Below are positions 1 to 64,000 of a stretch of 64,000 nucleotides of DNA, one piece after another (the first letter of the stretch is position 1; each line of letters begins with the position of its first letter). This stretch comes from Schmidtea polychroa (taxonomy: Eukaryota): contig CM097886.1 of assembly GCA_044892525.1 (NCBI GenBank), forward strand, positions 35,898,001 to 35,962,000, written 5' to 3'. A program made the position numbers and the translations under genes. The notes beneath the pieces are model-generated. The model had not been told where the DNA came from, searched no databases, and saw only the letters and a list, made by a program, of their open reading frames with translations.

Positions 1-3000
1 AGGCTACAGGCCGAGGAAGAGAGGATAAAACAAGAACGCAACCAACAACGACAAGAACAACCATTGCGAATAAATATGATGAAGTTAGTAAAAGACATGA
101 AGAGCCAGTATTGCTACAATTACGGGAAAAGCCCAAGGGTAGTACCCATGACTGAACCAGAAAAGGTAAAAGAAATAACAACGGAAATGAAAACAGAGAA
201 TTCAACCACGATTTTAAAAGGAAACCAGAGAACTCAGAAAATATTCTGGAAAAAGATAAAGGATAAAATCGAAAAAGAACATAATAAAGCGAAAACCGAG
301 ACAGAAGATGAAAATAACAAGAGCGAGGAACAAACCAGTCAACTAAATCACCAAATGCTACAAGAATTAGAATCAGAAGAAACAACAATATTCGAAAGAA
401 AGAAACTAAAGAGAGTACCAAGGATGAGAAACTTGCAAATCAATATGATGAAAAGGACAAAAGATGTAGCATCGTCAGACGAAGAAGAAGATTATGTAAG
501 TAGTTTGGGTGGAGAAATACTACAGCCGAGTGAAATAAGCGAACCCCCAAAAGGGGAAATCAAAGAGGAAGAAAGCGGAAACGAGATAACCAGTGAAAGT
601 GAAGACGAAGATATCGAAATAAAGTTGAGAAAAGCAAGGGAGGAAGCGATAAAACAGGTAGCCGAAATACTCCCAGTAGTAGTGAGGAACCAAGAGTTCA
701 TCGACGTAATACCATTCAGGCGATTCGTGCAAAAAGTGATGAAATTGGAAAGAAACGAGAAAGATCTAATACCAAACGAGGAAAAATCAATTATAAAAAA
801 TTATATGGAAAAAATGAAGCAGGCCGATACCACGCGGTATGTAATAAAAATTGGAACGAGTAGAGGACTTGAAAGAATGTGGATAAAAAATACAGTCACC
901 GACGAACTTTTCGATTGGATACGAGAACATTTGGGAAGTTCGAGAAAGAAAGAATATCTGTATCAATACCAAGGAGAACAGATCAAACCAGATATGCACT
1001 TAGTAGATGCACTAATATGGCCAGGAGAAACGCAAATACTGAAGTTGCATAAAGAAAAACAACCAGCCAACCTTTACGATTGGGCTAAAGATGCCAAGGC
1101 AGAATATGATTTTAATATCAAATTGAAATTAGAACAAATAAAACAATGTACTCTGAGACGAAACCTGGATAAGCTGATCAAACAAATTCAAGAACAAGTA
1201 GAAGACAACTGGGATTTACTCATCACCAGACGAGCCCCAGCCATGTACGAACTAATGAGCCGGTTGCGAGATACAGAAATGCTCCGAATGAGTGATTGGA
1301 GAACCATAAATTTGATCCACAAATATGGAAGGTTAAAAGAAACCCAGCCACAGAGGTTGGAAATAACCATATGGTTACCGAACGAAGAAAAACGACGAAT
1401 AAAAATGAGCAATCAGAGTACAGTGGATGACTTGGTATCAAAAATAAACCAAGAGATAACGGAAAAGGTACGTAGCGAAAGTAGTGATGGTATGGTGGAT
1501 GATGTAGTCATGATGTACGATAAGATAATATTACGAACGGAGGACGACACCTCGTTAAGCGAAATGGGTATGTGGGACAATCATCAGATAATCAGGATAG
1601 TACCAATGGATGAATTCCGAACAAGAGATGTAACATATCAAAAAGAAATACGAGACCGGATGAAAACGTTATATCGAAAATCTACAGAAATAATTGAAAT
1701 CCATCAACAATGGTTAAAAGAAAAAGAGCTACAAGGAAAAATCACGAAATTAAATACCAGATCTTGCAGACGAACCCCATGGGAAAGAGTGTGGAATGCA
1801 GAAAGTAAGGAATGGGAAATCCGGAAAGGAACCTTCGTAGAAACAGACATCGGTGAGACAGAAAGTGAATCGGAGGAAGAAGAAGAGGAACCCCCAGAAT
1901 ATGAAGAGGAAGCAAGGGGACAGACATCAGATGACGAAAGCGAGACGGATGTCACATCAGAAAGCGAAAATGAAGCGAGACATATTCATGCAATGAGGAA
2001 AAAGGAACGGGAATATGCTGATATGGACGGCGAGGAAGCGACGGAAGCAAGAGAACGAGAAGAGACAGAAAGGTATAAACAATTAGGCGATATCTTAGCA
2101 ATGGGAGCGAAAAATCAAAAACGCCAAGTAGTAGCGTTGGCTAACATCATCTTAAAGACATCAGAGAATATCCACAATCTGAGAGGAATGGCAAAGGCAA
2201 TAGAGGAATACCGGCAATATAATGAATGGTATCCAGAACAGCTAGAACAAATTATTCGAAAATGGAGAAATCAGGAATGGGCACAAGACACCCAGGAGAG
2301 GTATCACATCCAAATCAAGTATCCGGACAAGAGCATCGAGGAACTAGAGGTGCATCCAACAACAAAAATTAGAGAATTAAAAAAGAAATTAGCATATGAA
2401 ACTCCATTCCATCTGCAACTATTCGGAAAATCACTAGACGATAATGCAGACGTCGGAATAACACCCATGAGATTGGAAGAGACAAATGTGTTAACAATGG
2501 CAGAAACGTTGGGGAAACCGTTAAAAAGGAAAAGTAAAATTATTAAACCAACAAAAGGCAGCTTGAGTACTCCAAGTCCGAACAAAGCACCAAGTAAATC
2601 TAATGAAACTGAAGAAGTTGAAGAGATAATCCTGGAAGATAGTGACGATGAACCAGGAGAAAGATCACCGCTATTAGTAAGATGGCCGACAGGAGCCGAA
2701 ATGTGGACTAACAACCAGCCATCAACGAGTTATCAACAACCCACGAAACTAAACATCAAAGAAATCATCGACAATACTACGGAAACCGAAACGGATGAAC
2801 AATTCCAGAAGCAAAGAGAACCAACGAAAGTAACACCAGAAAGTCAAACCGACAAAATAATAGACGAATGGAATGAGTGGCTAAGAAATAACGATAGCTC
2901 ATTACCCAGAACGGATAACGAAAGAAATCCGAATTACGAAAATACCAGAGAAGCCGGAACGATGATGGAAAAACGGGCAAAAGGAAGACCTAAGAAACAA

Positions 3001-6000
3001 GGAGAAAAGTCTGAGTTAAAAACCAAAGAACAATTAAAGCAAGAACAAGGGCAAGTTCGATTAGAAAAATTGGATAAAATAGTATGGGATCTAAAGGAAG
3101 CCCAACCAACGATCGAAAGAGGAGAAAAATGGATACGAGAATTGTTAAAAGATATATTAATAATAACAAACCCACAACTTAGACGTTTGTGGCAACGGAA
3201 AGTAGCCAGTACGGAAGCTAGACAATTATGGCACACCATTTCGGGGATAATCCCAAAGTTAATCAAAGAGAAAACGAAAACCACCAAAACGGATTGGGAC
3301 GAAACAAAGAGAGTGATTGAGCAGCTCACGACAAATGCAAATGATGACGAACATCACCTAGTGGTAATCACGTATTTGATGTATAATTTGATGGGACTAG
3401 CTGCGAGGAAAATACCAAATAAACAGTTTGCAAATCATGTGGAAATGACCGTTTTAATCATAGAGAATACTATTGAACCACATATTATTCGTGCAGGAGG
3501 ATGGAAAAGACTAATACAAGCGCCACGGAAAAATGAGCAAGAAAGGTCGATGCAAGTTAGATTGAAAAAACTGTTAAATGAACTAGAATGGGAACTACCG
3601 ATGAAAGATCCCGCAAGCAGAAAAGCATCAATAAATTCGTTAATGATGACTATGATGATATGGATGTTGTGCACAAGTGGAGCAACAGGCTTCACCATCT
3701 ACGATTGTGACAATATGATAATGAGAGATAAATACTCATTGAGAGACATAGAAGAATGCAGACAAGCCTCACCCAACAAATTGGACATCGTGAGAACAAA
3801 AGTTACTTACCATGTATATCAAGAATCAGATTTCATCAGAACGCAAGCAAGGGAATGCGTAGTATCAAAAAAGGTACTCGCATATTACTGTGGACAATAT
3901 TCGTATTCGACTCTTATACTACCCGGTCTGGATAAGGAAATCGTATCAATACAACGAGAGGATTGTAAAGAGCTATTTAGAACCGGAGCGCTAAAAATGC
4001 ATAACGGAGTGACAATTCACGGACAAACTGGAATGATTAAAACCGAAAGTGTTTACGTATCCGGAAAAGTAAAATCATCAGATGGGTCATGTAACGGAGG
4101 GACGTATACGATCCGAGGCGAGGTAATATCGGGAGTTGTAGTGATCGAGTCTTACACGGTCGAATTAAAAGAATACGAAGCGCAATTTGACGCAAATAAT
4201 TACCAAATGAAGACCAACCCAGCGTGTAAAGCTACAGAAAACGTATGCAGGACAGGAGTATCAACTATAATCTATGAAGCTAATACCCAAAAATGCCGAC
4301 TCCAACTGTTAAAAAGTGCTTTGTTCAATGAAGTAAAAGGAGAAATATATGAGAACGAGAACGACGAGGATGGAAACGACAGAGTGAGAATGCGAAATGG
4401 AAAACCAATGCCACCATCTCCCAGAGAAAAGAGACTTTCAACGCAGAAGACACCAACAGCATTAATCACAGACGATCCAGATCTAGGTATGAGGTTTATC
4501 AAAGAGAAAGAAACCACCAAATGTGACAGTATAGTATATAAAACCAATTACGCAGGCATCTATATGTCGAGACAAATAATCGATAGAGCAGTGGGAAAGA
4601 TAGCAACGGAGGACGTAAAACTATACTTATATGCAAATAATAAAATGGATTTTCTATTTCATCGTGGACAAACGACCTTGCAAAAAGTATATTACGATCT
4701 GATACAAAACGATTGTTCATTGAATAAAGAAATATTGAAAACAAAGCTAGCTATTGCGATAACGCACCCAGATAACACGATGCCATCACTCCCATTACCA
4801 GATGGACACTTTGGTAGAATGGTAGGAGAAGTGATGTACACATACCAGTGTACCAAGACGTATGCACGAATGCCAGAAAAATCCATACTACCCGAAAAGA
4901 GATGTGCAAATGAATTAGAAATCCGTTATAAAGGACAAAATCGATTCGTCCAACCAGTCACTAGAATTATGAATCCAGTGGGTTTCTACCCAAATCTCTT
5001 TAACTGTTCTAATGCATACGGACCTTTATATGAAAGGCCCGATGGGAAATGGATGATGTTACCGGGAAAAACCATATCCGAGGAGCCCAAGAAATTTGGA
5101 TTAATAGAACTCGCCACAGAGCTGGATTTCAAACCTATAGACGTGTCAAACGGTGGTATGTATTCCCCGGAAGATCTAGAAACAGCACGACTTAACGTAC
5201 TCTTTCCAGCCAGACGAGAATCCATTTTGTCTAATATGGTAACAATAACTGGGGGCACCAACTATCAATCAGGCCCGAATTACGAGCTGCTATTATCGCC
5301 AGACCATTTTCAACAAGCTACGTCAAACATGATGAAAGCAATGTGGGGAAGATTCTTAGTTTTTGGACAAATGATGGCCGGGATATTAGGGATCATACTC
5401 ATAATTCAGATAGTCAGAGTAATACTAACACAAATGTTAGCTTGTTTCGATATATACAAGCGGGAAAAGAAAGTTAACTGGAAAATGATAGTAGGTTTCT
5501 TACCATTTTTAGCTAAGACCATGGTATTACATGGCCACTCAAAAGACATCCATCGGATAAAGCGATTGATAAAAATATTAACAAAGATTAAAGGAACCGA
5601 CGAAGAAGTAGGCAGACGATTCCGGAAAGTAATGTACGATGAGGCAACAAGACGACAATTGAAAAAGAATAAGCCAAAATTCTTGGACCGATTTAGAAGC
5701 CAATCATCTAACAGCGATAGTGACGACGATGATAACGGGAACGATAAATGTCTTTATCCAAACAGAAACCCAAACGAAAAACCAATGGAAACGGCACCAT
5801 ATTGGGAAAAGGAAAAGACAAACACCTGGATCGCCAATGGAAGCTATATACCACCGGATATCGTGGGACCACAAGCAGCTTTGACCATGACACAAAATAT
5901 GTATCCGCAATTACCGAGCCAACCCGGTATGCATTATATGCCGACACGACGTACCAAAAGTGTAGATCAAGCAGATGACGTAAGAACAATCGCAGCAATG

Positions 6001-9000
6001 AGTCTGCCTGGAGGTCCAGCAGTAACAGTTATGATTCAAATCAATGGTAAAGAAACCAATGCTATGATAGACACCGGAGCTAATGTATCAGCGATAGCGA
6101 TTAATCAAATCCCCAGTAAACACTGGAAAAATATCGAATCAACAACAATTCACATCATAGCATGTAGTAAAGAAACAGTGGACGTGGTCGGAAGATGGTG
6201 GACTACATTGAGATACCAGGACAACGAAATTGAAACGTATTTGGCAGTAATACCAAAACTTAGCGTACCATGCATAATCGGAACGGATTTGATGCCAGAA
6301 TTGTTAAAAGAAGTCGTAATTGACTTAACAACCATGTGTTTAAAAGACAAAACCGGTAGAATATGCAAAATGAATGCAGTCATCAGATGTCCAGAAAAAA
6401 TAATAGTACCAGCAAAATCGCAGATGATTTGTCAGATAAAAGTGGATACGGGTATGGAAGGAGAAGTTATCTTTGAACCAAGCAAGTCATTCGAAAAGCG
6501 ACGAGAATTACCACTCGCAAGAGAAATAATCACAATAAACCAAGAAGGAGTGATACCGCTCAACATCACGAATTTCGAAGAGGAAGACAAAATCATTTAT
6601 GAGAACGAAAAATTGGGAAGATTGACCCCAATGATGGACATAGAATTACCGAAAGTGACCAACGAGATGATCAAAGATGATGAATTATGGACAATAGATA
6701 GTATGTTGTTGACGAATGATGAAAAGAAAAAATTACACCGATTGTTGGTAGAATATAAAGATATATTCGCCATCTCAGACTTAGACTTGGGTACATGCGA
6801 TGTTACCCTACATGCAATACCCCTCATAGATGAAACTCCAATTGCATTAAGACCATACAAGCTAGCAGAAATGCAAAAAGAAATAGCCGAAGCAGAAGTA
6901 CAAAAGATGCTGGACGCAAAAGTAATCGAACCAAGTTGCTCACCTTGGCAATTCCCAGTGGTCATGGTGAAAAAGAAAGATGGCACCCAACGATTCTGTA
7001 TCGATTATCGGAAGCTAAACGCAGTGACCAAGAGAGATACCTATCCATTGCCGGACATCAATGAGATGTTATTGATGTTGCAAGGGGCAGCATATTTTAC
7101 TTCTTTAGATCTAAAAAGTGGATACTGGCAGATTAAAGTCAAAGATGAGGACAAAGAGAAAACAGCTTTCACGTTGGGACGAGATCTATATCAATTCAGG
7201 AAAATGCCATTTGGACTGACCAACGCACCAGCATCATTTCAACGGTGTATGAACTTTGTCACCCATGGAATCAAACAATGTATGGTATATATTGATGATT
7301 TACTAATCTATTCAGCGACATTTGAACAACATCTAGAAGATATCCGAAACGTATTTATTAGATTAAGACAGTGGAAACTCAAACTCAAACCATCAAAATG
7401 CGATTGGGCAAAGGAAAAAGTCACGTTTTTAGGACACATAGTGTCAGCTAAAGGAAAGGAGCCAGATCCAAGAAACATTGAGAAAATAAAACTATGTCCA
7501 GCACCGAAAACTGTCACCCAAGTTCAGGAATTTCTAGGATTATGCGGATACTATCGCAAATTTATCAAAAATTATGCAGGAATTGCAAAACCAATCCAGG
7601 AATTAGTAAAGAAGGATATTTCGTTCATTTGGGAAAAAGAACAACAACAGGCGTTCGAAACGCTGAGAGATAAACTAATCGAAGCACCTATCCTCGTACA
7701 CCCAGATTTTAAGAAGCCATTTCTATTGGCAACGGATGCAAGCGGGTACGCGGCAGGCGCGATTCTGGGACAATTAGACGATGAGGGAAAAGAGAGAGTA
7801 ATCGGGTATTACAGTCGAACATTCAAAAAGCACGAAAAGAACTATTCGGTAACAGAACGAGAAGCATTGGCTATAATACAAGCTATCAAACACTTCCGAT
7901 ATTTACTATGGGGACATGAGATATGCATAACCACGGATCATCAACCATTAGTGTGGTTAGGGCAACATAAAGAAGCGTCCAGTAGACTGATGCGATGGGC
8001 CATGCAATTGCAAGAATACTCCCCATTTATAAAATTCAAAGCGGGAAGAGCAAATGCCAACGCCGATTGTATGTCAAGATTTATTTTCCCAGATTTGGTG
8101 GATTCAGAAATGCAACGCATATGCTTAATAGTAGCGGAAGATTTGGATTTCTGTCAATTACGAAAGGACCAACAAGAGGACGCGGAATTAAAACAAATTA
8201 TCGATTATGTAAAAACCGGAAAGACAGAGGTATATGCGAAAGACCAAAAATTAAAAGAACATATGGATAAACACCGACACCGATATATTATAGAGAAAGA
8301 TTGGTTGCTGATAATGGATGGGGAAAAACGATTAATGTGTATACCGGAAAACCGACGAAAAGAGTTACTAACGCAATATCACGATGGGAGATTGGGAGGA
8401 CATATGTCATCGAAAAAGACGTTAGCAAGAATGAAACAGAAATATTTTTGGCCTACGTTAACTGAAGATGTAACCGAATGGGTAAAAAATTGTCTAACTT
8501 GTGCAACCAGGAAGAATACTGGATCGAAATGGAAAGCACCTTTAACGCCAATGCCAGTACCAATAGAACCAATGACAATGATATCCATGGACGTAGTTGG
8601 TCCACTACCAGAGTCAGATAAAGGAAACGTTTACATTCTAGTGATCACAGACTTTCTTACGAAATTCCCAGAAGCATTCGCGATGCCAGACCAAAAAGCT
8701 AAAACAATCGCAAAAATTTTGGTAGAAGAGATATGTTGCCGATATGGAACACCAAAACAAATCTTAACCGATCAGGGAACTAATTTTATGAGTGAGATAA
8801 TGAGCGAAGTAACAAATTACTTCAAAATAGCAAAACTAAGAACATCTCCATACCACCCTCAAACCAATGGGATGACGGAAAGATTTAATGGAACACTTAT
8901 ACAAATGTTATCAAACTACGTTGACCGTCACCAACGAGATTGGGACGAATATATAAACCTATGTCTTATGGCGTACAGAATGTCGATTCACGCATCAACG

Positions 9001-12000
9001 AAAATGAGCCCATTCAAATTAATGTACGGAAGAGAATGTAACATGCCAATGGACCTGGAATACCAACCACCGATATCGCAGTATATGGAGATCGATGATT
9101 ATGTTACGAAATTCAAGGAAAGAATGCAAGAAATTTGGGAAACTGCGGGATTGAATATCAAGTTCTACCAGGAAAGTTATAAAGATTTACACGATCGAAA
9201 GAAAAACGTGAAGCAACATACGTTCCAAACAGGTGATTGGGTAATGATAGAAACCCCGGAATTAATTCCAGGAACCGCAAAAAAGTTACAACGCAACGGA
9301 AAAGGACCATATGAGATCTTATTCGTAGGCGAAACTAATGTAAGAGTGAAATTGGTAAATAACCCCTTTACCAGACCAATATACGTAAACGTGGCACGAT
9401 GCAAATCAATTCCAAAAACAGCCACTAGTCAACCAGAAGGCCGTACATTAACCACACGTTCGCAAACCTACCGAATGAACATGATGCAACAACTCGCAGA
9501 ACCGATCACTGGACGATTAGGTATCCAACCATCAGAAGCGGAAAAGATTGTAAAAGAGGTAAAAATTAAAATACCTGGATGGGCAAAAGATCGATTAGAT
9601 TTCGAAATATTAGGAGGATTATTGACGATGATCGAGAACTATGCAAATAGAGAAAGGACACACCCATTATTGCGAGTAGTCAAAAGCCAATGGCCAATAT
9701 TATTTACAATAACAGATCATTACGGAGACACACCATTACACAAACTCATGAAAGTAGGTAACAACGAGCAAATACTAGAAACAATAGAAGCATTTCACGA
9801 CTGCAAGCGATCAACAGAACAAACAAACAACCAAGGTTACACACCATTAATGATAGCCGCAAACAGAGGCAAAACAAAAGACATTATAACCGCATTACTC
9901 GATACCGGATCGAAAATAACTACACAAGACCACGAGCGGAAAAACGCTCTACATCATGCTATCGAAGGGAGAAGTACCGAGGCGTTCACGTCATTGATGG
10001 AACTACTATCATATGAGGACAATCGGGAAGTCGGAAACATGTATGATGGATTGTTAACAGCGATCAAAGAAAAACTGACGACAATTACCGAAATATTAAT
10101 TACATGGAGAAATCCAATTCGAAACGATTATATGATCAACGTAAACGAAGCGTTCACGAGAGGAGAGAACACGCTGATGAGAGAAGCTATGAAAGGACAT
10201 CATTTATTCGAAATCCCGAATCAATTACTAGAACGAGGGATAAAATTCACAAATCACAAAGACGAACAGTTAACAAAAAAGCGAATCGACACATTCGAAA
10301 AATCACTATTCCAATTTACTAACCAAGTACGAAATAAATATTGGGAAACGGTAAGTGTGTTATATATGATGGACACGATGAATAACATCCGCGAGAATTA
10401 CATGGATATTATCCAAATACTTACAGCAGAGGAACGAATCAATAATCCAAACGGAAAGAAAATGAAAATAAAGTATGAGAAATCCAGGGAATCAAAGTCA
10501 ACAACGAACCAAACGGTCACAAACAACGTCATCGAAACCAAATCAATGAGTATAGATCAAGAGGCAATAATACGCAAAGCAAAAGAAGTGTTCTTTGAGG
10601 AAATGCTAGAGCTGCCAGACGAAATAATATTGTCCAAAATAATAAAAGCCGTACACACATACGCAAGAGATCAAACCACGGGTTTAGATATCGGGAAAAT
10701 CAAAACCTTCTTGCCTCGAGCATTTACGATGGTAACGAAGGATTCCAGAACACCCCTACAACAAGCAATACTAGCGGCGAAAGAAAATAGAGCAATAACG
10801 ATCGTGAGAATCCTTGGAGAGATGGGCGAGGAAACCAACACGAAAAATGAACAAGGTGAAACCGCCATGATGTATGCAGCTATAACGAAAATACACCCAA
10901 AAACACTCCACATCCTACATCAATCAGGATCGAAACTAGACGAAAAGTCCAATGAAGGAAATTCCACCTTGGACTGGGCAACCATACAGCCAAACTTAGA
11001 AATGATCAGATTTATTTGCAAAAATGCGACAAAAGAAGAAGTTGAAAATATGTGCAAAAACACATCTCAGTTTCAATGGAATACGGTACGGAAAAATCTA
11101 GAAGCAATGAAATTATTATTAACCTGGAGAGTACCACAAAATAATAAATATGCGATAAATGTAAACGAATTCTACGAAAACGGAGAAAATGCGATGGTAA
11201 AGAATACCCTAACCAAGGGGGGGACACCTAAAATAATTTTAATAGTATTAAATAGAGAAGACCTAAAATTCACGCAAAATCAGAACGAGCAACAACGAAT
11301 TGGGAAACATCGTCGTATGCAATTGAGAGAGTTAGTTAAAGAATGGAATAGAAAGAGACATGCTGCAACGGGTAGAAAAGAGTTTGAATTCGAAGCAAAA
11401 TTAGCAAGAAACAGAGTGCTAACAGCATATCGCAGATTATTGAACGATATAAATGTCGAGGACGACATTTTAAACGACAGCGGGGGAGATAAACACGATG
11501 ACAATAACGGAAAAGGCCGAAAGGAGGATAAAGAGAAAAGAGAACAGGAGGAGGGTAAACCGGAAAACAAGGATTCGGATACGAAAAGAGAGGGAAACAG
11601 CCCGGGAACTAAGACCAAAGAGGAGGAAAAATCGAATAATGGAAAACAGAGGGTATGCCTACCTTTCACTAACAAAGAAATAGAGACAAATATGATATTA
11701 ATGATAATTATGCTTACCATGATAGAGTTAGTAACAGCTCAGGGAGGGACGAGAACGATAAAAGAAACCAAAGAAGCGGAGAATCAAGATAGCAAAGAGG
11801 ATGAACTAAAGCAAGAAAAGAAAAAGCAAGCACAAGAGCAGCAGTGGGATTTAAAGGAAGAATGGGACTTAAAGGAAAGGTGCATACTAGGAAGATGCAT
11901 GTCTAGAGCGTATCAGAAACTAGTACTGATAAATGAGGCCACAGAACCAATAACAGAAGTAAGAATACAAGAAGCATACCGAAATCGAGACGGGAAGAGA

Positions 12001-12693
12001 ATAACGAACGTCAAAGGAAAAGAGGTACACCTAGGAAAAGGTGGTGAAGTAGTAATAACGCAGATCCAACCTAGAAAAGAGCACAAAGTCTGTATTTCAA
12101 GATTAGGACCAGGCGAGAGATGCCATCAATATGTGACGCAGCAGCAGCCGCCGAAAGAATACACGGTTTGTATCTGGAGGAATGAATCAAAAAGAGAATG
12201 CCGACGATACCCGGGGAAAAGAGGAAAGAAAAGAAAAAACCACGACGAAAAGAACGAAGGAGGAAAGCACAAGAAAACTGGTGAGGAAGCTCAGGACAAC
12301 TATGTTTCGGAGGAAGAGATGGAAAAAATACAAAAGATGGCAAAGGAGGGTATGAACGAGGAAATAGCAAGAATACGGGAAAGGATGAAAGGAAATGGCA
12401 AAAGAGGAAACGAGAAAAGTACAGAAGCGATATCAACATTAACAAACAAGGAAAAACCAGAGAGTATAAGCGTGAAGCAGATGATGTGGATCAGTGGGAT
12501 AATAATAACAGGGGCATTCCTAATCATAACGGGGGGAACAATAAAAATAATTAAGGATAAACGACATCGCGGAGAACTGGAGATGACTCGAATCAGAAAT
12601 TTCCAACATCGAGTGAAACGACCAAGTGATATCAAACAAGAACAGTGGGTGGAGGCCTGGAACGCTCAGCGCCCTCCAAACTCACGTATATAG
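1..12693 (+). CDS. Giant polyprotein (Ubl x3, Bcl-2-like, Env, PR, RT, RNase H, IN, ankyrin, TM protein); 5' incomplete
   Basis: Frame is open from base 1 (RLQAEEERIKQ...); the track start at 64 is only a TTG. Motifs IDTGA, YIDD, TDASG, HDGRLGGH..C..C, DVVGP, TDQGTNF, TERFN, GPY. Confidence 0.95.
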   Translation, partial: RLQAEEERIKQERNQQRQEQPLRINMMKLVKDMKSQYCYNYGKSPRVVPMTEPEKVKEITTEMKTENSTTILKGNQRTQKIFWKKIKDKIEKEHNKAKTETEDENNKSEEQTSQLNHQMLQELESEETTIFERKKLKRVPRMRNLQINMMKRTKDVASSDEEEDYVSSLGGEILQPSEISEPPKGEIKEEESGNEITSESEDEDIEIKLRKAREEAIKQVAEILPVVVRNQEFIDVIPFRRFVQKVMKLERNEKDLIPNEEKSIIKNYMEKMKQADTTRYVIKIGTSRGLERMWIKNTVTDELFDWIREHLGSSRKKEYLYQYQGEQIKPDMHLVDALIWPGETQILKLHKEKQPANLYDWAKDAKAEYDFNIKLKLEQIKQCTLRRNLDKLIKQIQEQVEDNWDLLITRRAPAMYELMSRLRDTEMLRMSDWRTINLIHKYGRLKETQPQRLEITIWLPNEEKRRIKMSNQSTVDDLVSKINQEITEKVRSESSDGMVDDVVMMYDKIILRTEDDTSLSEMGMWDNHQIIRIVPMDEFRTRDVTYQKEIRDRMKTLYRKSTEIIEIHQQWLKEKELQGKITKLNTRSCRRTPWERVWNAESKEWEIRKGTFVETDIGETESESEEEEEEPPEYEEEARGQTSDDESETDVTSESENEARHIHAMRKKEREYADMDGEEATEAREREETERYKQLGDILAMGAKNQKRQVVALANIILKTSENIHNLRGMAKAIEEYRQYNEWYPEQLEQIIRKWRNQEWAQDTQERYHIQIKYPDKSIEELEVHPTTKIRELKKKLAYETPFHLQLFGKSLDDNADVGITPMRLEETNVLTMAETLGKPLKRKSKIIKPTKGSLSTPSPNKAPSKSNETEEVEEIILEDSDDEPGERSPLLVRWPTGAEMWTNNQPSTSYQQPTKLNIKEIIDNTTETETDEQFQKQREPTKVTPESQTDKIIDEWNEWLRNNDSSLPRTDNERNPNYENTREAGTMMEKRAKGRPKKQGEKSELKTKEQLKQEQGQVRLEKLDKIVWDLKEAQPTIERGEKWIRELLKDILIITNPQLRRLWQRKVASTEARQLWHTISGIIPKLIKEKTKTTKTDWDETKRVIEQLTTNANDDEHHLVVITYLMYNLMGLAARKIPNKQFANHVEMTVLIIENTIEPHIIRAGGWKRLIQAPRKNEQERSMQVRLKKLLNELEWELPMKDPASRKASINSLMMTMMIWMLCTSGATGFTIYDCDNMIMRDKYSLRDIEECRQASPNKLDIVRTKVTYHVYQESDFIRTQARECVVSKKVLAYYCGQYSYSTLILPGLDKEIVSIQREDCKELFRTGALKMHNGVTIHGQTGMIKTESVYVSGKVKSSDGSCNGGTYTIRGEVISGVVVIESYTVELKEYEAQFDANNYQMKTNPACKATENVCRTGVSTIIYEANTQKCRLQLLKSALFNEVKGEIYENENDEDGNDRVRMRNGKPMPPSPREKRLSTQKTPTALITDDPDLGMRFIKEKETTKCDSIVYKTNYAGIYMSRQIIDRAVGKIATEDVKLYLYANNKMDFLFHRGQTTLQKVYYDLIQNDCSLNKEILKTKLAIAITHPDNTMPSLPLPDGHFGRMVGEVMYTYQCTKTYARMPEKSILPEKRCANELEIRYKGQNRFVQPVTRIMNPVGFYPNLFNCSNAYGPLYERPDGKWMMLPGKTISEEPKKFGLIELATELDFKPIDVSNGGMYSPEDLETARLNVLFPARRESILSNMVTITGGTNYQSGPNYELLLSPDHFQQATSNMMKAMWGRFLVFGQMMAGILGIILIIQIVRVILTQMLACFDIYKREKKVNWKMIVGFLPFLAKTMVLHGHSKDIHRIKRLIKILTKIKGTDEEVGRRFRKVMYDEATRRQLKKNKPKFLDRFRSQSSNSDSDDDDNGNDKCLYPNRNPNEKPMETAPYWEKEKTNTWIANGSYIPPDIVGPQAALTMTQNMYPQLPSQPGMHYMPTRRTKSVDQADDVRTIAAMSLPGGPAVTVMIQINGKETNAMIDTGANVSAIAINQIPSKHWKNIESTTIHIIACSKETVDVVGRWWTTLRYQDNEIETYLAVIPKLSVPCIIGTDLMPELLKEVVIDLTTMCLKDKTGRICKMNAVIRCPEKIIVPAKSQMICQIKVDTGMEGEVIFEPSKSFEKRRELPLAREIITINQEGVIPLNITNFEEEDKIIYENEKLGRLTPMMDIELPKVTNEMIKDDELWTIDSMLLTNDEKKKLHRLLVEYKDIFAISDLDLGTCDVTLHAIPLIDETPIALRPYKLAEMQKEIAEAEVQKMLDAKVIEPSCSPWQFPVVMVKKKDGTQRFCIDYRKLNAVTKRDTYPLPDINEMLLMLQGAAYFTSLDLKSGYWQIKVKDEDKEKTAFTLGRDLYQFRKMPFGLTNAPASFQRCMNFVTHGIKQCMVYIDDLLIYSATFEQHLEDIRNVFIRLRQWKLKLKPSKCDWAKEKVTFLGHIVSAKGKEPDPRNIEKIKLCPAPKTVTQVQEFLGLCGYYRKFIKNYAGIAKPIQELVKKDISFIWEKEQQQAFETLRDKLIEAPILVHPDFKKPFLLATDASGYAAGAILGQLDDEGKERVIGYYSRTFKKHEKNYSVTEREALAIIQAIKHFRYLLWGHEICITTDHQPLVWLGQHKEASSRLMRWAMQLQEYSPFIKFKAGRANANADCMSRFIFPDLVDSEMQRICLIVAEDLDFCQLRKDQQEDAELKQIIDYVKTGKTEVYAKDQKLKEHMDKHRHRYIIEKDWLLIMDGEKRLMCIPENRRKELLTQYHDGRLGGHMSSKKTLARMKQKYFWPTLTEDVTEWVKNCLTCATRKNTGSKWKAPLTPMPVPIEPMTMISMDVVGPLPESDKGNVYILVITDFLTKFPEAFAMPDQKAKTIAKILVEEICCRYGTPKQILTDQGTNFMSEIMSEVTNYFKIAKLRTSPYHPQTNGMTERFNGTLIQMLSNYVDRHQRDWDEYINLCLMAYRMSIHASTKMSPFKLMYGRECNMPMDLEYQPPISQYMEIDDYVTKFKERMQEIWETAGLNIKFYQESYKDLHDRKKNVKQHTFQTGDWVMIETPELIPGTAKKLQRNGKGPYEILFVGETNVRVKLVNNPFTRPIYVNVARCKSIPKTATSQPEGRTLTTRSQTYRMNMMQQLAEPITGRLGIQPSEAEKIVKEVKIKIPGWAKDRLDFEILGGLLTMIENYANRERTHPLLRVVKSQWPILFTITDHYGDTPLHKLMKVGNNEQILETIEAFHDCKRSTEQTNNQGYTPLMIAANRGKTKDIITALLDTGSKITTQDHERKNALHHAIEGRSTEAFTSLMELLSYEDNREVGNMYDGLLTAIKEKLTTITEILITWRNPIRNDYMINVNEAFTRGENTLMREAMKGHHLFEIPNQLLERGIKFTNHKDEQLTKKRIDTFEKSLFQFTNQVRNKYWETVSVLYMMDTMNNIRENYMDIIQILTAEERINNPNGKKMKIKYEKSRESKSTTNQTVTNNVIETKSMSIDQEAIIRKAKEVFFEEMLELPDEIILSKIIKAVHTYARDQTTGLDIGKIKTFLPRAFTMVTKDSRTPLQQAILAAKENRAITIVRILGEMGEETNTKNEQGETAMMYAAITKIHPKTLHILHQSGSKLDEKSNEGNSTLDWATIQPNLEMIRFICKNATKEEVENMCKNTSQFQWNTVRKNLEAMKLLLTWRVPQNNKYAINVNEFYENGENAMVKNTLTKGGTPKIILIVLNREDLKFTQNQNEQQRIGKHRRMQLRELVKEWNRKRHAATGRKEFEFEAKLARNRVLTAYRRLLNDINVEDDILNDSGGDKHDDNNGKGRKEDKEKREQEEGKPENKDSDTKREGNSPGTKTKEEEKSNNGKQRVCLPFTNKEIETNMILMIIMLTMIELVTAQGGTRTIKETKEAENQDSKEDELKQEKKKQAQEQQWDLKEEWDLKERCILGRCMSRAYQKLVLINEATEPITEVRIQEAYRNRDGKRITNVKGKEVHLGKGGEVVITQIQPRKEHKVCISRLGPGERCHQYVTQQQPPKEYTVCIWRNESKRECRRYPGKRGKKRKNHDEKNEGGKHKKTGEEAQDNYVSEEEMEKIQKMAKEGMNEEIARIRERMKGNGKRGNEKSTEAISTLTNKEKPESISVKQMMWISGIIITGAFLIITGGTIKIIKDKRHRGELEMTRIRNFQHRVKRPSDIKQEQWVEAWNAQRPPNSRI
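835..1050 (+). other. Ubiquitin/SUMO-like domain 1 in polyprotein
   Basis: YVIKIG...LFDWIREHLG...YQYQGEQIKPDMHLVDALIWPGETQIL resembles the beta-grasp pattern; weakest of the three. Confidence 0.4.
1354..1605 (+). other. Ubiquitin-like domain 2 in polyprotein
   Basis: LEITIWLPNEEKRRIKMSNQSTVDDLVSKI...MMYDKIILRTEDDTSLSEMGM matches the Ubl pattern (TV.DL..KI; L.DD..LS..G). Confidence 0.6.
2299..2499 (+). other. Ubiquitin-like domain 3 in polyprotein
   Basis: YHIQIKYPDKSIEELEVHPTTKIRELKKKL...LQLFGKSLDD aligns by eye with ubiquitin [27 protein letters not shown]...LIFAGKQLED. Confidence 0.7.
3061..3525 (+). other. Bcl-2-like helical domain in polyprotein
   Basis: BH2-like IEPHIIRAGGWKRL preceded by amphipathic helices at BH1 spacing; the canonical NWGR is absent (DEHHLVV). 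The upstream part (NPQLRRLW...EARQLWHTIS) could alternatively be MADF/Myb-like. Confidence 0.6.
3628..5448 (+). other. Internal signal peptide + envelope (class III-like fusion) glycoprotein + TM anchor
   Basis: Hydrophobic LMMTMMIWMLCTSGATG then FTIYDC..YSLRDIEEC..YQE..REC..YCG: Cys spacing of chuvirus-type/retrotransposon-borne glycoproteins. NxS/T sequons (NCS, NYQS-like region); TM FLVFGQMMAGILGIILIIQIV. Confidence 0.8.
6001..6372 (+). other. Retropepsin aspartic protease
   Basis: VMIQINGKETNAMIDTGANVS and CIIGTDLM. Confidence 0.95.
6840..7560 (+). other. Reverse transcriptase (Ty3/gypsy)
   Basis: SPWQFPVVMVKKKDG, RFCIDYRKLN, LDLKSGYWQI, MPFGLTNAPASFQR, VYIDDLLI (YIDD at 7288-7299). Confidence 0.97.
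7700..8085 (+). other. RNase H (Ty3/gypsy)
   Basis: LATDASGYAAGAIL, YSVTEREALAI, TTDHQPL, NANADCMSR. Confidence 0.95.
8125..9480 (+). other. Integrase (HHCC, DDE core, GPY module)
   Basis: HDGRLGGH...CLTC; SMDVVGPLP; LTDQGTNF; GMTERFN; GKGPYEI. Confidence 0.95.
9721..11250 (+). other. Ankyrin repeats, two clusters (~9721-10250 and ~10741-11250)
   Basis: GDTPLHKL, GYTPLMIAA, KNALHHAI, RTPLQQAI, GETAMMYAA, GNSTLDWAT. Confidence 0.85.
11686..12693 (+). other. C-terminal type I membrane protein: signal peptide, FN3-like/Cys module, TM, short tail
   Basis: MILMIIMLTMIELVTA/Q; VVITQIQPRKEHKVCI resembles FN3 strands E-F; TM WISGIIITGAFLIITGG; ends NSRI*. Confidence 0.6.
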
Positions 12694-12853
12694 AAAGGAA
12701 TATGACTGTATATAATTGTAAAAAGTAAGTATATCTTATGTATATAACAGTACTATATCTTTATATAAGCGCGGTATCAATATTATACAATAACGGGAAT
12801 CATAAAATAAAATTAAATTTACATAAGAGCTGAAAAGTGTATATAAATTAGGA

Positions 12854-13213
12854 ATGGATCAAGGAAATAACGAAATGAACCACAATACAGTAACTGAAGA
12901 ATTATGGAAGCAACAATGTGCCGTATTAGCACAATTAGTGTCCAATTTGCAAGAACAAGGACTGACGATGCACAGAAACCTGATCGAGAGTATGAACAGA
13001 GGATTTAGTTATTTGAAGATAATTGAAGACCAGAGGTTAAAAATCGAACAAATGCAAAGAGAGATAGAGAGGATAACCCAATATAGCCGTCGACAGGAAA
13101 TTGAAATAGACAGAATGATGGAGGAAGCAGAACAGACAGAAATAGAAGACTGGTCGGAATGGCTAATGAATAGAGAGGAGAGCGGACACGAAGCCGACTC
13201 TTCCGAACCCTAA
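12854..13213 (+). CDS. Accessory ORF1, 119-aa coiled-coil protein with acidic tail
   Basis: ORF track; same-length homolog at 51825-52184(-). Confidence 0.85.
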   Translation: MDQGNNEMNHNTVTEELWKQQCAVLAQLVSNLQEQGLTMHRNLIESMNRGFSYLKIIEDQRLKIEQMQREIERITQYSRRQEIEIDRMMEEAEQTEIEDWSEWLMNREESGHEADSSEP

Positions 13214-13298
13214 ACCAAACCTAGCTCAAAATGTAAATAATTGTAAATAAAATATCGAACCTGTATCGATAAGAACTATTTGTACATATAATTATAGA

Positions 13299-14687
13299 AT
13301 GGATAAACGACAAAGAGAAGAGTTCAGAGAGATTGTCGAGCAAGTCCGAAAATCTACAACGATCAGAATACACAAACATGTTACGTGCGGAATATGTGAA
13401 AAGTTGTTAAAGGAACCTCACCAAACGCAATGTGGATGCAGAGTATGTAAAGAATGTATCAGTGAAGCAATAAAGAATAGACCACAGAAGTGCCCGGTGT
13501 GTAAAGAGACACTAATATCGAGTTTAGAAGACACTAACGAGGATAAAGCCGCAGTGAAAGACATGTTAAACACCAACCTGGGATGCAAAAATGCCCCATG
13601 CGAATGGAAAGGAGTAATATGGAAGGTAGTACAACATATGGGAGAATGTATGTACCGAATTGGCCAGTGTGAAAGGTGCCATAAAACCATTCGAGCAAGC
13701 GAAGAAAAAGAGCATCAAAGGCAGTGTGAAGAGAGATTGGAAAGATGTGAACACTGTGGAGAAATAGATACGTGGATAAATCTCACCCTCAAACATCACA
13801 ATGTCCAAGAGGAGAGAGTATGTGCAGAGTTCAGTGGGGAATGCCCGAACGGATGCGAAGAAGGGAGAATAATAAAAATAGCCCAACACCTAAAAGAATG
13901 TGAGAAGAAAAGGATGATATGTGTACTAGGTAGATGGGGTTGTCAGAAATTACTACACCGAGGTGAGTTACCACATCATTTAGTAGAAAATGCTTCAACT
14001 CACGCAGAAATGTGGTCGACTGCGTTACAAGAAAGCGAAGAGAAAGTAAAACAAATGGAGATAGAGATAACATCGTTGAAAGTGTTAGTCAAAGAACTAC
14101 TAGAAGAAAGGAAAGCGTTCGAAGAAGCCCGAGCAAACATAAAGATGCAAATAAACCGAACAGAAATCAGTAATAATCAGGCCAAGGAGCTACATCAGAA
14201 AATACGGGAAATAAATCTAAATGAGATAACCCCAACAGCACCCTACATATGGAAAATAACGGGAGTAAAAGAAAGAATACGAAAAGCAAAAACCGGAGAA
14301 GAGACAAGAATAACAAGTCCTACATTCCATTCTTGGAAAAATGGGTACAAAATGAAAATGAAGATATATCCCAACGGGGACGGAACCGGATCAGATACGC
14401 ACTTTTCGATTTTCTTTCTGTTATGTAAAGGAGAATACGACGAAATATTAGAATGGCCGTTCCAGGCAAAAATCGATATTACCCTGATGAACAACCAAAG
14501 TATACATGAGCAAAGCTTCAAAACAACGGGGAATCAAATAGCTTACCAGAGGCCCCTCAACGAAGAAGGATCAGCAACAGGAGCACCCACGTTCATCTCA
14601 CAACAAAGAGTAGAAGATATGGCGAGAAATGATACCATATATATCAAGATGACCGTGAGGAAAGAGGAGAAGGGTAGAACGGAATAA
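13299..14687 (+). CDS. TRAF: TRAF-family protein (RING, TRAF zinc fingers, coiled coil, MATH), 462 aa
   Basis: CGIC..LLKEP.QT.CG.RVC..CI..CPVC; repeated C..C...H...C fingers; YIWKI, SPTF...GYKMKMKIYPNGDG...HFSIFFLLCKGEYD.ILEWPF; homolog at 50346-51734(-). Confidence 0.95.
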   Translation: MDKRQREEFREIVEQVRKSTTIRIHKHVTCGICEKLLKEPHQTQCGCRVCKECISEAIKNRPQKCPVCKETLISSLEDTNEDKAAVKDMLNTNLGCKNAPCEWKGVIWKVVQHMGECMYRIGQCERCHKTIRASEEKEHQRQCEERLERCEHCGEIDTWINLTLKHHNVQEERVCAEFSGECPNGCEEGRIIKIAQHLKECEKKRMICVLGRWGCQKLLHRGELPHHLVENASTHAEMWSTALQESEEKVKQMEIEITSLKVLVKELLEERKAFEEARANIKMQINRTEISNNQAKELHQKIREINLNEITPTAPYIWKITGVKERIRKAKTGEETRITSPTFHSWKNGYKMKMKIYPNGDGTGSDTHFSIFFLLCKGEYDEILEWPFQAKIDITLMNNQSIHEQSFKTTGNQIAYQRPLNEEGSATGAPTFISQQRVEDMARNDTIYIKMTVRKEEKGRTE

Positions 14688-14879
14688 CCAATCGAATAAT
14701 GTTGTATATAATAATCTGTATATATCGGTGTATATAACCAATAAAATATTATATAATAATAGTATGAAAACCCTAAATACGAAAACCCAAAAATGATGCG
14801 AAAATTCCCCAAGAAACAGTAAATAATGAATAAATTCCTTTTTCATAATAAAAGATTAATCGATGTCTATGATTTAGAG

Positions 14880-15935
14880 ATGACAAAAGAGAAAATAACC
14901 GAAACTGCGATAGACCCAACCAATGTCAACAAGACACAAATTCTCCGAGAACATAACAAAAAATGGAACAAAGTAATGTTCCAACTAACTAATCTCACCC
15001 GAAATCACATCGAAGAAACTAGAGAAGATGAGAATAGTCAATACCAATGGTTAATACACAACTTAAGAGCGGAAGCAGAAGCATGCAAAAGAGCATCAAA
15101 ATGGGCGTCACTAGAAAATACCCGCCAAGAAGCACACAGCCACTACTTAAAGCAGCTAGTGCAGGAAGCGAGAAAGAGACTTACCGATGAGAACACCAAG
15201 CGCGAAGCGGAAAAACAAATAGAAGACAGGAAAATGATGCACTTAGTGGCAGAAGCGAGGAAATGGAAAAGACAAAACAGAGAAATGAAAAAAGAGATGA
15301 AAGAATTGCCCATGAGACTCGGATATGAAAGCGAACAAGGTAAATGGGAGGAGAATTTAATAATAAAGGAAGAATTGAAAAGGTTGAGAAAGGTCGCCGC
15401 CCGAAGCCAAACCTGGCAAACAAAGGCTATGGAGTTTGAGCGACATTTGGCAATGAAGTGCGACATAAGAGAGCACGAGAATGCCGCAATGGAAGAGATG
15501 ATAACCCAACAAGCGGGACGGGTTGTGGAATTAGTAAATCAGGTAGAAGAGATGAAAAGAGACCTTAATGGATTACAAGGATCGCTGGAACAAAGAAACA
15601 TGGTCCTAGCGGGAAAAAACAGAAAATTAGAAAACGAAAGGAAAATGTACACCGAAAATATTAAAAACTTAGAAATAGAAATTGAAAAATGGAAGGGCGA
15701 CGAGAAAATCAAGGCCCTAGACAAACAGATAGAGGCGCAAGATGAAGAGACAAGGTATCTCACCTATCTGCTCGACGAGGAATTGAATATCACTCGAGCT
15801 CTAAGAGACGAAGTTAGTGAATTGAGAGCTCAAATTCCCCAATATTACCTACCATACGACCCTATTGCGATACAGTTACATTCCGCGGTCGATAGTGATG
15901 AAGGTTATGTAGGCCAGGAGGAAACCTTCGTATGA
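14880..15935 (+). CDS. Accessory ORF3, long coiled-coil protein (~351 aa)
   Basis: ORF track 14826-15935; start moved to ATG 14880 because homology to copy B (49088-50125) begins there. Confidence 0.85.
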   Translation: MTKEKITETAIDPTNVNKTQILREHNKKWNKVMFQLTNLTRNHIEETREDENSQYQWLIHNLRAEAEACKRASKWASLENTRQEAHSHYLKQLVQEARKRLTDENTKREAEKQIEDRKMMHLVAEARKWKRQNREMKKEMKELPMRLGYESEQGKWEENLIIKEELKRLRKVAARSQTWQTKAMEFERHLAMKCDIREHENAAMEEMITQQAGRVVELVNQVEEMKRDLNGLQGSLEQRNMVLAGKNRKLENERKMYTENIKNLEIEIEKWKGDEKIKALDKQIEAQDEETRYLTYLLDEELNITRALRDEVSELRAQIPQYYLPYDPIAIQLHSAVDSDEGYVGQEETFV

Positions 15936-16103
15936 GGGTGGATGAAAAAATGAAAAACTAAAAACCGGGACGTATATCCCAAACAAAAAAATTAAAGTAT
16001 TGTAAAAGTATTCAGGGGACTGTAACCCAAACTATTAAATTTTATATCAATGTATACGTATAAGTCGCACTATAGCGCACCATTAACTGTACATATTATA
16101 GAT

Positions 16104-16802
16104 ATGAAAATCGAGGAAATGATAGAAATTATGAGCGACGTAGAAGAGGGAGAGATTGAGGCAGAAACAACAGAAACCCAAACGCTAAAGGCCGAGTTAC
16201 GGGAAGAGAAATACGAAAACGGGAGATTAATAAACAAATACCTGGAGGACCGGAAAATGATAAAGGTGTTAAAGAAAGAGTGCGAAGCGTTGGGGGAAAT
16301 AAAAAGAGAAACGGAAGAGGAAAATGAATGGCTACACGAACAAAGGAAGCGAGGGAAAAACTGGGAAAAGATAGCGGAAGAACTATGGAAAGAGAGGGCA
16401 AGCTTCAAAGCAAAGGAGGTAATCCAAGACTACTGGAAAACTGAGGCGAAGGAGCGCCAAACAGCTATAAATAAATTAAAACGACAACTAGAAGAAAACC
16501 AACGGGAAAGTAAAGAAATGAGGAAGTGGGTCCGCAAATATAGAGAAATAGAAAGAAAACATCAACAACAAAATTACCTGCAAGAAAACGAACAAGATCT
16601 CCTACAAATCGAGCTAAAAAGAAACCTTGAAAAGAAAAGGGAAGAAATTAGACGCTTGGAAAAAGAAATTAGACATCTAAAGAGAGAAGCCCGTGAAAAA
16701 GACCGACAATTGGAAATGCTGCCCGAGTTAAGACACAGGGTAATTAAAGCAGAGTCCACCTTGATGAGAATCGGCGAAAATAATCCAAATCAGAACCATT
16801 AA
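16104..16802 (+). CDS. Accessory ORF4, coiled-coil protein (~232 aa)
   Basis: ORF track 16050-16802; ATG 16104 matches the copy B start (48212-48913). Confidence 0.85.
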   Translation: MKIEEMIEIMSDVEEGEIEAETTETQTLKAELREEKYENGRLINKYLEDRKMIKVLKKECEALGEIKRETEEENEWLHEQRKRGKNWEKIAEELWKERASFKAKEVIQDYWKTEAKERQTAINKLKRQLEENQRESKEMRKWVRKYREIERKHQQQNYLQENEQDLLQIELKRNLEKKREEIRRLEKEIRHLKREAREKDRQLEMLPELRHRVIKAESTLMRIGENNPNQNH

Positions 16803-16857
16803 ATTAAGGGTCATTAAAACCAATTGTAAATAAACATAATGAATGTATAATAGTATC

Positions 16858-17511
16858 ATGCGAGGCGAGATGATGATAACAATGATGGTATTGATGATTC
16901 TGATGGAGAGCAAACAAATAGACGCCCAACCGAAAATCGTACGAGATTACCGAAATCAAAATCAAGAACCTAAACAAGAATCCAGTCAATGCACATACCC
17001 GATGACCGTAAAAACCCATATCATCCAAACCATTCAATCAACCCGATCACACATCAACAACATCCAAACAATGTGTAAAAAGAATCCCATTTGTAAAATG
17101 ATAAACAAACAAATCCTCGAACAAATTCAACAATTCGACCAGTTGGAACAACAAATGCAACAAGAGAATTTTGGAAATCTGGTAGAAAAGCCAAAAATAC
17201 CTCCCGAAATCAATGACACCCATTATCTCATATATGCGGTGATCGCAGAAACCCTCCTCCTATGTCTACCAATATTCATGAAAATTTACGAAGTTCGAAA
17301 TAGATGTAGAATCTCGACATCAATAAGAGTAACCTCGAACCAAAATCCTCAAGAAGTGCCCCTGACAAATCTTAACCCAACCCCATTCCGACCTCGAACC
17401 CCGAGTAATCAACCAATCCAGCCGAAATCTAATAGTCAGACCTATCTCAACATCAATACCCAAACCAACCAACAGCCGCCAGCAGAAGCATCAATGGTTA
17501 ACAGTTCATAA
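16858..17511 (+). CDS. Accessory ORF5, type I membrane protein (signal, coiled coil, TM, P/Q/N/T-rich tail)
   Basis: MMITMMVLMILMES signal; TM YLIYAVIAETLLLCLPIFM; diverged homolog 47521-48156(-) shares I.ETL..C. Confidence 0.8.
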   Translation: MRGEMMITMMVLMILMESKQIDAQPKIVRDYRNQNQEPKQESSQCTYPMTVKTHIIQTIQSTRSHINNIQTMCKKNPICKMINKQILEQIQQFDQLEQQMQQENFGNLVEKPKIPPEINDTHYLIYAVIAETLLLCLPIFMKIYEVRNRCRISTSIRVTSNQNPQEVPLTNLNPTPFRPRTPSNQPIQPKSNSQTYLNINTQTNQQPPAEASMVNSS

Positions 17512-17696
17512 ACTCTAACTCAAACATTTGTGTTATTATATGTGGAAACTTTTATTGTATGTACAAACTATCACCTTAAGTGATACTTGCTTGATCTTGC
17601 TTTGACCTTGATCTTACAATAAAAATTTTATCATTGTTGTATAATTTTCGTGTTCGTGTTATATTTTTTTGAATGAATGAATTAAGTTAATTATGC

Positions 17697-17734
17697 AATT
17701 GCGGGACGCAATTTTGATGGGTCCCCGAGTGATT
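17697..17734 (+). promoter_or_regulatory. Conserved pre-LTR hairpin and non-canonical PPT region
   Basis: AATTGCG-GGA-CGCAATT then GGGTCCCCGAGTGATT directly before TGTTGG; counterpart at 47291-47328(-). Confidence 0.7.
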
Positions 17735-18068
17735 TGTTGGGCTGAGTCGAGAATTTAATCGTTGAAAAATAAGAAAGTAGGGAAGTAGAACATTAAGAAA
17801 AATAAAAATAAAATAAATAAAATCAGAAATAAAATAGAATAGGATATAAGGAAAATAATAATTAAGACATAAGAATTAAAACAAAAAATAAAATTAAGAA
17901 AAGATTAAAATAGAACAAGTTGACAAATAAATAAAGAGGAATTCAAGAAATAATAAGGAAATTAAGGAAATAAATAGAAAAACATATTAAAAATAAAGAA
18001 AATAAGGAAAAAACAACCTAAAAACAAGAAAATTATATTAAATTAATAGAAATAAGCGGTACTCAACT

Positions 18069-18105
18069 CTGATTGGTCCGCACAAATAAGAATTTGATAT
18101 ATATA
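18069..18105 (+). promoter_or_regulatory. CCAAT box (reverse, ATTGG) and TATA-like element in LTR A
   Basis: CTGATTGG 18069-18076 and ATATATATA 18097-18105; copy B has CTGATTGG and TATATAT at the equivalent position (46761-46788). Confidence 0.5.
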
Positions 18106-18128
18106 CAACTACCAAAAACATTAAATTT

Positions 18129-18204
18129 ACTGTTAACCCCGAGCATTTCATAGGTAAGAAAGAATGTTTACTGTTTTCACTGTTAACCCCGAGCATTTCA
18201 TAGG
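18129..18204 (+). repeat. 26-bp direct repeat (period 50) bracketing a putative 50-nt GT-AG intron (18154-18203)
   Basis: ACTGTTAACCCCGAGCATTTCATAGG twice; first copy followed by TAAG giving GTAAG. Confidence 0.75.
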
Positions 18205-18627
18205 ATCGACACTACTAGCCAAGCAACCGTCATTCAGAAAACTCCACATCTATTCAAAACCAGTTCAGAGACCGAAATACCATTCATCACAATAATCAAC
18301 ATCCAACGGACCACCATTAGAACTATTTGGAACGAACAACATTGAACTTTGACTCAGCCTAACAATAGTAAGGGGTATTTCATTTGTTTATAGATTTATT
18401 TAAGTATTTGCAAAGCTAATAGTAATGTTAAATATTAACGATTAAATATTTTAGTTAACTCTCTTCATTTGATTCTCCATTTTAATAACTTTAACGTATT
18501 GATGGAATTTGTATTATTTAAGTATTTCAGAATTAATAAAATATTTTTATCCAGATGTCCGTATTTTATTTGAATTAAAGATTTTATAAATTTTCATTTA
18601 ACGAGTAACGTGGAGTTGAGATACTCC

Positions 18628-18819
18628 ATGTCATGGTATGAGGTGCCTTCGGGAGCTCAGCCGGTGGACATGGAGTATTTCAATCACGCAGCTAGATTGG
18701 GCCGAAATGTGAAGGCTTCTTCACGGGTCCTATCGCTGAAGATGCGACTGAATTATCACAATGGGTTATGGTTAAAAGAATCGCTGGTAGACAATGATTT
18801 CACAAAGATAGTCGTGTGA
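18628..18819 (+). CDS. Small LTR-encoded ORF-a (63 aa)
   Basis: VPSGAQPVDME and LKMR motifs recur in a frameshifted ORF in LTR B (46227-46441). Confidence 0.45.
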   Translation: MSWYEVPSGAQPVDMEYFNHAARLGRNVKASSRVLSLKMRLNYHNGLWLKESLVDNDFTKIVV

Positions 18820-20324
18820 ATGAAGGGATTTTCAAGGATTTGCACAGTGATTGAGGGCGTCGCATTCTTTTTTGTTTTTCTTTCGTCAAGTCGTTTTCGT
18901 AAATCTTACCCCTATTGAAAAATGAGATCCAGACAACGATTTAGTGAACTTCGTCAAAAATAACGACATCTCATAGTACGCTTCATCTGGAAACATGGTT
19001 TTATCAATTTAATTGCGACAACGTCTATTTGCCGGACTCAGTAGAACTGATTTCGTATGAAATTCCGTTATCATAGACCCGAGGTCATCTAGCCTGTCCA
19101 GATTGCATGTCAGGTTACGAAAGTATTCTAAAAACTTTAACTAACTCGAAACTATAAAATGCGAGATTCTACGAAAACCTCTCTAATATTATAATCAGAA
19201 AGTTTTTATAGACTTAGTTATTTCAAAAATTATAACAGGTAAAATATCACCAAATTTAATTAATAACATTTGTTTCTACAATAAGAGCCAGGTCATCACT
19301 GTATATATCCAAATTATTGAACCTGAGAGAAATTTTCGAATGGCTAAGGACAGGTTCCATCGAGACGGCATTACATCTGAATAGGAAAATCCGAGTAGAA
19401 TGACGCGAGTAGTAAAATGCTTCAGCATTTGGTGGAATTATTCCCTCGACGATCACTGAAAAGATCCAATAAATTTCCAAACGATGGTGATCATTCACAC
19501 AAGTTGATAAGGGTAAAATTCCGCGATGAGAACTGACGGCAGCATAAATCATGATTCAAATAAATCACTGTGCAGAGAAAATCATATGACAGCAGGATCG
19601 ATAAAATCACCGTGAAAATGGCATACACCAAGTGAGTGAGATAAGATAGTAGCCATACACGAATCCATGTGGTGAGAGCACAGAATATCGGACTAGCACA
19701 CATGATAGTCGCGACACGGGACATTCACAATAGGTCGATAATGTAATCAACTAGTTGACAGTAGTATCCGTAAATTTGGACATGTGTTATGACCGATGAG
19801 ATATCCCATTAGGGTGTTCAAGTAATGGCTGATGTAAACTCATCACATATTCTCAGACAAATGGTAGACAATATAGATAATCACATTCACTACCGAATTA
19901 AAAGTGCACTTCCAATAACAAATTTCGAATCAAAAAATATGTTGAGAATAGCGATAGTAACTTGTTTTTAATAAATTTAAATAGATAATTTATAGCAAGG
20001 TTTAGTCGCGTACTATAATGTCCCTCTACTAAAGCGTTATTATATTATTTCACCAATATTATATTTACACCCTATTAATTATTACGCCCCTCAGGTATAC
20101 AGTTAGATCAATAGAGAGTCAAAGTTAATAGCATGCGTCAAACCGATGGCATTTGGTTAAATAAACTGTTTCAACAAATAAGATCCGTGGTAAAACCGGA
20201 TTGTAGAATGAGTTTTCCTTTTTTTTTTTTTCGTCGGTCAAGCATCCACGAATGGCCGTGGGTCGTATCTAATTTATTCCAAAATCGTATGTTCTACATT
20301 TCATTAGTATTATTTATAGCAAGC

Positions 20325-21077
20325 ATGCTACCAACCACTAAATCAGCATTACGGCCGTGCTTCTCGTGCGCGGATAAAAATACGGTGATAAAGGACCTAC
20401 AAACTCAGATTGGACGTTACAAGAGGAAGATAGACGAGCTGGAAGGGACATGGTTTAGTCCCGCTCGGATGAAAGAGATCCAAAAGAAGCTCGATCGTAG
20501 CGAGCATTGCCGGGACGCGCTAATATCTGAGAGCCGTGCCCAAAGAAGTCTAATCCGAGAACAATCCGAGGCACTGCATAAGGTTTACGTGCAGGCGGCT
20601 ACAACCCGAAAAATAGTGCAGATTCCCATCCGAGAGGCCGATGACATCTTTCCGCCTCATCACAACCTTTCCTCGAATCCATCTCCACCGTTCAAGAGAC
20701 CGTGCCGAGACTGCGTCGAAACCGAATTGTCCCCCAAGCGACCAGATGTTGTCATCACGGGTACCAGTAAGCCCCCCACTGCTAGTCCATCCGTATCAGT
20801 CACCCTTCTGCAAGTGGCCTCTTCAAGCAAACCCAAGCGCAAACAACTCTCTCGTGCAGAGCGCAAGAAGAGACAGCGCGAGCGCGCCACTACAAAGCCA
20901 AACATCCCATCCATAGAGGATTCAACCAGCGGTGGCAACTCTCACGTGTCCATCGACCTAACAACGGGACCCTCGGCACGAATCATATCAGCCGCTGGCG
21001 TAATGTGGGAAGAGAACGCTTCCGAGTTTTTTAACCTCGACGAATTATTCGCCGACACTGAATGGGAGAAACAATAA
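20325..21077 (+). CDS. LTR-encoded ORF-b: CxxC, coiled coil, basic NLS, acidic/aromatic C-terminus
   Basis: LRPCFSCADKN shared with 43656-44420(-); NLS KPKRKQLSRAERKKRQR; ATG 20325 is preceded by TTTATAG. Confidence 0.8.
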   Translation: MLPTTKSALRPCFSCADKNTVIKDLQTQIGRYKRKIDELEGTWFSPARMKEIQKKLDRSEHCRDALISESRAQRSLIREQSEALHKVYVQAATTRKIVQIPIREADDIFPPHHNLSSNPSPPFKRPCRDCVETELSPKRPDVVITGTSKPPTASPSVSVTLLQVASSSKPKRKQLSRAERKKRQRERATTKPNIPSIEDSTSGGNSHVSIDLTTGPSARIISAAGVMWEENASEFFNLDELFADTEWEKQ

Positions 21078-21200
21078 AATCCCAGTGGTGGTCAGGATGA
21101 GGAACAAGGATCCGATCTATGTTGATTATGATGTTTTCTCTTCTTTCGACAAACGTTAGTAAAGTGTACAGCTGAATCCTTGTGTCATAACATTGAAATT

Positions 21201-21206
21201 AATAAA
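21201..21206 (+). terminator. Candidate LTR poly(A) signal
   Basis: AATAAA followed by T/GT-rich sequence, 120 nt after ORF-b; not verified in B. Confidence 0.35.
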
Positions 21207-21342
21207 TCTTGTTGTATTACACGTCTTCGTTCATGAATAATTAGACTTTAATTAAGTGGGTCGAGTAGAGAACCCGCGAGATCTAGTGAGAAATTCCCAA
21301 TTTGCATTCAGCGAATCCCGATAAGCGGTTGTGTAAGGAAAT

Positions 21343-21484
21343 GGACGTAAGCCCTTCTATCGGCAGTCGTGAATGGGAAGTCGAGGCCTCAGCAAGGAGT
21401 AGTTTTAAGGCAGAAGCTCACCTGCTTGCTGGCGTCTCGCCTGCATAGTGCAGTACCAACGTGAAGTGATTCACGGGCACTATG
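21343..21484 (+). ncRNA. Conserved cis-acting structured RNA near the LTR 3' end (copy A)
   Basis: Three helices covarying across LTRs A, B and C; invariant AGTACCAA bulge at 21452-21459. Confidence 0.8.
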
Positions 21485-22733
21485 TTGGAAGAAAGTTATG
21501 TGGGGTTTCACTCCAGGTTGACAAATCGGTGGCACCTTTTATTCGAGATGGACAATCAACCCTTAGACCCGTCAACGTGGTAGAGTGGTCAGCCGAGGTG
21601 TAACCCCAACAATGCTATTGCTGTTTTATGTATATTTTTGTTAATACTTTGTCATTTTCCTTATCCCAAGAGCCAAGAGTTCCGACGACTAGAGCGGCAA
21701 AATTGGTTTTGCATTTGTTACTTTTTCCAGTCTCGAGTGCTAATGTCCTATATATATTTGTAGTTGTCTACTCTAGGCGTCTGGAAGTTCTCTTCGTGAT
21801 CATAAGGTACTTAGATGTCTAGTATGCTTAATTTGTTATTACGTTTTGTTTTTATGATAAGGTCTGGTCGTAAGCATGTGTCGATACCAGGGGTTGGCAC
21901 GTAGAGTCTACTTAGAATCCTCTAGATATAAGTAACCCGGATACCCGCCATGTTTTTTATGGAACCGAAAACCGGGTAATTTTAGACTGGTATCCGGTTA
22001 ATTTCATTTAAATAATTTTTTCCATTATTTCAAATTAAATGCAAGAGCCGAATCGGTGTTCTTAAACGACTAACGTCTTTGAACGACAAAAAAGGGACAG
22101 CACTTAGCGGCCTATAGATTTCGAGATGAGCGAATGTATAGATTCGGATTATTTTGAAAGGATGCAGCTGCAAATACTAGCGATTAATTTTTGCGCTGGC
22201 GAATTAGAGATTTCCAAAAATATTTTTAATCTACATTGCATTGACCGGCCGATGACCGCGGCCCGAGGAGACTGAGCTTTCCTCGCGATATCCGTCGTTT
22301 TATGGTTAATCAATCCTTTTGTACCTGAAACATTAGTATATATTGCCTGAAAATCGAAAAATACGATTTAAGTTAATCGTTAGGCGAGAAGTCGGCTAGA
22401 CATCATTCAATAAGCACGAAGACACGTCAAGAATCGCGAACCTTCAATGTATTTATCTTTAAAAATATTTTAATTTTGAATTATCCTAAGCGTCTAAAAA
22501 GGTGTATGATATGCATGATCGTGATCTCAATTTATTTTTTTTCACTCTTTTTTGATTGATAAAATTTTAAAAAAATATTTAAATATTAGTATGACATTTT
22601 TAAAAGCTGATAGTCTTAAATAAAAATCCGTATCATTGTTGCAATAAATAATAATTATTTGTCACATTTATTATTACATTTTTCATAAAAATTCGGAAGA
22701 AAATTCCATATTTTTTGTAAACACTTGATTTGA

Positions 22734-22808
22734 CACATTTTGACCCCAGCGACATTTTGACCCCAGCGACATTTTGACCCCAACGACATTTTGACCCAAC
22801 GACATTTT
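22734..22808 (+). repeat. 17-bp tandem repeat, ~4.5 copies
   Basis: GACATTTTGACCCCA(G/A)C units. Confidence 0.9.
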
Positions 22809-22874
22809 AATTGTTTTTTATGCTCTGTTTTTATACAAAAATTACAATACTTATATATATTTTCAACTCTCAGA

Positions 22875-24215
22875 ATGACTTCAAAGAAATCTAAGGTCTG
22901 GAGTTTCTTTGTGAAAGATATTACTTCAGAAACAGCCAAATGTACCATTTGTTCTACAATTATGAAATGCAAAGGAGGTTCCACATCGTCGCTTGGAAAA
23001 CATTTGAAACTCAAACATAACACCGATATAAACCAAAATAATGACAAGTCTACCGAATTAAATCCACCAAAGAAGATGAAATTGCAAACAGGCTTAACTG
23101 ACATGCTTAAATTTGTCAACAGAAAAAAAGTAACTCTCCCAGAATGTCTAGCCAAATGCGCTGCTTACGACGGGTTTTCAATTAGAACAATATCGAAATC
23201 GTCCGTAATTAAAGACCATATTACTTTTCGGGGTTTTGAAATGCAAAAAAGTCAATCAACTATTAAGGCTATGATTCGATAATTTTGTAATTCAAAAAAA
23301 CTTGAACTTAAAAAGAAGCTATTAAAATGGAAAAAAATGGGCGTAAGATTTTCTAAAACTGTAGATGAATGATCAAATATTAAACAAACGATTTTTAAAT
23401 ATTACGTTACATGACTCTAAAGTAGGATATGCATTAGGGTTGTCAAATATTAAAAACACATGTGACGCTTTAGTATTAAAACAAATGGTATCAAGAAAAT
23501 TAAGCGAAGTGTTAATCGATTTAAACCGCCTAAATCTATATAATGATATAAACATTTTGTCAATTAAAGATTTATTACATGCTTTAATCCTTTAGAGCTG
23601 GGTGTATAGGAATTAAGCAAAAGACTCGGAAGGTTTTTAATTTTTATGTTAGAACAACTTTAAAAAATGCAGACTTCTATAAGTTTGAAGTTGTATACCG
23701 TTTTAAAAACAAGAATCTTAGAACAAAGAAACAAAGATCTTGTACCTTTGTTGATATATTTACAAGCATCGAAACTTCCAAAAACAGTTTTCGATTAAAT
23801 TTAGGCATACAGCTCTAGATCTAATGTAATGTAAGCATAATAAAAAGGCTATATCCACAAATACCGCAAGATACAGATGATAATAGAAATGTGTAAAAGG
23901 ATAGTACAGTAGAAAATGTAGAAAACGGTGGTAATAAGTTTTTAATTCAACAACTAAAAAATAGCATTTCTTCGATAAAGGCTGTTGCCAACCTTGATGA
24001 AACAAATTTAAAAATACATTTAAAAAATTTATAATCCACTGGCAAAAGAAGTTCAGTTTTGAAAAATCTGTATAATTCTTTATTGTCTATAAAGCCCACT
24101 TCAACCGAAAGTGAACGTGTACTTTTCCTTGACCAATAATTTTTGTTCAAAAATTAGAAGTTCAATGAAATATAACACATTAGATTAGTTAGTGTTATTA
24201 AAATACTACTTTTTA
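22875..24215 (+). pseudogene. hAT transposase pseudogene
   Basis: BED finger VWSFF..CTIC..GGSTSSLGKHLKLKH; C-terminal SIKPTSTESERV; multiple stops and frameshifts. Confidence 0.85.
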
Positions 24216-26972
24216 CAAAAAGAACATCACTAAAATATACTTTGTTCCTCTACCTACATATGATACATATAATAAATACAATCATTTAATTTCTTTTATA
24301 ATTGTAATAATATTGTAATATTTATTCTGTATTTTTCATGTGCAATTTGTATTATTATTGCCAAATATGTGTTAAAATGAATATTTCAGTTTTGTACTGT
24401 TACAGATATATGTAGTATGTAAGTATATGTATATATGTACCTACCGATGGAATGTAAAAATATTTTGATTGAGTAAAGTATTAATAATTATATATTATTT
24501 TGAAATAATTGTTTTTAATAGCGTTTAAGTCTTTTTTAATCAAATTAATGAAATAAAAAAAATATGTAGTTCACTATGGTGGCTCTTTAAAAAATAAATT
24601 TTCGGAAAATGTCTCTCATTGAACTCATGCGTGCCCACCCTTGTTATATAATATATTGATTTTATTTCAATACCCTATTTTTTAAAAAATGATATTAATT
24701 ATTAAAGTAAAATTAAATATCAAATTAAATATATCACGTCATATTTAATCAAAGATTCGAATATAATAGAAATTGGACTCTTAACGGCTTACAAAAGTAG
24801 TTTATTTAATAGCTTACAAAAAAATTACCCGGAACCGAACAGGATACCTTGTTATTCCTCGAAAAATATCCGTAGAATCGGGTAATGAATTAGTCCGGGT
24901 ATTTGAATGTTCTTGTATTCCTTACCATATCCATGATATTGTTGTTCTGTTTCTTCTTGGATTTGTTGTTTGTGTACAGTGGTTGAATATGAGGGCTTCT
25001 GTATCTGGTTCTTTGTTGCATAGTCTACACATTGTGTTCATGTTCTCTTTCATTCTATAGGCACTATAGTTAAGGATTATCGTGTTGTTCTAGCTGTAAT
25101 CATAAAAAAGTATTGCCTGTCTGATAGGGTTTGTGATTTGATTAGATGGGTTTATTGTTACTGGCATGCTACCGGCATGCAACAAGATTATGGATAATTT
25201 TTGTATACCAAATCCACAGTCAGCCATATAACCATTTGAGGTAAGTTTCAATTGAACGAATATTGTAATAATTGAAATTTAGATTTTATATTTATTGTCT
25301 ATATCCGATAACTTTATCTGCTGTGAAAACGATATTGCAAACACTTCCACATTTTATTGAGGTGTTAGCTGTTGCTCTACCTGGCTGATGAATATTTAAA
25401 CATGCTTAAAAACAGTTCAAAATGCAAAGAAAAAAATATATATGTGTGTAGGGGATGTTTTTTAAACCATCCAGACCCCTCTCATTTTTGCCTACGTCAT
25501 TGCTTATATTTAATGGAGAAAGTGGAAAAAATTTATCGAAATTATATTTACAGGAATAGTTCATATGGAGTTATATGCTCACTACAACTACCCGTCCTAT
25601 TGATTTAGGACTATAATAATGAATATAATTGTTGTGTTGTCGGTGAAATATAAATTTAGCAATTATTTTTCTGGATCAAAAGCGTGCCTTGGTTAGCAAC
25701 GGTAACAAACTCCAGACAATATAAACTTTTATTGATTAACACAATTAATTTCTAATTTACAGCGACATCAGTAATTCAATATTAGAACAATGACTTCAGT
25801 GAGGAATAATACGTTTACTATACTTGGAATTCACAACTATTGGACTATTGTTTTTACTTTCGATGATTGGTAGATTTCATCTATTTATTTTCTTAGCTTT
25901 AATTTGAATTTACTCGATGACCTTAATTTGTTTTAAATAGTAAAGGGAAACTGATGAAGAAAGCCCTGTAGTTATGCAATATATGTACATTTCTAATAAA
26001 AAGATCTATATAAATCGCGGGCTTCTTGAGACAGTAATATAGAATCGAGTTGATTGATCGATTGTTGAGACCATCATTCTCAACATTCACTGAATGGCAT
26101 AAAGATTACATTATCAGGAATGTCTCTCCTTTGCATAACATTTGTGTATTTAATATTTTCATGTAAGAATTTCACGTTCATTGCAATATCAGCTAAATTT
26201 AATTCTTCCCTACAGTGACATGGTATTGGTGCTCTTTAATCCAATATTTTATTCTTATGCATTTTTTCAATATGTAAATTTATGACATCAATTTGAGTTT
26301 CATAGTAAAAACTTGCAGGGCGCTTTTTGTCCTGTTTATTTTATGTAACACAGATAAGACTGTTTAGATCAGATATGTTGAGTTCATAGCGAGTGCTAAA
26401 TTCTTTACTTACTGCCATTTTATGTCCTGGTAGGTTGCAGTGATCTAGAATATTCTTAAATATAATGAGCACTATCTGAAATCTGTCATTTTTGTCATCA
26501 CGGCACTGATGACATATAATAATTGAGTCGAAATCAAGTTCATGTATCTTGATTGCATGATTTACCAGATCACTTTTATGGATGATACATCTTTCACGAC
26601 TTAATATTCAGTAATAATTCTCCATTGTGTTCTACATTGCAAATTTCCCTTTGTATTAAGATAGATCATTGAAATTGTAATCCGTAGGGTTTGATATACC
26701 TCTACCAAATTTTGGCGAGTGTATAGGTATTCCTGATTTAATGGTTCGTTGATGATCATTTGAGATGGGCTGTTCATTTGTATCAAGTATATCATCAATA
26801 GTAAGTAATGGTGAATAGGTTATTGATGGTTCAAGAGAAGATAGGATGGGTTTCCCTTGTGAGACAATAACTTCTTCTTCAACATATCTTACATTAGCAT
26901 AATCTTCCATGTTTTGTACAATTGAGAATATTTTATTGAGTTCTTTATTGATCGGATATTGTTATGTCTTTT

Positions 26973-27755
26973 GGGTCTAGGACATTACCCCCCCCCCCCC
27001 CCACAGTTACATAATATAAATAGGAATGTTACACACGCAATAGATTATTCATTACTCCATTATTACCCAACCATCTTCATTTATAAACAATGAAAAATAT
27101 AGTTCCACAGAAATAATTTAACATGGAGAAGGTTGAGAGTATACGTTGGATCTCTACATGAACACACGCATGCATCAAATTCAGCACGATGTGAAGTTTT
27201 GCAAGTAAGAAAAAAAAGCCCAGCTGACCATCCAAACAATTGATGTTTTTAGATAATTTTTCAAAGGGAACAATCATTTTTGAATGTGCTAATTTCTCAG
27301 CGACTTGGAGGTCATCCAGTGGAACTTTCGCGAAAGAAATATCGTGACTGCAATGCTCGGATTAAGAACATTGTTGGTGAATTTGCTAATAAAGACCATT
27401 TTGAATACTTGCGAGGGATTGCACATAACATGCATCTGTAATAGTTGGTAAAATTTATTGCATTCTATTTTTGTATTTAATAGTAGTCATTTACCTCATT
27501 TTATTTTTAATTTTTATGCAGTGTGGCTAAATATTTGTTTTGTAATTTAACTTTTGAATACATAACATTCAGTTGTAATAGTTGGTAAAATTTAATGCAT
27601 TTTATTTTTGTATTTTTGGACAATTTAATAATTGATATTATAAATATTAGATCTAGATAAAACATAGTCATATATATTGATAGATAAATGATTGGGCGGA
27701 TAATGTCAGGGGTAATGGCAGATGGGTAATTGACTGGGGGTAATATCCTGCTTCC
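26973..27755 (+). mobile_element. Non-autonomous MULE (Mutator-like) element, 783 bp
   Basis: 9-bp TSD ATGTCTTTT (26964-26972 / 27756-27764); imperfect TIR GG....AGGA(C/T)ATTACCCCC; transposase C-terminus KKYRDCNARIKNIVGEFANKDHFEYLRGIAHN. Confidence 0.85.
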
Positions 27756-28218
27756 ATGTCTTTTAGGTCTGAAAAAGATCTTATGATCTGTGACATGGTG
27801 TGATGTTTGTAGGTGTTGTTAGATATGAGATGATATGATCATTATTTAGAGTAGAGTTACGTAATAGGTCTGGAAATGTCTTAACTCCGATTTGAACATC
27901 TAAGTAATTTGGATCAAGTGAGCCAAGATGAAAATCAGTATGTTGTGATTCTTTTTAACTTTCAGCATCAAGGTCACATTGATCAACCATATTCATGAAA
28001 TAATTGCTGAATGAATATCTAGGATACTGTCTTGGGATTAAGCGAGTCGGGCGAAGCCATGCGAGTTGTGTTGTGACAAGTTCACCAATAATTTCATCAT
28101 CTTTCTGTTTCGGCTTTTCTGAATTTAATTATATATATTAAAATCAAATTATCTATTTGATTTTTTAAAACTTCAAATTGTTATTCATTTTTATTATAAT
28201 TTTCTGAAATAAAATTTT

Positions 28219-28560
28219 ACAGATGCATACAATAAGTAATGGGGCGATTCTGTCGCAGATACAAGACGGTAGAGAGAATGTAATTGCTTATAGATCGAAA
28301 CCCATGACTAAAAGTCAACATGATATTGTATCACAAGAAAAGAACTCTTAGCAATTTATACATTCGTTTTAAAATATAGCATTATCCAATCGGTCAAAAA
28401 TTCACAGTGAGAACAGATCGCCGAATTTTAAAACGGATGTTGGACCTGACTAACCCAAATACTTCACGGTATTGTATGAGGATAGCCGAAATAGAAATAT
28501 TTTTTATCGAAAGTAGAGTTTCAAAAAGGAAATGATCATTGTAAGGCGGATGTATTATCA
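28219..28560 (+). pseudogene. Gypsy RNase H fragment
   Basis: TDA..GAILSQIQDGRENVIAY; ITRKELLAI; FTVRTD; KADVLS with frameshifts. Confidence 0.8.
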
Positions 28561-31078
28561 TACATCCCACCATATGAGCTATGTAGACTAAGACATAACG
28601 AACTAAAACGAAAAAGAACTGTGAATGTATTTGAAGAGACAATAACTATCATTGAAAAACAATTCGAAAGAATTATTTGTCTAACAATTCAGAATAGTAT
28701 ATCTGAAGTAGAACAAATTTTCGAATGGATAAATGAGGATTGAAAAGAGAAGACTAAAGGAAATTCAGAGCTATGAAAACAGGTAAACAAAAGGAAAGTT
28801 AGAGAAGAACAGCTTCTTATAAAGAAAGAAACAGGTATTATAAAAATAATTCTAGAAAGCCAAAGAAAAATAATTCATCTCAATTAATTAAATTTTCTTA
28901 ATATTTACAAAAACTTGCAAAAAATATTTTTGTTGATTTTGGTCTCAATTTTTACTTAATACTTTTTCATATTAAAGAGTTCTTTAATAGCTTTTGCAAA
29001 TTGAAATAATTAAAAAGAACTTATAATTTTGTTTTACTGTAGGATTTAGATGCTGTTGATGCTCTCTGACAGTCGCAAGTAGTTCTTTCATATTACAAAT
29101 AATTTGAATTGGACCTTTACCAATTCTAAACTTAATATCTAAACATCTTTGCCGATTATTAATTTGTAAGTAGTATTTCATAATAATAATGAAACTCGAA
29201 TAATTCATTGTATTAAAACAAAATTTGTATAAAAAAGTATAAATTCTTTATTTCTCATATTAATAGATGATAAATGTGAATATAAATTTAATATAAATTT
29301 GACAGCACATGAGTTGTAAAAAAAGTACAAAAAACTGATTTTGGGGTAAGTATCGAATAATTAATGCGTAATGGTTGATAGGGGAAAATCAATATCTGTA
29401 GATTATAGGGTGAAAAAACGAAAAACCTCACAGCCTCTATAAATCTCCAATGTTTTTTTTCCAGCGAGTATACCCATCCAGTGATTGTCAAGTTTTTAAA
29501 AATAATTCATTGACATCCTGAACGATTTATGAATGGTGCCTTCGCGTGTTTACCTTGAAATGCATTACGTTTAAACGACGCCATCACAAGTGGGCTATTA
29601 CGATTGATGTCGGGAATAGAATGAAAATTTATGCTAGTGATTAAAATCCGAGATAAGACACCATATAATTCACATTGCCGACAAGATTGTGAGCAGTAAA
29701 ATAGAACCTAAACACCGCACATCTCAAACGAGGAAGAAATAAATGAGAAAGATAGCAAATTTATTAATTAAAGTCTATGAGGATAATTAAAATATTAAGG
29801 CGATATTGGGCGCTAATTTCAAATGATCGTATATATTGATAATGCACGAGTTTATGGATGTCAATTTAATGATAAATTGTATTCTCTCCCCCACCCCCTC
29901 CTCAGATTCAAGACTTTTCCATTCTGATTGTTTCGTGTATGAAAACAGGTTGAATTAAAACTGATAATCTTATCTATACTTGATGATTTCAAATAATAAT
30001 TAACTGTAGAATAATAATTTTCATACCAGATTAATTAAAAGATTGAATTTAAGATTTTAATTTACTGAACTTCTTTTTAAATTGTATTTATTAATTTTTT
30101 CGAAAATTTTTCCAGTTTATGTCAAAGTCTCACTGAAAATATTGATCTTATATTTTCAGATGGAATTGATCCCTTTTCTTATTTCTTTTAGAATATTGAT
30201 CAATATTTTGTTTTAAATCTATCGAAAGTTTAAAAGGAAATTGGAAACATGTTCAATGGTGAAAATGATAAAAGAGATAACTTTTCCAAAAATGCGCTTG
30301 GTATATTTAAAAGATTTTTACAATAAATTATTCTACATTAAAATGAATCTTTAGTGCATTTAAAAATTGCCTTTTTATGAAATTCTATATCCATGGCTTT
30401 GTTTTTCTTCTAGTTTGGTTTTAACTAGGGTTGTTAAACGAAAATCGGAAATCCGATTTTCGATTTTGAAAACGATTATCGGTTTCTTTATTTCACAAAA
30501 CGATAATCGGTTTTGTTTGTCTTTTACATATTATACAGATAAATTGAATGCCGGGAATTTAATTTTGTTCATTGTTTACTACTGTATCCATTCAATTTTA
30601 CCGACAGAAAGGGGCAGTTTTTTTCAACTCGTCAAAACTCCTTACAATGTGTTTGTACATGAGTCAATCTTTTCAATTATCCCATTCCTGTAACAACGGC
30701 AAGAGGTTGCTCTAGTATTCCAACATATCTCACCGACTGACCAGTTATTTGTCAGTTGATGTCCGTAATCGGCAACCGCTGATTTGTTTTATACAGCCCC
30801 TGGCAGGTACTGTGCCCATTAAATCTTTTAATCGGGACCAGCTGAGGCCAAGGTTGTGGTTGTGTGTTTTAGTATTTGCATTTTGCCGGTTTTGTTTGGC
30901 AACCTGATATTTGTTGCCGAAATCGGCCACCAAAGATTTGATTACTGCAGTCCATAACAGAAGCTTAGCTATTAACCCCCTTGACAGGGACTAGATGTGG
31001 CCGAGGTCGGCGATTTTGTGTTTAGTCCGTGAAGGTCTATTTTGCAATCTGATATCTTGCATCTGCGAACCGGTTAAA

Positions 31079-31115
31079 AGTTTATTCTGGTTTTAACTTA
31101 AAACCAGAATAAACT
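31079..31115. repeat. Perfect 18-bp inverted repeat with 1-nt spacer
   Basis: AGTTTATTCTGGTTTTAA-C-TTAAAACCAGAATAAACT. Confidence 0.95.
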
Positions 31116-31564
31116 GAATTGCATACCGCATCATCTTCATGAAAGCCAGATGTAAAGAGATCGAAAGACATGTGAATTTCCTCGAATCATAATGTTTGGT
31201 TGTTTACCCATTGAAATATGGAAGAGAGTTGGACACTAGGACAAACTTCAAGTTTGGGTGACGACCATTCTCAAATTTATTCAGTTTGTTGATCTTTTGA
31301 CAATGTCTAAGAGGCTGCTCAGGTCGAAGTAAATTGATTTTCGGGATTTTAATTTATGACAAGATTTTGGAAAGTCCAATCCATGGTTCAAATCTACTAT
31401 AAACATATAAACTGTTATATAATTTCCATTCATTCAGTTAGTTGCTCTTGTAGTAGCTGTTATTAATCCATATAATTGAAAATTGCGGTTTAGTTTGAAT
31501 ATTACGTAATATTCAATAAACATTTTTTATATTATCTAAATCAATACAAAATCAGTTTAAATTT

Positions 31565-33364
31565 ATGGGTTTCCGTATAAATAAGTCTGACGTCTGGGAC
31601 AATTTTGATAAAATTTCGGCGACGATGGCACAATGTAAGCTCTGTGCACAGCAAATAAGTAGGAGTGGAGGTACTACGACTGGTTTGCATGCACATTTGC
31701 GTAGCAAACATGGTGGATTAACAACATCTTCAAATACTCAAACACGATTGACTGCATTGATTACAACACAAAGAAATTGTCCGAGTAGTAAACAGGAAAA
31801 AATTACGGCTGCTGTTGCGAGATTGATTTCCGAAAATATGTTGGCAATTTCGCTCGTGGAATCGAAATCCTTCCGTGAATTGATGGCGATAGTGGAGCCA
31901 GGATATCGTCCTCCGTGTCGTCAGACGATGACAGCACGACTAACAGCAATGCAAAATAATTTAGTGGTCAAAATGTCGAAATATATCCATGAAAATGTCA
32001 AGGACATTGCGATCACTACCGACATCTGGACTAGTGTCACCAATGAAGCTTATCTCAGTTTTACTGCAAGCTACATTGATACAGACTGGAATATGATGAC
32101 GCCTGTTCTTGGAACAATTCTGATGACTCAACGCCACACACAAGCCGTCATTGCTGACCATCTATGTAGTATAGCTGATGAATGGTCAATAAAAGAAAAA
32201 ATTGTTGCATGTGTCCATGATGGTGCATCCAACATCAATCATGCAGGCAATCTCAATGGATGGTTTGACGTTCACTGTGCGGCGCATAAATTGCAACTTT
32301 GCATCAATAATGCAATGGGCTCCCATGTTGTCACGGATCATCAAATTTCCAAATGTATATCAGCTGCAGCACGACTAGTCGGACATTTCTCACATAGCCC
32401 AATGGCAACGGGGGAGCTCCTGAAAAGACAGTTGTCCATGGACAAGGATAAAACGCCACTAAAACTTATTCAGCACTGTAAGACTCGTTGGAACAGCGTC
32501 TATGACATGTTTGAACGACTAGTAGAACTGAGATGGCCAGTAGTTGCAGTATTGAGCGACAAAAACGTGGTGAAATTGAACGATGCCAAAACGCTGGACA
32601 TGAAGGACGATTATTGGCAACTGATGACTGAATTGCTCCCTGTTTTAAAAGCGTTGCAGATCGTGACGTCCGTCATGTCAGCCGAAAGCCAGCCATCAGC
32701 CTCTTGTGTTTTTCCCATGTTATGGGGACTCGTGAAAAATCATTTAACCATTAAAGAAGAAGATTCTGACATTATGGGTGAATTTAAGAGAGATCTTGCT
32801 AAGAATATTTCACGTCGTTTTGGATTAGAAAATAATGAAACAGCAAAAAACGAATGCGTTGTTGCATCAATTCTCGATCCGATGTATAAGCATCTTCCTG
32901 GATTTCCGGACGATTTCAAAAAGCTGGCGTATGAAAATGTCCGTCATCTCATCAGACAGCTGCCAGATTGCCCCGAACAGCCGAAGACGAGTCGGGATGA
33001 AGATAACATGATCCCACCAACTAAAAGATCACGACCAAATCATGATGCAGTTATGTTTCTCCTTGGTGATAGTGCAGCACAACAGGCGCCAGAGGAATCC
33101 GACTTTGAATATTACGTCAAATCATCATGGTCGACAAACTCAAGTGAAACAGCCCTGGAGTGGTGGAAACATAATATGAAACTTTTCCCCAAAACAGCTA
33201 TTCTTACCCGGAAGTTCTTATGCATTCCTGCAACCTCAGTGCAATCGGAACGATTATTTTCGGCCACTGGACGTCTGATAACCAAGCTTCGTAACCGGCT
33301 CCTTCCAGATCATGCAGAATCTTTGGTCTTTTTGAATATGAACCAGGACTTGTCTGATATTTAA
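31565..33364 (+). CDS. hAT transposase, 599 aa, apparently intact
   Basis: BED finger; TTDIWTS, HDGASN, CAAH, TRWNS, SVQSERLFS; dimerization domain. Confidence 0.95.
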   Translation: MGFRINKSDVWDNFDKISATMAQCKLCAQQISRSGGTTTGLHAHLRSKHGGLTTSSNTQTRLTALITTQRNCPSSKQEKITAAVARLISENMLAISLVESKSFRELMAIVEPGYRPPCRQTMTARLTAMQNNLVVKMSKYIHENVKDIAITTDIWTSVTNEAYLSFTASYIDTDWNMMTPVLGTILMTQRHTQAVIADHLCSIADEWSIKEKIVACVHDGASNINHAGNLNGWFDVHCAAHKLQLCINNAMGSHVVTDHQISKCISAAARLVGHFSHSPMATGELLKRQLSMDKDKTPLKLIQHCKTRWNSVYDMFERLVELRWPVVAVLSDKNVVKLNDAKTLDMKDDYWQLMTELLPVLKALQIVTSVMSAESQPSASCVFPMLWGLVKNHLTIKEEDSDIMGEFKRDLAKNISRRFGLENNETAKNECVVASILDPMYKHLPGFPDDFKKLAYENVRHLIRQLPDCPEQPKTSRDEDNMIPPTKRSRPNHDAVMFLLGDSAAQQAPEESDFEYYVKSSWSTNSSETALEWWKHNMKLFPKTAILTRKFLCIPATSVQSERLFSATGRLITKLRNRLLPDHAESLVFLNMNQDLSDI

Positions 33365-36190
33365 AAATAAAATCGAATTTAGTACTTACTTTTAAATGTT
33401 TACACTTTGGAATCTTTGTTTTTGATATCTATGGTTTCGATATGTTTATGTTTAATTTTAAAATAAGGCCGCCGCAGCACCGGAAAGTTTTATTTTGATT
33501 TATACTTTAGTATATACAGGGAAAATTACCGAAGAAATTGAAAACAAATTTACTTATATGCTTTAACTTTTTGCATAAACAGTCAGTTCATATTCTCCTT
33601 GTGTGTGGTATAAACTTTGAATAAAACTAATTATACTATACACGTGCGTGAATAGTAATAATGTAAGTAGCTTTGGTTATGCAAAGTGCAAACGATAATC
33701 GGTTTAAAATCGGATTTATACAAACGATAATCGGATTGCTCGAAAAACCGATATTAACAACCCTAGTTTTAACCTTCTCAAGAGTTGTGAAACAATCATT
33801 GCATTTATATAATATAATATGCCACGAAGAGAAAAAGCAAAAGCAAATAAAAATACATTTTGAACAGCCTACAGTTTTCGCAAAGGCTGAAATAATACAA
33901 TTTATCATCTGTTGGAATTCGAGCTGTGATAATCATAGAGAAAGACAAGTCACATGCATGACGTTTGAACGTACTTTTATTAAATAAGGACATACGTATG
34001 AAGGCTTAGTTTCACTCGCGAGTTTGAAAACATTCATCGCTGATAAAATATAATTTATTTTTATTTTTATGCACTTTATGTAAGTATATATGCTTTCAAC
34101 ATTTTCTGATCCATAATTTTTATTTCTGTGATCATTTTGATGACGTTTGTAAATTTAAAGATGAATATCTTACTGAAAGTTCTACTTTAATACAATGGGA
34201 GACATTTGTTGTAAATCAATTAGCAGTCAAAAATCACTTTTTTTAGATTTTTTCGAATCATTTGTCGTTTTTAATGGTGATCTTTTAATCATAGCAACTA
34301 TTTTCCTAACTTTTTAATGACCGGTTCAATCATTACATTGCTGATGGTTATATCAAATGTTTCCTCATTTAAAATATTGTCGACTGCAAAATAATATTCG
34401 TCATCTTCACAATCTTTGTCGCTAGACCAGTAATTATTTGTTTATTTGTCGTTATTTTCATATTTCTCACGTCATTTGTTTTCATTTTCAAATTCAACTA
34501 ATTCCAAATGGATAGATGGTGCTTTATAGAACCAAAACTACGGCTAGATGTATGGTATTTTGATCAAAACAATAATTGTTGATCTGTGGATAAAATCTTT
34601 CCAACTTTATTTATCACACTTGTTCCATCGATCATCAAAGCCGGATGGAGTTTGTGGGCGGCCCTGGGCCCAATTGACATTACTGTTATCAAGATTAAAT
34701 TTAAACAATGAAAGTCTTTCCTTGATTAGTAAATTTTCAGTTTTCATTTTTTTTCATATTTTAAACTTAACATTTTTAAGATTAAAGTTCTGAAAATATA
34801 TCTACTTATAGTTAAATTCTCTAGTTGTTTGTAATACTGCTTAATTTTTGTATAATTTTTCAAGGAATTCATAATTTTTATATTTTAAAAATTCTTCATT
34901 TTTATTCATTTTCAGTTTAGAATTATTGTAATCCCGAAATCTCGGGAATAATTTAGTAATTTAGATTGTAAATTAGGATTGTAAACCCGAATGTCTTATC
35001 AATAAGTGTTATGTATAAAAATTATTTAAAAATATTATTTTTAATATTTTATATATTTAAAATATATATTGAGACAAATTTATTACAATAATTCTGTTTT
35101 GTTTTAAAAATTAGATTAAGAAGCAAGTTTTTCAAATTGTGTATTAAATGAATATTTGGAATTTAAATGATTTCTTCAGATGTAACTGGTGACCACTCCA
35201 AATTGTATTGACCACGCAATTAGTATTGTTACGAGAAGCAAAACTCTCATTAACTTCCCAAAAAAACGATATAGGAGTTTCTGGATTTCAATATATGACG
35301 TTTCTATGGTAAGTCACACAGAAACCAAAATATGGTTAGGTGAAGGCTGTTAGGTGGAAATCAATAGCTAATAACTGTTCGATTTATTGCTGGTTGATGA
35401 AACAGAGACTGTGGAAAGAAACAAAACTAATACATAACAAAGGAATGATAGATAACATTCATGGTCAAGAAGTCGATATCCAAGAACTCAGTATGACTAA
35501 ATAAGGAAAACATGAAAGATTTATAGTATTCGAAATCAGGGTACAGAAACTGTTTACTGATGTTTATGACTCGGGCATATCAAAAGAAGATATTATCACG
35601 AAAGGAATTCACAATGATCGTATTAATTAAGTATTAACTACAAAACTAGAAATGTAAATAGAAGAAACAAGAATCTGGATAGAGAAATGAAAGACACGAG
35701 AGATATAAAGGGTAATGAAAGAATCTATGCATATTTATGTGTAACGGGCTAAAGAGAAGATAATAAAAGAATGAAAAACCAACAGAATGTGTAGACAAAA
35801 GAGAATTCCAAAATAGTAGCAATATGTAGATCGGCGAAATTATCCAGATATTATACCATTCAAAAAGAGCCAACCTACAGTTGGGGTTTAAACCCATCGA
35901 AGAAAGAAAAATATTACCAGAACAATGTTTTTGTTGTGGTGAAAAAGGACATTTGAATGTCCTCTAAAGAATAAATGTCTCATCTGTGGGAAGGAAGTAC
36001 ATTCTATTTAATGAAAGCAAAACAATAGAAATTTTCGAAGGATAGCCTGATTTCATGAGAAAGCAGGAAATAAAGAAGACAAAAATGCGGCTATAAATGA
36101 GGTCGAATATGAAGACTTTTGGTGGGTTACTGGTGGTTGAATGTTCAAGTGCTGTTACCAGCGTAACCCAGATTACAACATTGTTTTCCA

Positions 36191-36325
36191 CTTGGTACCC
36201 GTTGAGTAATCAACGTTGGTACTGTACCAAGGGGTTGAGTACTCGCAAAAATTGAGTGCGTTAGGAGCACTATAATTGTCGAGCACTCTATGGGTTCACG
36301 GACGGCCGATAGAAGGCATGTGTCC
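36191..36325 (-). ncRNA. Conserved structured RNA (copy C)
   Basis: CTTGGTAC-AGTACCAA-CGTTGA-TTAC-TCAACG-G-GTACCAAG; upstream GGAC-ACAT-GCC-TTCTATC-GGC-C-GTCC. Confidence 0.8.
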
Positions 36326-36503
36326 GATTTATTTCGGTCCCTCATCGCGATTGTTTTCCCAAACGCTTTTCTGTCGACCGTCTTGTCCTGGACAATCACA
36401 AAGTTTAATCACATATCCATCAGACAATGAAAATCATTTATTTAAACACTACAATATTACAATGTCGGTTTTACCCAGGAGGGGTCGCACTCTCAAACAT
36501 TCC

Positions 36504-36809
36504 TCAGGATCGTGGAGTGGCTTCCGGCCCTTTCGATTTTTCTTGCTCGGCCAGCCAGGCCCTTTTCAATTTTTCTCGTGTATTCCGCCCTAGCCGTTTA
36601 CGTTTCGGCTTGCTTGCCTGGGCTGGTGGGTATATCTTGGCCAGCTCCACAGGAAGAGGGCGAATCTGTTCTCGGAGAGCGTCCTGGATGAACCTTTCGT
36701 TCAGTTTGCTCTCGAGCGAGCGCACTTGTAGCTTCAGCGCTCGGATTTCGAGTTGATCCTGCTCCGCCTGGGTCTGGAGTTGTGAGATGTGTGTTGTTCG
36801 TTTCTTCAT
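36504..36809 (-). CDS. LTR-encoded ORF-b homolog (101 aa, coiled coil + NLS)
   Basis: ASKPKRKRLGR matches A's SSKPKRKQLSR; start trimmed to MKKRTT (track 36504-37079). Confidence 0.65.
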   Translation of the reverse strand: MKKRTTHISQLQTQAEQDQLEIRALKLQVRSLESKLNERFIQDALREQIRPLPVELAKIYPPAQASKPKRKRLGRNTREKLKRAWLAEQEKSKGPEATPRS

Positions 36810-37136
36810 CTTACCTTGCGTAGATTTTCGAGTAATTGGTACACTGAATGAAGATAATAATAAAATCCCATAGCTAGCTTCCAGGTGCGTAAAGGTGATT
36901 CGATTAATTGCATAAAAATAATAGATGAAGACACCCCCTAAGTTATAAGGCTCAAATGTAATAACAAAAGATAATTCATTATATGATGAAGGCACACGAC
37001 AACTATAATATAAAAATTTTAATAAAGAAAAAAGTCTACAATTCGTCATACTAACTACTAATGAGGTCAAACGCAACACAATATCACTAAATCAGATTAG
37101 TCAAATAGTTTTGTTCAAGTTACCACTTCCGACGAG

Positions 37137-37502
37137 TTAGGCAGGGTTCTTACGGGGCCTCCCTCGTTTTCTTGGAGGAGCATCCATCTCTTCTAATTCT
37201 TCGAGGGTCACTCCCTCTGCCTCGGCTCTGAGCTGGAGCTCGAGTCTCTTCAGTCGCATCTGGGCAACTTCTACCTCGACAGCCGCTCGATCGCGGGCTT
37301 CTCGTAACAAATTGTTTGTGGGCTCTGCTTTCACCCACGCCGGGGCATCGGGCTCTGGGCCGCTTCGGATGACCGAACCATAATTATCTAGGTCCAACCC
37401 CCGGTTCCAATCATGAATCCGGTACCAGATGTACCGGGTCCGGAGCCGCGTGATCATTTGTCTGTAGGCTTCATCATCGTTGGAGTCGTCAGAGTGAGAC
37501 AT
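37137..37502 (-). CDS. LTR-encoded 121-aa protein with coiled coil and C-terminal AT-hook/NLS
   Basis: GC-rich open frame in AT-rich context; PPRKRGRPRK; ATG preceded by TTAG. Confidence 0.65.
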   Translation of the reverse strand: MSHSDDSNDDEAYRQMITRLRTRYIWYRIHDWNRGLDLDNYGSVIRSGPEPDAPAWVKAEPTNNLLREARDRAAVEVEVAQMRLKRLELQLRAEAEGVTLEELEEMDAPPRKRGRPRKNPA

Positions 37503-40500
37503 ATCTAATTGGGTAATACCGGTCATAAGGTTAACACAATCCAAAAGAAAATGTTTATCTCTATTTGAATACTCTCGGCCTAATATACAATTGCACAAAG
37601 GGAAATTCTTTAAAAATGTCAACTAAACTCTAAATATTCATGATTTTAATTGGGTTAAATTAAATTACACTTAAATGATAAACTCAACTTTTCTTAAGTT
37701 AAAATTCTAGTCTATGCTATGCTTTAAATTAACCTAAACGGGATTACACAATTAACCACCTTAACTGATTACCCTTAGCCTATTTTACGGTGTTTTATCG
37801 TATTAAATTTGAAGGTCAAATTTAAAATAAACTATAATAATTTTAAATATTAAATTTTTAAATAAAATTAGCTACAATGATGTTACCTATTAGAATTTTA
37901 AATAAATTTGGTTCTTTTAAGTATTAGATTCCTAGACGCAACCCATTATGGTTTGTAACTCATCTGGATCATCTGAAGTAAGATAAACCGAAATTTTAAT
38001 TTAATAAATTTGTAAGGTTCAGGAATTATCCGCAGTTGTCAATCCTATTGACCATACACGTTGACTAGCAATGAGAGGTGATAACCTGAGTACGCAAGAT
38101 TCTAGTTCACAATAAACTTATCTTGGCTATCCTTTTTCAACTTCGGTTTTATAAAATAAATGTTAAACCTTACTTTTTCTTTTAATTTGATGGGACATTA
38201 GTTTTAATTAAATGGTTTTGAAGCATCTTATAACTTCGGTTTACAATCTAGAGGTCGTGTGCGCTTCTCCATTGTATCTGACCCTATACTCTATATTTCG
38301 GCGTATGGAATATGCATACCTTAGCTATTCATGCACACTCCACAGTATATTTTATACCTTTGGCTCTGATAATTATATACGAAATACAGAACTATAGTCT
38401 AGATTTTGGTCCTTTGTCGATTAGATATCTATTTGAAATATGAAGTCAGGGTTGCTAATTTGGGTGTTTATAAATTCTATGTCCCAGTAGAGTGCAAACT
38501 TCGGTTTATAATTTATAAGTTCTATATAACATACAATAATTGTAAGATAACTGAAACAATTAATCAATTTCTTGTTCATTTAATCAAGGATGCAAGAATG
38601 TACAAATACGTCACCGAGTGATTCACAGCGTATTTTGCATCAAATATCTGATTGGTCTACTGATCATCTAACATGATTACACGTTACCAAAAATAGATTT
38701 CTTAACATGCGTATTATATAAATCGTTTGGTTCCTTAGTAAGTATAATTTTGTATAATTCATAAACTGTAACTTATAATGATTAAATAGGTTCGTCGTGA
38801 TGCTTCCGGAAACGTTTTTATAGATATTTTTGATTCAGAAAAATTTGGTTATCAGAACTTTCGAGATCGTAAGAATGCAATACCAAATATAACATTTGGA
38901 ATGTCAGCTGATTTATTGAATTCTCTATGGATTTATAAAACCGACTCGATTCAGGCTATTCGTCGGATTTGGAAAGCGACCTCACCAATGCAATTGGAAG
39001 TAACGAAGAATGACATCGCAATTATTTAGCTACAGTTACCGATGTTCATATTGAATGCTTTTATATATACAAGTGATTTCAATGATAATTACTATTTTTT
39101 ATTAATTTTTCCATGTAAATAAAGCATTTTTATGGTAAATTTCTATTCGAGTTATTTGCAAATAATTATTTGGGTTTACATTGTAATATGGGTATATACT
39201 TTTTGGGCATGAGCGTATTTTGTTAATTGTTCTACACAAGGATTTTTAATAAGTGGAATGAAGTTTCTTTTTAATTAGGATATTAATAAAAATAAAAATT
39301 ATAATCAAAAGGTATTTAGAGGAATTATAAGTAAATAAACCCAATTTATCATCTGGCAATTTGAATAATTATTATAATTAAGAGTCAAATAAGATTAAGT
39401 TTCTGGTTTATACGTTTCCTAAATTATATGTAAAAATCATAACATCAGAGTTTATACTTAAGCATTTCGGGATTATACATCCAATTGAAATATCAAATTA
39501 AAGTTATACTTTGGGTATTCAGTCAATTTATAGTTCATAATAAATTACATATTTAAGTAAATGTATAATACTACGTTATAATTTAGATATTTATAAATTA
39601 TCGATGGAGTTAATAGAAATTATCGTTATACTTTTTGACACTCGTAAATTATGTTTTTATATAACAACTCTAGTTTCCAATTTAGGCGGTTGTGTATTTA
39701 GTTAGCTTATAAAATTCCATCGTACATTTATACATTATATTTTAAAAATGGATTTCATAATTTAATAAAGTGGTATTTTATCATTTGATACTATTATATG
39801 AAATACCTTATATTTTTAATGGTGATGCAGAGCTATATTTTCCAATTCAATATTTATAGAGTATAATTTAGGTATAACCTAAAATTATATTTATTCTTTA
39901 GTATCATATTATCCTCATACATTATATTTTAAATAAGACATAAAGTAATGTTTTATAAGGTAACGTTTAATAATTATATTTTAGGTACAATATAAATTTA
40001 TATTTTATAATTTAATATTTAAATTCAAAAAAAAAAGTTTTTAAGTTATTTTTCATGATTTATGAATATTCCACAATTATAAATTACATATTTAAGCCCA
40101 TTACTAAGACATAGTTTATGATTTAAGGGTAATACGTATTTACAGGTCATAACTTTGAATACAAATTTTGGTTATAGTTTACGATTCAGGGATCCTATAT
40201 AATAGTATATATAGTATATATTAACAATCTTTATCCTTAAGGGCAATATATGTTACTTTCAGACCTGTTATTCAGAAATAATGAATTCTATTTTGTGAAT
40301 TAAGAAGGTTATACATCCAGATAAATGATTGAGTATTTTCATTTTATTATTTACGCTTGTCGAACTTCTTTACGAGGATTATTAAGTTTACTTCTGAGAA
40401 AAATTTTATACTAACATTAAGAATTATATATATCAATGAGGTTCGACAAACGTGTAAGTGTAGCTGAGTTCCTTAATGATGCCCAACCGACTGCATTACT

Positions 40501-43239
40501 GAATTGTAATATGATGTTTAGTTAAGTCTGAGATCTACTAAATTATGATCCTAGTGTGAAATAGTGTATGAAATTTTTAGTGTTGATTTTAATTGTGTAC
40601 TGCATTTGAACTCGGGAAGAATGCTTGCTTACACGGCCCCACTGTGACCGCTACGACAAGCCCTACTGTAATGTTGAGTCGAAACATACCACTGTCGACC
40701 GATAATAGATAGTTAGAGCCATAGCGGAGGGGTTTTATCGACACAACTCCATGGTGGAACCATGAAGTGGACGACCTCCGATGACCGAACAAAAAAAAAC
40801 TATATAGTAAGGATAATGCATGTCTGCATGTGGCTTTTAGATTTTAAAGTCTGGTGGAATGCAAGGCTGATCAGAGGCGTATACAATCGGTGCGACTCTA
40901 ACCACTCTTACATTCAACGATCCAAAATAAAATAGACCCAAAAAAAAAAAATTTTTAAAAATAATATGAGTTATACAAAAATATATTATGATGCAAATAA
41001 AATCGTTCTTACTAATAATTCCAAAATTTTCAGCAGAAAAATAAATTTGGCATAAAGTGATTAAATTGTGACTGAAACGTGTCGGTATATATGCCTACTT
41101 TGTACACGTGTATGTATTGATGCATTAAAACAAACTCGAATTCTTTTTATTCCAGAATTTTCTATTTTGCGATTTTGATATTTTTAATGGCAATTTTTGT
41201 GCCATAATTTTTGTTTTTATTTTTAAATTTTTATTTTTTAGTTATTTTTCGTTAATTTTACGTCCATGATGGATTTGGAATGGTTCCAGAACATTCTATA
41301 TTACTTTTAATTTAATTTTTATTTTAACTGATGTTTTATGAATTTCTTTTTTAAGATTTTCTATTTTTATTACTAATTTATTTATTTTTTCTAAATTTTA
41401 TTGTTTAAGGTAGCTTTTATGATGGTCATCGCCATTTTTATGGAATGTTCTGGGTTTTTCTGGAATTTTTTACTATTTTTACCGTATTCTTTAAGTTATT
41501 CGAGTCTGTTTTTTGTAACTCTGTGTTTATTTGGTTATTTTTGAGTGCTATTTTGCATAACTTCTTGCTTTTGTATAATTTTATTTAATTTCTGTGTTTA
41601 TGTTTTTGTTGTTTTCTCCTTTAATTAATATTGTTTATTTGGTGTAGTTTTTAATATTTAACTATACTTTCTGCTTTTTACATGTTGTGTACCTACACAT
41701 TTCAGTCACAATTAGTAGTTTGGGTCTAGAAATCAGTTCTAGCCCAACACTTTGAAAGTGGTACGAAAAATATGGAGGACTCCTTGAATTCATTTCATTA
41801 GTGAACATTAAAAATCGAAATAATATAAATGTAAGGGAGAAGATGTATGAAATGAAAGACTGTAGAAAATGAATTGGAATAGAAATAATACTTAATCAAT
41901 AGAAATCGGTAAAATTAATGAACGAAGAAATTGGCAAGCCCAGTACTGTCTAAAAGTGGGATTTTATTGTATGGAACTTTCTTCACAGCTGGGGAACCAG
42001 TCATAGGAACTACATCCGTCATTACGATATGGAAGAAAAACACCAGACAGATAGTGGTAAAATCTAGAAAACTAAAATTTATAGATGAGGTAGATACTAT
42101 AAACAAATTTTTTGTCCACGACTAAAGGAATTGAATACTTTAGAATCACAGAAACATTCTTAGAAAGTAAGAATCCAAAGAGCACTGATGTGCCCAAGAA
42201 ATTAATTCAATGACAACATCTTAAGATTAGTAAAGAAATTTGGAAATATATTTATGGCTTCAAAGTTTGACCTGGGTTATACGGAACTTGTAAAACAGGA
42301 AATAAAGGCGATAGGAAGTCCAGTTATGCAACTCTCAGGGAGACAGCAAATACATTTAGAACCAAAAATAGAAGTTTTTATTAAAGACTTGTTAAAATTT
42401 AAAGTAATCAAAAAATGCAAAATTACATTTAATTGTCTGAGAAATGCAAAATACTTTAGATTTAGTACAACTTTGTTTTAATATACTACCTATTGAAATT
42501 GACGCAACCCCAGCTATATTCCAATGACTAATGCATACAATGTTGGAAGGCCTGATATTCAAGAGGGTAGCTGTTTACCTCGACGATATCTTGGTATATA
42601 GAGAAACTAAGAACATTAGAAGAAGTTTTCAACATAGTTCAATTAACAGAACCAAAAATAAATCTAGAGAAACGCCACTTTTATAAAACCGAGTTAGTGT
42701 TCTTATGATATTATTAGTGAAAAGGGTACAAAAAGTACGTATTTGAAAAAAATTGATGAAATCAAATACACAGCAGTTCCAAAATGCACAAAACAACTTC
42801 GATTATTCTTAGATTTATTAAGGTTTGTGCAGAGATCACGGCACCTTCATATCCAGCAACGACAGGTTGTGAAAAAAATAGTGTGAACGAAAGAGTGAAG
42901 CATTGAAAAACAACTGTAAGAAGAAACAAAATTAGACTTTACGAGGAAAAGTAGAAGGTTCACATTGGATGAAGTTTCCAGGTTTGGAGCAATCAGGTAA
43001 TTAAGTAATTAGATGGAAGACGGTAAATAAACAGTTACAGCTTATTTTTCCAAACCTCTTACAGTACATAAAAAGGGATATTGTGCCACTTTGAAGGGAC
43101 TTCTGGTGGTCCATGAATATTGTTGGCGTATGTGGGGGAAAGAAAATATATAGGCATGATTATCATACACATCAGGTGTCATTATTCTACTCAGATCATT
43201 CCCTCACGCACTCCAAATGATCATTCGCATATTCCCACA

Positions 43240-43373
43240 TATGAGCCCGTGGCGATGTTCCACGTTGGTACTGCTCACACGGGTTGGAAAGAGTTAGCAG
43301 GTGAGCCCCTGCCTTAGGACTACTCCTAACCCTTTCTCGGTTCGGGTTCTACGGTGCCTTAGAAGGTCTTACC
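43240..43373 (-). ncRNA. Conserved structured RNA (copy B)
   Basis: TGTGAGC-AGTACCAA-CGTGG-AACATCG-CCACG-G-GCTCATA; upstream GGT-AAGA-CC-TTCTAA-GG-C-ACC. Confidence 0.8.
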
Positions 43374-43655
43374 CATTCTTTACGTATCATTCAGTCCGAC
43401 CCTGGTCCAAAAGGTACGACATTTAAATTTCTACTATATTTTCGTGATCCTTCTCTCATGCAATTCAACCGTAGCAAATCATACATACAATTTACACAAT
43501 CAAAGAAAATCGAACAGTTATATTAGAACGGAACATCAAATTACATTCAGCATTGTTTAAACAAATGCAAAACATTAAAGATTAGTCACGAGATAACGTC
43601 GCTTCTTCAAGTTCGTTCGTAATAGCAGGGGAATCGAGACCCGAGAGAGAATTGG

Positions 43656-44420
43656 CTACGAGAATGCTTCTCCTTCTGCGAGCATCTCGTCGATGTCAAC
43701 GGGCAACCGGCGGTCCTCGAGGAATTTGGTACTGTCGGCCGGAACTATCCGGAATACTTCCTTTGTAGGAATGGAATGGGTAACTGTAATTTCCTTGATA
43801 GTCGATTTGGCTGCAGATAACGATGCTTCGAGCGCGGCCATGGCATTTCTACGCTTCTGATTTTTTTCAGAACGCGTCAGCCGCTTACGCTTTCGATGGG
43901 GGAGTGTAGCTTCTGCCGGGGGCTGAATGAGGTGTGGCACGCGTACTGGAGCCAAGATGGGGTCCGATGGACCGCCAGCCGTAGGTCGATCGCCCGAAAG
44001 AACTGGGGCGGGAATTGGCGGCATTTGTGGGCCATGCCCTTTACAGCTGGATGTTGATGAGGTTTCAGCTAATTTGTGGTGCATTGGGAACACGTTAGTC
44101 CCATCTTGTATCGGGTATTCGCGAACTCGCTTCGCTAGTTCTGATTCGGAATACACCTTATGCAGTGCCTCTGATTGGGCCTTTATGGTTAGCCTCTGGC
44201 ACCTGCTTTCTTCCAGGAGACTGTCACGGCAGTGCTCCAAACGCAGAATCTTGCTCTTCTCCTCCTTCATTTGTGGTGGGGAGAACCACGTTCCCTCATA
44301 GAGGTCAATTCTCTTCTTCAATTCCCCGATGTACAAGTGGAGCTGTGCGATATCGGCATTTTTATCAGCACAGGAAAAGCAAGGTCTGAGGGTTTTCCCG
44401 GAATTGGTTGAGGTATTCAT
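43656..44420 (-). CDS. LTR-encoded ORF-b (254 aa)
   Basis: LRPCFSCADKN, EGTWFSP, QSEALHKVY shared with A; TTTAG directly before the ATG. Confidence 0.85.
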   Translation of the reverse strand: MNTSTNSGKTLRPCFSCADKNADIAQLHLYIGELKKRIDLYEGTWFSPPQMKEEKSKILRLEHCRDSLLEESRCQRLTIKAQSEALHKVYSESELAKRVREYPIQDGTNVFPMHHKLAETSSTSSCKGHGPQMPPIPAPVLSGDRPTAGGPSDPILAPVRVPHLIQPPAEATLPHRKRKRLTRSEKNQKRRNAMAALEASLSAAKSTIKEITVTHSIPTKEVFRIVPADSTKFLEDRRLPVDIDEMLAEGEAFS

Positions 44421-46226
44421 CTAAATTGTTAAGAAATTTTTATTTTTAAATTAAAAAATTTACTGGGGTATTATTCATATTTTCGGAAAACGAAATTTAC
44501 GATCTCCCCGACCAAGTTATCCAAGAGTGGCCTACCAATCTACCCCGTCGGCAAATGCTCACCTTCATGCAATCTCAAACATCCAAACTAACCCATGTAA
44601 TCATTACTACTTTATGAGAAGAAAACGGGATTCATGAAAACAATTCATTATGCTAGCTTTTAGATTTATTTTACGGGTTTGACTATTTTTAACTACTGCA
44701 TGACTGTTAATTCGTTACTATGAACGCTATTATCTTAATTATCGTTGTTACATTTTAATAATTATATTTTACTCATTTTGCTGCTACGTCATTAAATTCT
44801 ACGCGTGCTGTATGATGAACGGAAAATCGGCAATCACCGGGACACCCCGTCTTGTATGTAGACCCCTCGGGTTTGTAAGAAAATCATAATACTCTCGCTT
44901 AAATTTTTATCATGGATTATAACTTAGTTATTTCAAATTTAACGCCATAAACATCGTCATAGCGACGCTTAAATCGGGCGCAGTTATGTGTTCATTTGAT
45001 TATCTATCTCTACCATCAACTAACGACGGGTTCGTTACGATGCATGTTGGTGCATTTAACTAGCGACTTGCACACTGACAGAAAAGAAGATTCTCGTCGC
45101 ACTGCCATTTTCTCTGACGCAATCTAGTTGTCTACTAGCAGATACAAGTTCACGTCTCTCTCCCTATGGTTAGGTAATAATGATATCCACATGGGCACTG
45201 TGACCTAATCTGAGTGTGATGCATGTGTACATGTGGGCGAGCGATTAATAGAGGTAGAGTTGTAGATAGATGCTCCAGTTGAGACGGACACTCAGTTGGG
45301 GTGTTCAAAACTCAAGAAACTCGATTGTGTGAGCGACTTGTGGATTCAGTAGATAAAAATTAACTCTATATTCTAGATTTTCGATATTAGGTCGACTCAC
45401 GATAAGACCACTCAATACACTCGATCGACTGCCGCCTTCCTAAATCGACTCGTTAGATGACTTTATCAAATTATCAGCCGATTTTCCCCGTCGAAAATTT
45501 ATCTGGCCATGGGCAACTAATGATTCTCCTATCGCTATTGATATCTTCACTCGGACTCACGGCAAGTGATTTATTTCCTTATCAAAAAGTTTGTTTACTT
45601 TCCCATTTTAGACGAGCCACTGTCAACGTCAAACCAAACTTTATCAGATATTCAATGTCAAGCTAAAGTCTAAATTAGTCAATGAATGGGTTTACTCGCT
45701 AATGTCCCTGCAATGTACCTCTCGGGATTCAATTTTTAGGTGCTTAGCAGAACTTCCGGTGAAACTCTAACAATTCATCGCTCATCCCTACTCAGACATC
45801 TATCGATATTCGACGGAAAAGCAAATTTTCCTGACAGTAATGAACTACTGATCTCAATCCGAAAAATTGTCTCCGACTTTGGAAATTTACATTATTTGCT
45901 CTGAAATTTCGGTGTGACTTCTTAAAGATAACGAAAGATCCTCTATCAGATCGCGCTCGATGTGAGAAATTCCACTTTCAACAGTGTTCCACCTGCGGAG
46001 TCTCCTCACCCCTCATGACCCACCCAAGAAGGCAATCATCTCTGCCGCCGTTCTTGCATCGTCATGAGGGACCGTACGACTCGTTTTTCACAAAATCAAC
46101 ATTTAATATACAATTTATGAATAATAAATGAATGGATGAACCAAATAGCAGCAAATGAATCAATAAAAATAAACGAATCAATAAAGCTCACCCGGCGACC
46201 CTATCATTTGGACTCCAAGTATGATG

Positions 46227-46441
46227 TTATTCATTCCACACAACCGCAGCCTCATCATACCCTTGGTAGATCTCGCATATGATAAATATCCTCCTCTGCA
46301 AATACCACATTCTCATTTTCAGCATCTTCGGGATTTCTTATGAAGGTCAACCTTCCCACTGTTGTGTTCTCTACCGTGGTACATTTCCAACTCGTCCACA
46401 TCATACTGGGAGCTCCCAGATGGTACAGTCGCCGGCACCAT
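46227..46441 (-). pseudogene. LTR ORF-a homolog, frameshifted
   Basis: MVPATVPSGSSQYDVDE...KKSRR then in a shifted frame LKMRMWY...; homologous to 18628-18819. Confidence 0.4.
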
Positions 46442-46661
46442 GAAGAAAAGGCCATTTGTATTTCAATAAATTTATTTTACGAAATGAGTTTTGTTTTTCA
46501 TCATTAATAAATTAACTAATACATATAAATCAATCAGCCTACCGATAGTTTCAAAAACTGGAACGAAATCGAATTTAAATTAAAGGTAAATTCTGAAAAT
46601 CTCTGGAATTAGTGTTTGCGATTCTAGTCCTGAATTCGGTGAAATATCTGAAGTCTATGCT

Positions 46662-46740
46662 CTGTAATCGTGAAAAATTAAAAGTGGTTTTTAAGTTTTT
46701 CTAAAATTTTACCTGTAATCGTGAAAAATTAAAAGTGGTT
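46662..46740 (-). repeat. 28-bp direct repeat (period 51) bracketing a putative 51-nt GT-AG intron (46712-46662)
   Basis: AACCACTTTTAATTTTTCACGATTACAG twice on the minus strand; first copy followed by GTAAAA. Confidence 0.75.
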
Positions 46741-47290
46741 GTCGTCTAATTTTTCACGTTACATATATAGTATTTTTCGTCCAATCAGGACGCTACCTGC
46801 TTGTATTTTTACTATTTATTATTATTTTTCTGTTTTTTATTATAATATATTAGATTTTAATGACTTAACTTATTTCTTATTATTATTTTATTTATTTTCC
46901 TATTTTTATTATTTTCCTCCTATTTTTCTTGTAGGTTTATTGCTACTTTATTGTAATATAATTTTTTTTTGTTTTAATTAGACTTAAAGATAGTTTTATT
47001 TTTTATTTATTTCTTAAATTTCTCTTTTATTTGTTGTCACTTTTTTACTTATTTTATTCTATTTCATCTGCTGGGTCCTAAATCGCTTTATTTCCAAATC
47101 TCAAGGGGTTTATTGGATTTTATTTAGTTTGTTTACTTATTCTTATTCTTTTATTGATATTTTATTGTTCCTTTTTGATTTATTAGCGAGAATTTGATGG
47201 TACTTTATTTTTTTATTTTATTTCGTTTATTTTTCAAAGATTGCTTTTCTATTCGCTCCAGTTTTCGAAACTCCACGTTTTAGCCCAACA

Positions 47291-47328
47291 AATCACTCCG
47301 GGGCCCGTTAAAATTGCGCCCCGCAATT
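47291..47328 (-). promoter_or_regulatory. Pre-LTR hairpin and non-canonical PPT (copy B)
   Basis: AATTGCG-GGG-CGCAATT then GGGCCCCGGAGTGATT before TGTTGG. Confidence 0.7.
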
Positions 47329-47520
47329 CACATAATATCATACGTTTAACTCATACCTTTTTCGGCATAACAACTAATTTCACGGTCAACATTCACACAA
47401 ACATAAAATTAAAATAACTAAATAATACTTTAATTAAACAGATAAAAGGACAAATATAAGCAAGCAGTGGCCACTTTAGGTGACCGGATTTATACACACA
47501 AAGTTTATGAATAGTCGATG

Positions 47521-48156
47521 TCACATGATCTCAAGGTTCGGAATGTTATTACTGTCTTGGTTGGTTGAGTTCTGGGTCGGATGGCTGGTCGAAGTTGTTA
47601 TCGTGGGGAGCTGGATTGTAACAGGCATTTGGTCAGGGGATAGATTTTGTTGCATTTGGTCGGGTGGGTTTGGTTGTTGAAAATGTACTGCTCGTTTATG
47701 TTTATTTTTCGATCGTAGGTTCTTTCTTTCGTGTTTTTCGGATAGTGACTGGTTTCTTCTCCATGTTCGATGAATATCATACGCTTTCCAGATGACTAGT
47801 GCGCAGATGATAAGGGTTTCACTGATGGTAGTATAGAGTAAGACTTGGCTTTCTTTTACTTCCTTCTTCATGATGATTTCCTTCAAGGATTGTTGGGTGG
47901 TTTGTTCTTGTAAGAGAATTTCGAGCTGTTCGATTTTTTGGGTTTGTAGGTGGAGTTGCATTTGAAGTTTTTTCCAGACGACTTTGTTCCAGCATTGTTT
48001 CGGGATGTTGTTGGAGAGCTTTCTCTCGCTTTTTAGTTTGGTTAAAGGGTTTTGCTGTTTCTCGGGATTTTCCCAGAATGTTGGGATTGGCTGCCACATG
48101 GGTCTCCCGTTTATCGCTATCATCATTATTGTCACCAAGGTTGCTCCGAACCACAT
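47521..48156 (-). CDS. Accessory ORF5, type I membrane protein (211 aa)
   Basis: Signal MWFGATLVTIMMIAING; TM VLLYTTISETLIICALVIW; P/Q/T-rich tail. Confidence 0.8.
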   Translation of the reverse strand: MWFGATLVTIMMIAINGRPMWQPIPTFWENPEKQQNPLTKLKSERKLSNNIPKQCWNKVVWKKLQMQLHLQTQKIEQLEILLQEQTTQQSLKEIIMKKEVKESQVLLYTTISETLIICALVIWKAYDIHRTWRRNQSLSEKHERKNLRSKNKHKRAVHFQQPNPPDQMQQNLSPDQMPVTIQLPTITTSTSHPTQNSTNQDSNNIPNLEIM

Positions 48157-48211
48157 ACTACTATACGAAAATTTTTATTTACAATTATTTACATTGATCA
48201 TTCATCTTTAA

Positions 48212-48913
48212 TTATTGCCGGGTTTTCTTTTTACGGGTTTTCTCGGATGTTCTCATCACTCTCGTTTCTGCTTTTATTACTCGTTTTCTCAATTCGGGTA
48301 GTACTTTTAATTGTTTGTCTCTTTCGTCTAACTGTTGCCTTAGGGTTATTATTTTTTCTTTTAGTGCTTTTATTTCTTGTGTTGCTCTTTCGAGGTTTCT
48401 ATGGTTCATTATCTGTAGGAAATCATTTTCCCTTTCCCCGTCTTCTTCGTTGTCTATTTCCTGGTATTTGTTGTTCATTCGTCTCATTATCTCACATTCT
48501 TTCTGGTTTTGGTGTAGTTGGAGTTGTAACTCTTTCAGGCTTTCTTGGTGTTTCCGTGCCTCGGTTTTCCAATAGTCACTAATCACTTCGTCGGCCTTTC
48601 GACTGGCCCTCTCCTGCCATAATTCTTCCGCGATCTTTTCCCAATTTCTCCCTCGCTTTCTTTGCTCGTGAAGCCATTCATTTTCTTCCTCTACCTCTTT
48701 CTTTACTCCTTCTAACAAGATATATTCTCTTTTCAATACTTTAATCATTTTTCGATTATCTCTCCACCTTTCAACTAATCTTTCGTTTTCCTGTCTCTCT
48801 TCTTGTAATTCTTCCTTGATAGTTTTCTTCCTCTCCACTTCATCAACTTCAATTTCTCCCTCTTCTAACTCGATTATAGATGTTATGCTGGGTTGTCCGT
48901 TTTCGGTGTTCAT
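48212..48913 (-). CDS. Accessory ORF4, coiled-coil protein (233 aa)
   Basis: EENEWLHEQRKRG.NWEKIAEELW shared with A. Confidence 0.85.
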   Translation of the reverse strand: MNTENGQPSITSIIELEEGEIEVDEVERKKTIKEELQEERQENERLVERWRDNRKMIKVLKREYILLEGVKKEVEEENEWLHEQRKRGRNWEKIAEELWQERASRKADEVISDYWKTEARKHQESLKELQLQLHQNQKECEIMRRMNNKYQEIDNEEDGERENDFLQIMNHRNLERATQEIKALKEKIITLRQQLDERDKQLKVLPELRKRVIKAETRVMRTSEKTRKKKTRQ

Positions 48914-49087
48914 TTTCTATAATATATACATAATTAATAGCTGCGCTACAGTGCGGCTTATACTTATACATTTATACGTTATTTTATAATCAGGGTTACA
49001 GTCCCTTTCATACTTTTACTGTACCATTAATTTTTTTGGTTGGGATACAGGTCCCGATTTTTATATTTTTTATCTTTCCTTTTATCC

Positions 49088-50125
49088 TTATACAAAGGTC
49101 TCTTCCTGGCCTACATATCCCTCATCGCTTTCTACTGACGTTTGTAATTGGAGTGCGATGGGATCAAATGGGATGTAGTACCGGGGAATCTGCGCTCTAA
49201 GTTCTTGCACTTCGTCTCTTAGTGCTCTTGACACGTTAAGTTCCTCGTCCAACAGGTATGTTAGATACCTGGTTTCATCGTCTCTTACCTCTATCTGTTT
49301 TTCTAGCTCTTCCGCTTTTTCGCCGCTTTCCCATTTCTTGATCTCTATCTCCAGATTTTTAAGATTTTCGTTATACATTTTCCTTTCGTTTTCTAACTTT
49401 TTGTTTTTCCCCGCCAGTACCATATTTCTCTGCTCCAGAGCTCCTTGGTATCCGTTGACATCTCGTTCTAGTTCTACGACCTTATTTACCAGTTCCACGA
49501 GTCGTCCTGACTGTTGAAGTATCAGTTCTTCCATTGCGGCATTCTCGTGCTCCCTTATGGAGATTTTCATGGCTAGATGTCTTTCAAATTCCATGGCTTT
49601 GGTCTGCCATGTTTGGCTTCGGGCCGCAATCTTTCTGAGCCGTTTCAGTTCTTCTCTTATGACCAGATTTTCCTCCCATTTGCCTTGTTCGCTTTCGTAT
49701 TCTAATCTCATAGGCAATTCTTTCATTTCTTTTTTCATCTCTTTGCTCTGCCGCTTCCAGTTTCGGGCTTCTGTCAATAGGTGATTCATTTTCCTTCCTT
49801 CCTTTTGTTTTTCTGCTTCTCGTTTTGTGTTTTCGTCCGTCAATCGTTTCCGTGCTTCCTGCACTAACTGTTTTAAATAGTGGCTGTGCGCTTCTTGGCG
49901 AGTGTTTTCCAATGATGCCCACTTAGAGGCTCTTTTGCATGCTTCTGCTTCGGCTCTTAAATTGTTTACTAACCACTGATATTTGTTATTCTCGTATTCC
50001 CTGGCCTCTTCGAGATGGTTGTGGGTCTGGTTCGTCAATTGTAACATTACTTTGACCCATTTTCCCTTATGGATTTTATTGACTTTGGTTTCGTGGTTTG
50101 GGGCTTCAGTTCCTTCTTGTGTCAT
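49088..50125 (-). CDS. Accessory ORF3, coiled-coil protein (345 aa)
   Basis: NLRAEAEACKRASKWASLENTRQEAHSHYLKQLV identical to A. Confidence 0.85.
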   Translation of the reverse strand: MTQEGTEAPNHETKVNKIHKGKWVKVMLQLTNQTHNHLEEAREYENNKYQWLVNNLRAEAEACKRASKWASLENTRQEAHSHYLKQLVQEARKRLTDENTKREAEKQKEGRKMNHLLTEARNWKRQSKEMKKEMKELPMRLEYESEQGKWEENLVIREELKRLRKIAARSQTWQTKAMEFERHLAMKISIREHENAAMEELILQQSGRLVELVNKVVELERDVNGYQGALEQRNMVLAGKNKKLENERKMYNENLKNLEIEIKKWESGEKAEELEKQIEVRDDETRYLTYLLDEELNVSRALRDEVQELRAQIPRYYIPFDPIALQLQTSVESDEGYVGQEETFV

Positions 50126-50345
50126 CTTTGTCTAAATAACGATATCATTAACTTAACGTTGTATGCTTATATCTGGTTTATTATTTATTTATTTTTATAA
50201 TTCGTTATAGGAGTTGTTTTAGGAGTTTTTCGCTTAAGTTTTACCTTTGGTAGATTTGGGGGGAATTTTCTACACTACTATATAATATTTTACTGGATAT
50301 ATACGCCGATATTTACAATTAGTATATACAAAATTATTCGTCTCT

Positions 50346-51734
50346 CTACTCAGTCCTACTCTTCCCGTCTCGCCTCACCGCTATTTTCATGTATATAGTG
50401 TCGTTTCTCGTCATGTCTTCTACTTTCCGCTGTAGGATGAAATTTGGTGCTCCAGTTGCTGGTCCTTCTTCTTCCAAGGGCCTTTGGTAACATACGAGGT
50501 TTCCCGCTGTATGGAAACTCTGTTCGTGTATACTTTGATAGTTCATCATTGCGAGGTCTATTTTTGCTTTGAATGGCCATTCTATTAACTCGTCGTATGG
50601 CCCTTTGCACATCAAGAAGAATACTGAGAAATGCGTTCCGTATGCACTTCCATCCCCATTGGGGTATGCTTTCATTTTCATTTTATACCCGTTTTTCCAT
50701 GAGTAGAATGCTGGGCTTAGTAATGTTGTATCCTTTCCATTTCTCGCTCTCTGCATCTTCTCTTTTACTCCCGTTATTTTCCATATGTACGGAGCCGTAG
50801 GTATTAATTCGTTGAGGTTTAATTCGCTTACTTTTTGATGTAGTTCTTTCACCATAATGTTGCTAGTTTCTACTAGGTCTGTCTGTATCTTTGTACTTGT
50901 TCTCGCCTCTTCAAATGCTTCCTTTTCTTCCAATAGTTCTTTTACCAACGCTTTTAGCGAGACTATTTCTCTTTCTAAGTTTTCGGTTTTCCTTTCGTTT
51001 TCCTGTAATACCGTTGACCATATTTCCGCGTGTGTTGATACGTTTTCTGCTAGATGTTGGGGCAATTCCCCTCGGTGTAATTGTTTCTGACATCCCCATT
51101 TTCCTAGCACACACGTTATCTTTTTTCTTTCACACTCTTTTAGGTGTTGAGCGAGTTTTATTACTCCGGGTTTATCGCATTTGTTGGGGCATTCTCCTCT
51201 GAATTCTGCGCACACTTTCTCCTCTTGTATGTTGTGATGTTGACTGATTAGTTTCTTCCAGGTGTCGTTTTCTCCGCAATACTCGCATTTCTCTAGTCTT
51301 TCTTCGCATCGACTTTGATGTTCTGCTTCTTCATTGACTTTAATCTCTTCTTGGCAACGTTTGCATTGACTGATTTTATACTCACATTGCTCCATATGTT
51401 GCCTCACTTCCCATATCACTCCTCGCCAATTACATGGGGTGTTTTTACATCCTAGGTTTGCATTTAACATATCTTTTACAGCTGCTTTATCTTCGTTTGT
51501 ATCTCCCAAACTTGTTATCATTGTTTCTTTGCATACTGGGCACCATTGTGGTCCCTTCTTTATTATCTCCTCTACACATTCTCTGCACATTCTGCATCCA
51601 CATCTGGTTTGGTGAGGTTCTCTTAATAAGCTCTTGCATATTCCACACGTTACATGGTTGTGTATTCGAATTGTGGTGGACTTTCTGATTTGTTCAACAA
51701 TTTCTCTGAATTCTTCTCGTTGTCGCTTATCCAT
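50346..51734 (-). CDS. TRAF: TRAF-family protein, 462 aa
   Basis: RING, zinc fingers, coiled coil, MATH; same length as the copy A TRAF. Confidence 0.95.
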   Translation of the reverse strand: MDKRQREEFREIVEQIRKSTTIRIHNHVTCGICKSLLREPHQTRCGCRMCRECVEEIIKKGPQWCPVCKETMITSLGDTNEDKAAVKDMLNANLGCKNTPCNWRGVIWEVRQHMEQCEYKISQCKRCQEEIKVNEEAEHQSRCEERLEKCEYCGENDTWKKLISQHHNIQEEKVCAEFRGECPNKCDKPGVIKLAQHLKECERKKITCVLGKWGCQKQLHRGELPQHLAENVSTHAEIWSTVLQENERKTENLEREIVSLKALVKELLEEKEAFEEARTSTKIQTDLVETSNIMVKELHQKVSELNLNELIPTAPYIWKITGVKEKMQRARNGKDTTLLSPAFYSWKNGYKMKMKAYPNGDGSAYGTHFSVFFLMCKGPYDELIEWPFKAKIDLAMMNYQSIHEQSFHTAGNLVCYQRPLEEEGPATGAPNFILQRKVEDMTRNDTIYMKIAVRRDGKSRTE

Positions 51735-51824
51735 TTCTATAATTATATATATACATATATTCGTTACTGGTACAGTTTCGTATTTTTATTTACATTTATT
51801 TACATTGCTATTTTTAGGTTATAT

Positions 51825-52184
51825 TTATTGGCTGGAAGAGTCGGCCTCTTGTCCGCCCTCTTCCCTGTTGGTTAACCATTCTGACCAGTCTTCCATCTCC
51901 TCTCGCTCCATCTCTTCCGCGATTCTTATTAACTCCTCTTCTTGCACCTGGCTGTATCGTGATATTCGGTCTATCTCTCGCTGCATTTGTTCTATTTTCA
52001 TTCGTTGATCTTCGATTATTCTTACATAATTGAAGCCTTTATTTAAACTTTCGACTAAGCTTCTTTGTACAGCGAGTCCTTGTTCCTGTAAATTCGAGAT
52101 CACTTGAGTTAACATTGCACATTGTTGTTTCCACATCTCCTCGGTTGTCGTACTGTGGTTTACTTCCTCGCCTATTCGCTCCAT
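51825..52184 (-). CDS. Accessory ORF1 (119 aa)
   Basis: Homolog of 12854-13213. Confidence 0.85.
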   Translation of the reverse strand: MERIGEEVNHSTTTEEMWKQQCAMLTQVISNLQEQGLAVQRSLVESLNKGFNYVRIIEDQRMKIEQMQREIDRISRYSQVQEEELIRIAEEMEREEMEDWSEWLTNREEGGQEADSSSQ

Positions 52185-52350
52185 TCTTAATTTATATACT
52201 TTTCAATCCTTATCTAATTTTATTTTCATATTAATTATCCCCATCATTATATACTATTGATACCGCGCTTATATAAAAATATAGAATACTGTTATATAAA
52301 TAAATATTTCCTACTTACTTTTTACAATCTATATACAGTCATAATCCTTT

Positions 52351-55300
52351 CTATATACGTGAGCTTGGAGGGCGCTGAGCATTCCAGGCCTCCACCCACT
52401 GTTCCTGCTTGATATTACTTGGTCGTTTTACACGATGTTGAAAATTTCTTATTCTGGCCATTTCTAGTTCTCCGTGATGCCGTCTATCTTTGATTATTTT
52501 TATTGTCCCCCCCGTTATGATTAAAAAGGCCCCTGTTATTATTATGCCGCTGATCCACATCATCTGTTTTATGCTTATAATTTCCGCTTTTTCCTTGCTC
52601 GTTATTGTTGATATTGCTTCTGTGCTTTTTAGATTACCGTCTTTGCCATTTCCTTTCATCATTCCTCGTATTCTTGCTATTTCCTCGTTCATACCTTCCT
52701 TTGCCATTTTTTGTATTTTCTCCATCTCCTCCTCGGATACATAATTGTCTTGATGTTTCTCACTGTTTTTCTTGCGTTTTCCTTGCTCATCTTTTTCATC
52801 ATCGATTTTTCTTTTCTTCCCTCTTTTCCCAGGGTATCGTCGACATTCTCTCGCTGTATCTTTTCTCCAGATGCATATTGTGTATTCTTTTGGAGGTTGT
52901 TGCTGTATTACATATTGTAGACAGTCTTCACCCGGTCTTAATCTTGCGATGCAGACTTTGTGTTCTTTTCTTGGCTGGAGTTGCGTTATCACTACCTCAC
53001 CTCCTTTTCCCAGGTGTACCTCCTTCCCTTTGACTTTCGTTATTCTCTTCCCTTCTCGATTTCGGTATGCTTCTTGTATTCTTACTTCCGTTATTGGTTC
53101 TGCATCTTCATTTTTTAACACTAGTCTCTGATAAGCTCTAGACATACATCTTCCTAATATACACCTTTCTTTTAAATCCCATTCTTCTTTTAGATCCCAT
53201 TGCTGCTCTTGTACTTGTTTTTTCTTTTCTTGTTTTAATTCTTCCTCTTTGTTGTCCTTGTTTTCCGTTTCTTTGGCTTCTTTTATCGTTCTCATTCCTC
53301 CCTGGGCTGTTATCATTTCCACCATTGTTAGTACGAGTATCATTATCATCATATTTGTCTCCATTTCTTTGTTGGTAAAAAGTAGGCATACCCTCTGTTT
53401 TCCACTATTCGTCTTTTCTTCTTGCTTCCTTCGGTTTCTCGGGTTATTTTCCTCTTTTTTCCTGCTCGCGTCGTTATTTTCTTGATTATTCTCCTCTGAT
53501 TTCTCTTTCTCTTTATTCCCGTTTCGACCTTTTTCATTATTATCGTCGTCTTTATCGTCTTTATCGTCTTTATCTCCCCCTCTATCGTTTAAAATGTCGT
53601 CCTCGACATTTATCTCATTCAACAATCTGCGGTATGCCGTTAGCACTCTGTTTCTTGCTAATTTTGCTTCGGGTTCGAACTCCTTTCTGCCTGTTGCTAC
53701 ATGTCTCTTTCTATTCCATTCTTTCACTAATTCTCTTAATTGTATCCGACGATGTTTCCCGATTCGCTTTTGTTCGTGTAGATTCTGCGTGAATTTGAGA
53801 TCTTCCCTGTTTAATACGATCATTATGATTTTCGGAGTTCCTCCTTTCGTTAGTGTATTTTTAACCATAGCATTTTCTCCGTTTTCGTAGAACTCATTTA
53901 TATTTATTGCATATTTATTGCTTTGTGGTATTCTCCATGTTAGCAGCAACTTCATGGCTTCTAAGTTCATCCGTATCGTGTTCCATTGGAACTGTGACGT
54001 GTTTTTACAGATATTTTCTACCTCAGTTCTTGTAGCATTTTTACAAATGAATCTAATCATTTCCAAGTTTGGTTGTATTGTTGCCCAATCCATGGTAGAA
54101 TTTCCTTCGTTTGATCTTTCGTCAAGTCTCGAACCTGATTGATGTAGTATATGTAATGTTTTCGGGTGTATATTTGTTATGGCTGCATACATCATTGCTG
54201 TTTCTCCTTGTTCATTTTTTGCATTAGATTCTTCTCCGAAGTCTCTGAGGATTCTTATGATGGTTATTGCTCTGTTCTCTTTTGCTGCTAAAATGGCTTG
54301 TTGTAATGGTGTTCTTGAGTCTTTTGTTGGTAAGGTGAATGCTAGTGGTATAAATGTTTTTATTTTTCCTATGTCTAGATTTGTGGTCTGATCTCTTGCG
54401 TAGGTGTGTACTGTTTTGGTTATTTTTGCTAGTATCGCTTCATCGGATAGATCTTGCATTTCTTCAAAGAATACTTCTTTAGCCTTACGTACTACTATCT
54501 CTTGGTCGGAGTTTATTATCTTTGGTTTACTTGTTGTTGCTATATCGGTTATTGGTTGATCGACTTGTTCCTCAGACTCTCTTGCTTTTACTTTCTTCAT
54601 TTTTATCTTTTTCTTGTTCGAACTGTTAATGCGTTCCTCTGCCGTTAGAACTTGAATAATACTTAGGTAGTTTTCTCGAATGTTGTTCATAGTTTCCATC
54701 ATATGTAAAACACTCACGGTGTCCCAAAATTTTACTTGTACTTTATCGGTAAATTGAGATATAGCTTTTTCGAAGTTGGTAATTCGTTTTCTGATTAGTT
54801 GTTCGTCTTTGTGATTTGAGAATTTTATGCCACGTTGTAGTAGTTGATTTGGAATTTCGAATAGGTGATGTCCTCTCATCGCTTCTCTCATCAAGGTGTT
54901 TTCTCCTTTGGTAAATGTTTCGTTTATATCTACCATATAGTCGTTTTTTATCGGGTTCCTCCATGCAATTAGTATTCCAGTAATTGTTGTTAATTTCTCT
55001 TTGATTGCAGTTAATAGCCCGTCATACATGTTTCCCATCTCTCTATTATCCTCGTATGATATTAGATCTACTAAGATTATGAAGGCTTCCGTACTTTTCC
55101 CTTCGATTGCATGATGTAATGCATTTTTCTGGTTGTGATCTTGTGTGGTTATCTTTGACCCAGTTTCAAGTAATGCGATGATAATATCTTTAGCTTTATC
55201 CCGATTGGCTGCTATCATTAGTGGAGTGTAACCTTGGTTGTTTTCTTGATCTGTCGAAATGTTACAATCGCGAAATGCTTCAATTGTTTCTAATATCTGT

Positions 55301-58300
55301 TCGTTACTACCCACCTTTAAAAGCTTGTGCAGGGGTGTGTCTCCGTAATGGTCTGTGATCGTGAATAATATAGGCCATTGACTTTTAACTACCCTGAGCA
55401 ATGGGTGTGTTCTTTCTCGGTTTGCATAATTTTCGATCATTGTTAGCAGACCTCCCAATATCTCAAAATCTAATCTGTCTTCTGCCCATCTGGGCATTTT
55501 AACTTTTACTTCCTTTATGATTTTCTCGGCTTCTGATGGTTGTAACCCTAATCGATTACCTGTTGGTTCGTTTATTTGCTGTAACATGTTTATTCTATAC
55601 GTTTGTGATCTTGTCGTTAGTGTACGTCCTTCTGGCTGACTGGTGGCGGTTTTCGGAATTGGCTTACATCGTGCAACATTTACGTATATTGGTCTTGTAA
55701 AAGGGTTGTTTATTAATCGTACTCTTACATTAGTTTCTCCGACGAATAGAATCTCATACGGCCCTTTACCGTTTCGTTGTAATTTTTTGGTGGTTCCTGG
55801 AATTAATTCTGGTGTTTCAATCATCACCCAATCGCCTGTTTGAAACGTATGCTGTTTGACGTTTTTCTTTCTATCATGTAACTCTTTGTAACTTTCTTGA
55901 TAAAATTTTATATTCAATCCTGCGGTTTCCCAGATTTCCCGCATTCTTTCCTTGAACTTGGTTACATAATCGTCTATTTCCATGTATTGTGATATCGGTG
56001 GCTGATATTCTAAATCCATCGGCATATTGCATTCTCTGCCGTACATCAACTTGAACGGACTCATCTTTGTGGACGCGTGAATCGACATTCTGTAAGCCAT
56101 GAGACATAATTTTATATATTCATCCCAGTCTCGTTGATGACGATCGACATAATTTGATAACATTTGAATCAGTGTTCCATTGAATCTTTCTGTCATACCA
56201 TTAGTTTGTGGATGGTACGGTGATGTTCTTAATTTTGCGATCTTGAAGTAGTTGGTGACTTCGCTCATTATTTCGCTCATGAAATTCGTTCCTTGATCCG
56301 TCAGTATTTGTTTCGGCGTTCCATATCGACAACATATTTCCTCTACTAATATTTTTGCGATTGTTCTTGCTTTCTGATCTGCCATTGCGAATGCTTCGGG
56401 GAATTTTGTCAAATAATCTGTGATTACCAATATATATATATTTCCTCTATCTGATTCTGGTAGTGGACCGACTACGTCCATTGATATCATTGTCATTGGT
56501 TCTGCTGGTACTGGCATTGGCTTTAATGGTGCCTTCCATTTTGTTCCCGTGTTTTTTCTGGTTGCGCAAGTTATGCAATTTTTCACCCATTCCGTTACAT
56601 CCTCGGTCAATGTAGGCCAAAAATATTTTTGTTTCATTCGTGCCAACGTCTTTTTAGATGACATATGCCCTCCGAGTCTTCCGTCATGGTATTGTGTTAG
56701 TAGATCTTTACGTCTATTCTCGGGAATGCACATCAGTCTTTTCTCGCCATCCATTATCAATAACCAATCTTTCTCGATAATATATCGATGTCGATGTTTA
56801 TCCATATGCTCCTTCAATTTTTGATCTTTCTCATATACCTCTGCTTTCCCTGTTTTCACATATTCAATGATTTGCTTCAACTCTGTATCCCCTTGTTGGT
56901 CTTTCCGTAATTGGCAAAAATCTAAATCTTCTGCTACCATCAGACATATTCGTTGCATTTCGTGATCTACTAAATCTGGAAAGATAAATCTGGACATACA
57001 ATCCGCATTGGCATTCGCTCTTCCCGCTTTGAATTTTATGAACGGTGAATATTCTTGTAACTGCATTGCCCATCGCATCAATCTACTTGAAGCTTCTTTG
57101 TGTTGACCAAGCCATACTAATGGTTGATGATCCGTGGTGATACATATTTCGTGTCCCCATAACAAATATCGAAAATGTTTAATTGCTTGTATGATTGCTA
57201 ACGCTTCTCTCTCGGTTACGGAATAGTTTTTCTCGTGCTTTTTAAACGTTCTACTGTAGTATCCAATCACTCTTTCTTTTCCTTCTTCGTCGAGTTGTCC
57301 CAATATTGCTCCGGCTGCATATCCACTTGCATCTGTTGCTAATAAGAACGGTTTTTTGAAATCAGGATGTACTAGTATTGGGGCTTCGATTAATTTATCG
57401 CGCAATGTCTCAAACGCTTTTTGTTGTTCTGCACCCCAAATAAATGAAATATCCTTTTTCACTAATTCCTGTATTGGTTTCGCAATACCTGCATAGTTTT
57501 TGATGAATTTTCGATAATATCCGCATAATCCGAGAAATTCTTGAACTTGGGTGACAGTTTTTGGTGCTGGACATGTTTTTATTTTTTCTAGGTTTCTTGG
57601 ATCTGGTTCTTTGCCTTTTGCTGACACTATGTGTCCTAAGAACGTAACTTTTTCTTTTGCCCAATCACATTTGGAGGGTTTAAGTTTCAGTTTCCATTGT
57701 CGTAATCGAACGAACACATTTCTGATATCTTCCAAATGTTGTTCGAATGTTGCTGAATATATTAATAAATCATCAATATATACCATACACTGCTTGATCC
57801 CGTGTGTGACAAAATTCATACATCTCTGGAATGATGCTGGGGCATTGGTCAGTCCGAACGGCATTTTCCTGAATTGGTATAGATCTCGGCCCAATGTGAA
57901 TGCTGTTTTCTCTTTGTCTTCCTCCTTGACTTTGATCTGCCAATATCCACTTTTCAGATCTAGAGATGTAAAATATGCGGCCCCCTGTAACATAAGTAAC
58001 ATCTCATTGATGTCTGGTAACGGGTATGTGTCTCTTTTTGTTACTGCATTTAATTTCCGATAATCGATACAGAATCTCTGAGTACCGTCTTTTTTCTTCA
58101 CCATGACTACTGGAAATTGCCATGGCGAACAACTTGGTTCGATCACTTGTGCATCTAGCATTTTTTGTACTTCGGCTTCGGCTATCTCTTTTTGCTTCTC
58201 TGCTAGTTTGTATGGACGTAGTGCGATTGGAGTTTCGTCTATTAATGGTATTGCGTGTAATGTAACATCGCATGCTCCCAAATCTAAATCCGAAATTGCG

Positions 58301-61300
58301 AATATATCTTTATATTCTATCAATAATTGTTGAAGTCTCTCCTTTTCTTTTTCCGTTAGCAAGGTGCTATCAATTATCCATAATTCGTCCGCTTTCGTTG
58401 TTTCGTTGGTGATTTTTGGTAATTCGATGTCTATCATGGGTGTCAATCTACCCAATCTTTCATTTTCATATATGATCTTGTCTTCTTCCTCGAAATTTGT
58501 GATGTTAATTGGTATTTCCCCGTCTTCATTTATTGTTATTATTTCTCTTGCTAATGGTAATTCTCGTCGTTTTTCGAATGATTTGCTTGGCTCAAAAATG
58601 ACTTCTCCTTCCATTCCTGCATCCACTTTTATTTGACATATCATCTGTGATTTTGCGGGTACAATTATTTTCTCCGGACATCTAATTATTGCGTTCATCT
58701 TGCATATTCTACCCATTTTGTCTTTTAGACACATTGTTGTTAAATCGATTACTACCTCCTTAAACAATTCCGGCATTAAATCCGTTCCGATTATACATGG
58801 TTCACTCAGTTTGGGTATCACCGCTAGATACGTTTCAATTTCGTTATCCTGATATCGTAACGTAGTCCACCATCTTCCTACTACGTCGACGGTTTCTTTA
58901 CTGCATGCAATAATATGGATAGTTGTTTGTTCGATATCTTTCCAACATTTACTGGGTATTTGGTTTATTGCTATTGCTGATACGTTTGCTCCGGTATCTA
59001 TCATGGCGCTTGTCTCTTTCCCGTTGATTTGGATCATGACTGTTACTGCCGCACCTCCTGGTGAACTCATCACTGCTATCGTTCTTACGTCGTCCGCTTG
59101 GTCTACACTTTTCGTTCTTCGGGTCGGCATATAGTTCATCCCTGGTTGACTTGGTAACTGTGGATACATATTTTGTGTCATGGTCAAAGCTGTTTGTTGT
59201 CCAACGATATCTGGTGGTATGTAACTTCCGTTGGCTATCCAGGTATTTGTTTTTTCTTTCTCCCAATATGGTGCTGTTTCTATTGGCTTTTCATTCGGGT
59301 TTCTACTTGGATATGGGTATTTGTCATTCCCGTTGTCGTCATCATCACTATCGCTGCTGTTTGATCGATTCCTAAATCTGTCTAAGAATTTTGGTTTGTT
59401 CTTTTTCAGTTGCGTCCTTGTTGCTTCATCATACATTGTTTTCCGAAATCGTCTACCGACTTCCTCGTCAGTTCCTTTTATTTTTGTCAGTATTTTGATC
59501 AATCGTTTTATTCTGTGTATGTCTTTAGAATGACCGTGCAACACCATTGTTTTTGCCAAAAATGGTAGAAAGCCTACTATCAATTTCCAATTTACCTTCT
59601 TTTCTCTCTTATAGATATCAAAACACGCTAACATTTGAGTTAATATTACTCTGACGATCTGAATAATTAAGATGATTCCCAATATTCCTGCCATCATTTG
59701 ACCGAACACTAGAAATCTTCCCCACATTGCTTTCATCATGTTTGACGTGGCTTGTTGAAAATGATCAGGTGACAATAATAGTTCGTAATTGGGGCCTGAC
59801 TGGAAATTCGTTCCCCCAGTTATGGTAACCATATTCGATAGAATGGATTCCCGTCTTGCTGGGAATAATACGTTTAATCGTGCCGTTTCTAAATCCTCCG
59901 GTGAGTACATACCTGCTTTTGACACATCAATTGGTTTGAAATCTTGTTCTGTTGCGAGTTCTATTAGTCCAAACTTTTTAGGTTCTTGTACTTCGGTTTT
60001 TACCGGTAACATTATCCATTTCCCATCGGGTTTTTCATATAACGGTCCGTATGCATTTGAACAGTTAAAGGTGTTCGGGTAAAATCCAATTGGGTTCATT
60101 ATTCGAGTGACGGGTTGAACGAATCTGTTTCGCCCTTTGTAACTAATTTCTAACTCGTTTGCACATTTCCCTGGTGGAATTGTGGGCTTTCTTGGCAGTC
60201 GCGCAAATGTCTTGGTACATGCATATGTATACATTACCTCTCCCACCATTCTACCAAAATGTCCATCCGGTAACGGGAGTGATGGCATTGTGTTATCTGG
60301 GTGTGTTATTGCGATGGCTAATTTTGTTTTTAGTATCTCTTTATTCAATGAACAGTCATTTTGTATAAGATCGTAATACACTTTTTGCATTGTCGTTTGT
60401 CCTCGGTGAAATAAAAAGTCCATTTTGTTATTGGCGTACAAGTACAATTTTACGTCCTCTGTTGCTACCTTTCCCACTGCTCGGTCTATTACTTGCCTTG
60501 ACATGTAGATACCTGCGTAGTTCGTCCGGTATACTATGCTGTCACATTTGGTGGTCTCTTTTTCTCTAATGAATCTCATGCCGATATCTGGGTCATCTGT
60601 AATTAATGCCGTTGGTGTTTTTTGGGTTGTGAGTCTCTTTTCTTTGGGGGATGGCGGAACTGGTTTCCCATTTCGCATCCTTACGTTTCCATTCTCTTCA
60701 TCGTCATCCTCGTTTTCGTAAATTTCTCCTTTTACTTCATTGAATAGAGCACTTTTTAACAATTGGAGTCGGCATTTTTGGGTGTTAGCTTCATATATTA
60801 TAGTCGAAATTCCCGTTCTACACACGTTTTCCGTAGCTCTGCATGCTGGGTTGGTTTTCATTTGATAGTTGTTCGCGTCGAATTGTGCTTCGTATTCCTT
60901 CAACTCCACTGTGTAGGACTCAATTACTACTACTCCCGATATCACCTCTCCTCGGATCGTATATGTGCCTCCGTTACATGATCCATCAGTTGATTTTACT
61001 CGTCCAGCGACATAGATACTTTCTGTCTTGATCATTCCGCTTTGTCCGTGTATTGTTACTCCATCCCTGATTCTCATCGCTCCGGTTCTAAAAAGCTCTT
61101 TACAGTCTTCCCGTTGTATGGGTACTATTTCTTTATCTAATCCAGGTAATATGAGGGTTGAATATGAGTATTGTCCACAGTAATATGCCAACACTTTCTT
61201 CGATACTACGCATTCTCTAGCTTGCGTTCTAATGAAATCTGATTCTTGGTATACGTGATAGGAGACTTTCTTCTTTACTATATCTAATTTATTCGGAGAC

Positions 61301-64000
61301 GCCTGTCTACATTCCTCTATATCTCTCAGGGAGTATCTTTCTCCTATTATCGAATTGTCACAGTCGTAAATAGTAAATCCCGCGGCTCCACTTGTGCAGA
61401 GCATCCATATCATCATGGTCATCATTAGTGAATTAATCGACGCTTTTCTGCTGGCTGGGTCTTTCAATGGCAATTCCCATTCTAGCTCGTTTAGTAACTT
61501 CTTCAACCGAATTTGCATTGATCTCTCCTGCTCGTTTTTTCGTGGCGCTTGTATGAGTCTTTTCCACCCACCGGCGCGGATAATATGTGGTTCGATTGTA
61601 TTTTCAATGATTGTGACGGTCATTTCTACATGATTTGCGAATTGTTTGTTTGGTATTTTTCTCGCTGCTAATCCCATCAAATTGTACATTAGATACGTTA
61701 ACACTACTAAATGATGTTCGTCGTCGTTTGCGTTTAAAGTTAATTGTTCAATTACTCTTCTTGTCTCTTCCCAATCGGTTTTAGTGGTTTTTGTCTTCTC
61801 TTTGATTAATTTCGGAATTATTCCGGATATTGTATTCCATAGTTGTCTGGCGTCTACGCTTGCTACTTTTCGTTGCCATAACCGTCGCAATTGTGGGTTC
61901 GTTATTATTAGCATATCTTTTACTAGCTCTCGTATCCATTTTTCGCCTCTTTCGATAGTTGGCTGGGCCTCTTTTAGATCCCACACTATTTTATCCAGTT
62001 TCTCTAATCTGACTTGTCCTTGTTCTTGTTTCAGTTGTTCTCTAGTTTTAAATTCCGGTTTTTCTCCTTGCTTCTTGGGTCTCCCTTTTGCCCGTTTTTC
62101 CATCATTGTTCCGGTTTCCCTTGTATTTTCATAATTCGGGTTCCTCTCGTTATCCGTTCTTGGCAATGAGCTATCGTTATTTCTCAGCCATTCGTTCCAT
62201 TCGTCTATTATTTTGTCCGTTTGACCTTCTGGTGTTGCTTTCGTTGGTCCTTTCTGTCGTTGGAACTGTTCGTCGGTTTCGGTTTCTGTTGTATTATCGA
62301 TAATCTCCTCGATACTCAGCTTATTTGGCTGCTGATAGCTAGTTGACGGTTGGCCTGTTGTCCATATTTCGGCTCCTGTCGGCCATCTTACCAGAATTGG
62401 TGATCTTTCTCCAGCTCCTTCATCGCTGTCTTCCAATATAATTTCCTCGATTTCCTCGGTTTCATTCGTTTTACTTGCCACTTTGTCGGGGCTTGGTGTA
62501 CTCAAGCTACCTTTCGTAAGTTTACTGGATTTGCTCTTCCTTTTAATCGGTTTTCCCAATGTTTCTGCCATTGTCAATACATTGATCTCCCCCAATCTCA
62601 TGGGTGTTATTCCGACATCTGCATTATCATCCAACGATTTTCCGAATAGTTGTAGGTGAAATGGAGTTTCGTATGCTAATTTCTTTTTTAACTCTCTGAT
62701 CTTTGTTGTTGGATGTACTTCTGTATCCTCAATGCTTTTGTCGGGATACTTGACTCGGATACGATACCTTTCCTGGGTATCTTGTGCCCATTCTTGGTTT
62801 CTCCATTTCCTAATAATTTGTTCTAGCTGTTCTGGGTACCATTCGTTATATTGTCTGTATTCCTCAATCGCTTTCGCCATTTCTCTTAGATTGTGGATAT
62901 TCTCTGATGTCTTTAGGATGATGTTAGCCAATGCTATTACTTGACGTTTTTGATTTTTTGTTCCCGTTGCTAAGATATCACCTAATTGTTTATATCTTTC
63001 CTTCTCTTCTCGTTCTCGAGCTTCCATCGCTTCTTCGCTGTCCATATCGGCATATTCGCGTTCTTTCTTTCTCATCGCATGAATATGTCTGGTTTCCGTT
63101 TCACTTTCTGATGTAACATCCGTTTCGCTTTCGTCGTCCGATGTCGATTCTATTTCGTCCTCTTCGTATTTTGGAGGTTCATCTTCCTCTTCTTCTGATT
63201 CGCTTTCTATCTCACCAATGTCTGTTTCCACGAAAATCCCTTTCCTGATTTCCCATTCTTTGTTTTCCGCATTCCACGTCCTTTCCCATGGGGTTCGTCT
63301 GCAGGATCTAACACTTAGTTTCTTTATTTTTCCTTGAAGCTCTTTTTCTCTTAGCCACTGTTGATGAATTTCAATTATCTCTACTGATTTTTGATATAGC
63401 GTTTTCATCCTGTCTCGTATTTCTTTCTGGTATGTTATATCTCTTGTTCGGAATTCGTCCATGGGCAATATTCTGATGATTTGATGATTATCCCACATTC
63501 CCATTTCGCTTAGCGAGGTGTCGTCTTCGGCCCGTAATATTATTTTATCGTACATCATGACTACGTCATCTATCATCCCGTCGCTACTCTCGCTTCGTAC
63601 TTTTTCCGTTATCTCTTGGTTTATCTTGGTTACTAAGTCATCCACCGTACTCTGATTACTCATCTTTATTCGTCGTTTCTCCTCGTTTGGTAACCATATG
63701 GTTATTTCTAATTTCTGCGGTTGCGTTTCTTTCAACCTTCCATATTTGTGGATCAAATTTATGGTTCTCCAATCGCTCATCCTGAGCAATTCTGTATCTC
63801 GTAATCGGCTCATTAGTTCATGCATGTCTGGAGTTCGTCTTGCTATGAGTAAATCCCAGTTATCTTCGACTTGTTCTTGAATTTGTTTGATTAATTTATC
63901 TAGATTTCGTCGCAAGGTGCATTGTTTTATTTGTTCCAGCTTCAGTTTGATGTTAAAGTCATACTCGGCCTTGGCGTCTTTAGCCCATTCGTGAATATTT
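52351..64000 (-). CDS. Giant polyprotein, copy B; 5' incomplete
   Basis: Frame stays open past the track start (63915) to the window edge (NIHEWAKDAKAEYDFNIK...); same domain order as A. Confidence 0.95.
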   Translation of the reverse strand, partial: NIHEWAKDAKAEYDFNIKLKLEQIKQCTLRRNLDKLIKQIQEQVEDNWDLLIARRTPDMHELMSRLRDTELLRMSDWRTINLIHKYGRLKETQPQKLEITIWLPNEEKRRIKMSNQSTVDDLVTKINQEITEKVRSESSDGMIDDVVMMYDKIILRAEDDTSLSEMGMWDNHQIIRILPMDEFRTRDITYQKEIRDRMKTLYQKSVEIIEIHQQWLREKELQGKIKKLSVRSCRRTPWERTWNAENKEWEIRKGIFVETDIGEIESESEEEEDEPPKYEEDEIESTSDDESETDVTSESETETRHIHAMRKKEREYADMDSEEAMEAREREEKERYKQLGDILATGTKNQKRQVIALANIILKTSENIHNLREMAKAIEEYRQYNEWYPEQLEQIIRKWRNQEWAQDTQERYRIRVKYPDKSIEDTEVHPTTKIRELKKKLAYETPFHLQLFGKSLDDNADVGITPMRLGEINVLTMAETLGKPIKRKSKSSKLTKGSLSTPSPDKVASKTNETEEIEEIILEDSDEGAGERSPILVRWPTGAEIWTTGQPSTSYQQPNKLSIEEIIDNTTETETDEQFQRQKGPTKATPEGQTDKIIDEWNEWLRNNDSSLPRTDNERNPNYENTRETGTMMEKRAKGRPKKQGEKPEFKTREQLKQEQGQVRLEKLDKIVWDLKEAQPTIERGEKWIRELVKDMLIITNPQLRRLWQRKVASVDARQLWNTISGIIPKLIKEKTKTTKTDWEETRRVIEQLTLNANDDEHHLVVLTYLMYNLMGLAARKIPNKQFANHVEMTVTIIENTIEPHIIRAGGWKRLIQAPRKNEQERSMQIRLKKLLNELEWELPLKDPASRKASINSLMMTMMIWMLCTSGAAGFTIYDCDNSIIGERYSLRDIEECRQASPNKLDIVKKKVSYHVYQESDFIRTQARECVVSKKVLAYYCGQYSYSTLILPGLDKEIVPIQREDCKELFRTGAMRIRDGVTIHGQSGMIKTESIYVAGRVKSTDGSCNGGTYTIRGEVISGVVVIESYTVELKEYEAQFDANNYQMKTNPACRATENVCRTGISTIIYEANTQKCRLQLLKSALFNEVKGEIYENEDDDEENGNVRMRNGKPVPPSPKEKRLTTQKTPTALITDDPDIGMRFIREKETTKCDSIVYRTNYAGIYMSRQVIDRAVGKVATEDVKLYLYANNKMDFLFHRGQTTMQKVYYDLIQNDCSLNKEILKTKLAIAITHPDNTMPSLPLPDGHFGRMVGEVMYTYACTKTFARLPRKPTIPPGKCANELEISYKGRNRFVQPVTRIMNPIGFYPNTFNCSNAYGPLYEKPDGKWIMLPVKTEVQEPKKFGLIELATEQDFKPIDVSKAGMYSPEDLETARLNVLFPARRESILSNMVTITGGTNFQSGPNYELLLSPDHFQQATSNMMKAMWGRFLVFGQMMAGILGIILIIQIVRVILTQMLACFDIYKREKKVNWKLIVGFLPFLAKTMVLHGHSKDIHRIKRLIKILTKIKGTDEEVGRRFRKTMYDEATRTQLKKNKPKFLDRFRNRSNSSDSDDDDNGNDKYPYPSRNPNEKPIETAPYWEKEKTNTWIANGSYIPPDIVGQQTALTMTQNMYPQLPSQPGMNYMPTRRTKSVDQADDVRTIAVMSSPGGAAVTVMIQINGKETSAMIDTGANVSAIAINQIPSKCWKDIEQTTIHIIACSKETVDVVGRWWTTLRYQDNEIETYLAVIPKLSEPCIIGTDLMPELFKEVVIDLTTMCLKDKMGRICKMNAIIRCPEKIIVPAKSQMICQIKVDAGMEGEVIFEPSKSFEKRRELPLAREIITINEDGEIPINITNFEEEDKIIYENERLGRLTPMIDIELPKITNETTKADELWIIDSTLLTEKEKERLQQLLIEYKDIFAISDLDLGACDVTLHAIPLIDETPIALRPYKLAEKQKEIAEAEVQKMLDAQVIEPSCSPWQFPVVMVKKKDGTQRFCIDYRKLNAVTKRDTYPLPDINEMLLMLQGAAYFTSLDLKSGYWQIKVKEEDKEKTAFTLGRDLYQFRKMPFGLTNAPASFQRCMNFVTHGIKQCMVYIDDLLIYSATFEQHLEDIRNVFVRLRQWKLKLKPSKCDWAKEKVTFLGHIVSAKGKEPDPRNLEKIKTCPAPKTVTQVQEFLGLCGYYRKFIKNYAGIAKPIQELVKKDISFIWGAEQQKAFETLRDKLIEAPILVHPDFKKPFLLATDASGYAAGAILGQLDEEGKERVIGYYSRTFKKHEKNYSVTEREALAIIQAIKHFRYLLWGHEICITTDHQPLVWLGQHKEASSRLMRWAMQLQEYSPFIKFKAGRANANADCMSRFIFPDLVDHEMQRICLMVAEDLDFCQLRKDQQGDTELKQIIEYVKTGKAEVYEKDQKLKEHMDKHRHRYIIEKDWLLIMDGEKRLMCIPENRRKDLLTQYHDGRLGGHMSSKKTLARMKQKYFWPTLTEDVTEWVKNCITCATRKNTGTKWKAPLKPMPVPAEPMTMISMDVVGPLPESDRGNIYILVITDYLTKFPEAFAMADQKARTIAKILVEEICCRYGTPKQILTDQGTNFMSEIMSEVTNYFKIAKLRTSPYHPQTNGMTERFNGTLIQMLSNYVDRHQRDWDEYIKLCLMAYRMSIHASTKMSPFKLMYGRECNMPMDLEYQPPISQYMEIDDYVTKFKERMREIWETAGLNIKFYQESYKELHDRKKNVKQHTFQTGDWVMIETPELIPGTTKKLQRNGKGPYEILFVGETNVRVRLINNPFTRPIYVNVARCKPIPKTATSQPEGRTLTTRSQTYRINMLQQINEPTGNRLGLQPSEAEKIIKEVKVKMPRWAEDRLDFEILGGLLTMIENYANRERTHPLLRVVKSQWPILFTITDHYGDTPLHKLLKVGSNEQILETIEAFRDCNISTDQENNQGYTPLMIAANRDKAKDIIIALLETGSKITTQDHNQKNALHHAIEGKSTEAFIILVDLISYEDNREMGNMYDGLLTAIKEKLTTITGILIAWRNPIKNDYMVDINETFTKGENTLMREAMRGHHLFEIPNQLLQRGIKFSNHKDEQLIRKRITNFEKAISQFTDKVQVKFWDTVSVLHMMETMNNIRENYLSIIQVLTAEERINSSNKKKIKMKKVKARESEEQVDQPITDIATTSKPKIINSDQEIVVRKAKEVFFEEMQDLSDEAILAKITKTVHTYARDQTTNLDIGKIKTFIPLAFTLPTKDSRTPLQQAILAAKENRAITIIRILRDFGEESNAKNEQGETAMMYAAITNIHPKTLHILHQSGSRLDERSNEGNSTMDWATIQPNLEMIRFICKNATRTEVENICKNTSQFQWNTIRMNLEAMKLLLTWRIPQSNKYAININEFYENGENAMVKNTLTKGGTPKIIMIVLNREDLKFTQNLHEQKRIGKHRRIQLRELVKEWNRKRHVATGRKEFEPEAKLARNRVLTAYRRLLNEINVEDDILNDRGGDKDDKDDKDDDNNEKGRNGNKEKEKSEENNQENNDASRKKEENNPRNRRKQEEKTNSGKQRVCLLFTNKEMETNMMIMILVLTMVEMITAQGGMRTIKEAKETENKDNKEEELKQEKKKQVQEQQWDLKEEWDLKERCILGRCMSRAYQRLVLKNEDAEPITEVRIQEAYRNREGKRITKVKGKEVHLGKGGEVVITQLQPRKEHKVCIARLRPGEDCLQYVIQQQPPKEYTICIWRKDTARECRRYPGKRGKKRKIDDEKDEQGKRKKNSEKHQDNYVSEEEMEKIQKMAKEGMNEEIARIRGMMKGNGKDGNLKSTEAISTITSKEKAEIISIKQMMWISGIIITGAFLIITGGTIKIIKDRRHHGELEMARIRNFQHRVKRPSNIKQEQWVEAWNAQRPPSSRI

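What the first reader, a model, noticed from the sequence alone, without database searches (positions are those of the whole stretch)
21444..21484. Epsilon-like stem-loop with invariant AGUACCAA bulge in all three LTRs: possible non-tRNA priming signal
Seen: lower stem fully covaries (CATAGTGC/GCACTATG; TGTGAGC/GCTCATA; CTTGGTAC/GTACCAAG). The 8-nt 5' bulge AGTACCAA and single 3' G are invariant. The upper stem covaries (CGTGAA/TTCACG; CGTGG/CCACG; CGTTGA/TCAACG). It lies 70-130 nt from the LTR end. Bulge plus next base contains CCAAC, matching the LTR terminus CCAACA of A and B, and ACCA mimics a tRNA 3' end. Established: HBV epsilon has this architecture and templates RT priming and packaging; Tf1-type elements self-prime without tRNA. 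Inference: a priming/packaging element for an unusual reverse-transcription initiation.
Basis: partly seen in the sequence, partly recalled or inferred. Interest (0 to 1): 0.9.

Follow-up and report, generated by a model that had tools for sequence, protein, structure and literature searches.

The report
Conserved hairpin domain in giant-retroelement LTRs

Summary
Three copies (A 21440-21488 +, B 43283-43235 -, C 36233-36188 -) share the same stem / 8-nt bulge AGUACCAA / stem / loop with a single 3' G. The stems differ but stay paired. The hairpin is the last of three conserved hairpins (about 150 nt): 36 modelled pairs, 90% paired, 17 with compensatory changes. The fold is specific to the sense strand.

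The setting is the 3' end of 3.9-5.6 kb LTRs of giant Ty3/gypsy elements that match published Burro elements of planarians. LTR starts, terminal inverted repeats and a 4-bp target duplication around solo LTR C were found here. Each LTR also carries a small gene (ORF X) with an arginine-rich motif.

The hairpins end 68-123 nt before the LTR terminus, so in a 5' LTR they would lie just upstream of the primer-binding site. No 5' LTR or primer site is in the window. Four distant relatives show TGG-starting, tRNA-type sites there.

My best reading is a U5/leader cis-element whose bulge docks an invariant partner, such as the primer tRNA or the primer site (confidence about 0.35). Epsilon-like or self-priming is not excluded but has no positive support.

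The parts
21440..21488 (+). Lower stem 21443-21451 / 21477-21485, bulge 21452-21459, upper stem 21460-21465 / 21470-21475, loop 21466-21469, 3' G 21476, CC/GG extension 21440-41 / 21487-88.
21383..21438 (+). Hairpin 1, copy A: long stem with small bulges. The apical helix covaries with copy B.
21344..21368 (+). Hairpin 0, copy A: 3-bp outer and 3-bp inner helix, with the loop holding the conserved CUUCUAUC.
   Evidence: pairs checked by script; not in the covariance model
43235..43283 (-). Hairpin 2, copy B (bulge 43265-43272).
43287..43336 (-). Hairpin 1, copy B.
43353..43373 (-). Hairpin 0, copy B.
36188..36233 (-). Hairpin 2, copy C (bulge 36216-36223).
36237..36288 (-). Hairpin 1, copy C.
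36301..36326 (-). Hairpin 0, copy C.
17735..21611 (+). 3' LTR of the left giant element (3877 nt). It starts TGTTGGGCT and ends ACCCCAACA, an 8/9 terminal inverted repeat. Order of features: A-rich tract, TATA-type box, variable part, ORF X, hairpins 0-2, 123-nt tail.
   Evidence: inferred, because the 5' LTR is outside the window
43121..47290 (-). 3' LTR of the right giant element (4170 nt). It has the same 13-mer junction as the left element and ends ACGCCAACA (7/9 inverted repeat).
36120..41749 (-). Solo LTR C (5630 nt). It has the exact start TGTTGGGCT followed by an A-rich tract and ATATATA (41086-41092), and ends CCCACCA. It is flanked on both sides by AAAG, a 4-bp target-site duplication.
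20325..21077 (+). ORF X, copy A (250 aa): helical hairpin, basic helix, acidic tail. It lies inside the LTR, 306 nt upstream of hairpin 1.
43656..44420 (-). ORF X, copy B (254 aa); 37-41% identical to copy A.
36504..37526 (-). ORF X-like coding region of copy C, in two open pieces. Only the basic stretch is detectably similar to A and B.
18070..18104 (+). TGATTGG..TATATAT box after the A-rich tract of the left LTR. Its counterpart in the right LTR is at 46763-46787 (-). Putative U3 promoter.
   Evidence: 2 matches, 0 expected; function inferred
64..12693 (+). Giant ORF of the left element (4209 codons open in the window): mononegavirus-type fusion glycoprotein, protease, RT, RNase H, integrase, ankyrin repeats.
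52351..63915 (-). Giant ORF of the right element (3854 codons open in the window), with the same domain order.

Best explanation
The stem-loop is the 3'-most hairpin of a three-hairpin, roughly 150-nt RNA domain. The domain is transcribed in sense from the U5-proximal end of the very long LTRs (3.9-5.6 kb) of Burro-like giant Ty3/gypsy retroelements of a planarian.

In a 5' LTR this places the domain in the leader of the genomic RNA, 68-123 nt upstream of the LTR end and therefore just upstream of the primer-binding site. I propose that it belongs to the reverse-transcription initiation region, like the U5 stems and primer-contact motifs of retroviruses. The helices only have to exist, so they covary. 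They present the invariant asymmetric internal loop: 8 nt on the 5' side, one G on the 3' side, with fixed closing pairs.

The loop pairs with or docks a partner that cannot change. That partner would be the host primer tRNA (a part outside its 3' end), or the primer-binding site itself, whose sequence is fixed by that tRNA. Priming itself is then ordinary tRNA priming.

Shown: the structure, covariation, strand specificity, position in the LTR and invariance. Inferred: the assignment to U5, presence in the genomic leader, and the partner.
For: - The structure is real and lies on the sense strand.
- All 8 bulge bases, the flanking pairs and the 3' G are identical in three LTRs. Those LTRs are otherwise unalignable by blastn apart from short patches, although the two giant elements are 79% identical internally. 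Full invariance of every base fits base-pairing with a fixed RNA better than contact with a co-evolving protein. The linked ORF X is only 37-41% identical between A and B and barely recognisable in C.
- The location is inside LTRs. The evidence is the identical junction 13-mer, terminal inverted repeats, an A-rich tract plus TATA-type box in all three, and the AAAG duplication around solo LTR C.
- The LTR ends in ..AACA, as in relatives, where a TGG-starting site follows 3-7 nt later.
- AAUAAA or AAUAUA followed by GU-rich sequence lies between the ORF X stop and hairpin 0. This suggests, weakly, that the hairpins are U5.
- Retroviral U5 elements that contact the primer tRNA are established knowledge (named from my own knowledge, not tested here).
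Against: - No 5' LTR, primer-binding site or host tRNA gene is in the window, so no complementarity could be tested.
- No sense-strand complement of the bulge (up to 1 mismatch) exists in the parts of either element held in the window.
- Relatives at 42-47% polymerase identity lack the domain. They show no 7-nt-or-longer anti-primer-site motif in their LTRs, so this is not a family-wide device.
- The R/U5 border is only guessed from poly(A)-like hexamers, which are common in AT-rich DNA.
- If the TATA-type box near the LTR start is the promoter, the domain lies about 3.3 kb from the cap. That is an unusual leader.
Confidence: 0.35

Rival explanations
1. Response or export element. The domain is bound by the LTR-encoded ORF X protein through its arginine-rich motif, or directly by a host export receptor. 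This would move or stabilise unspliced or LTR-derived RNA, in the manner of the Rex, Rec and Rev response elements or of a constitutive transport element.
For: - ORF X lies directly upstream of the domain in all three LTRs.
- ORF X has a confident helical hairpin and a basic helix.
- Its remote homologues carry a strongly conserved arginine-rich stretch. One homologue gives a sub-threshold Pfam REV hit over that stretch.
- A 20+ kb element with at least 6 ORFs must make spliced and unspliced RNAs.
- An LTR retrotransposon protein needed for export of genomic RNA is documented for Cer1 (PMC10309623, abstract seen).
Against: - ORF X diverges fast while the RNA motif is invariant, the opposite of a co-evolving pair. 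A host receptor would escape this objection.
- No Rfam export-element family matches.
- ORF X has no Pfam family and no structural neighbour.
- The linkage may only reflect that both lie in the LTR.
Confidence: 0.2
2. Dimerisation or packaging signal. The bulge contains the self-complementary GUAC, which could form a kissing contact between two genomic RNAs. Alternatively, the domain is the site recognised by the Gag zinc knuckles.
For: - GUAC is palindromic and exposed in an 8-nt bulge (read directly from the sequence).
- Multi-hairpin leader domains are the usual packaging and dimer signals of retroviruses (established knowledge).
- The structure is on the sense strand.
Against: - Only 4 of the 12 invariant bases would be explained.
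- Dimer palindromes usually differ between diverged lineages.
- A site in U5 would also be present in spliced RNAs, and so would not discriminate the genome.
Confidence: 0.15
3. The bulge is a priming signal for tRNA-free initiation. It would work either as a template for a short primer that is moved to the matching CCAAC(A) at the LTR end (epsilon-like), or by pairing with the primer site and being cut to give a primer (Tf1-like self-priming).
For: - The stem-bulge-stem-loop shape.
- CCAAC in bulge+1 equals the terminus of A and B. By my own estimate, 5 pentamers against one fixed pentamer give about a 1 in 100-200 chance, before allowing for the several coincidences looked for.
- The bulge ends in ACCA-like letters.
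- Relative L004 has TTGGTAC, the complement of 7 bulge bases, exactly where its primer site starts.
Against: - No match to the epsilon family in Rfam.
- No terminal-protein family in the polymerase.
- Solo LTR C ends CCACCA, not CCAACA.
- Relatives have TGG-starting sites typical of tRNA priming.
- L004 itself has no such hairpin.
- An internal bulge has no free 3' end.
Confidence: 0.07
4. A 3'-end or expression signal of the LTR transcription unit. The domain would act as a downstream element that sets or suppresses polyadenylation or termination after ORF X, or as a 3' UTR stability or localisation element of ORF X mRNA.
For: - Each LTR looks like a self-contained unit: TATA-type box, ORF X, hexamer plus GU-rich stretch, then the hairpins.
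- With so long an R region, use of the 5' poly(A) site must somehow be controlled (inference).
Against: - Nothing ties the invariant bulge to the cleavage machinery.
- The hexamers are not conserved in B.
- Such signals rarely need three covarying helices.
Confidence: 0.1

Closest known systems
Retroviral U5/leader elements that assist tRNA-primed initiation (U5 inverted-repeat stem of avian retroviruses; primer activation signal and A-rich loop of HIV-1). Named from my own knowledge.
   Same: They lie within about 150 nt upstream of the primer-binding site at the end of the LTR. Their helices are kept by covariation, and a short single-stranded motif is kept constant because its partner is a host tRNA.
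   Different: No complementarity to a tRNA could be tested here. The motif is an 8x1 internal loop rather than an apical loop or a linear stretch. The LTR is 4-5.6 kb and carries a gene. The assignment to U5 is inferred.
Hepadnaviral epsilon encapsidation/priming signal
   Same: Lower stem, 5' bulge, upper stem and apical loop, with a bulge sequence repeated near a genome end (CCAAC).
   Different: No covariance-model match. The bulge is 8 nt plus a 3' G. The polymerase has an integrase and no detectable terminal protein. The element integrates with LTRs, and the third copy lacks the terminal match.
Tf1/Tf2-type self-priming LTR retrotransposons
   Same: They are Ty3/gypsy-class elements in which an upstream part of the same RNA pairs with the primer site.
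   Different: In Tf1 the primer is the very 5' end of the transcript, not an internal bulge. Neither the transcript start nor the primer site is available here, and relatives look tRNA-primed.
Response elements of complex retroviruses (HTLV RxRE and HERV-K RcRE in the 3' LTR, HIV RRE and TAR) and the constitutive transport element of type D retroviruses
   Same: A structured RNA in or next to the LTR, with protein-binding bulges or internal loops, paired with a small basic regulatory protein encoded nearby.
   Different: No family match. The candidate protein diverges quickly while the RNA loop does not. The domain is small (150 nt) and probably lies downstream of the poly(A) site.
Burro / GYPSM1 giant gypsy-like LTR retrotransposons of planarians (PMC6431247)
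   Same: A giant polyprotein with a mononegavirus-type fusion glycoprotein in frame before PR-RT-RH-IN, ankyrin repeats, a MATH/TRAF accessory ORF, multi-kb LTRs and an AT-rich host genome.
   Different: Sequence identity to the named Burro families could not be tested. No cis-acting RNA element or LTR-borne ORF was described for them in the papers I could read.

Membership tests
Hepadnaviral epsilon | Match to the curated covariance model of the family | tested here: not met
   Rfam release 15 gave no hit on any copy, either at gathering threshold on the whole window or at E up to 10 and 5 on the three regions.
Hepadnaviral epsilon | Stem, 5' bulge, stem, apical loop | tested here: met
   All three copies give this minimum-energy fold. 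The likeness is in outline only: the bulge is 8 nt and there is an extra 3' G.
Hepadnaviral epsilon | Polymerase with a terminal-protein domain that carries the primer | tested here: not met
   The Pfam scan of both giant ORFs lists RVP, RVT_1, RT_RNaseH, Integrase_H2C2, rve, Ank and a fusion glycoprotein, but no hepadnaviral N-terminal family. A diverged domain would escape this test.
Hepadnaviral epsilon | Bulge sequence repeated at the acceptor site near the genome end | tested here: inconclusive
   CCAAC in bulge+1 equals the LTR terminus in A and B but not in C.
Tf1-type self-priming | Upstream RNA segment complementary to the primer-binding site; site not matching a tRNA | not testable with these tools
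   There is no 5' LTR or primer site in the window and no host tRNA set. Relatives show TGG-starting sites.
Retroviral U5 initiation elements | Position in U5 shortly upstream of the primer-binding site | tested here: inconclusive
   The domain ends 68-123 nt before the LTR end. The R/U5 border is inferred only from hexamers.
Retroviral U5 initiation elements | Complementarity of the conserved motif to the primer tRNA | not testable with these tools
   No tRNA genes are present in the window or the loci.
Rev/Rex/Rec-type response element | Cognate small basic RNA-binding protein encoded by the element | tested here: inconclusive
   ORF X has a basic helix and its homologues an arginine-rich stretch. 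It has no Pfam family and no fold match. Binding was not tested.
Rev/Rex/Rec-type response element | Match to a curated RNA family | tested here: not met
Burro-like giant Ty3/gypsy LTR retrotransposon (context) | Giant polyprotein with env-type glycoprotein in frame before PR-RT-RH-IN, ankyrin repeats, and MATH/TRAF either as a domain or as an accessory ORF | tested here: met
   Pfam results match the description in PMC6431247.
Burro-like giant Ty3/gypsy LTR retrotransposon (context) | Long terminal repeats with TG..CA ends and a target-site duplication | tested here: met
   Terminal inverted repeats in L and R. Solo LTR C is flanked by AAAG. Pairs of LTRs could not be seen, because the 5' LTRs lie outside the window.
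Burro-like giant Ty3/gypsy LTR retrotransposon (context) | Nucleotide identity to the named Burro families | not testable with these tools
   No planarian genome or repeat library is on hand. The window's proteins are not in the protein collection.

The most novel reading that the evidence does not exclude
The invariant bulge copies the 3' end of the primer tRNA (...GUACCA) and pairs with the first bases of the primer-binding site. It would then act either as an internal self-primer after cleavage, or as the template of a short primer that is moved to the matching CCAAC(A) at the LTR end. That would be a tRNA-independent or tRNA-mimicking start of reverse transcription in an integrase-bearing giant retroelement.
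Probability: 0.07. Interest if true: 0.85.

Novelty: new variant of a known kind. Interest (0 to 1): 0.5.

Why it matters
Burro-type elements are among the largest retroelements known, and the papers seen here describe them as abundant and transcribed in planarians. How a genome of more than 20 kb with many accessory genes is reverse-transcribed, exported and packaged is unknown.

A small RNA domain kept intact in LTRs that have otherwise diverged beyond alignment marks a step these elements cannot do without. Its 12 unchanging bases give a precise handle for finding the partner. The work also shows that these LTRs carry their own gene (ORF X, arginine-rich), which is rare among LTR elements. 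If the bulge turned out to replace or mimic the primer tRNA, that would be a new way of starting reverse transcription.

Tried and rejected
- **Outside copies of the RNA.** An exact-pattern scan of metagenome and viral contigs gave 142 matches, but only one had even a weak lower stem, so these are chance. A longer pattern hit one bacterial methyltransferase gene by chance and nothing in viral contigs. The covariance model found only the three window copies and nothing in seven related loci.
- **Copies from the same genome.** The window's proteins are not in the protein or contig collections. ORF X gave no word-index hits. Its HMM hits are UniParc-only records without DNA.
- **Earlier LTR models, dropped.** One was a 112-128-nt LTR starting right after hairpin 2 (TGTTGG in A only, no counterpart in B or C). 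Another was a 1.57-kb solo LTR C with an AAAGT duplication, which a null test showed to be meaningless: 51% of random region pairs give one. A third was a start at 19940. All were replaced by the 9-mer start shared by all three LTRs.
- **B as a 5' LTR.** B's LTR end is followed by TGG, but no gag-like coding follows, so this is chance.
- **A cis partner of the bulge inside the window.** None was found on the sense strand.
- **An anti-primer-site motif in relatives' LTRs.** None of 7 nt or more was found.
- **Known RNA families, tRNA-like genes and ribozymes.** None matched.
- **ORF X identity.** Pfam, AlphaFold plus Foldseek on viral structures gave no family.
- **Grohme et al. 2018.** The paper could not be read.

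Full report
The 10-mer AGTACCAACG occurs exactly three times: 21452 (+), 36223 (-) and 43272 (-). Each copy, folded alone, gives the same minimum-energy structure:
- a lower stem of 8-9 bp, extended by a CC/GG pair of pairs;
- an unpaired AGUACCAA on the 5' side;
- an upper stem of 5-6 bp that always begins CGU...ACG;
- an apical loop of 4-7 nt that is not conserved;
- one unpaired G on the 3' side.

In a 692-column alignment of the three regions only 105 columns are invariant. The longest invariant run is the 12-nt CAGTACCAACGT, and the next longest is 4.

**2. It is one of three hairpins.** Folding 150 nt around each copy gives the same architecture three times. A long hairpin 1 lies directly upstream. 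Further upstream is a small two-helix hairpin 0 whose loop holds the conserved CUUCUA.

I built a covariance model of hairpins 1 and 2, and it realigned the three copies. On that alignment:
- 36 pairs are 90.4% paired, against 34-47% when the 3' partners are slid by one to three columns;
- 17 pairs show changes on both sides, and none of 500 shuffles reaches the observed values;

G-U pairs are frequent. The sense strand folds 4-13 kcal/mol better than the antisense strand, with z-scores of -3.8, -4.2 and -6.3. This is therefore an RNA of the same sense as the element's genes. Three sequences are few, and the alignment was fitted to the structure. However, the slid-partner control and the independent single-sequence folds agree.

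**3. The setting.** The window holds two giant retroelements in inverted orientation. They are 79% identical over 1073-16501 against 63995-48504. Each has an open frame of about 4000 codons encoding a mononegavirus-type fusion glycoprotein, protease, reverse transcriptase, RNase H, integrase and ankyrin repeats. Accessory ORFs follow, among them a RING+MATH (TRAF-like) protein.

This matches the published description of the Burro/GYPSM1 giant gypsy-like elements of planarians: a polyprotein of about 5000 aa, env in frame between gag and pol, MATH/TRAF and ankyrin, and more than 30 kb with LTRs (PMC6431247). Their hosts have genomes of more than 70% A/T (PMC11410931). Burro1 is reported as abundant and expressed (PMC8532177). 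Relatives at 42-47% identity with the same domain order occur in metagenome assemblies.

**4. The three copies are in LTRs.** After the last well-conserved accessory ORF, the two elements share a roughly 60-nt block in otherwise diverged sequence. It contains an identical 13-mer at 17731 (+) and 47294 (-).
- From its fifth base it reads TGTTGGGCT. This is the inverted repeat of the element ends ..ACCCCAACA (8 of 9) and ..ACGCCAACA (7 of 9).
- The same exact 9-mer occurs once more, at 41749 (-), upstream of copy C.
- In all three cases it is followed by a long A-rich tract and then a TATA-type box.
- Copy C's unit, 41749 down to 36120, is flanked on both sides by AAAG, as expected for a solo LTR with a 4-bp target duplication.

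The LTRs are thus 3877, 4170 and 5630 nt long. The 5' LTRs of both giant elements lie outside the window, so LTR pairs were not seen directly.

**5. A gene in the LTR.** Between the TATA-type box and the hairpins, each LTR carries ORF X.
- Copies A and B are 250 and 254 aa and 37-41% identical (E = 2e-44). Copy C is in two open pieces and keeps only a similar basic stretch.
- The predicted structure is a confident helical hairpin (residues 13-97), a basic helix (177-188) and disordered remainder.
- A profile search of 1.8 billion representative proteins found 15 hits (best E = 6e-14). All ten whose source was looked up are UniParc-only records. In most of the ten scanned against Pfam the ORF X domain is fused to an unrelated host domain. 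This is the mark of a dispersed repeat caught in gene models.
- The hits share a strongly conserved arginine-rich stretch after the helical domain, and some have PPPY.
- No Pfam family and no structural neighbour was found.

**6. What could not be found.** No Rfam family matches any copy, at gathering or lax thresholds. There are no tRNA genes in the window or in the related loci. No other copy of the domain could be fetched:
- pattern scans gave only chance matches;
- the model finds nothing in seven related loci;
- the source genome is not in the collections.

**7. Priming in relatives.** Four related elements allow the 5' LTR end to be read. In each, the LTR ends in a short A/C-rich motif (..AACA in L001 and L002). 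A site beginning TGG follows 3-7 nt later: TGGCGCC.. in L001 and L150, TGGTGGCC.. in L002, TGGTACGC.. in L004. That is the form of tRNA-complementary primer sites.

In L004 the site with its preceding base reads TTGGTAC, the complement of seven bulge bases. L004 has no such hairpin, however. None of the four has an anti-primer-site motif of 7 nt or more in its LTR. I therefore treat the L004 match as a lead, not as evidence.

**8. How it most likely works.** The stems vary freely so long as they pair, while 12 bases around an 8x1 internal loop do not vary at all. This holds across LTRs so diverged that blastn aligns almost nothing else in them. Invariance of this kind points to a partner that itself cannot change.
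- The linked ORF X changes fast, so it is a poor candidate.
- A host molecule is a good one, and invariance of every base suggests base-pairing.
- The position is the last 70-270 nt of the LTR. It probably lies downstream of a poly(A)-type hexamer with a GU-rich stretch in A and C, or a variant hexamer in B. It would then be U5, which is where retroviruses keep the stems and motifs that organise tRNA-primed initiation.

I therefore propose a U5/leader initiation element whose bulge contacts the primer tRNA or the primer site (confidence 0.35). The rivals are:
- a response or export element for ORF X or a host receptor (0.2);
- a dimer or packaging contact through the self-complementary GUAC (0.15);
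- a 3'-end or expression signal of the LTR transcription unit (0.1);

The last has only shape and two short sequence coincidences in its favour. Against it stand the lack of an epsilon model match, the lack of a terminal-protein family in the polymerase, the different terminus of copy C, and the tRNA-type sites of relatives.

**9. Novelty.** Structured leader and LTR elements are a known kind. This particular domain, its invariant loop and its place in multi-kb, gene-bearing LTRs of giant planarian elements are not in Rfam or in the papers I could read. I rate it a new variant of a known kind, of moderate interest. It would be of high interest if the bulge proves to mimic or replace the primer.

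**10. Declaration of a slip.** None was put into a tool call, a note or a script, and none is used as evidence here. All sequence statements above come from tool outputs.

Noticed in passing
window 20325-21077 (+), 43656-44420 (-), 36504-37526 (-): The LTRs carry their own gene, ORF X: a helical hairpin plus an arginine-rich stretch. Remote homologues (UniParc-only records) also show PPPY, and most of those scanned are fused to unrelated host domains in gene models. An LTR-borne coding gene is unusual.
   Followed up: partly
window 17688-17750 (+) and 47275-47336 (-): A roughly 60-nt block at the junction of internal region and LTR is conserved between the two elements in otherwise diverged sequence. 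It includes a perfect 7-bp hairpin (AATTGCG / CGCAATT) just upstream of the LTR start, where a polypurine tract would be expected. No clear purine tract is present.
   Followed up: partly
window 17770-18040 (+), 46800-47200 (-), 41130-41680 (-): Each LTR begins with a 270-550-nt A-rich, low-complexity tract followed by a TATA-type box. In L and R the box is preceded by TGATTGG, an inverted CCAAT-like motif.
   Followed up: partly
window 18140-18205 (+): A 25-nt direct repeat (ctgttaaccccgagcatttcatagg, two copies) lies just downstream of the TATA-type box of the left LTR.
   Followed up: no
window 31565-33364 (+): An intact-looking hAT transposase ORF (599 aa, with a BED zinc finger and the hAT dimerisation domain) lies between the LTRs.
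   Followed up: no
window 13299-14687 (+) and 50346-51734 (-): An accessory ORF of 462 aa with a RING finger and a MATH/TRAF domain is present in both giant elements. Three further accessory ORFs have no family.
   Followed up: no
window 18000-20300 (+) vs 44420-46870 (-): The middle 2.3-2.5 kb of the two LTRs share no detectable similarity, although the elements are 79% identical internally. This could reflect rapid divergence, recombination or nested insertions.
   Followed up: no
L002 1-6700, L003 17000-24600; proteins P0019, P0049, P0053: Related giant retroelement ORFs sit on metagenome contigs next to plainly bacterial genes, and some are labelled as bacterial MAG proteins. This is most likely chimeric assembly or eukaryotic contamination of bins.
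   Followed up: no
L001 about 390-410 and 450-470: The LTR of relative L001 holds a same-sense near-duplicate (15 of 18 bases) of its own primer-site region.
   Followed up: no
L001 16872-18689: A DNA polymerase B (DNA_pol_B_2) gene lies just beyond the 3' LTR of relative L001. It may belong to a neighbouring Polinton-like element.
   Followed up: no
L150 1-53 and 16741-16792: Contig L150 begins and ends in the same LTR, with a unit length of 16,739 nt. It is therefore one whole element assembled across its repeat, with a TATATAAGG box and a CCACGTGG palindrome also seen in L002's LTR.
   Followed up: partly
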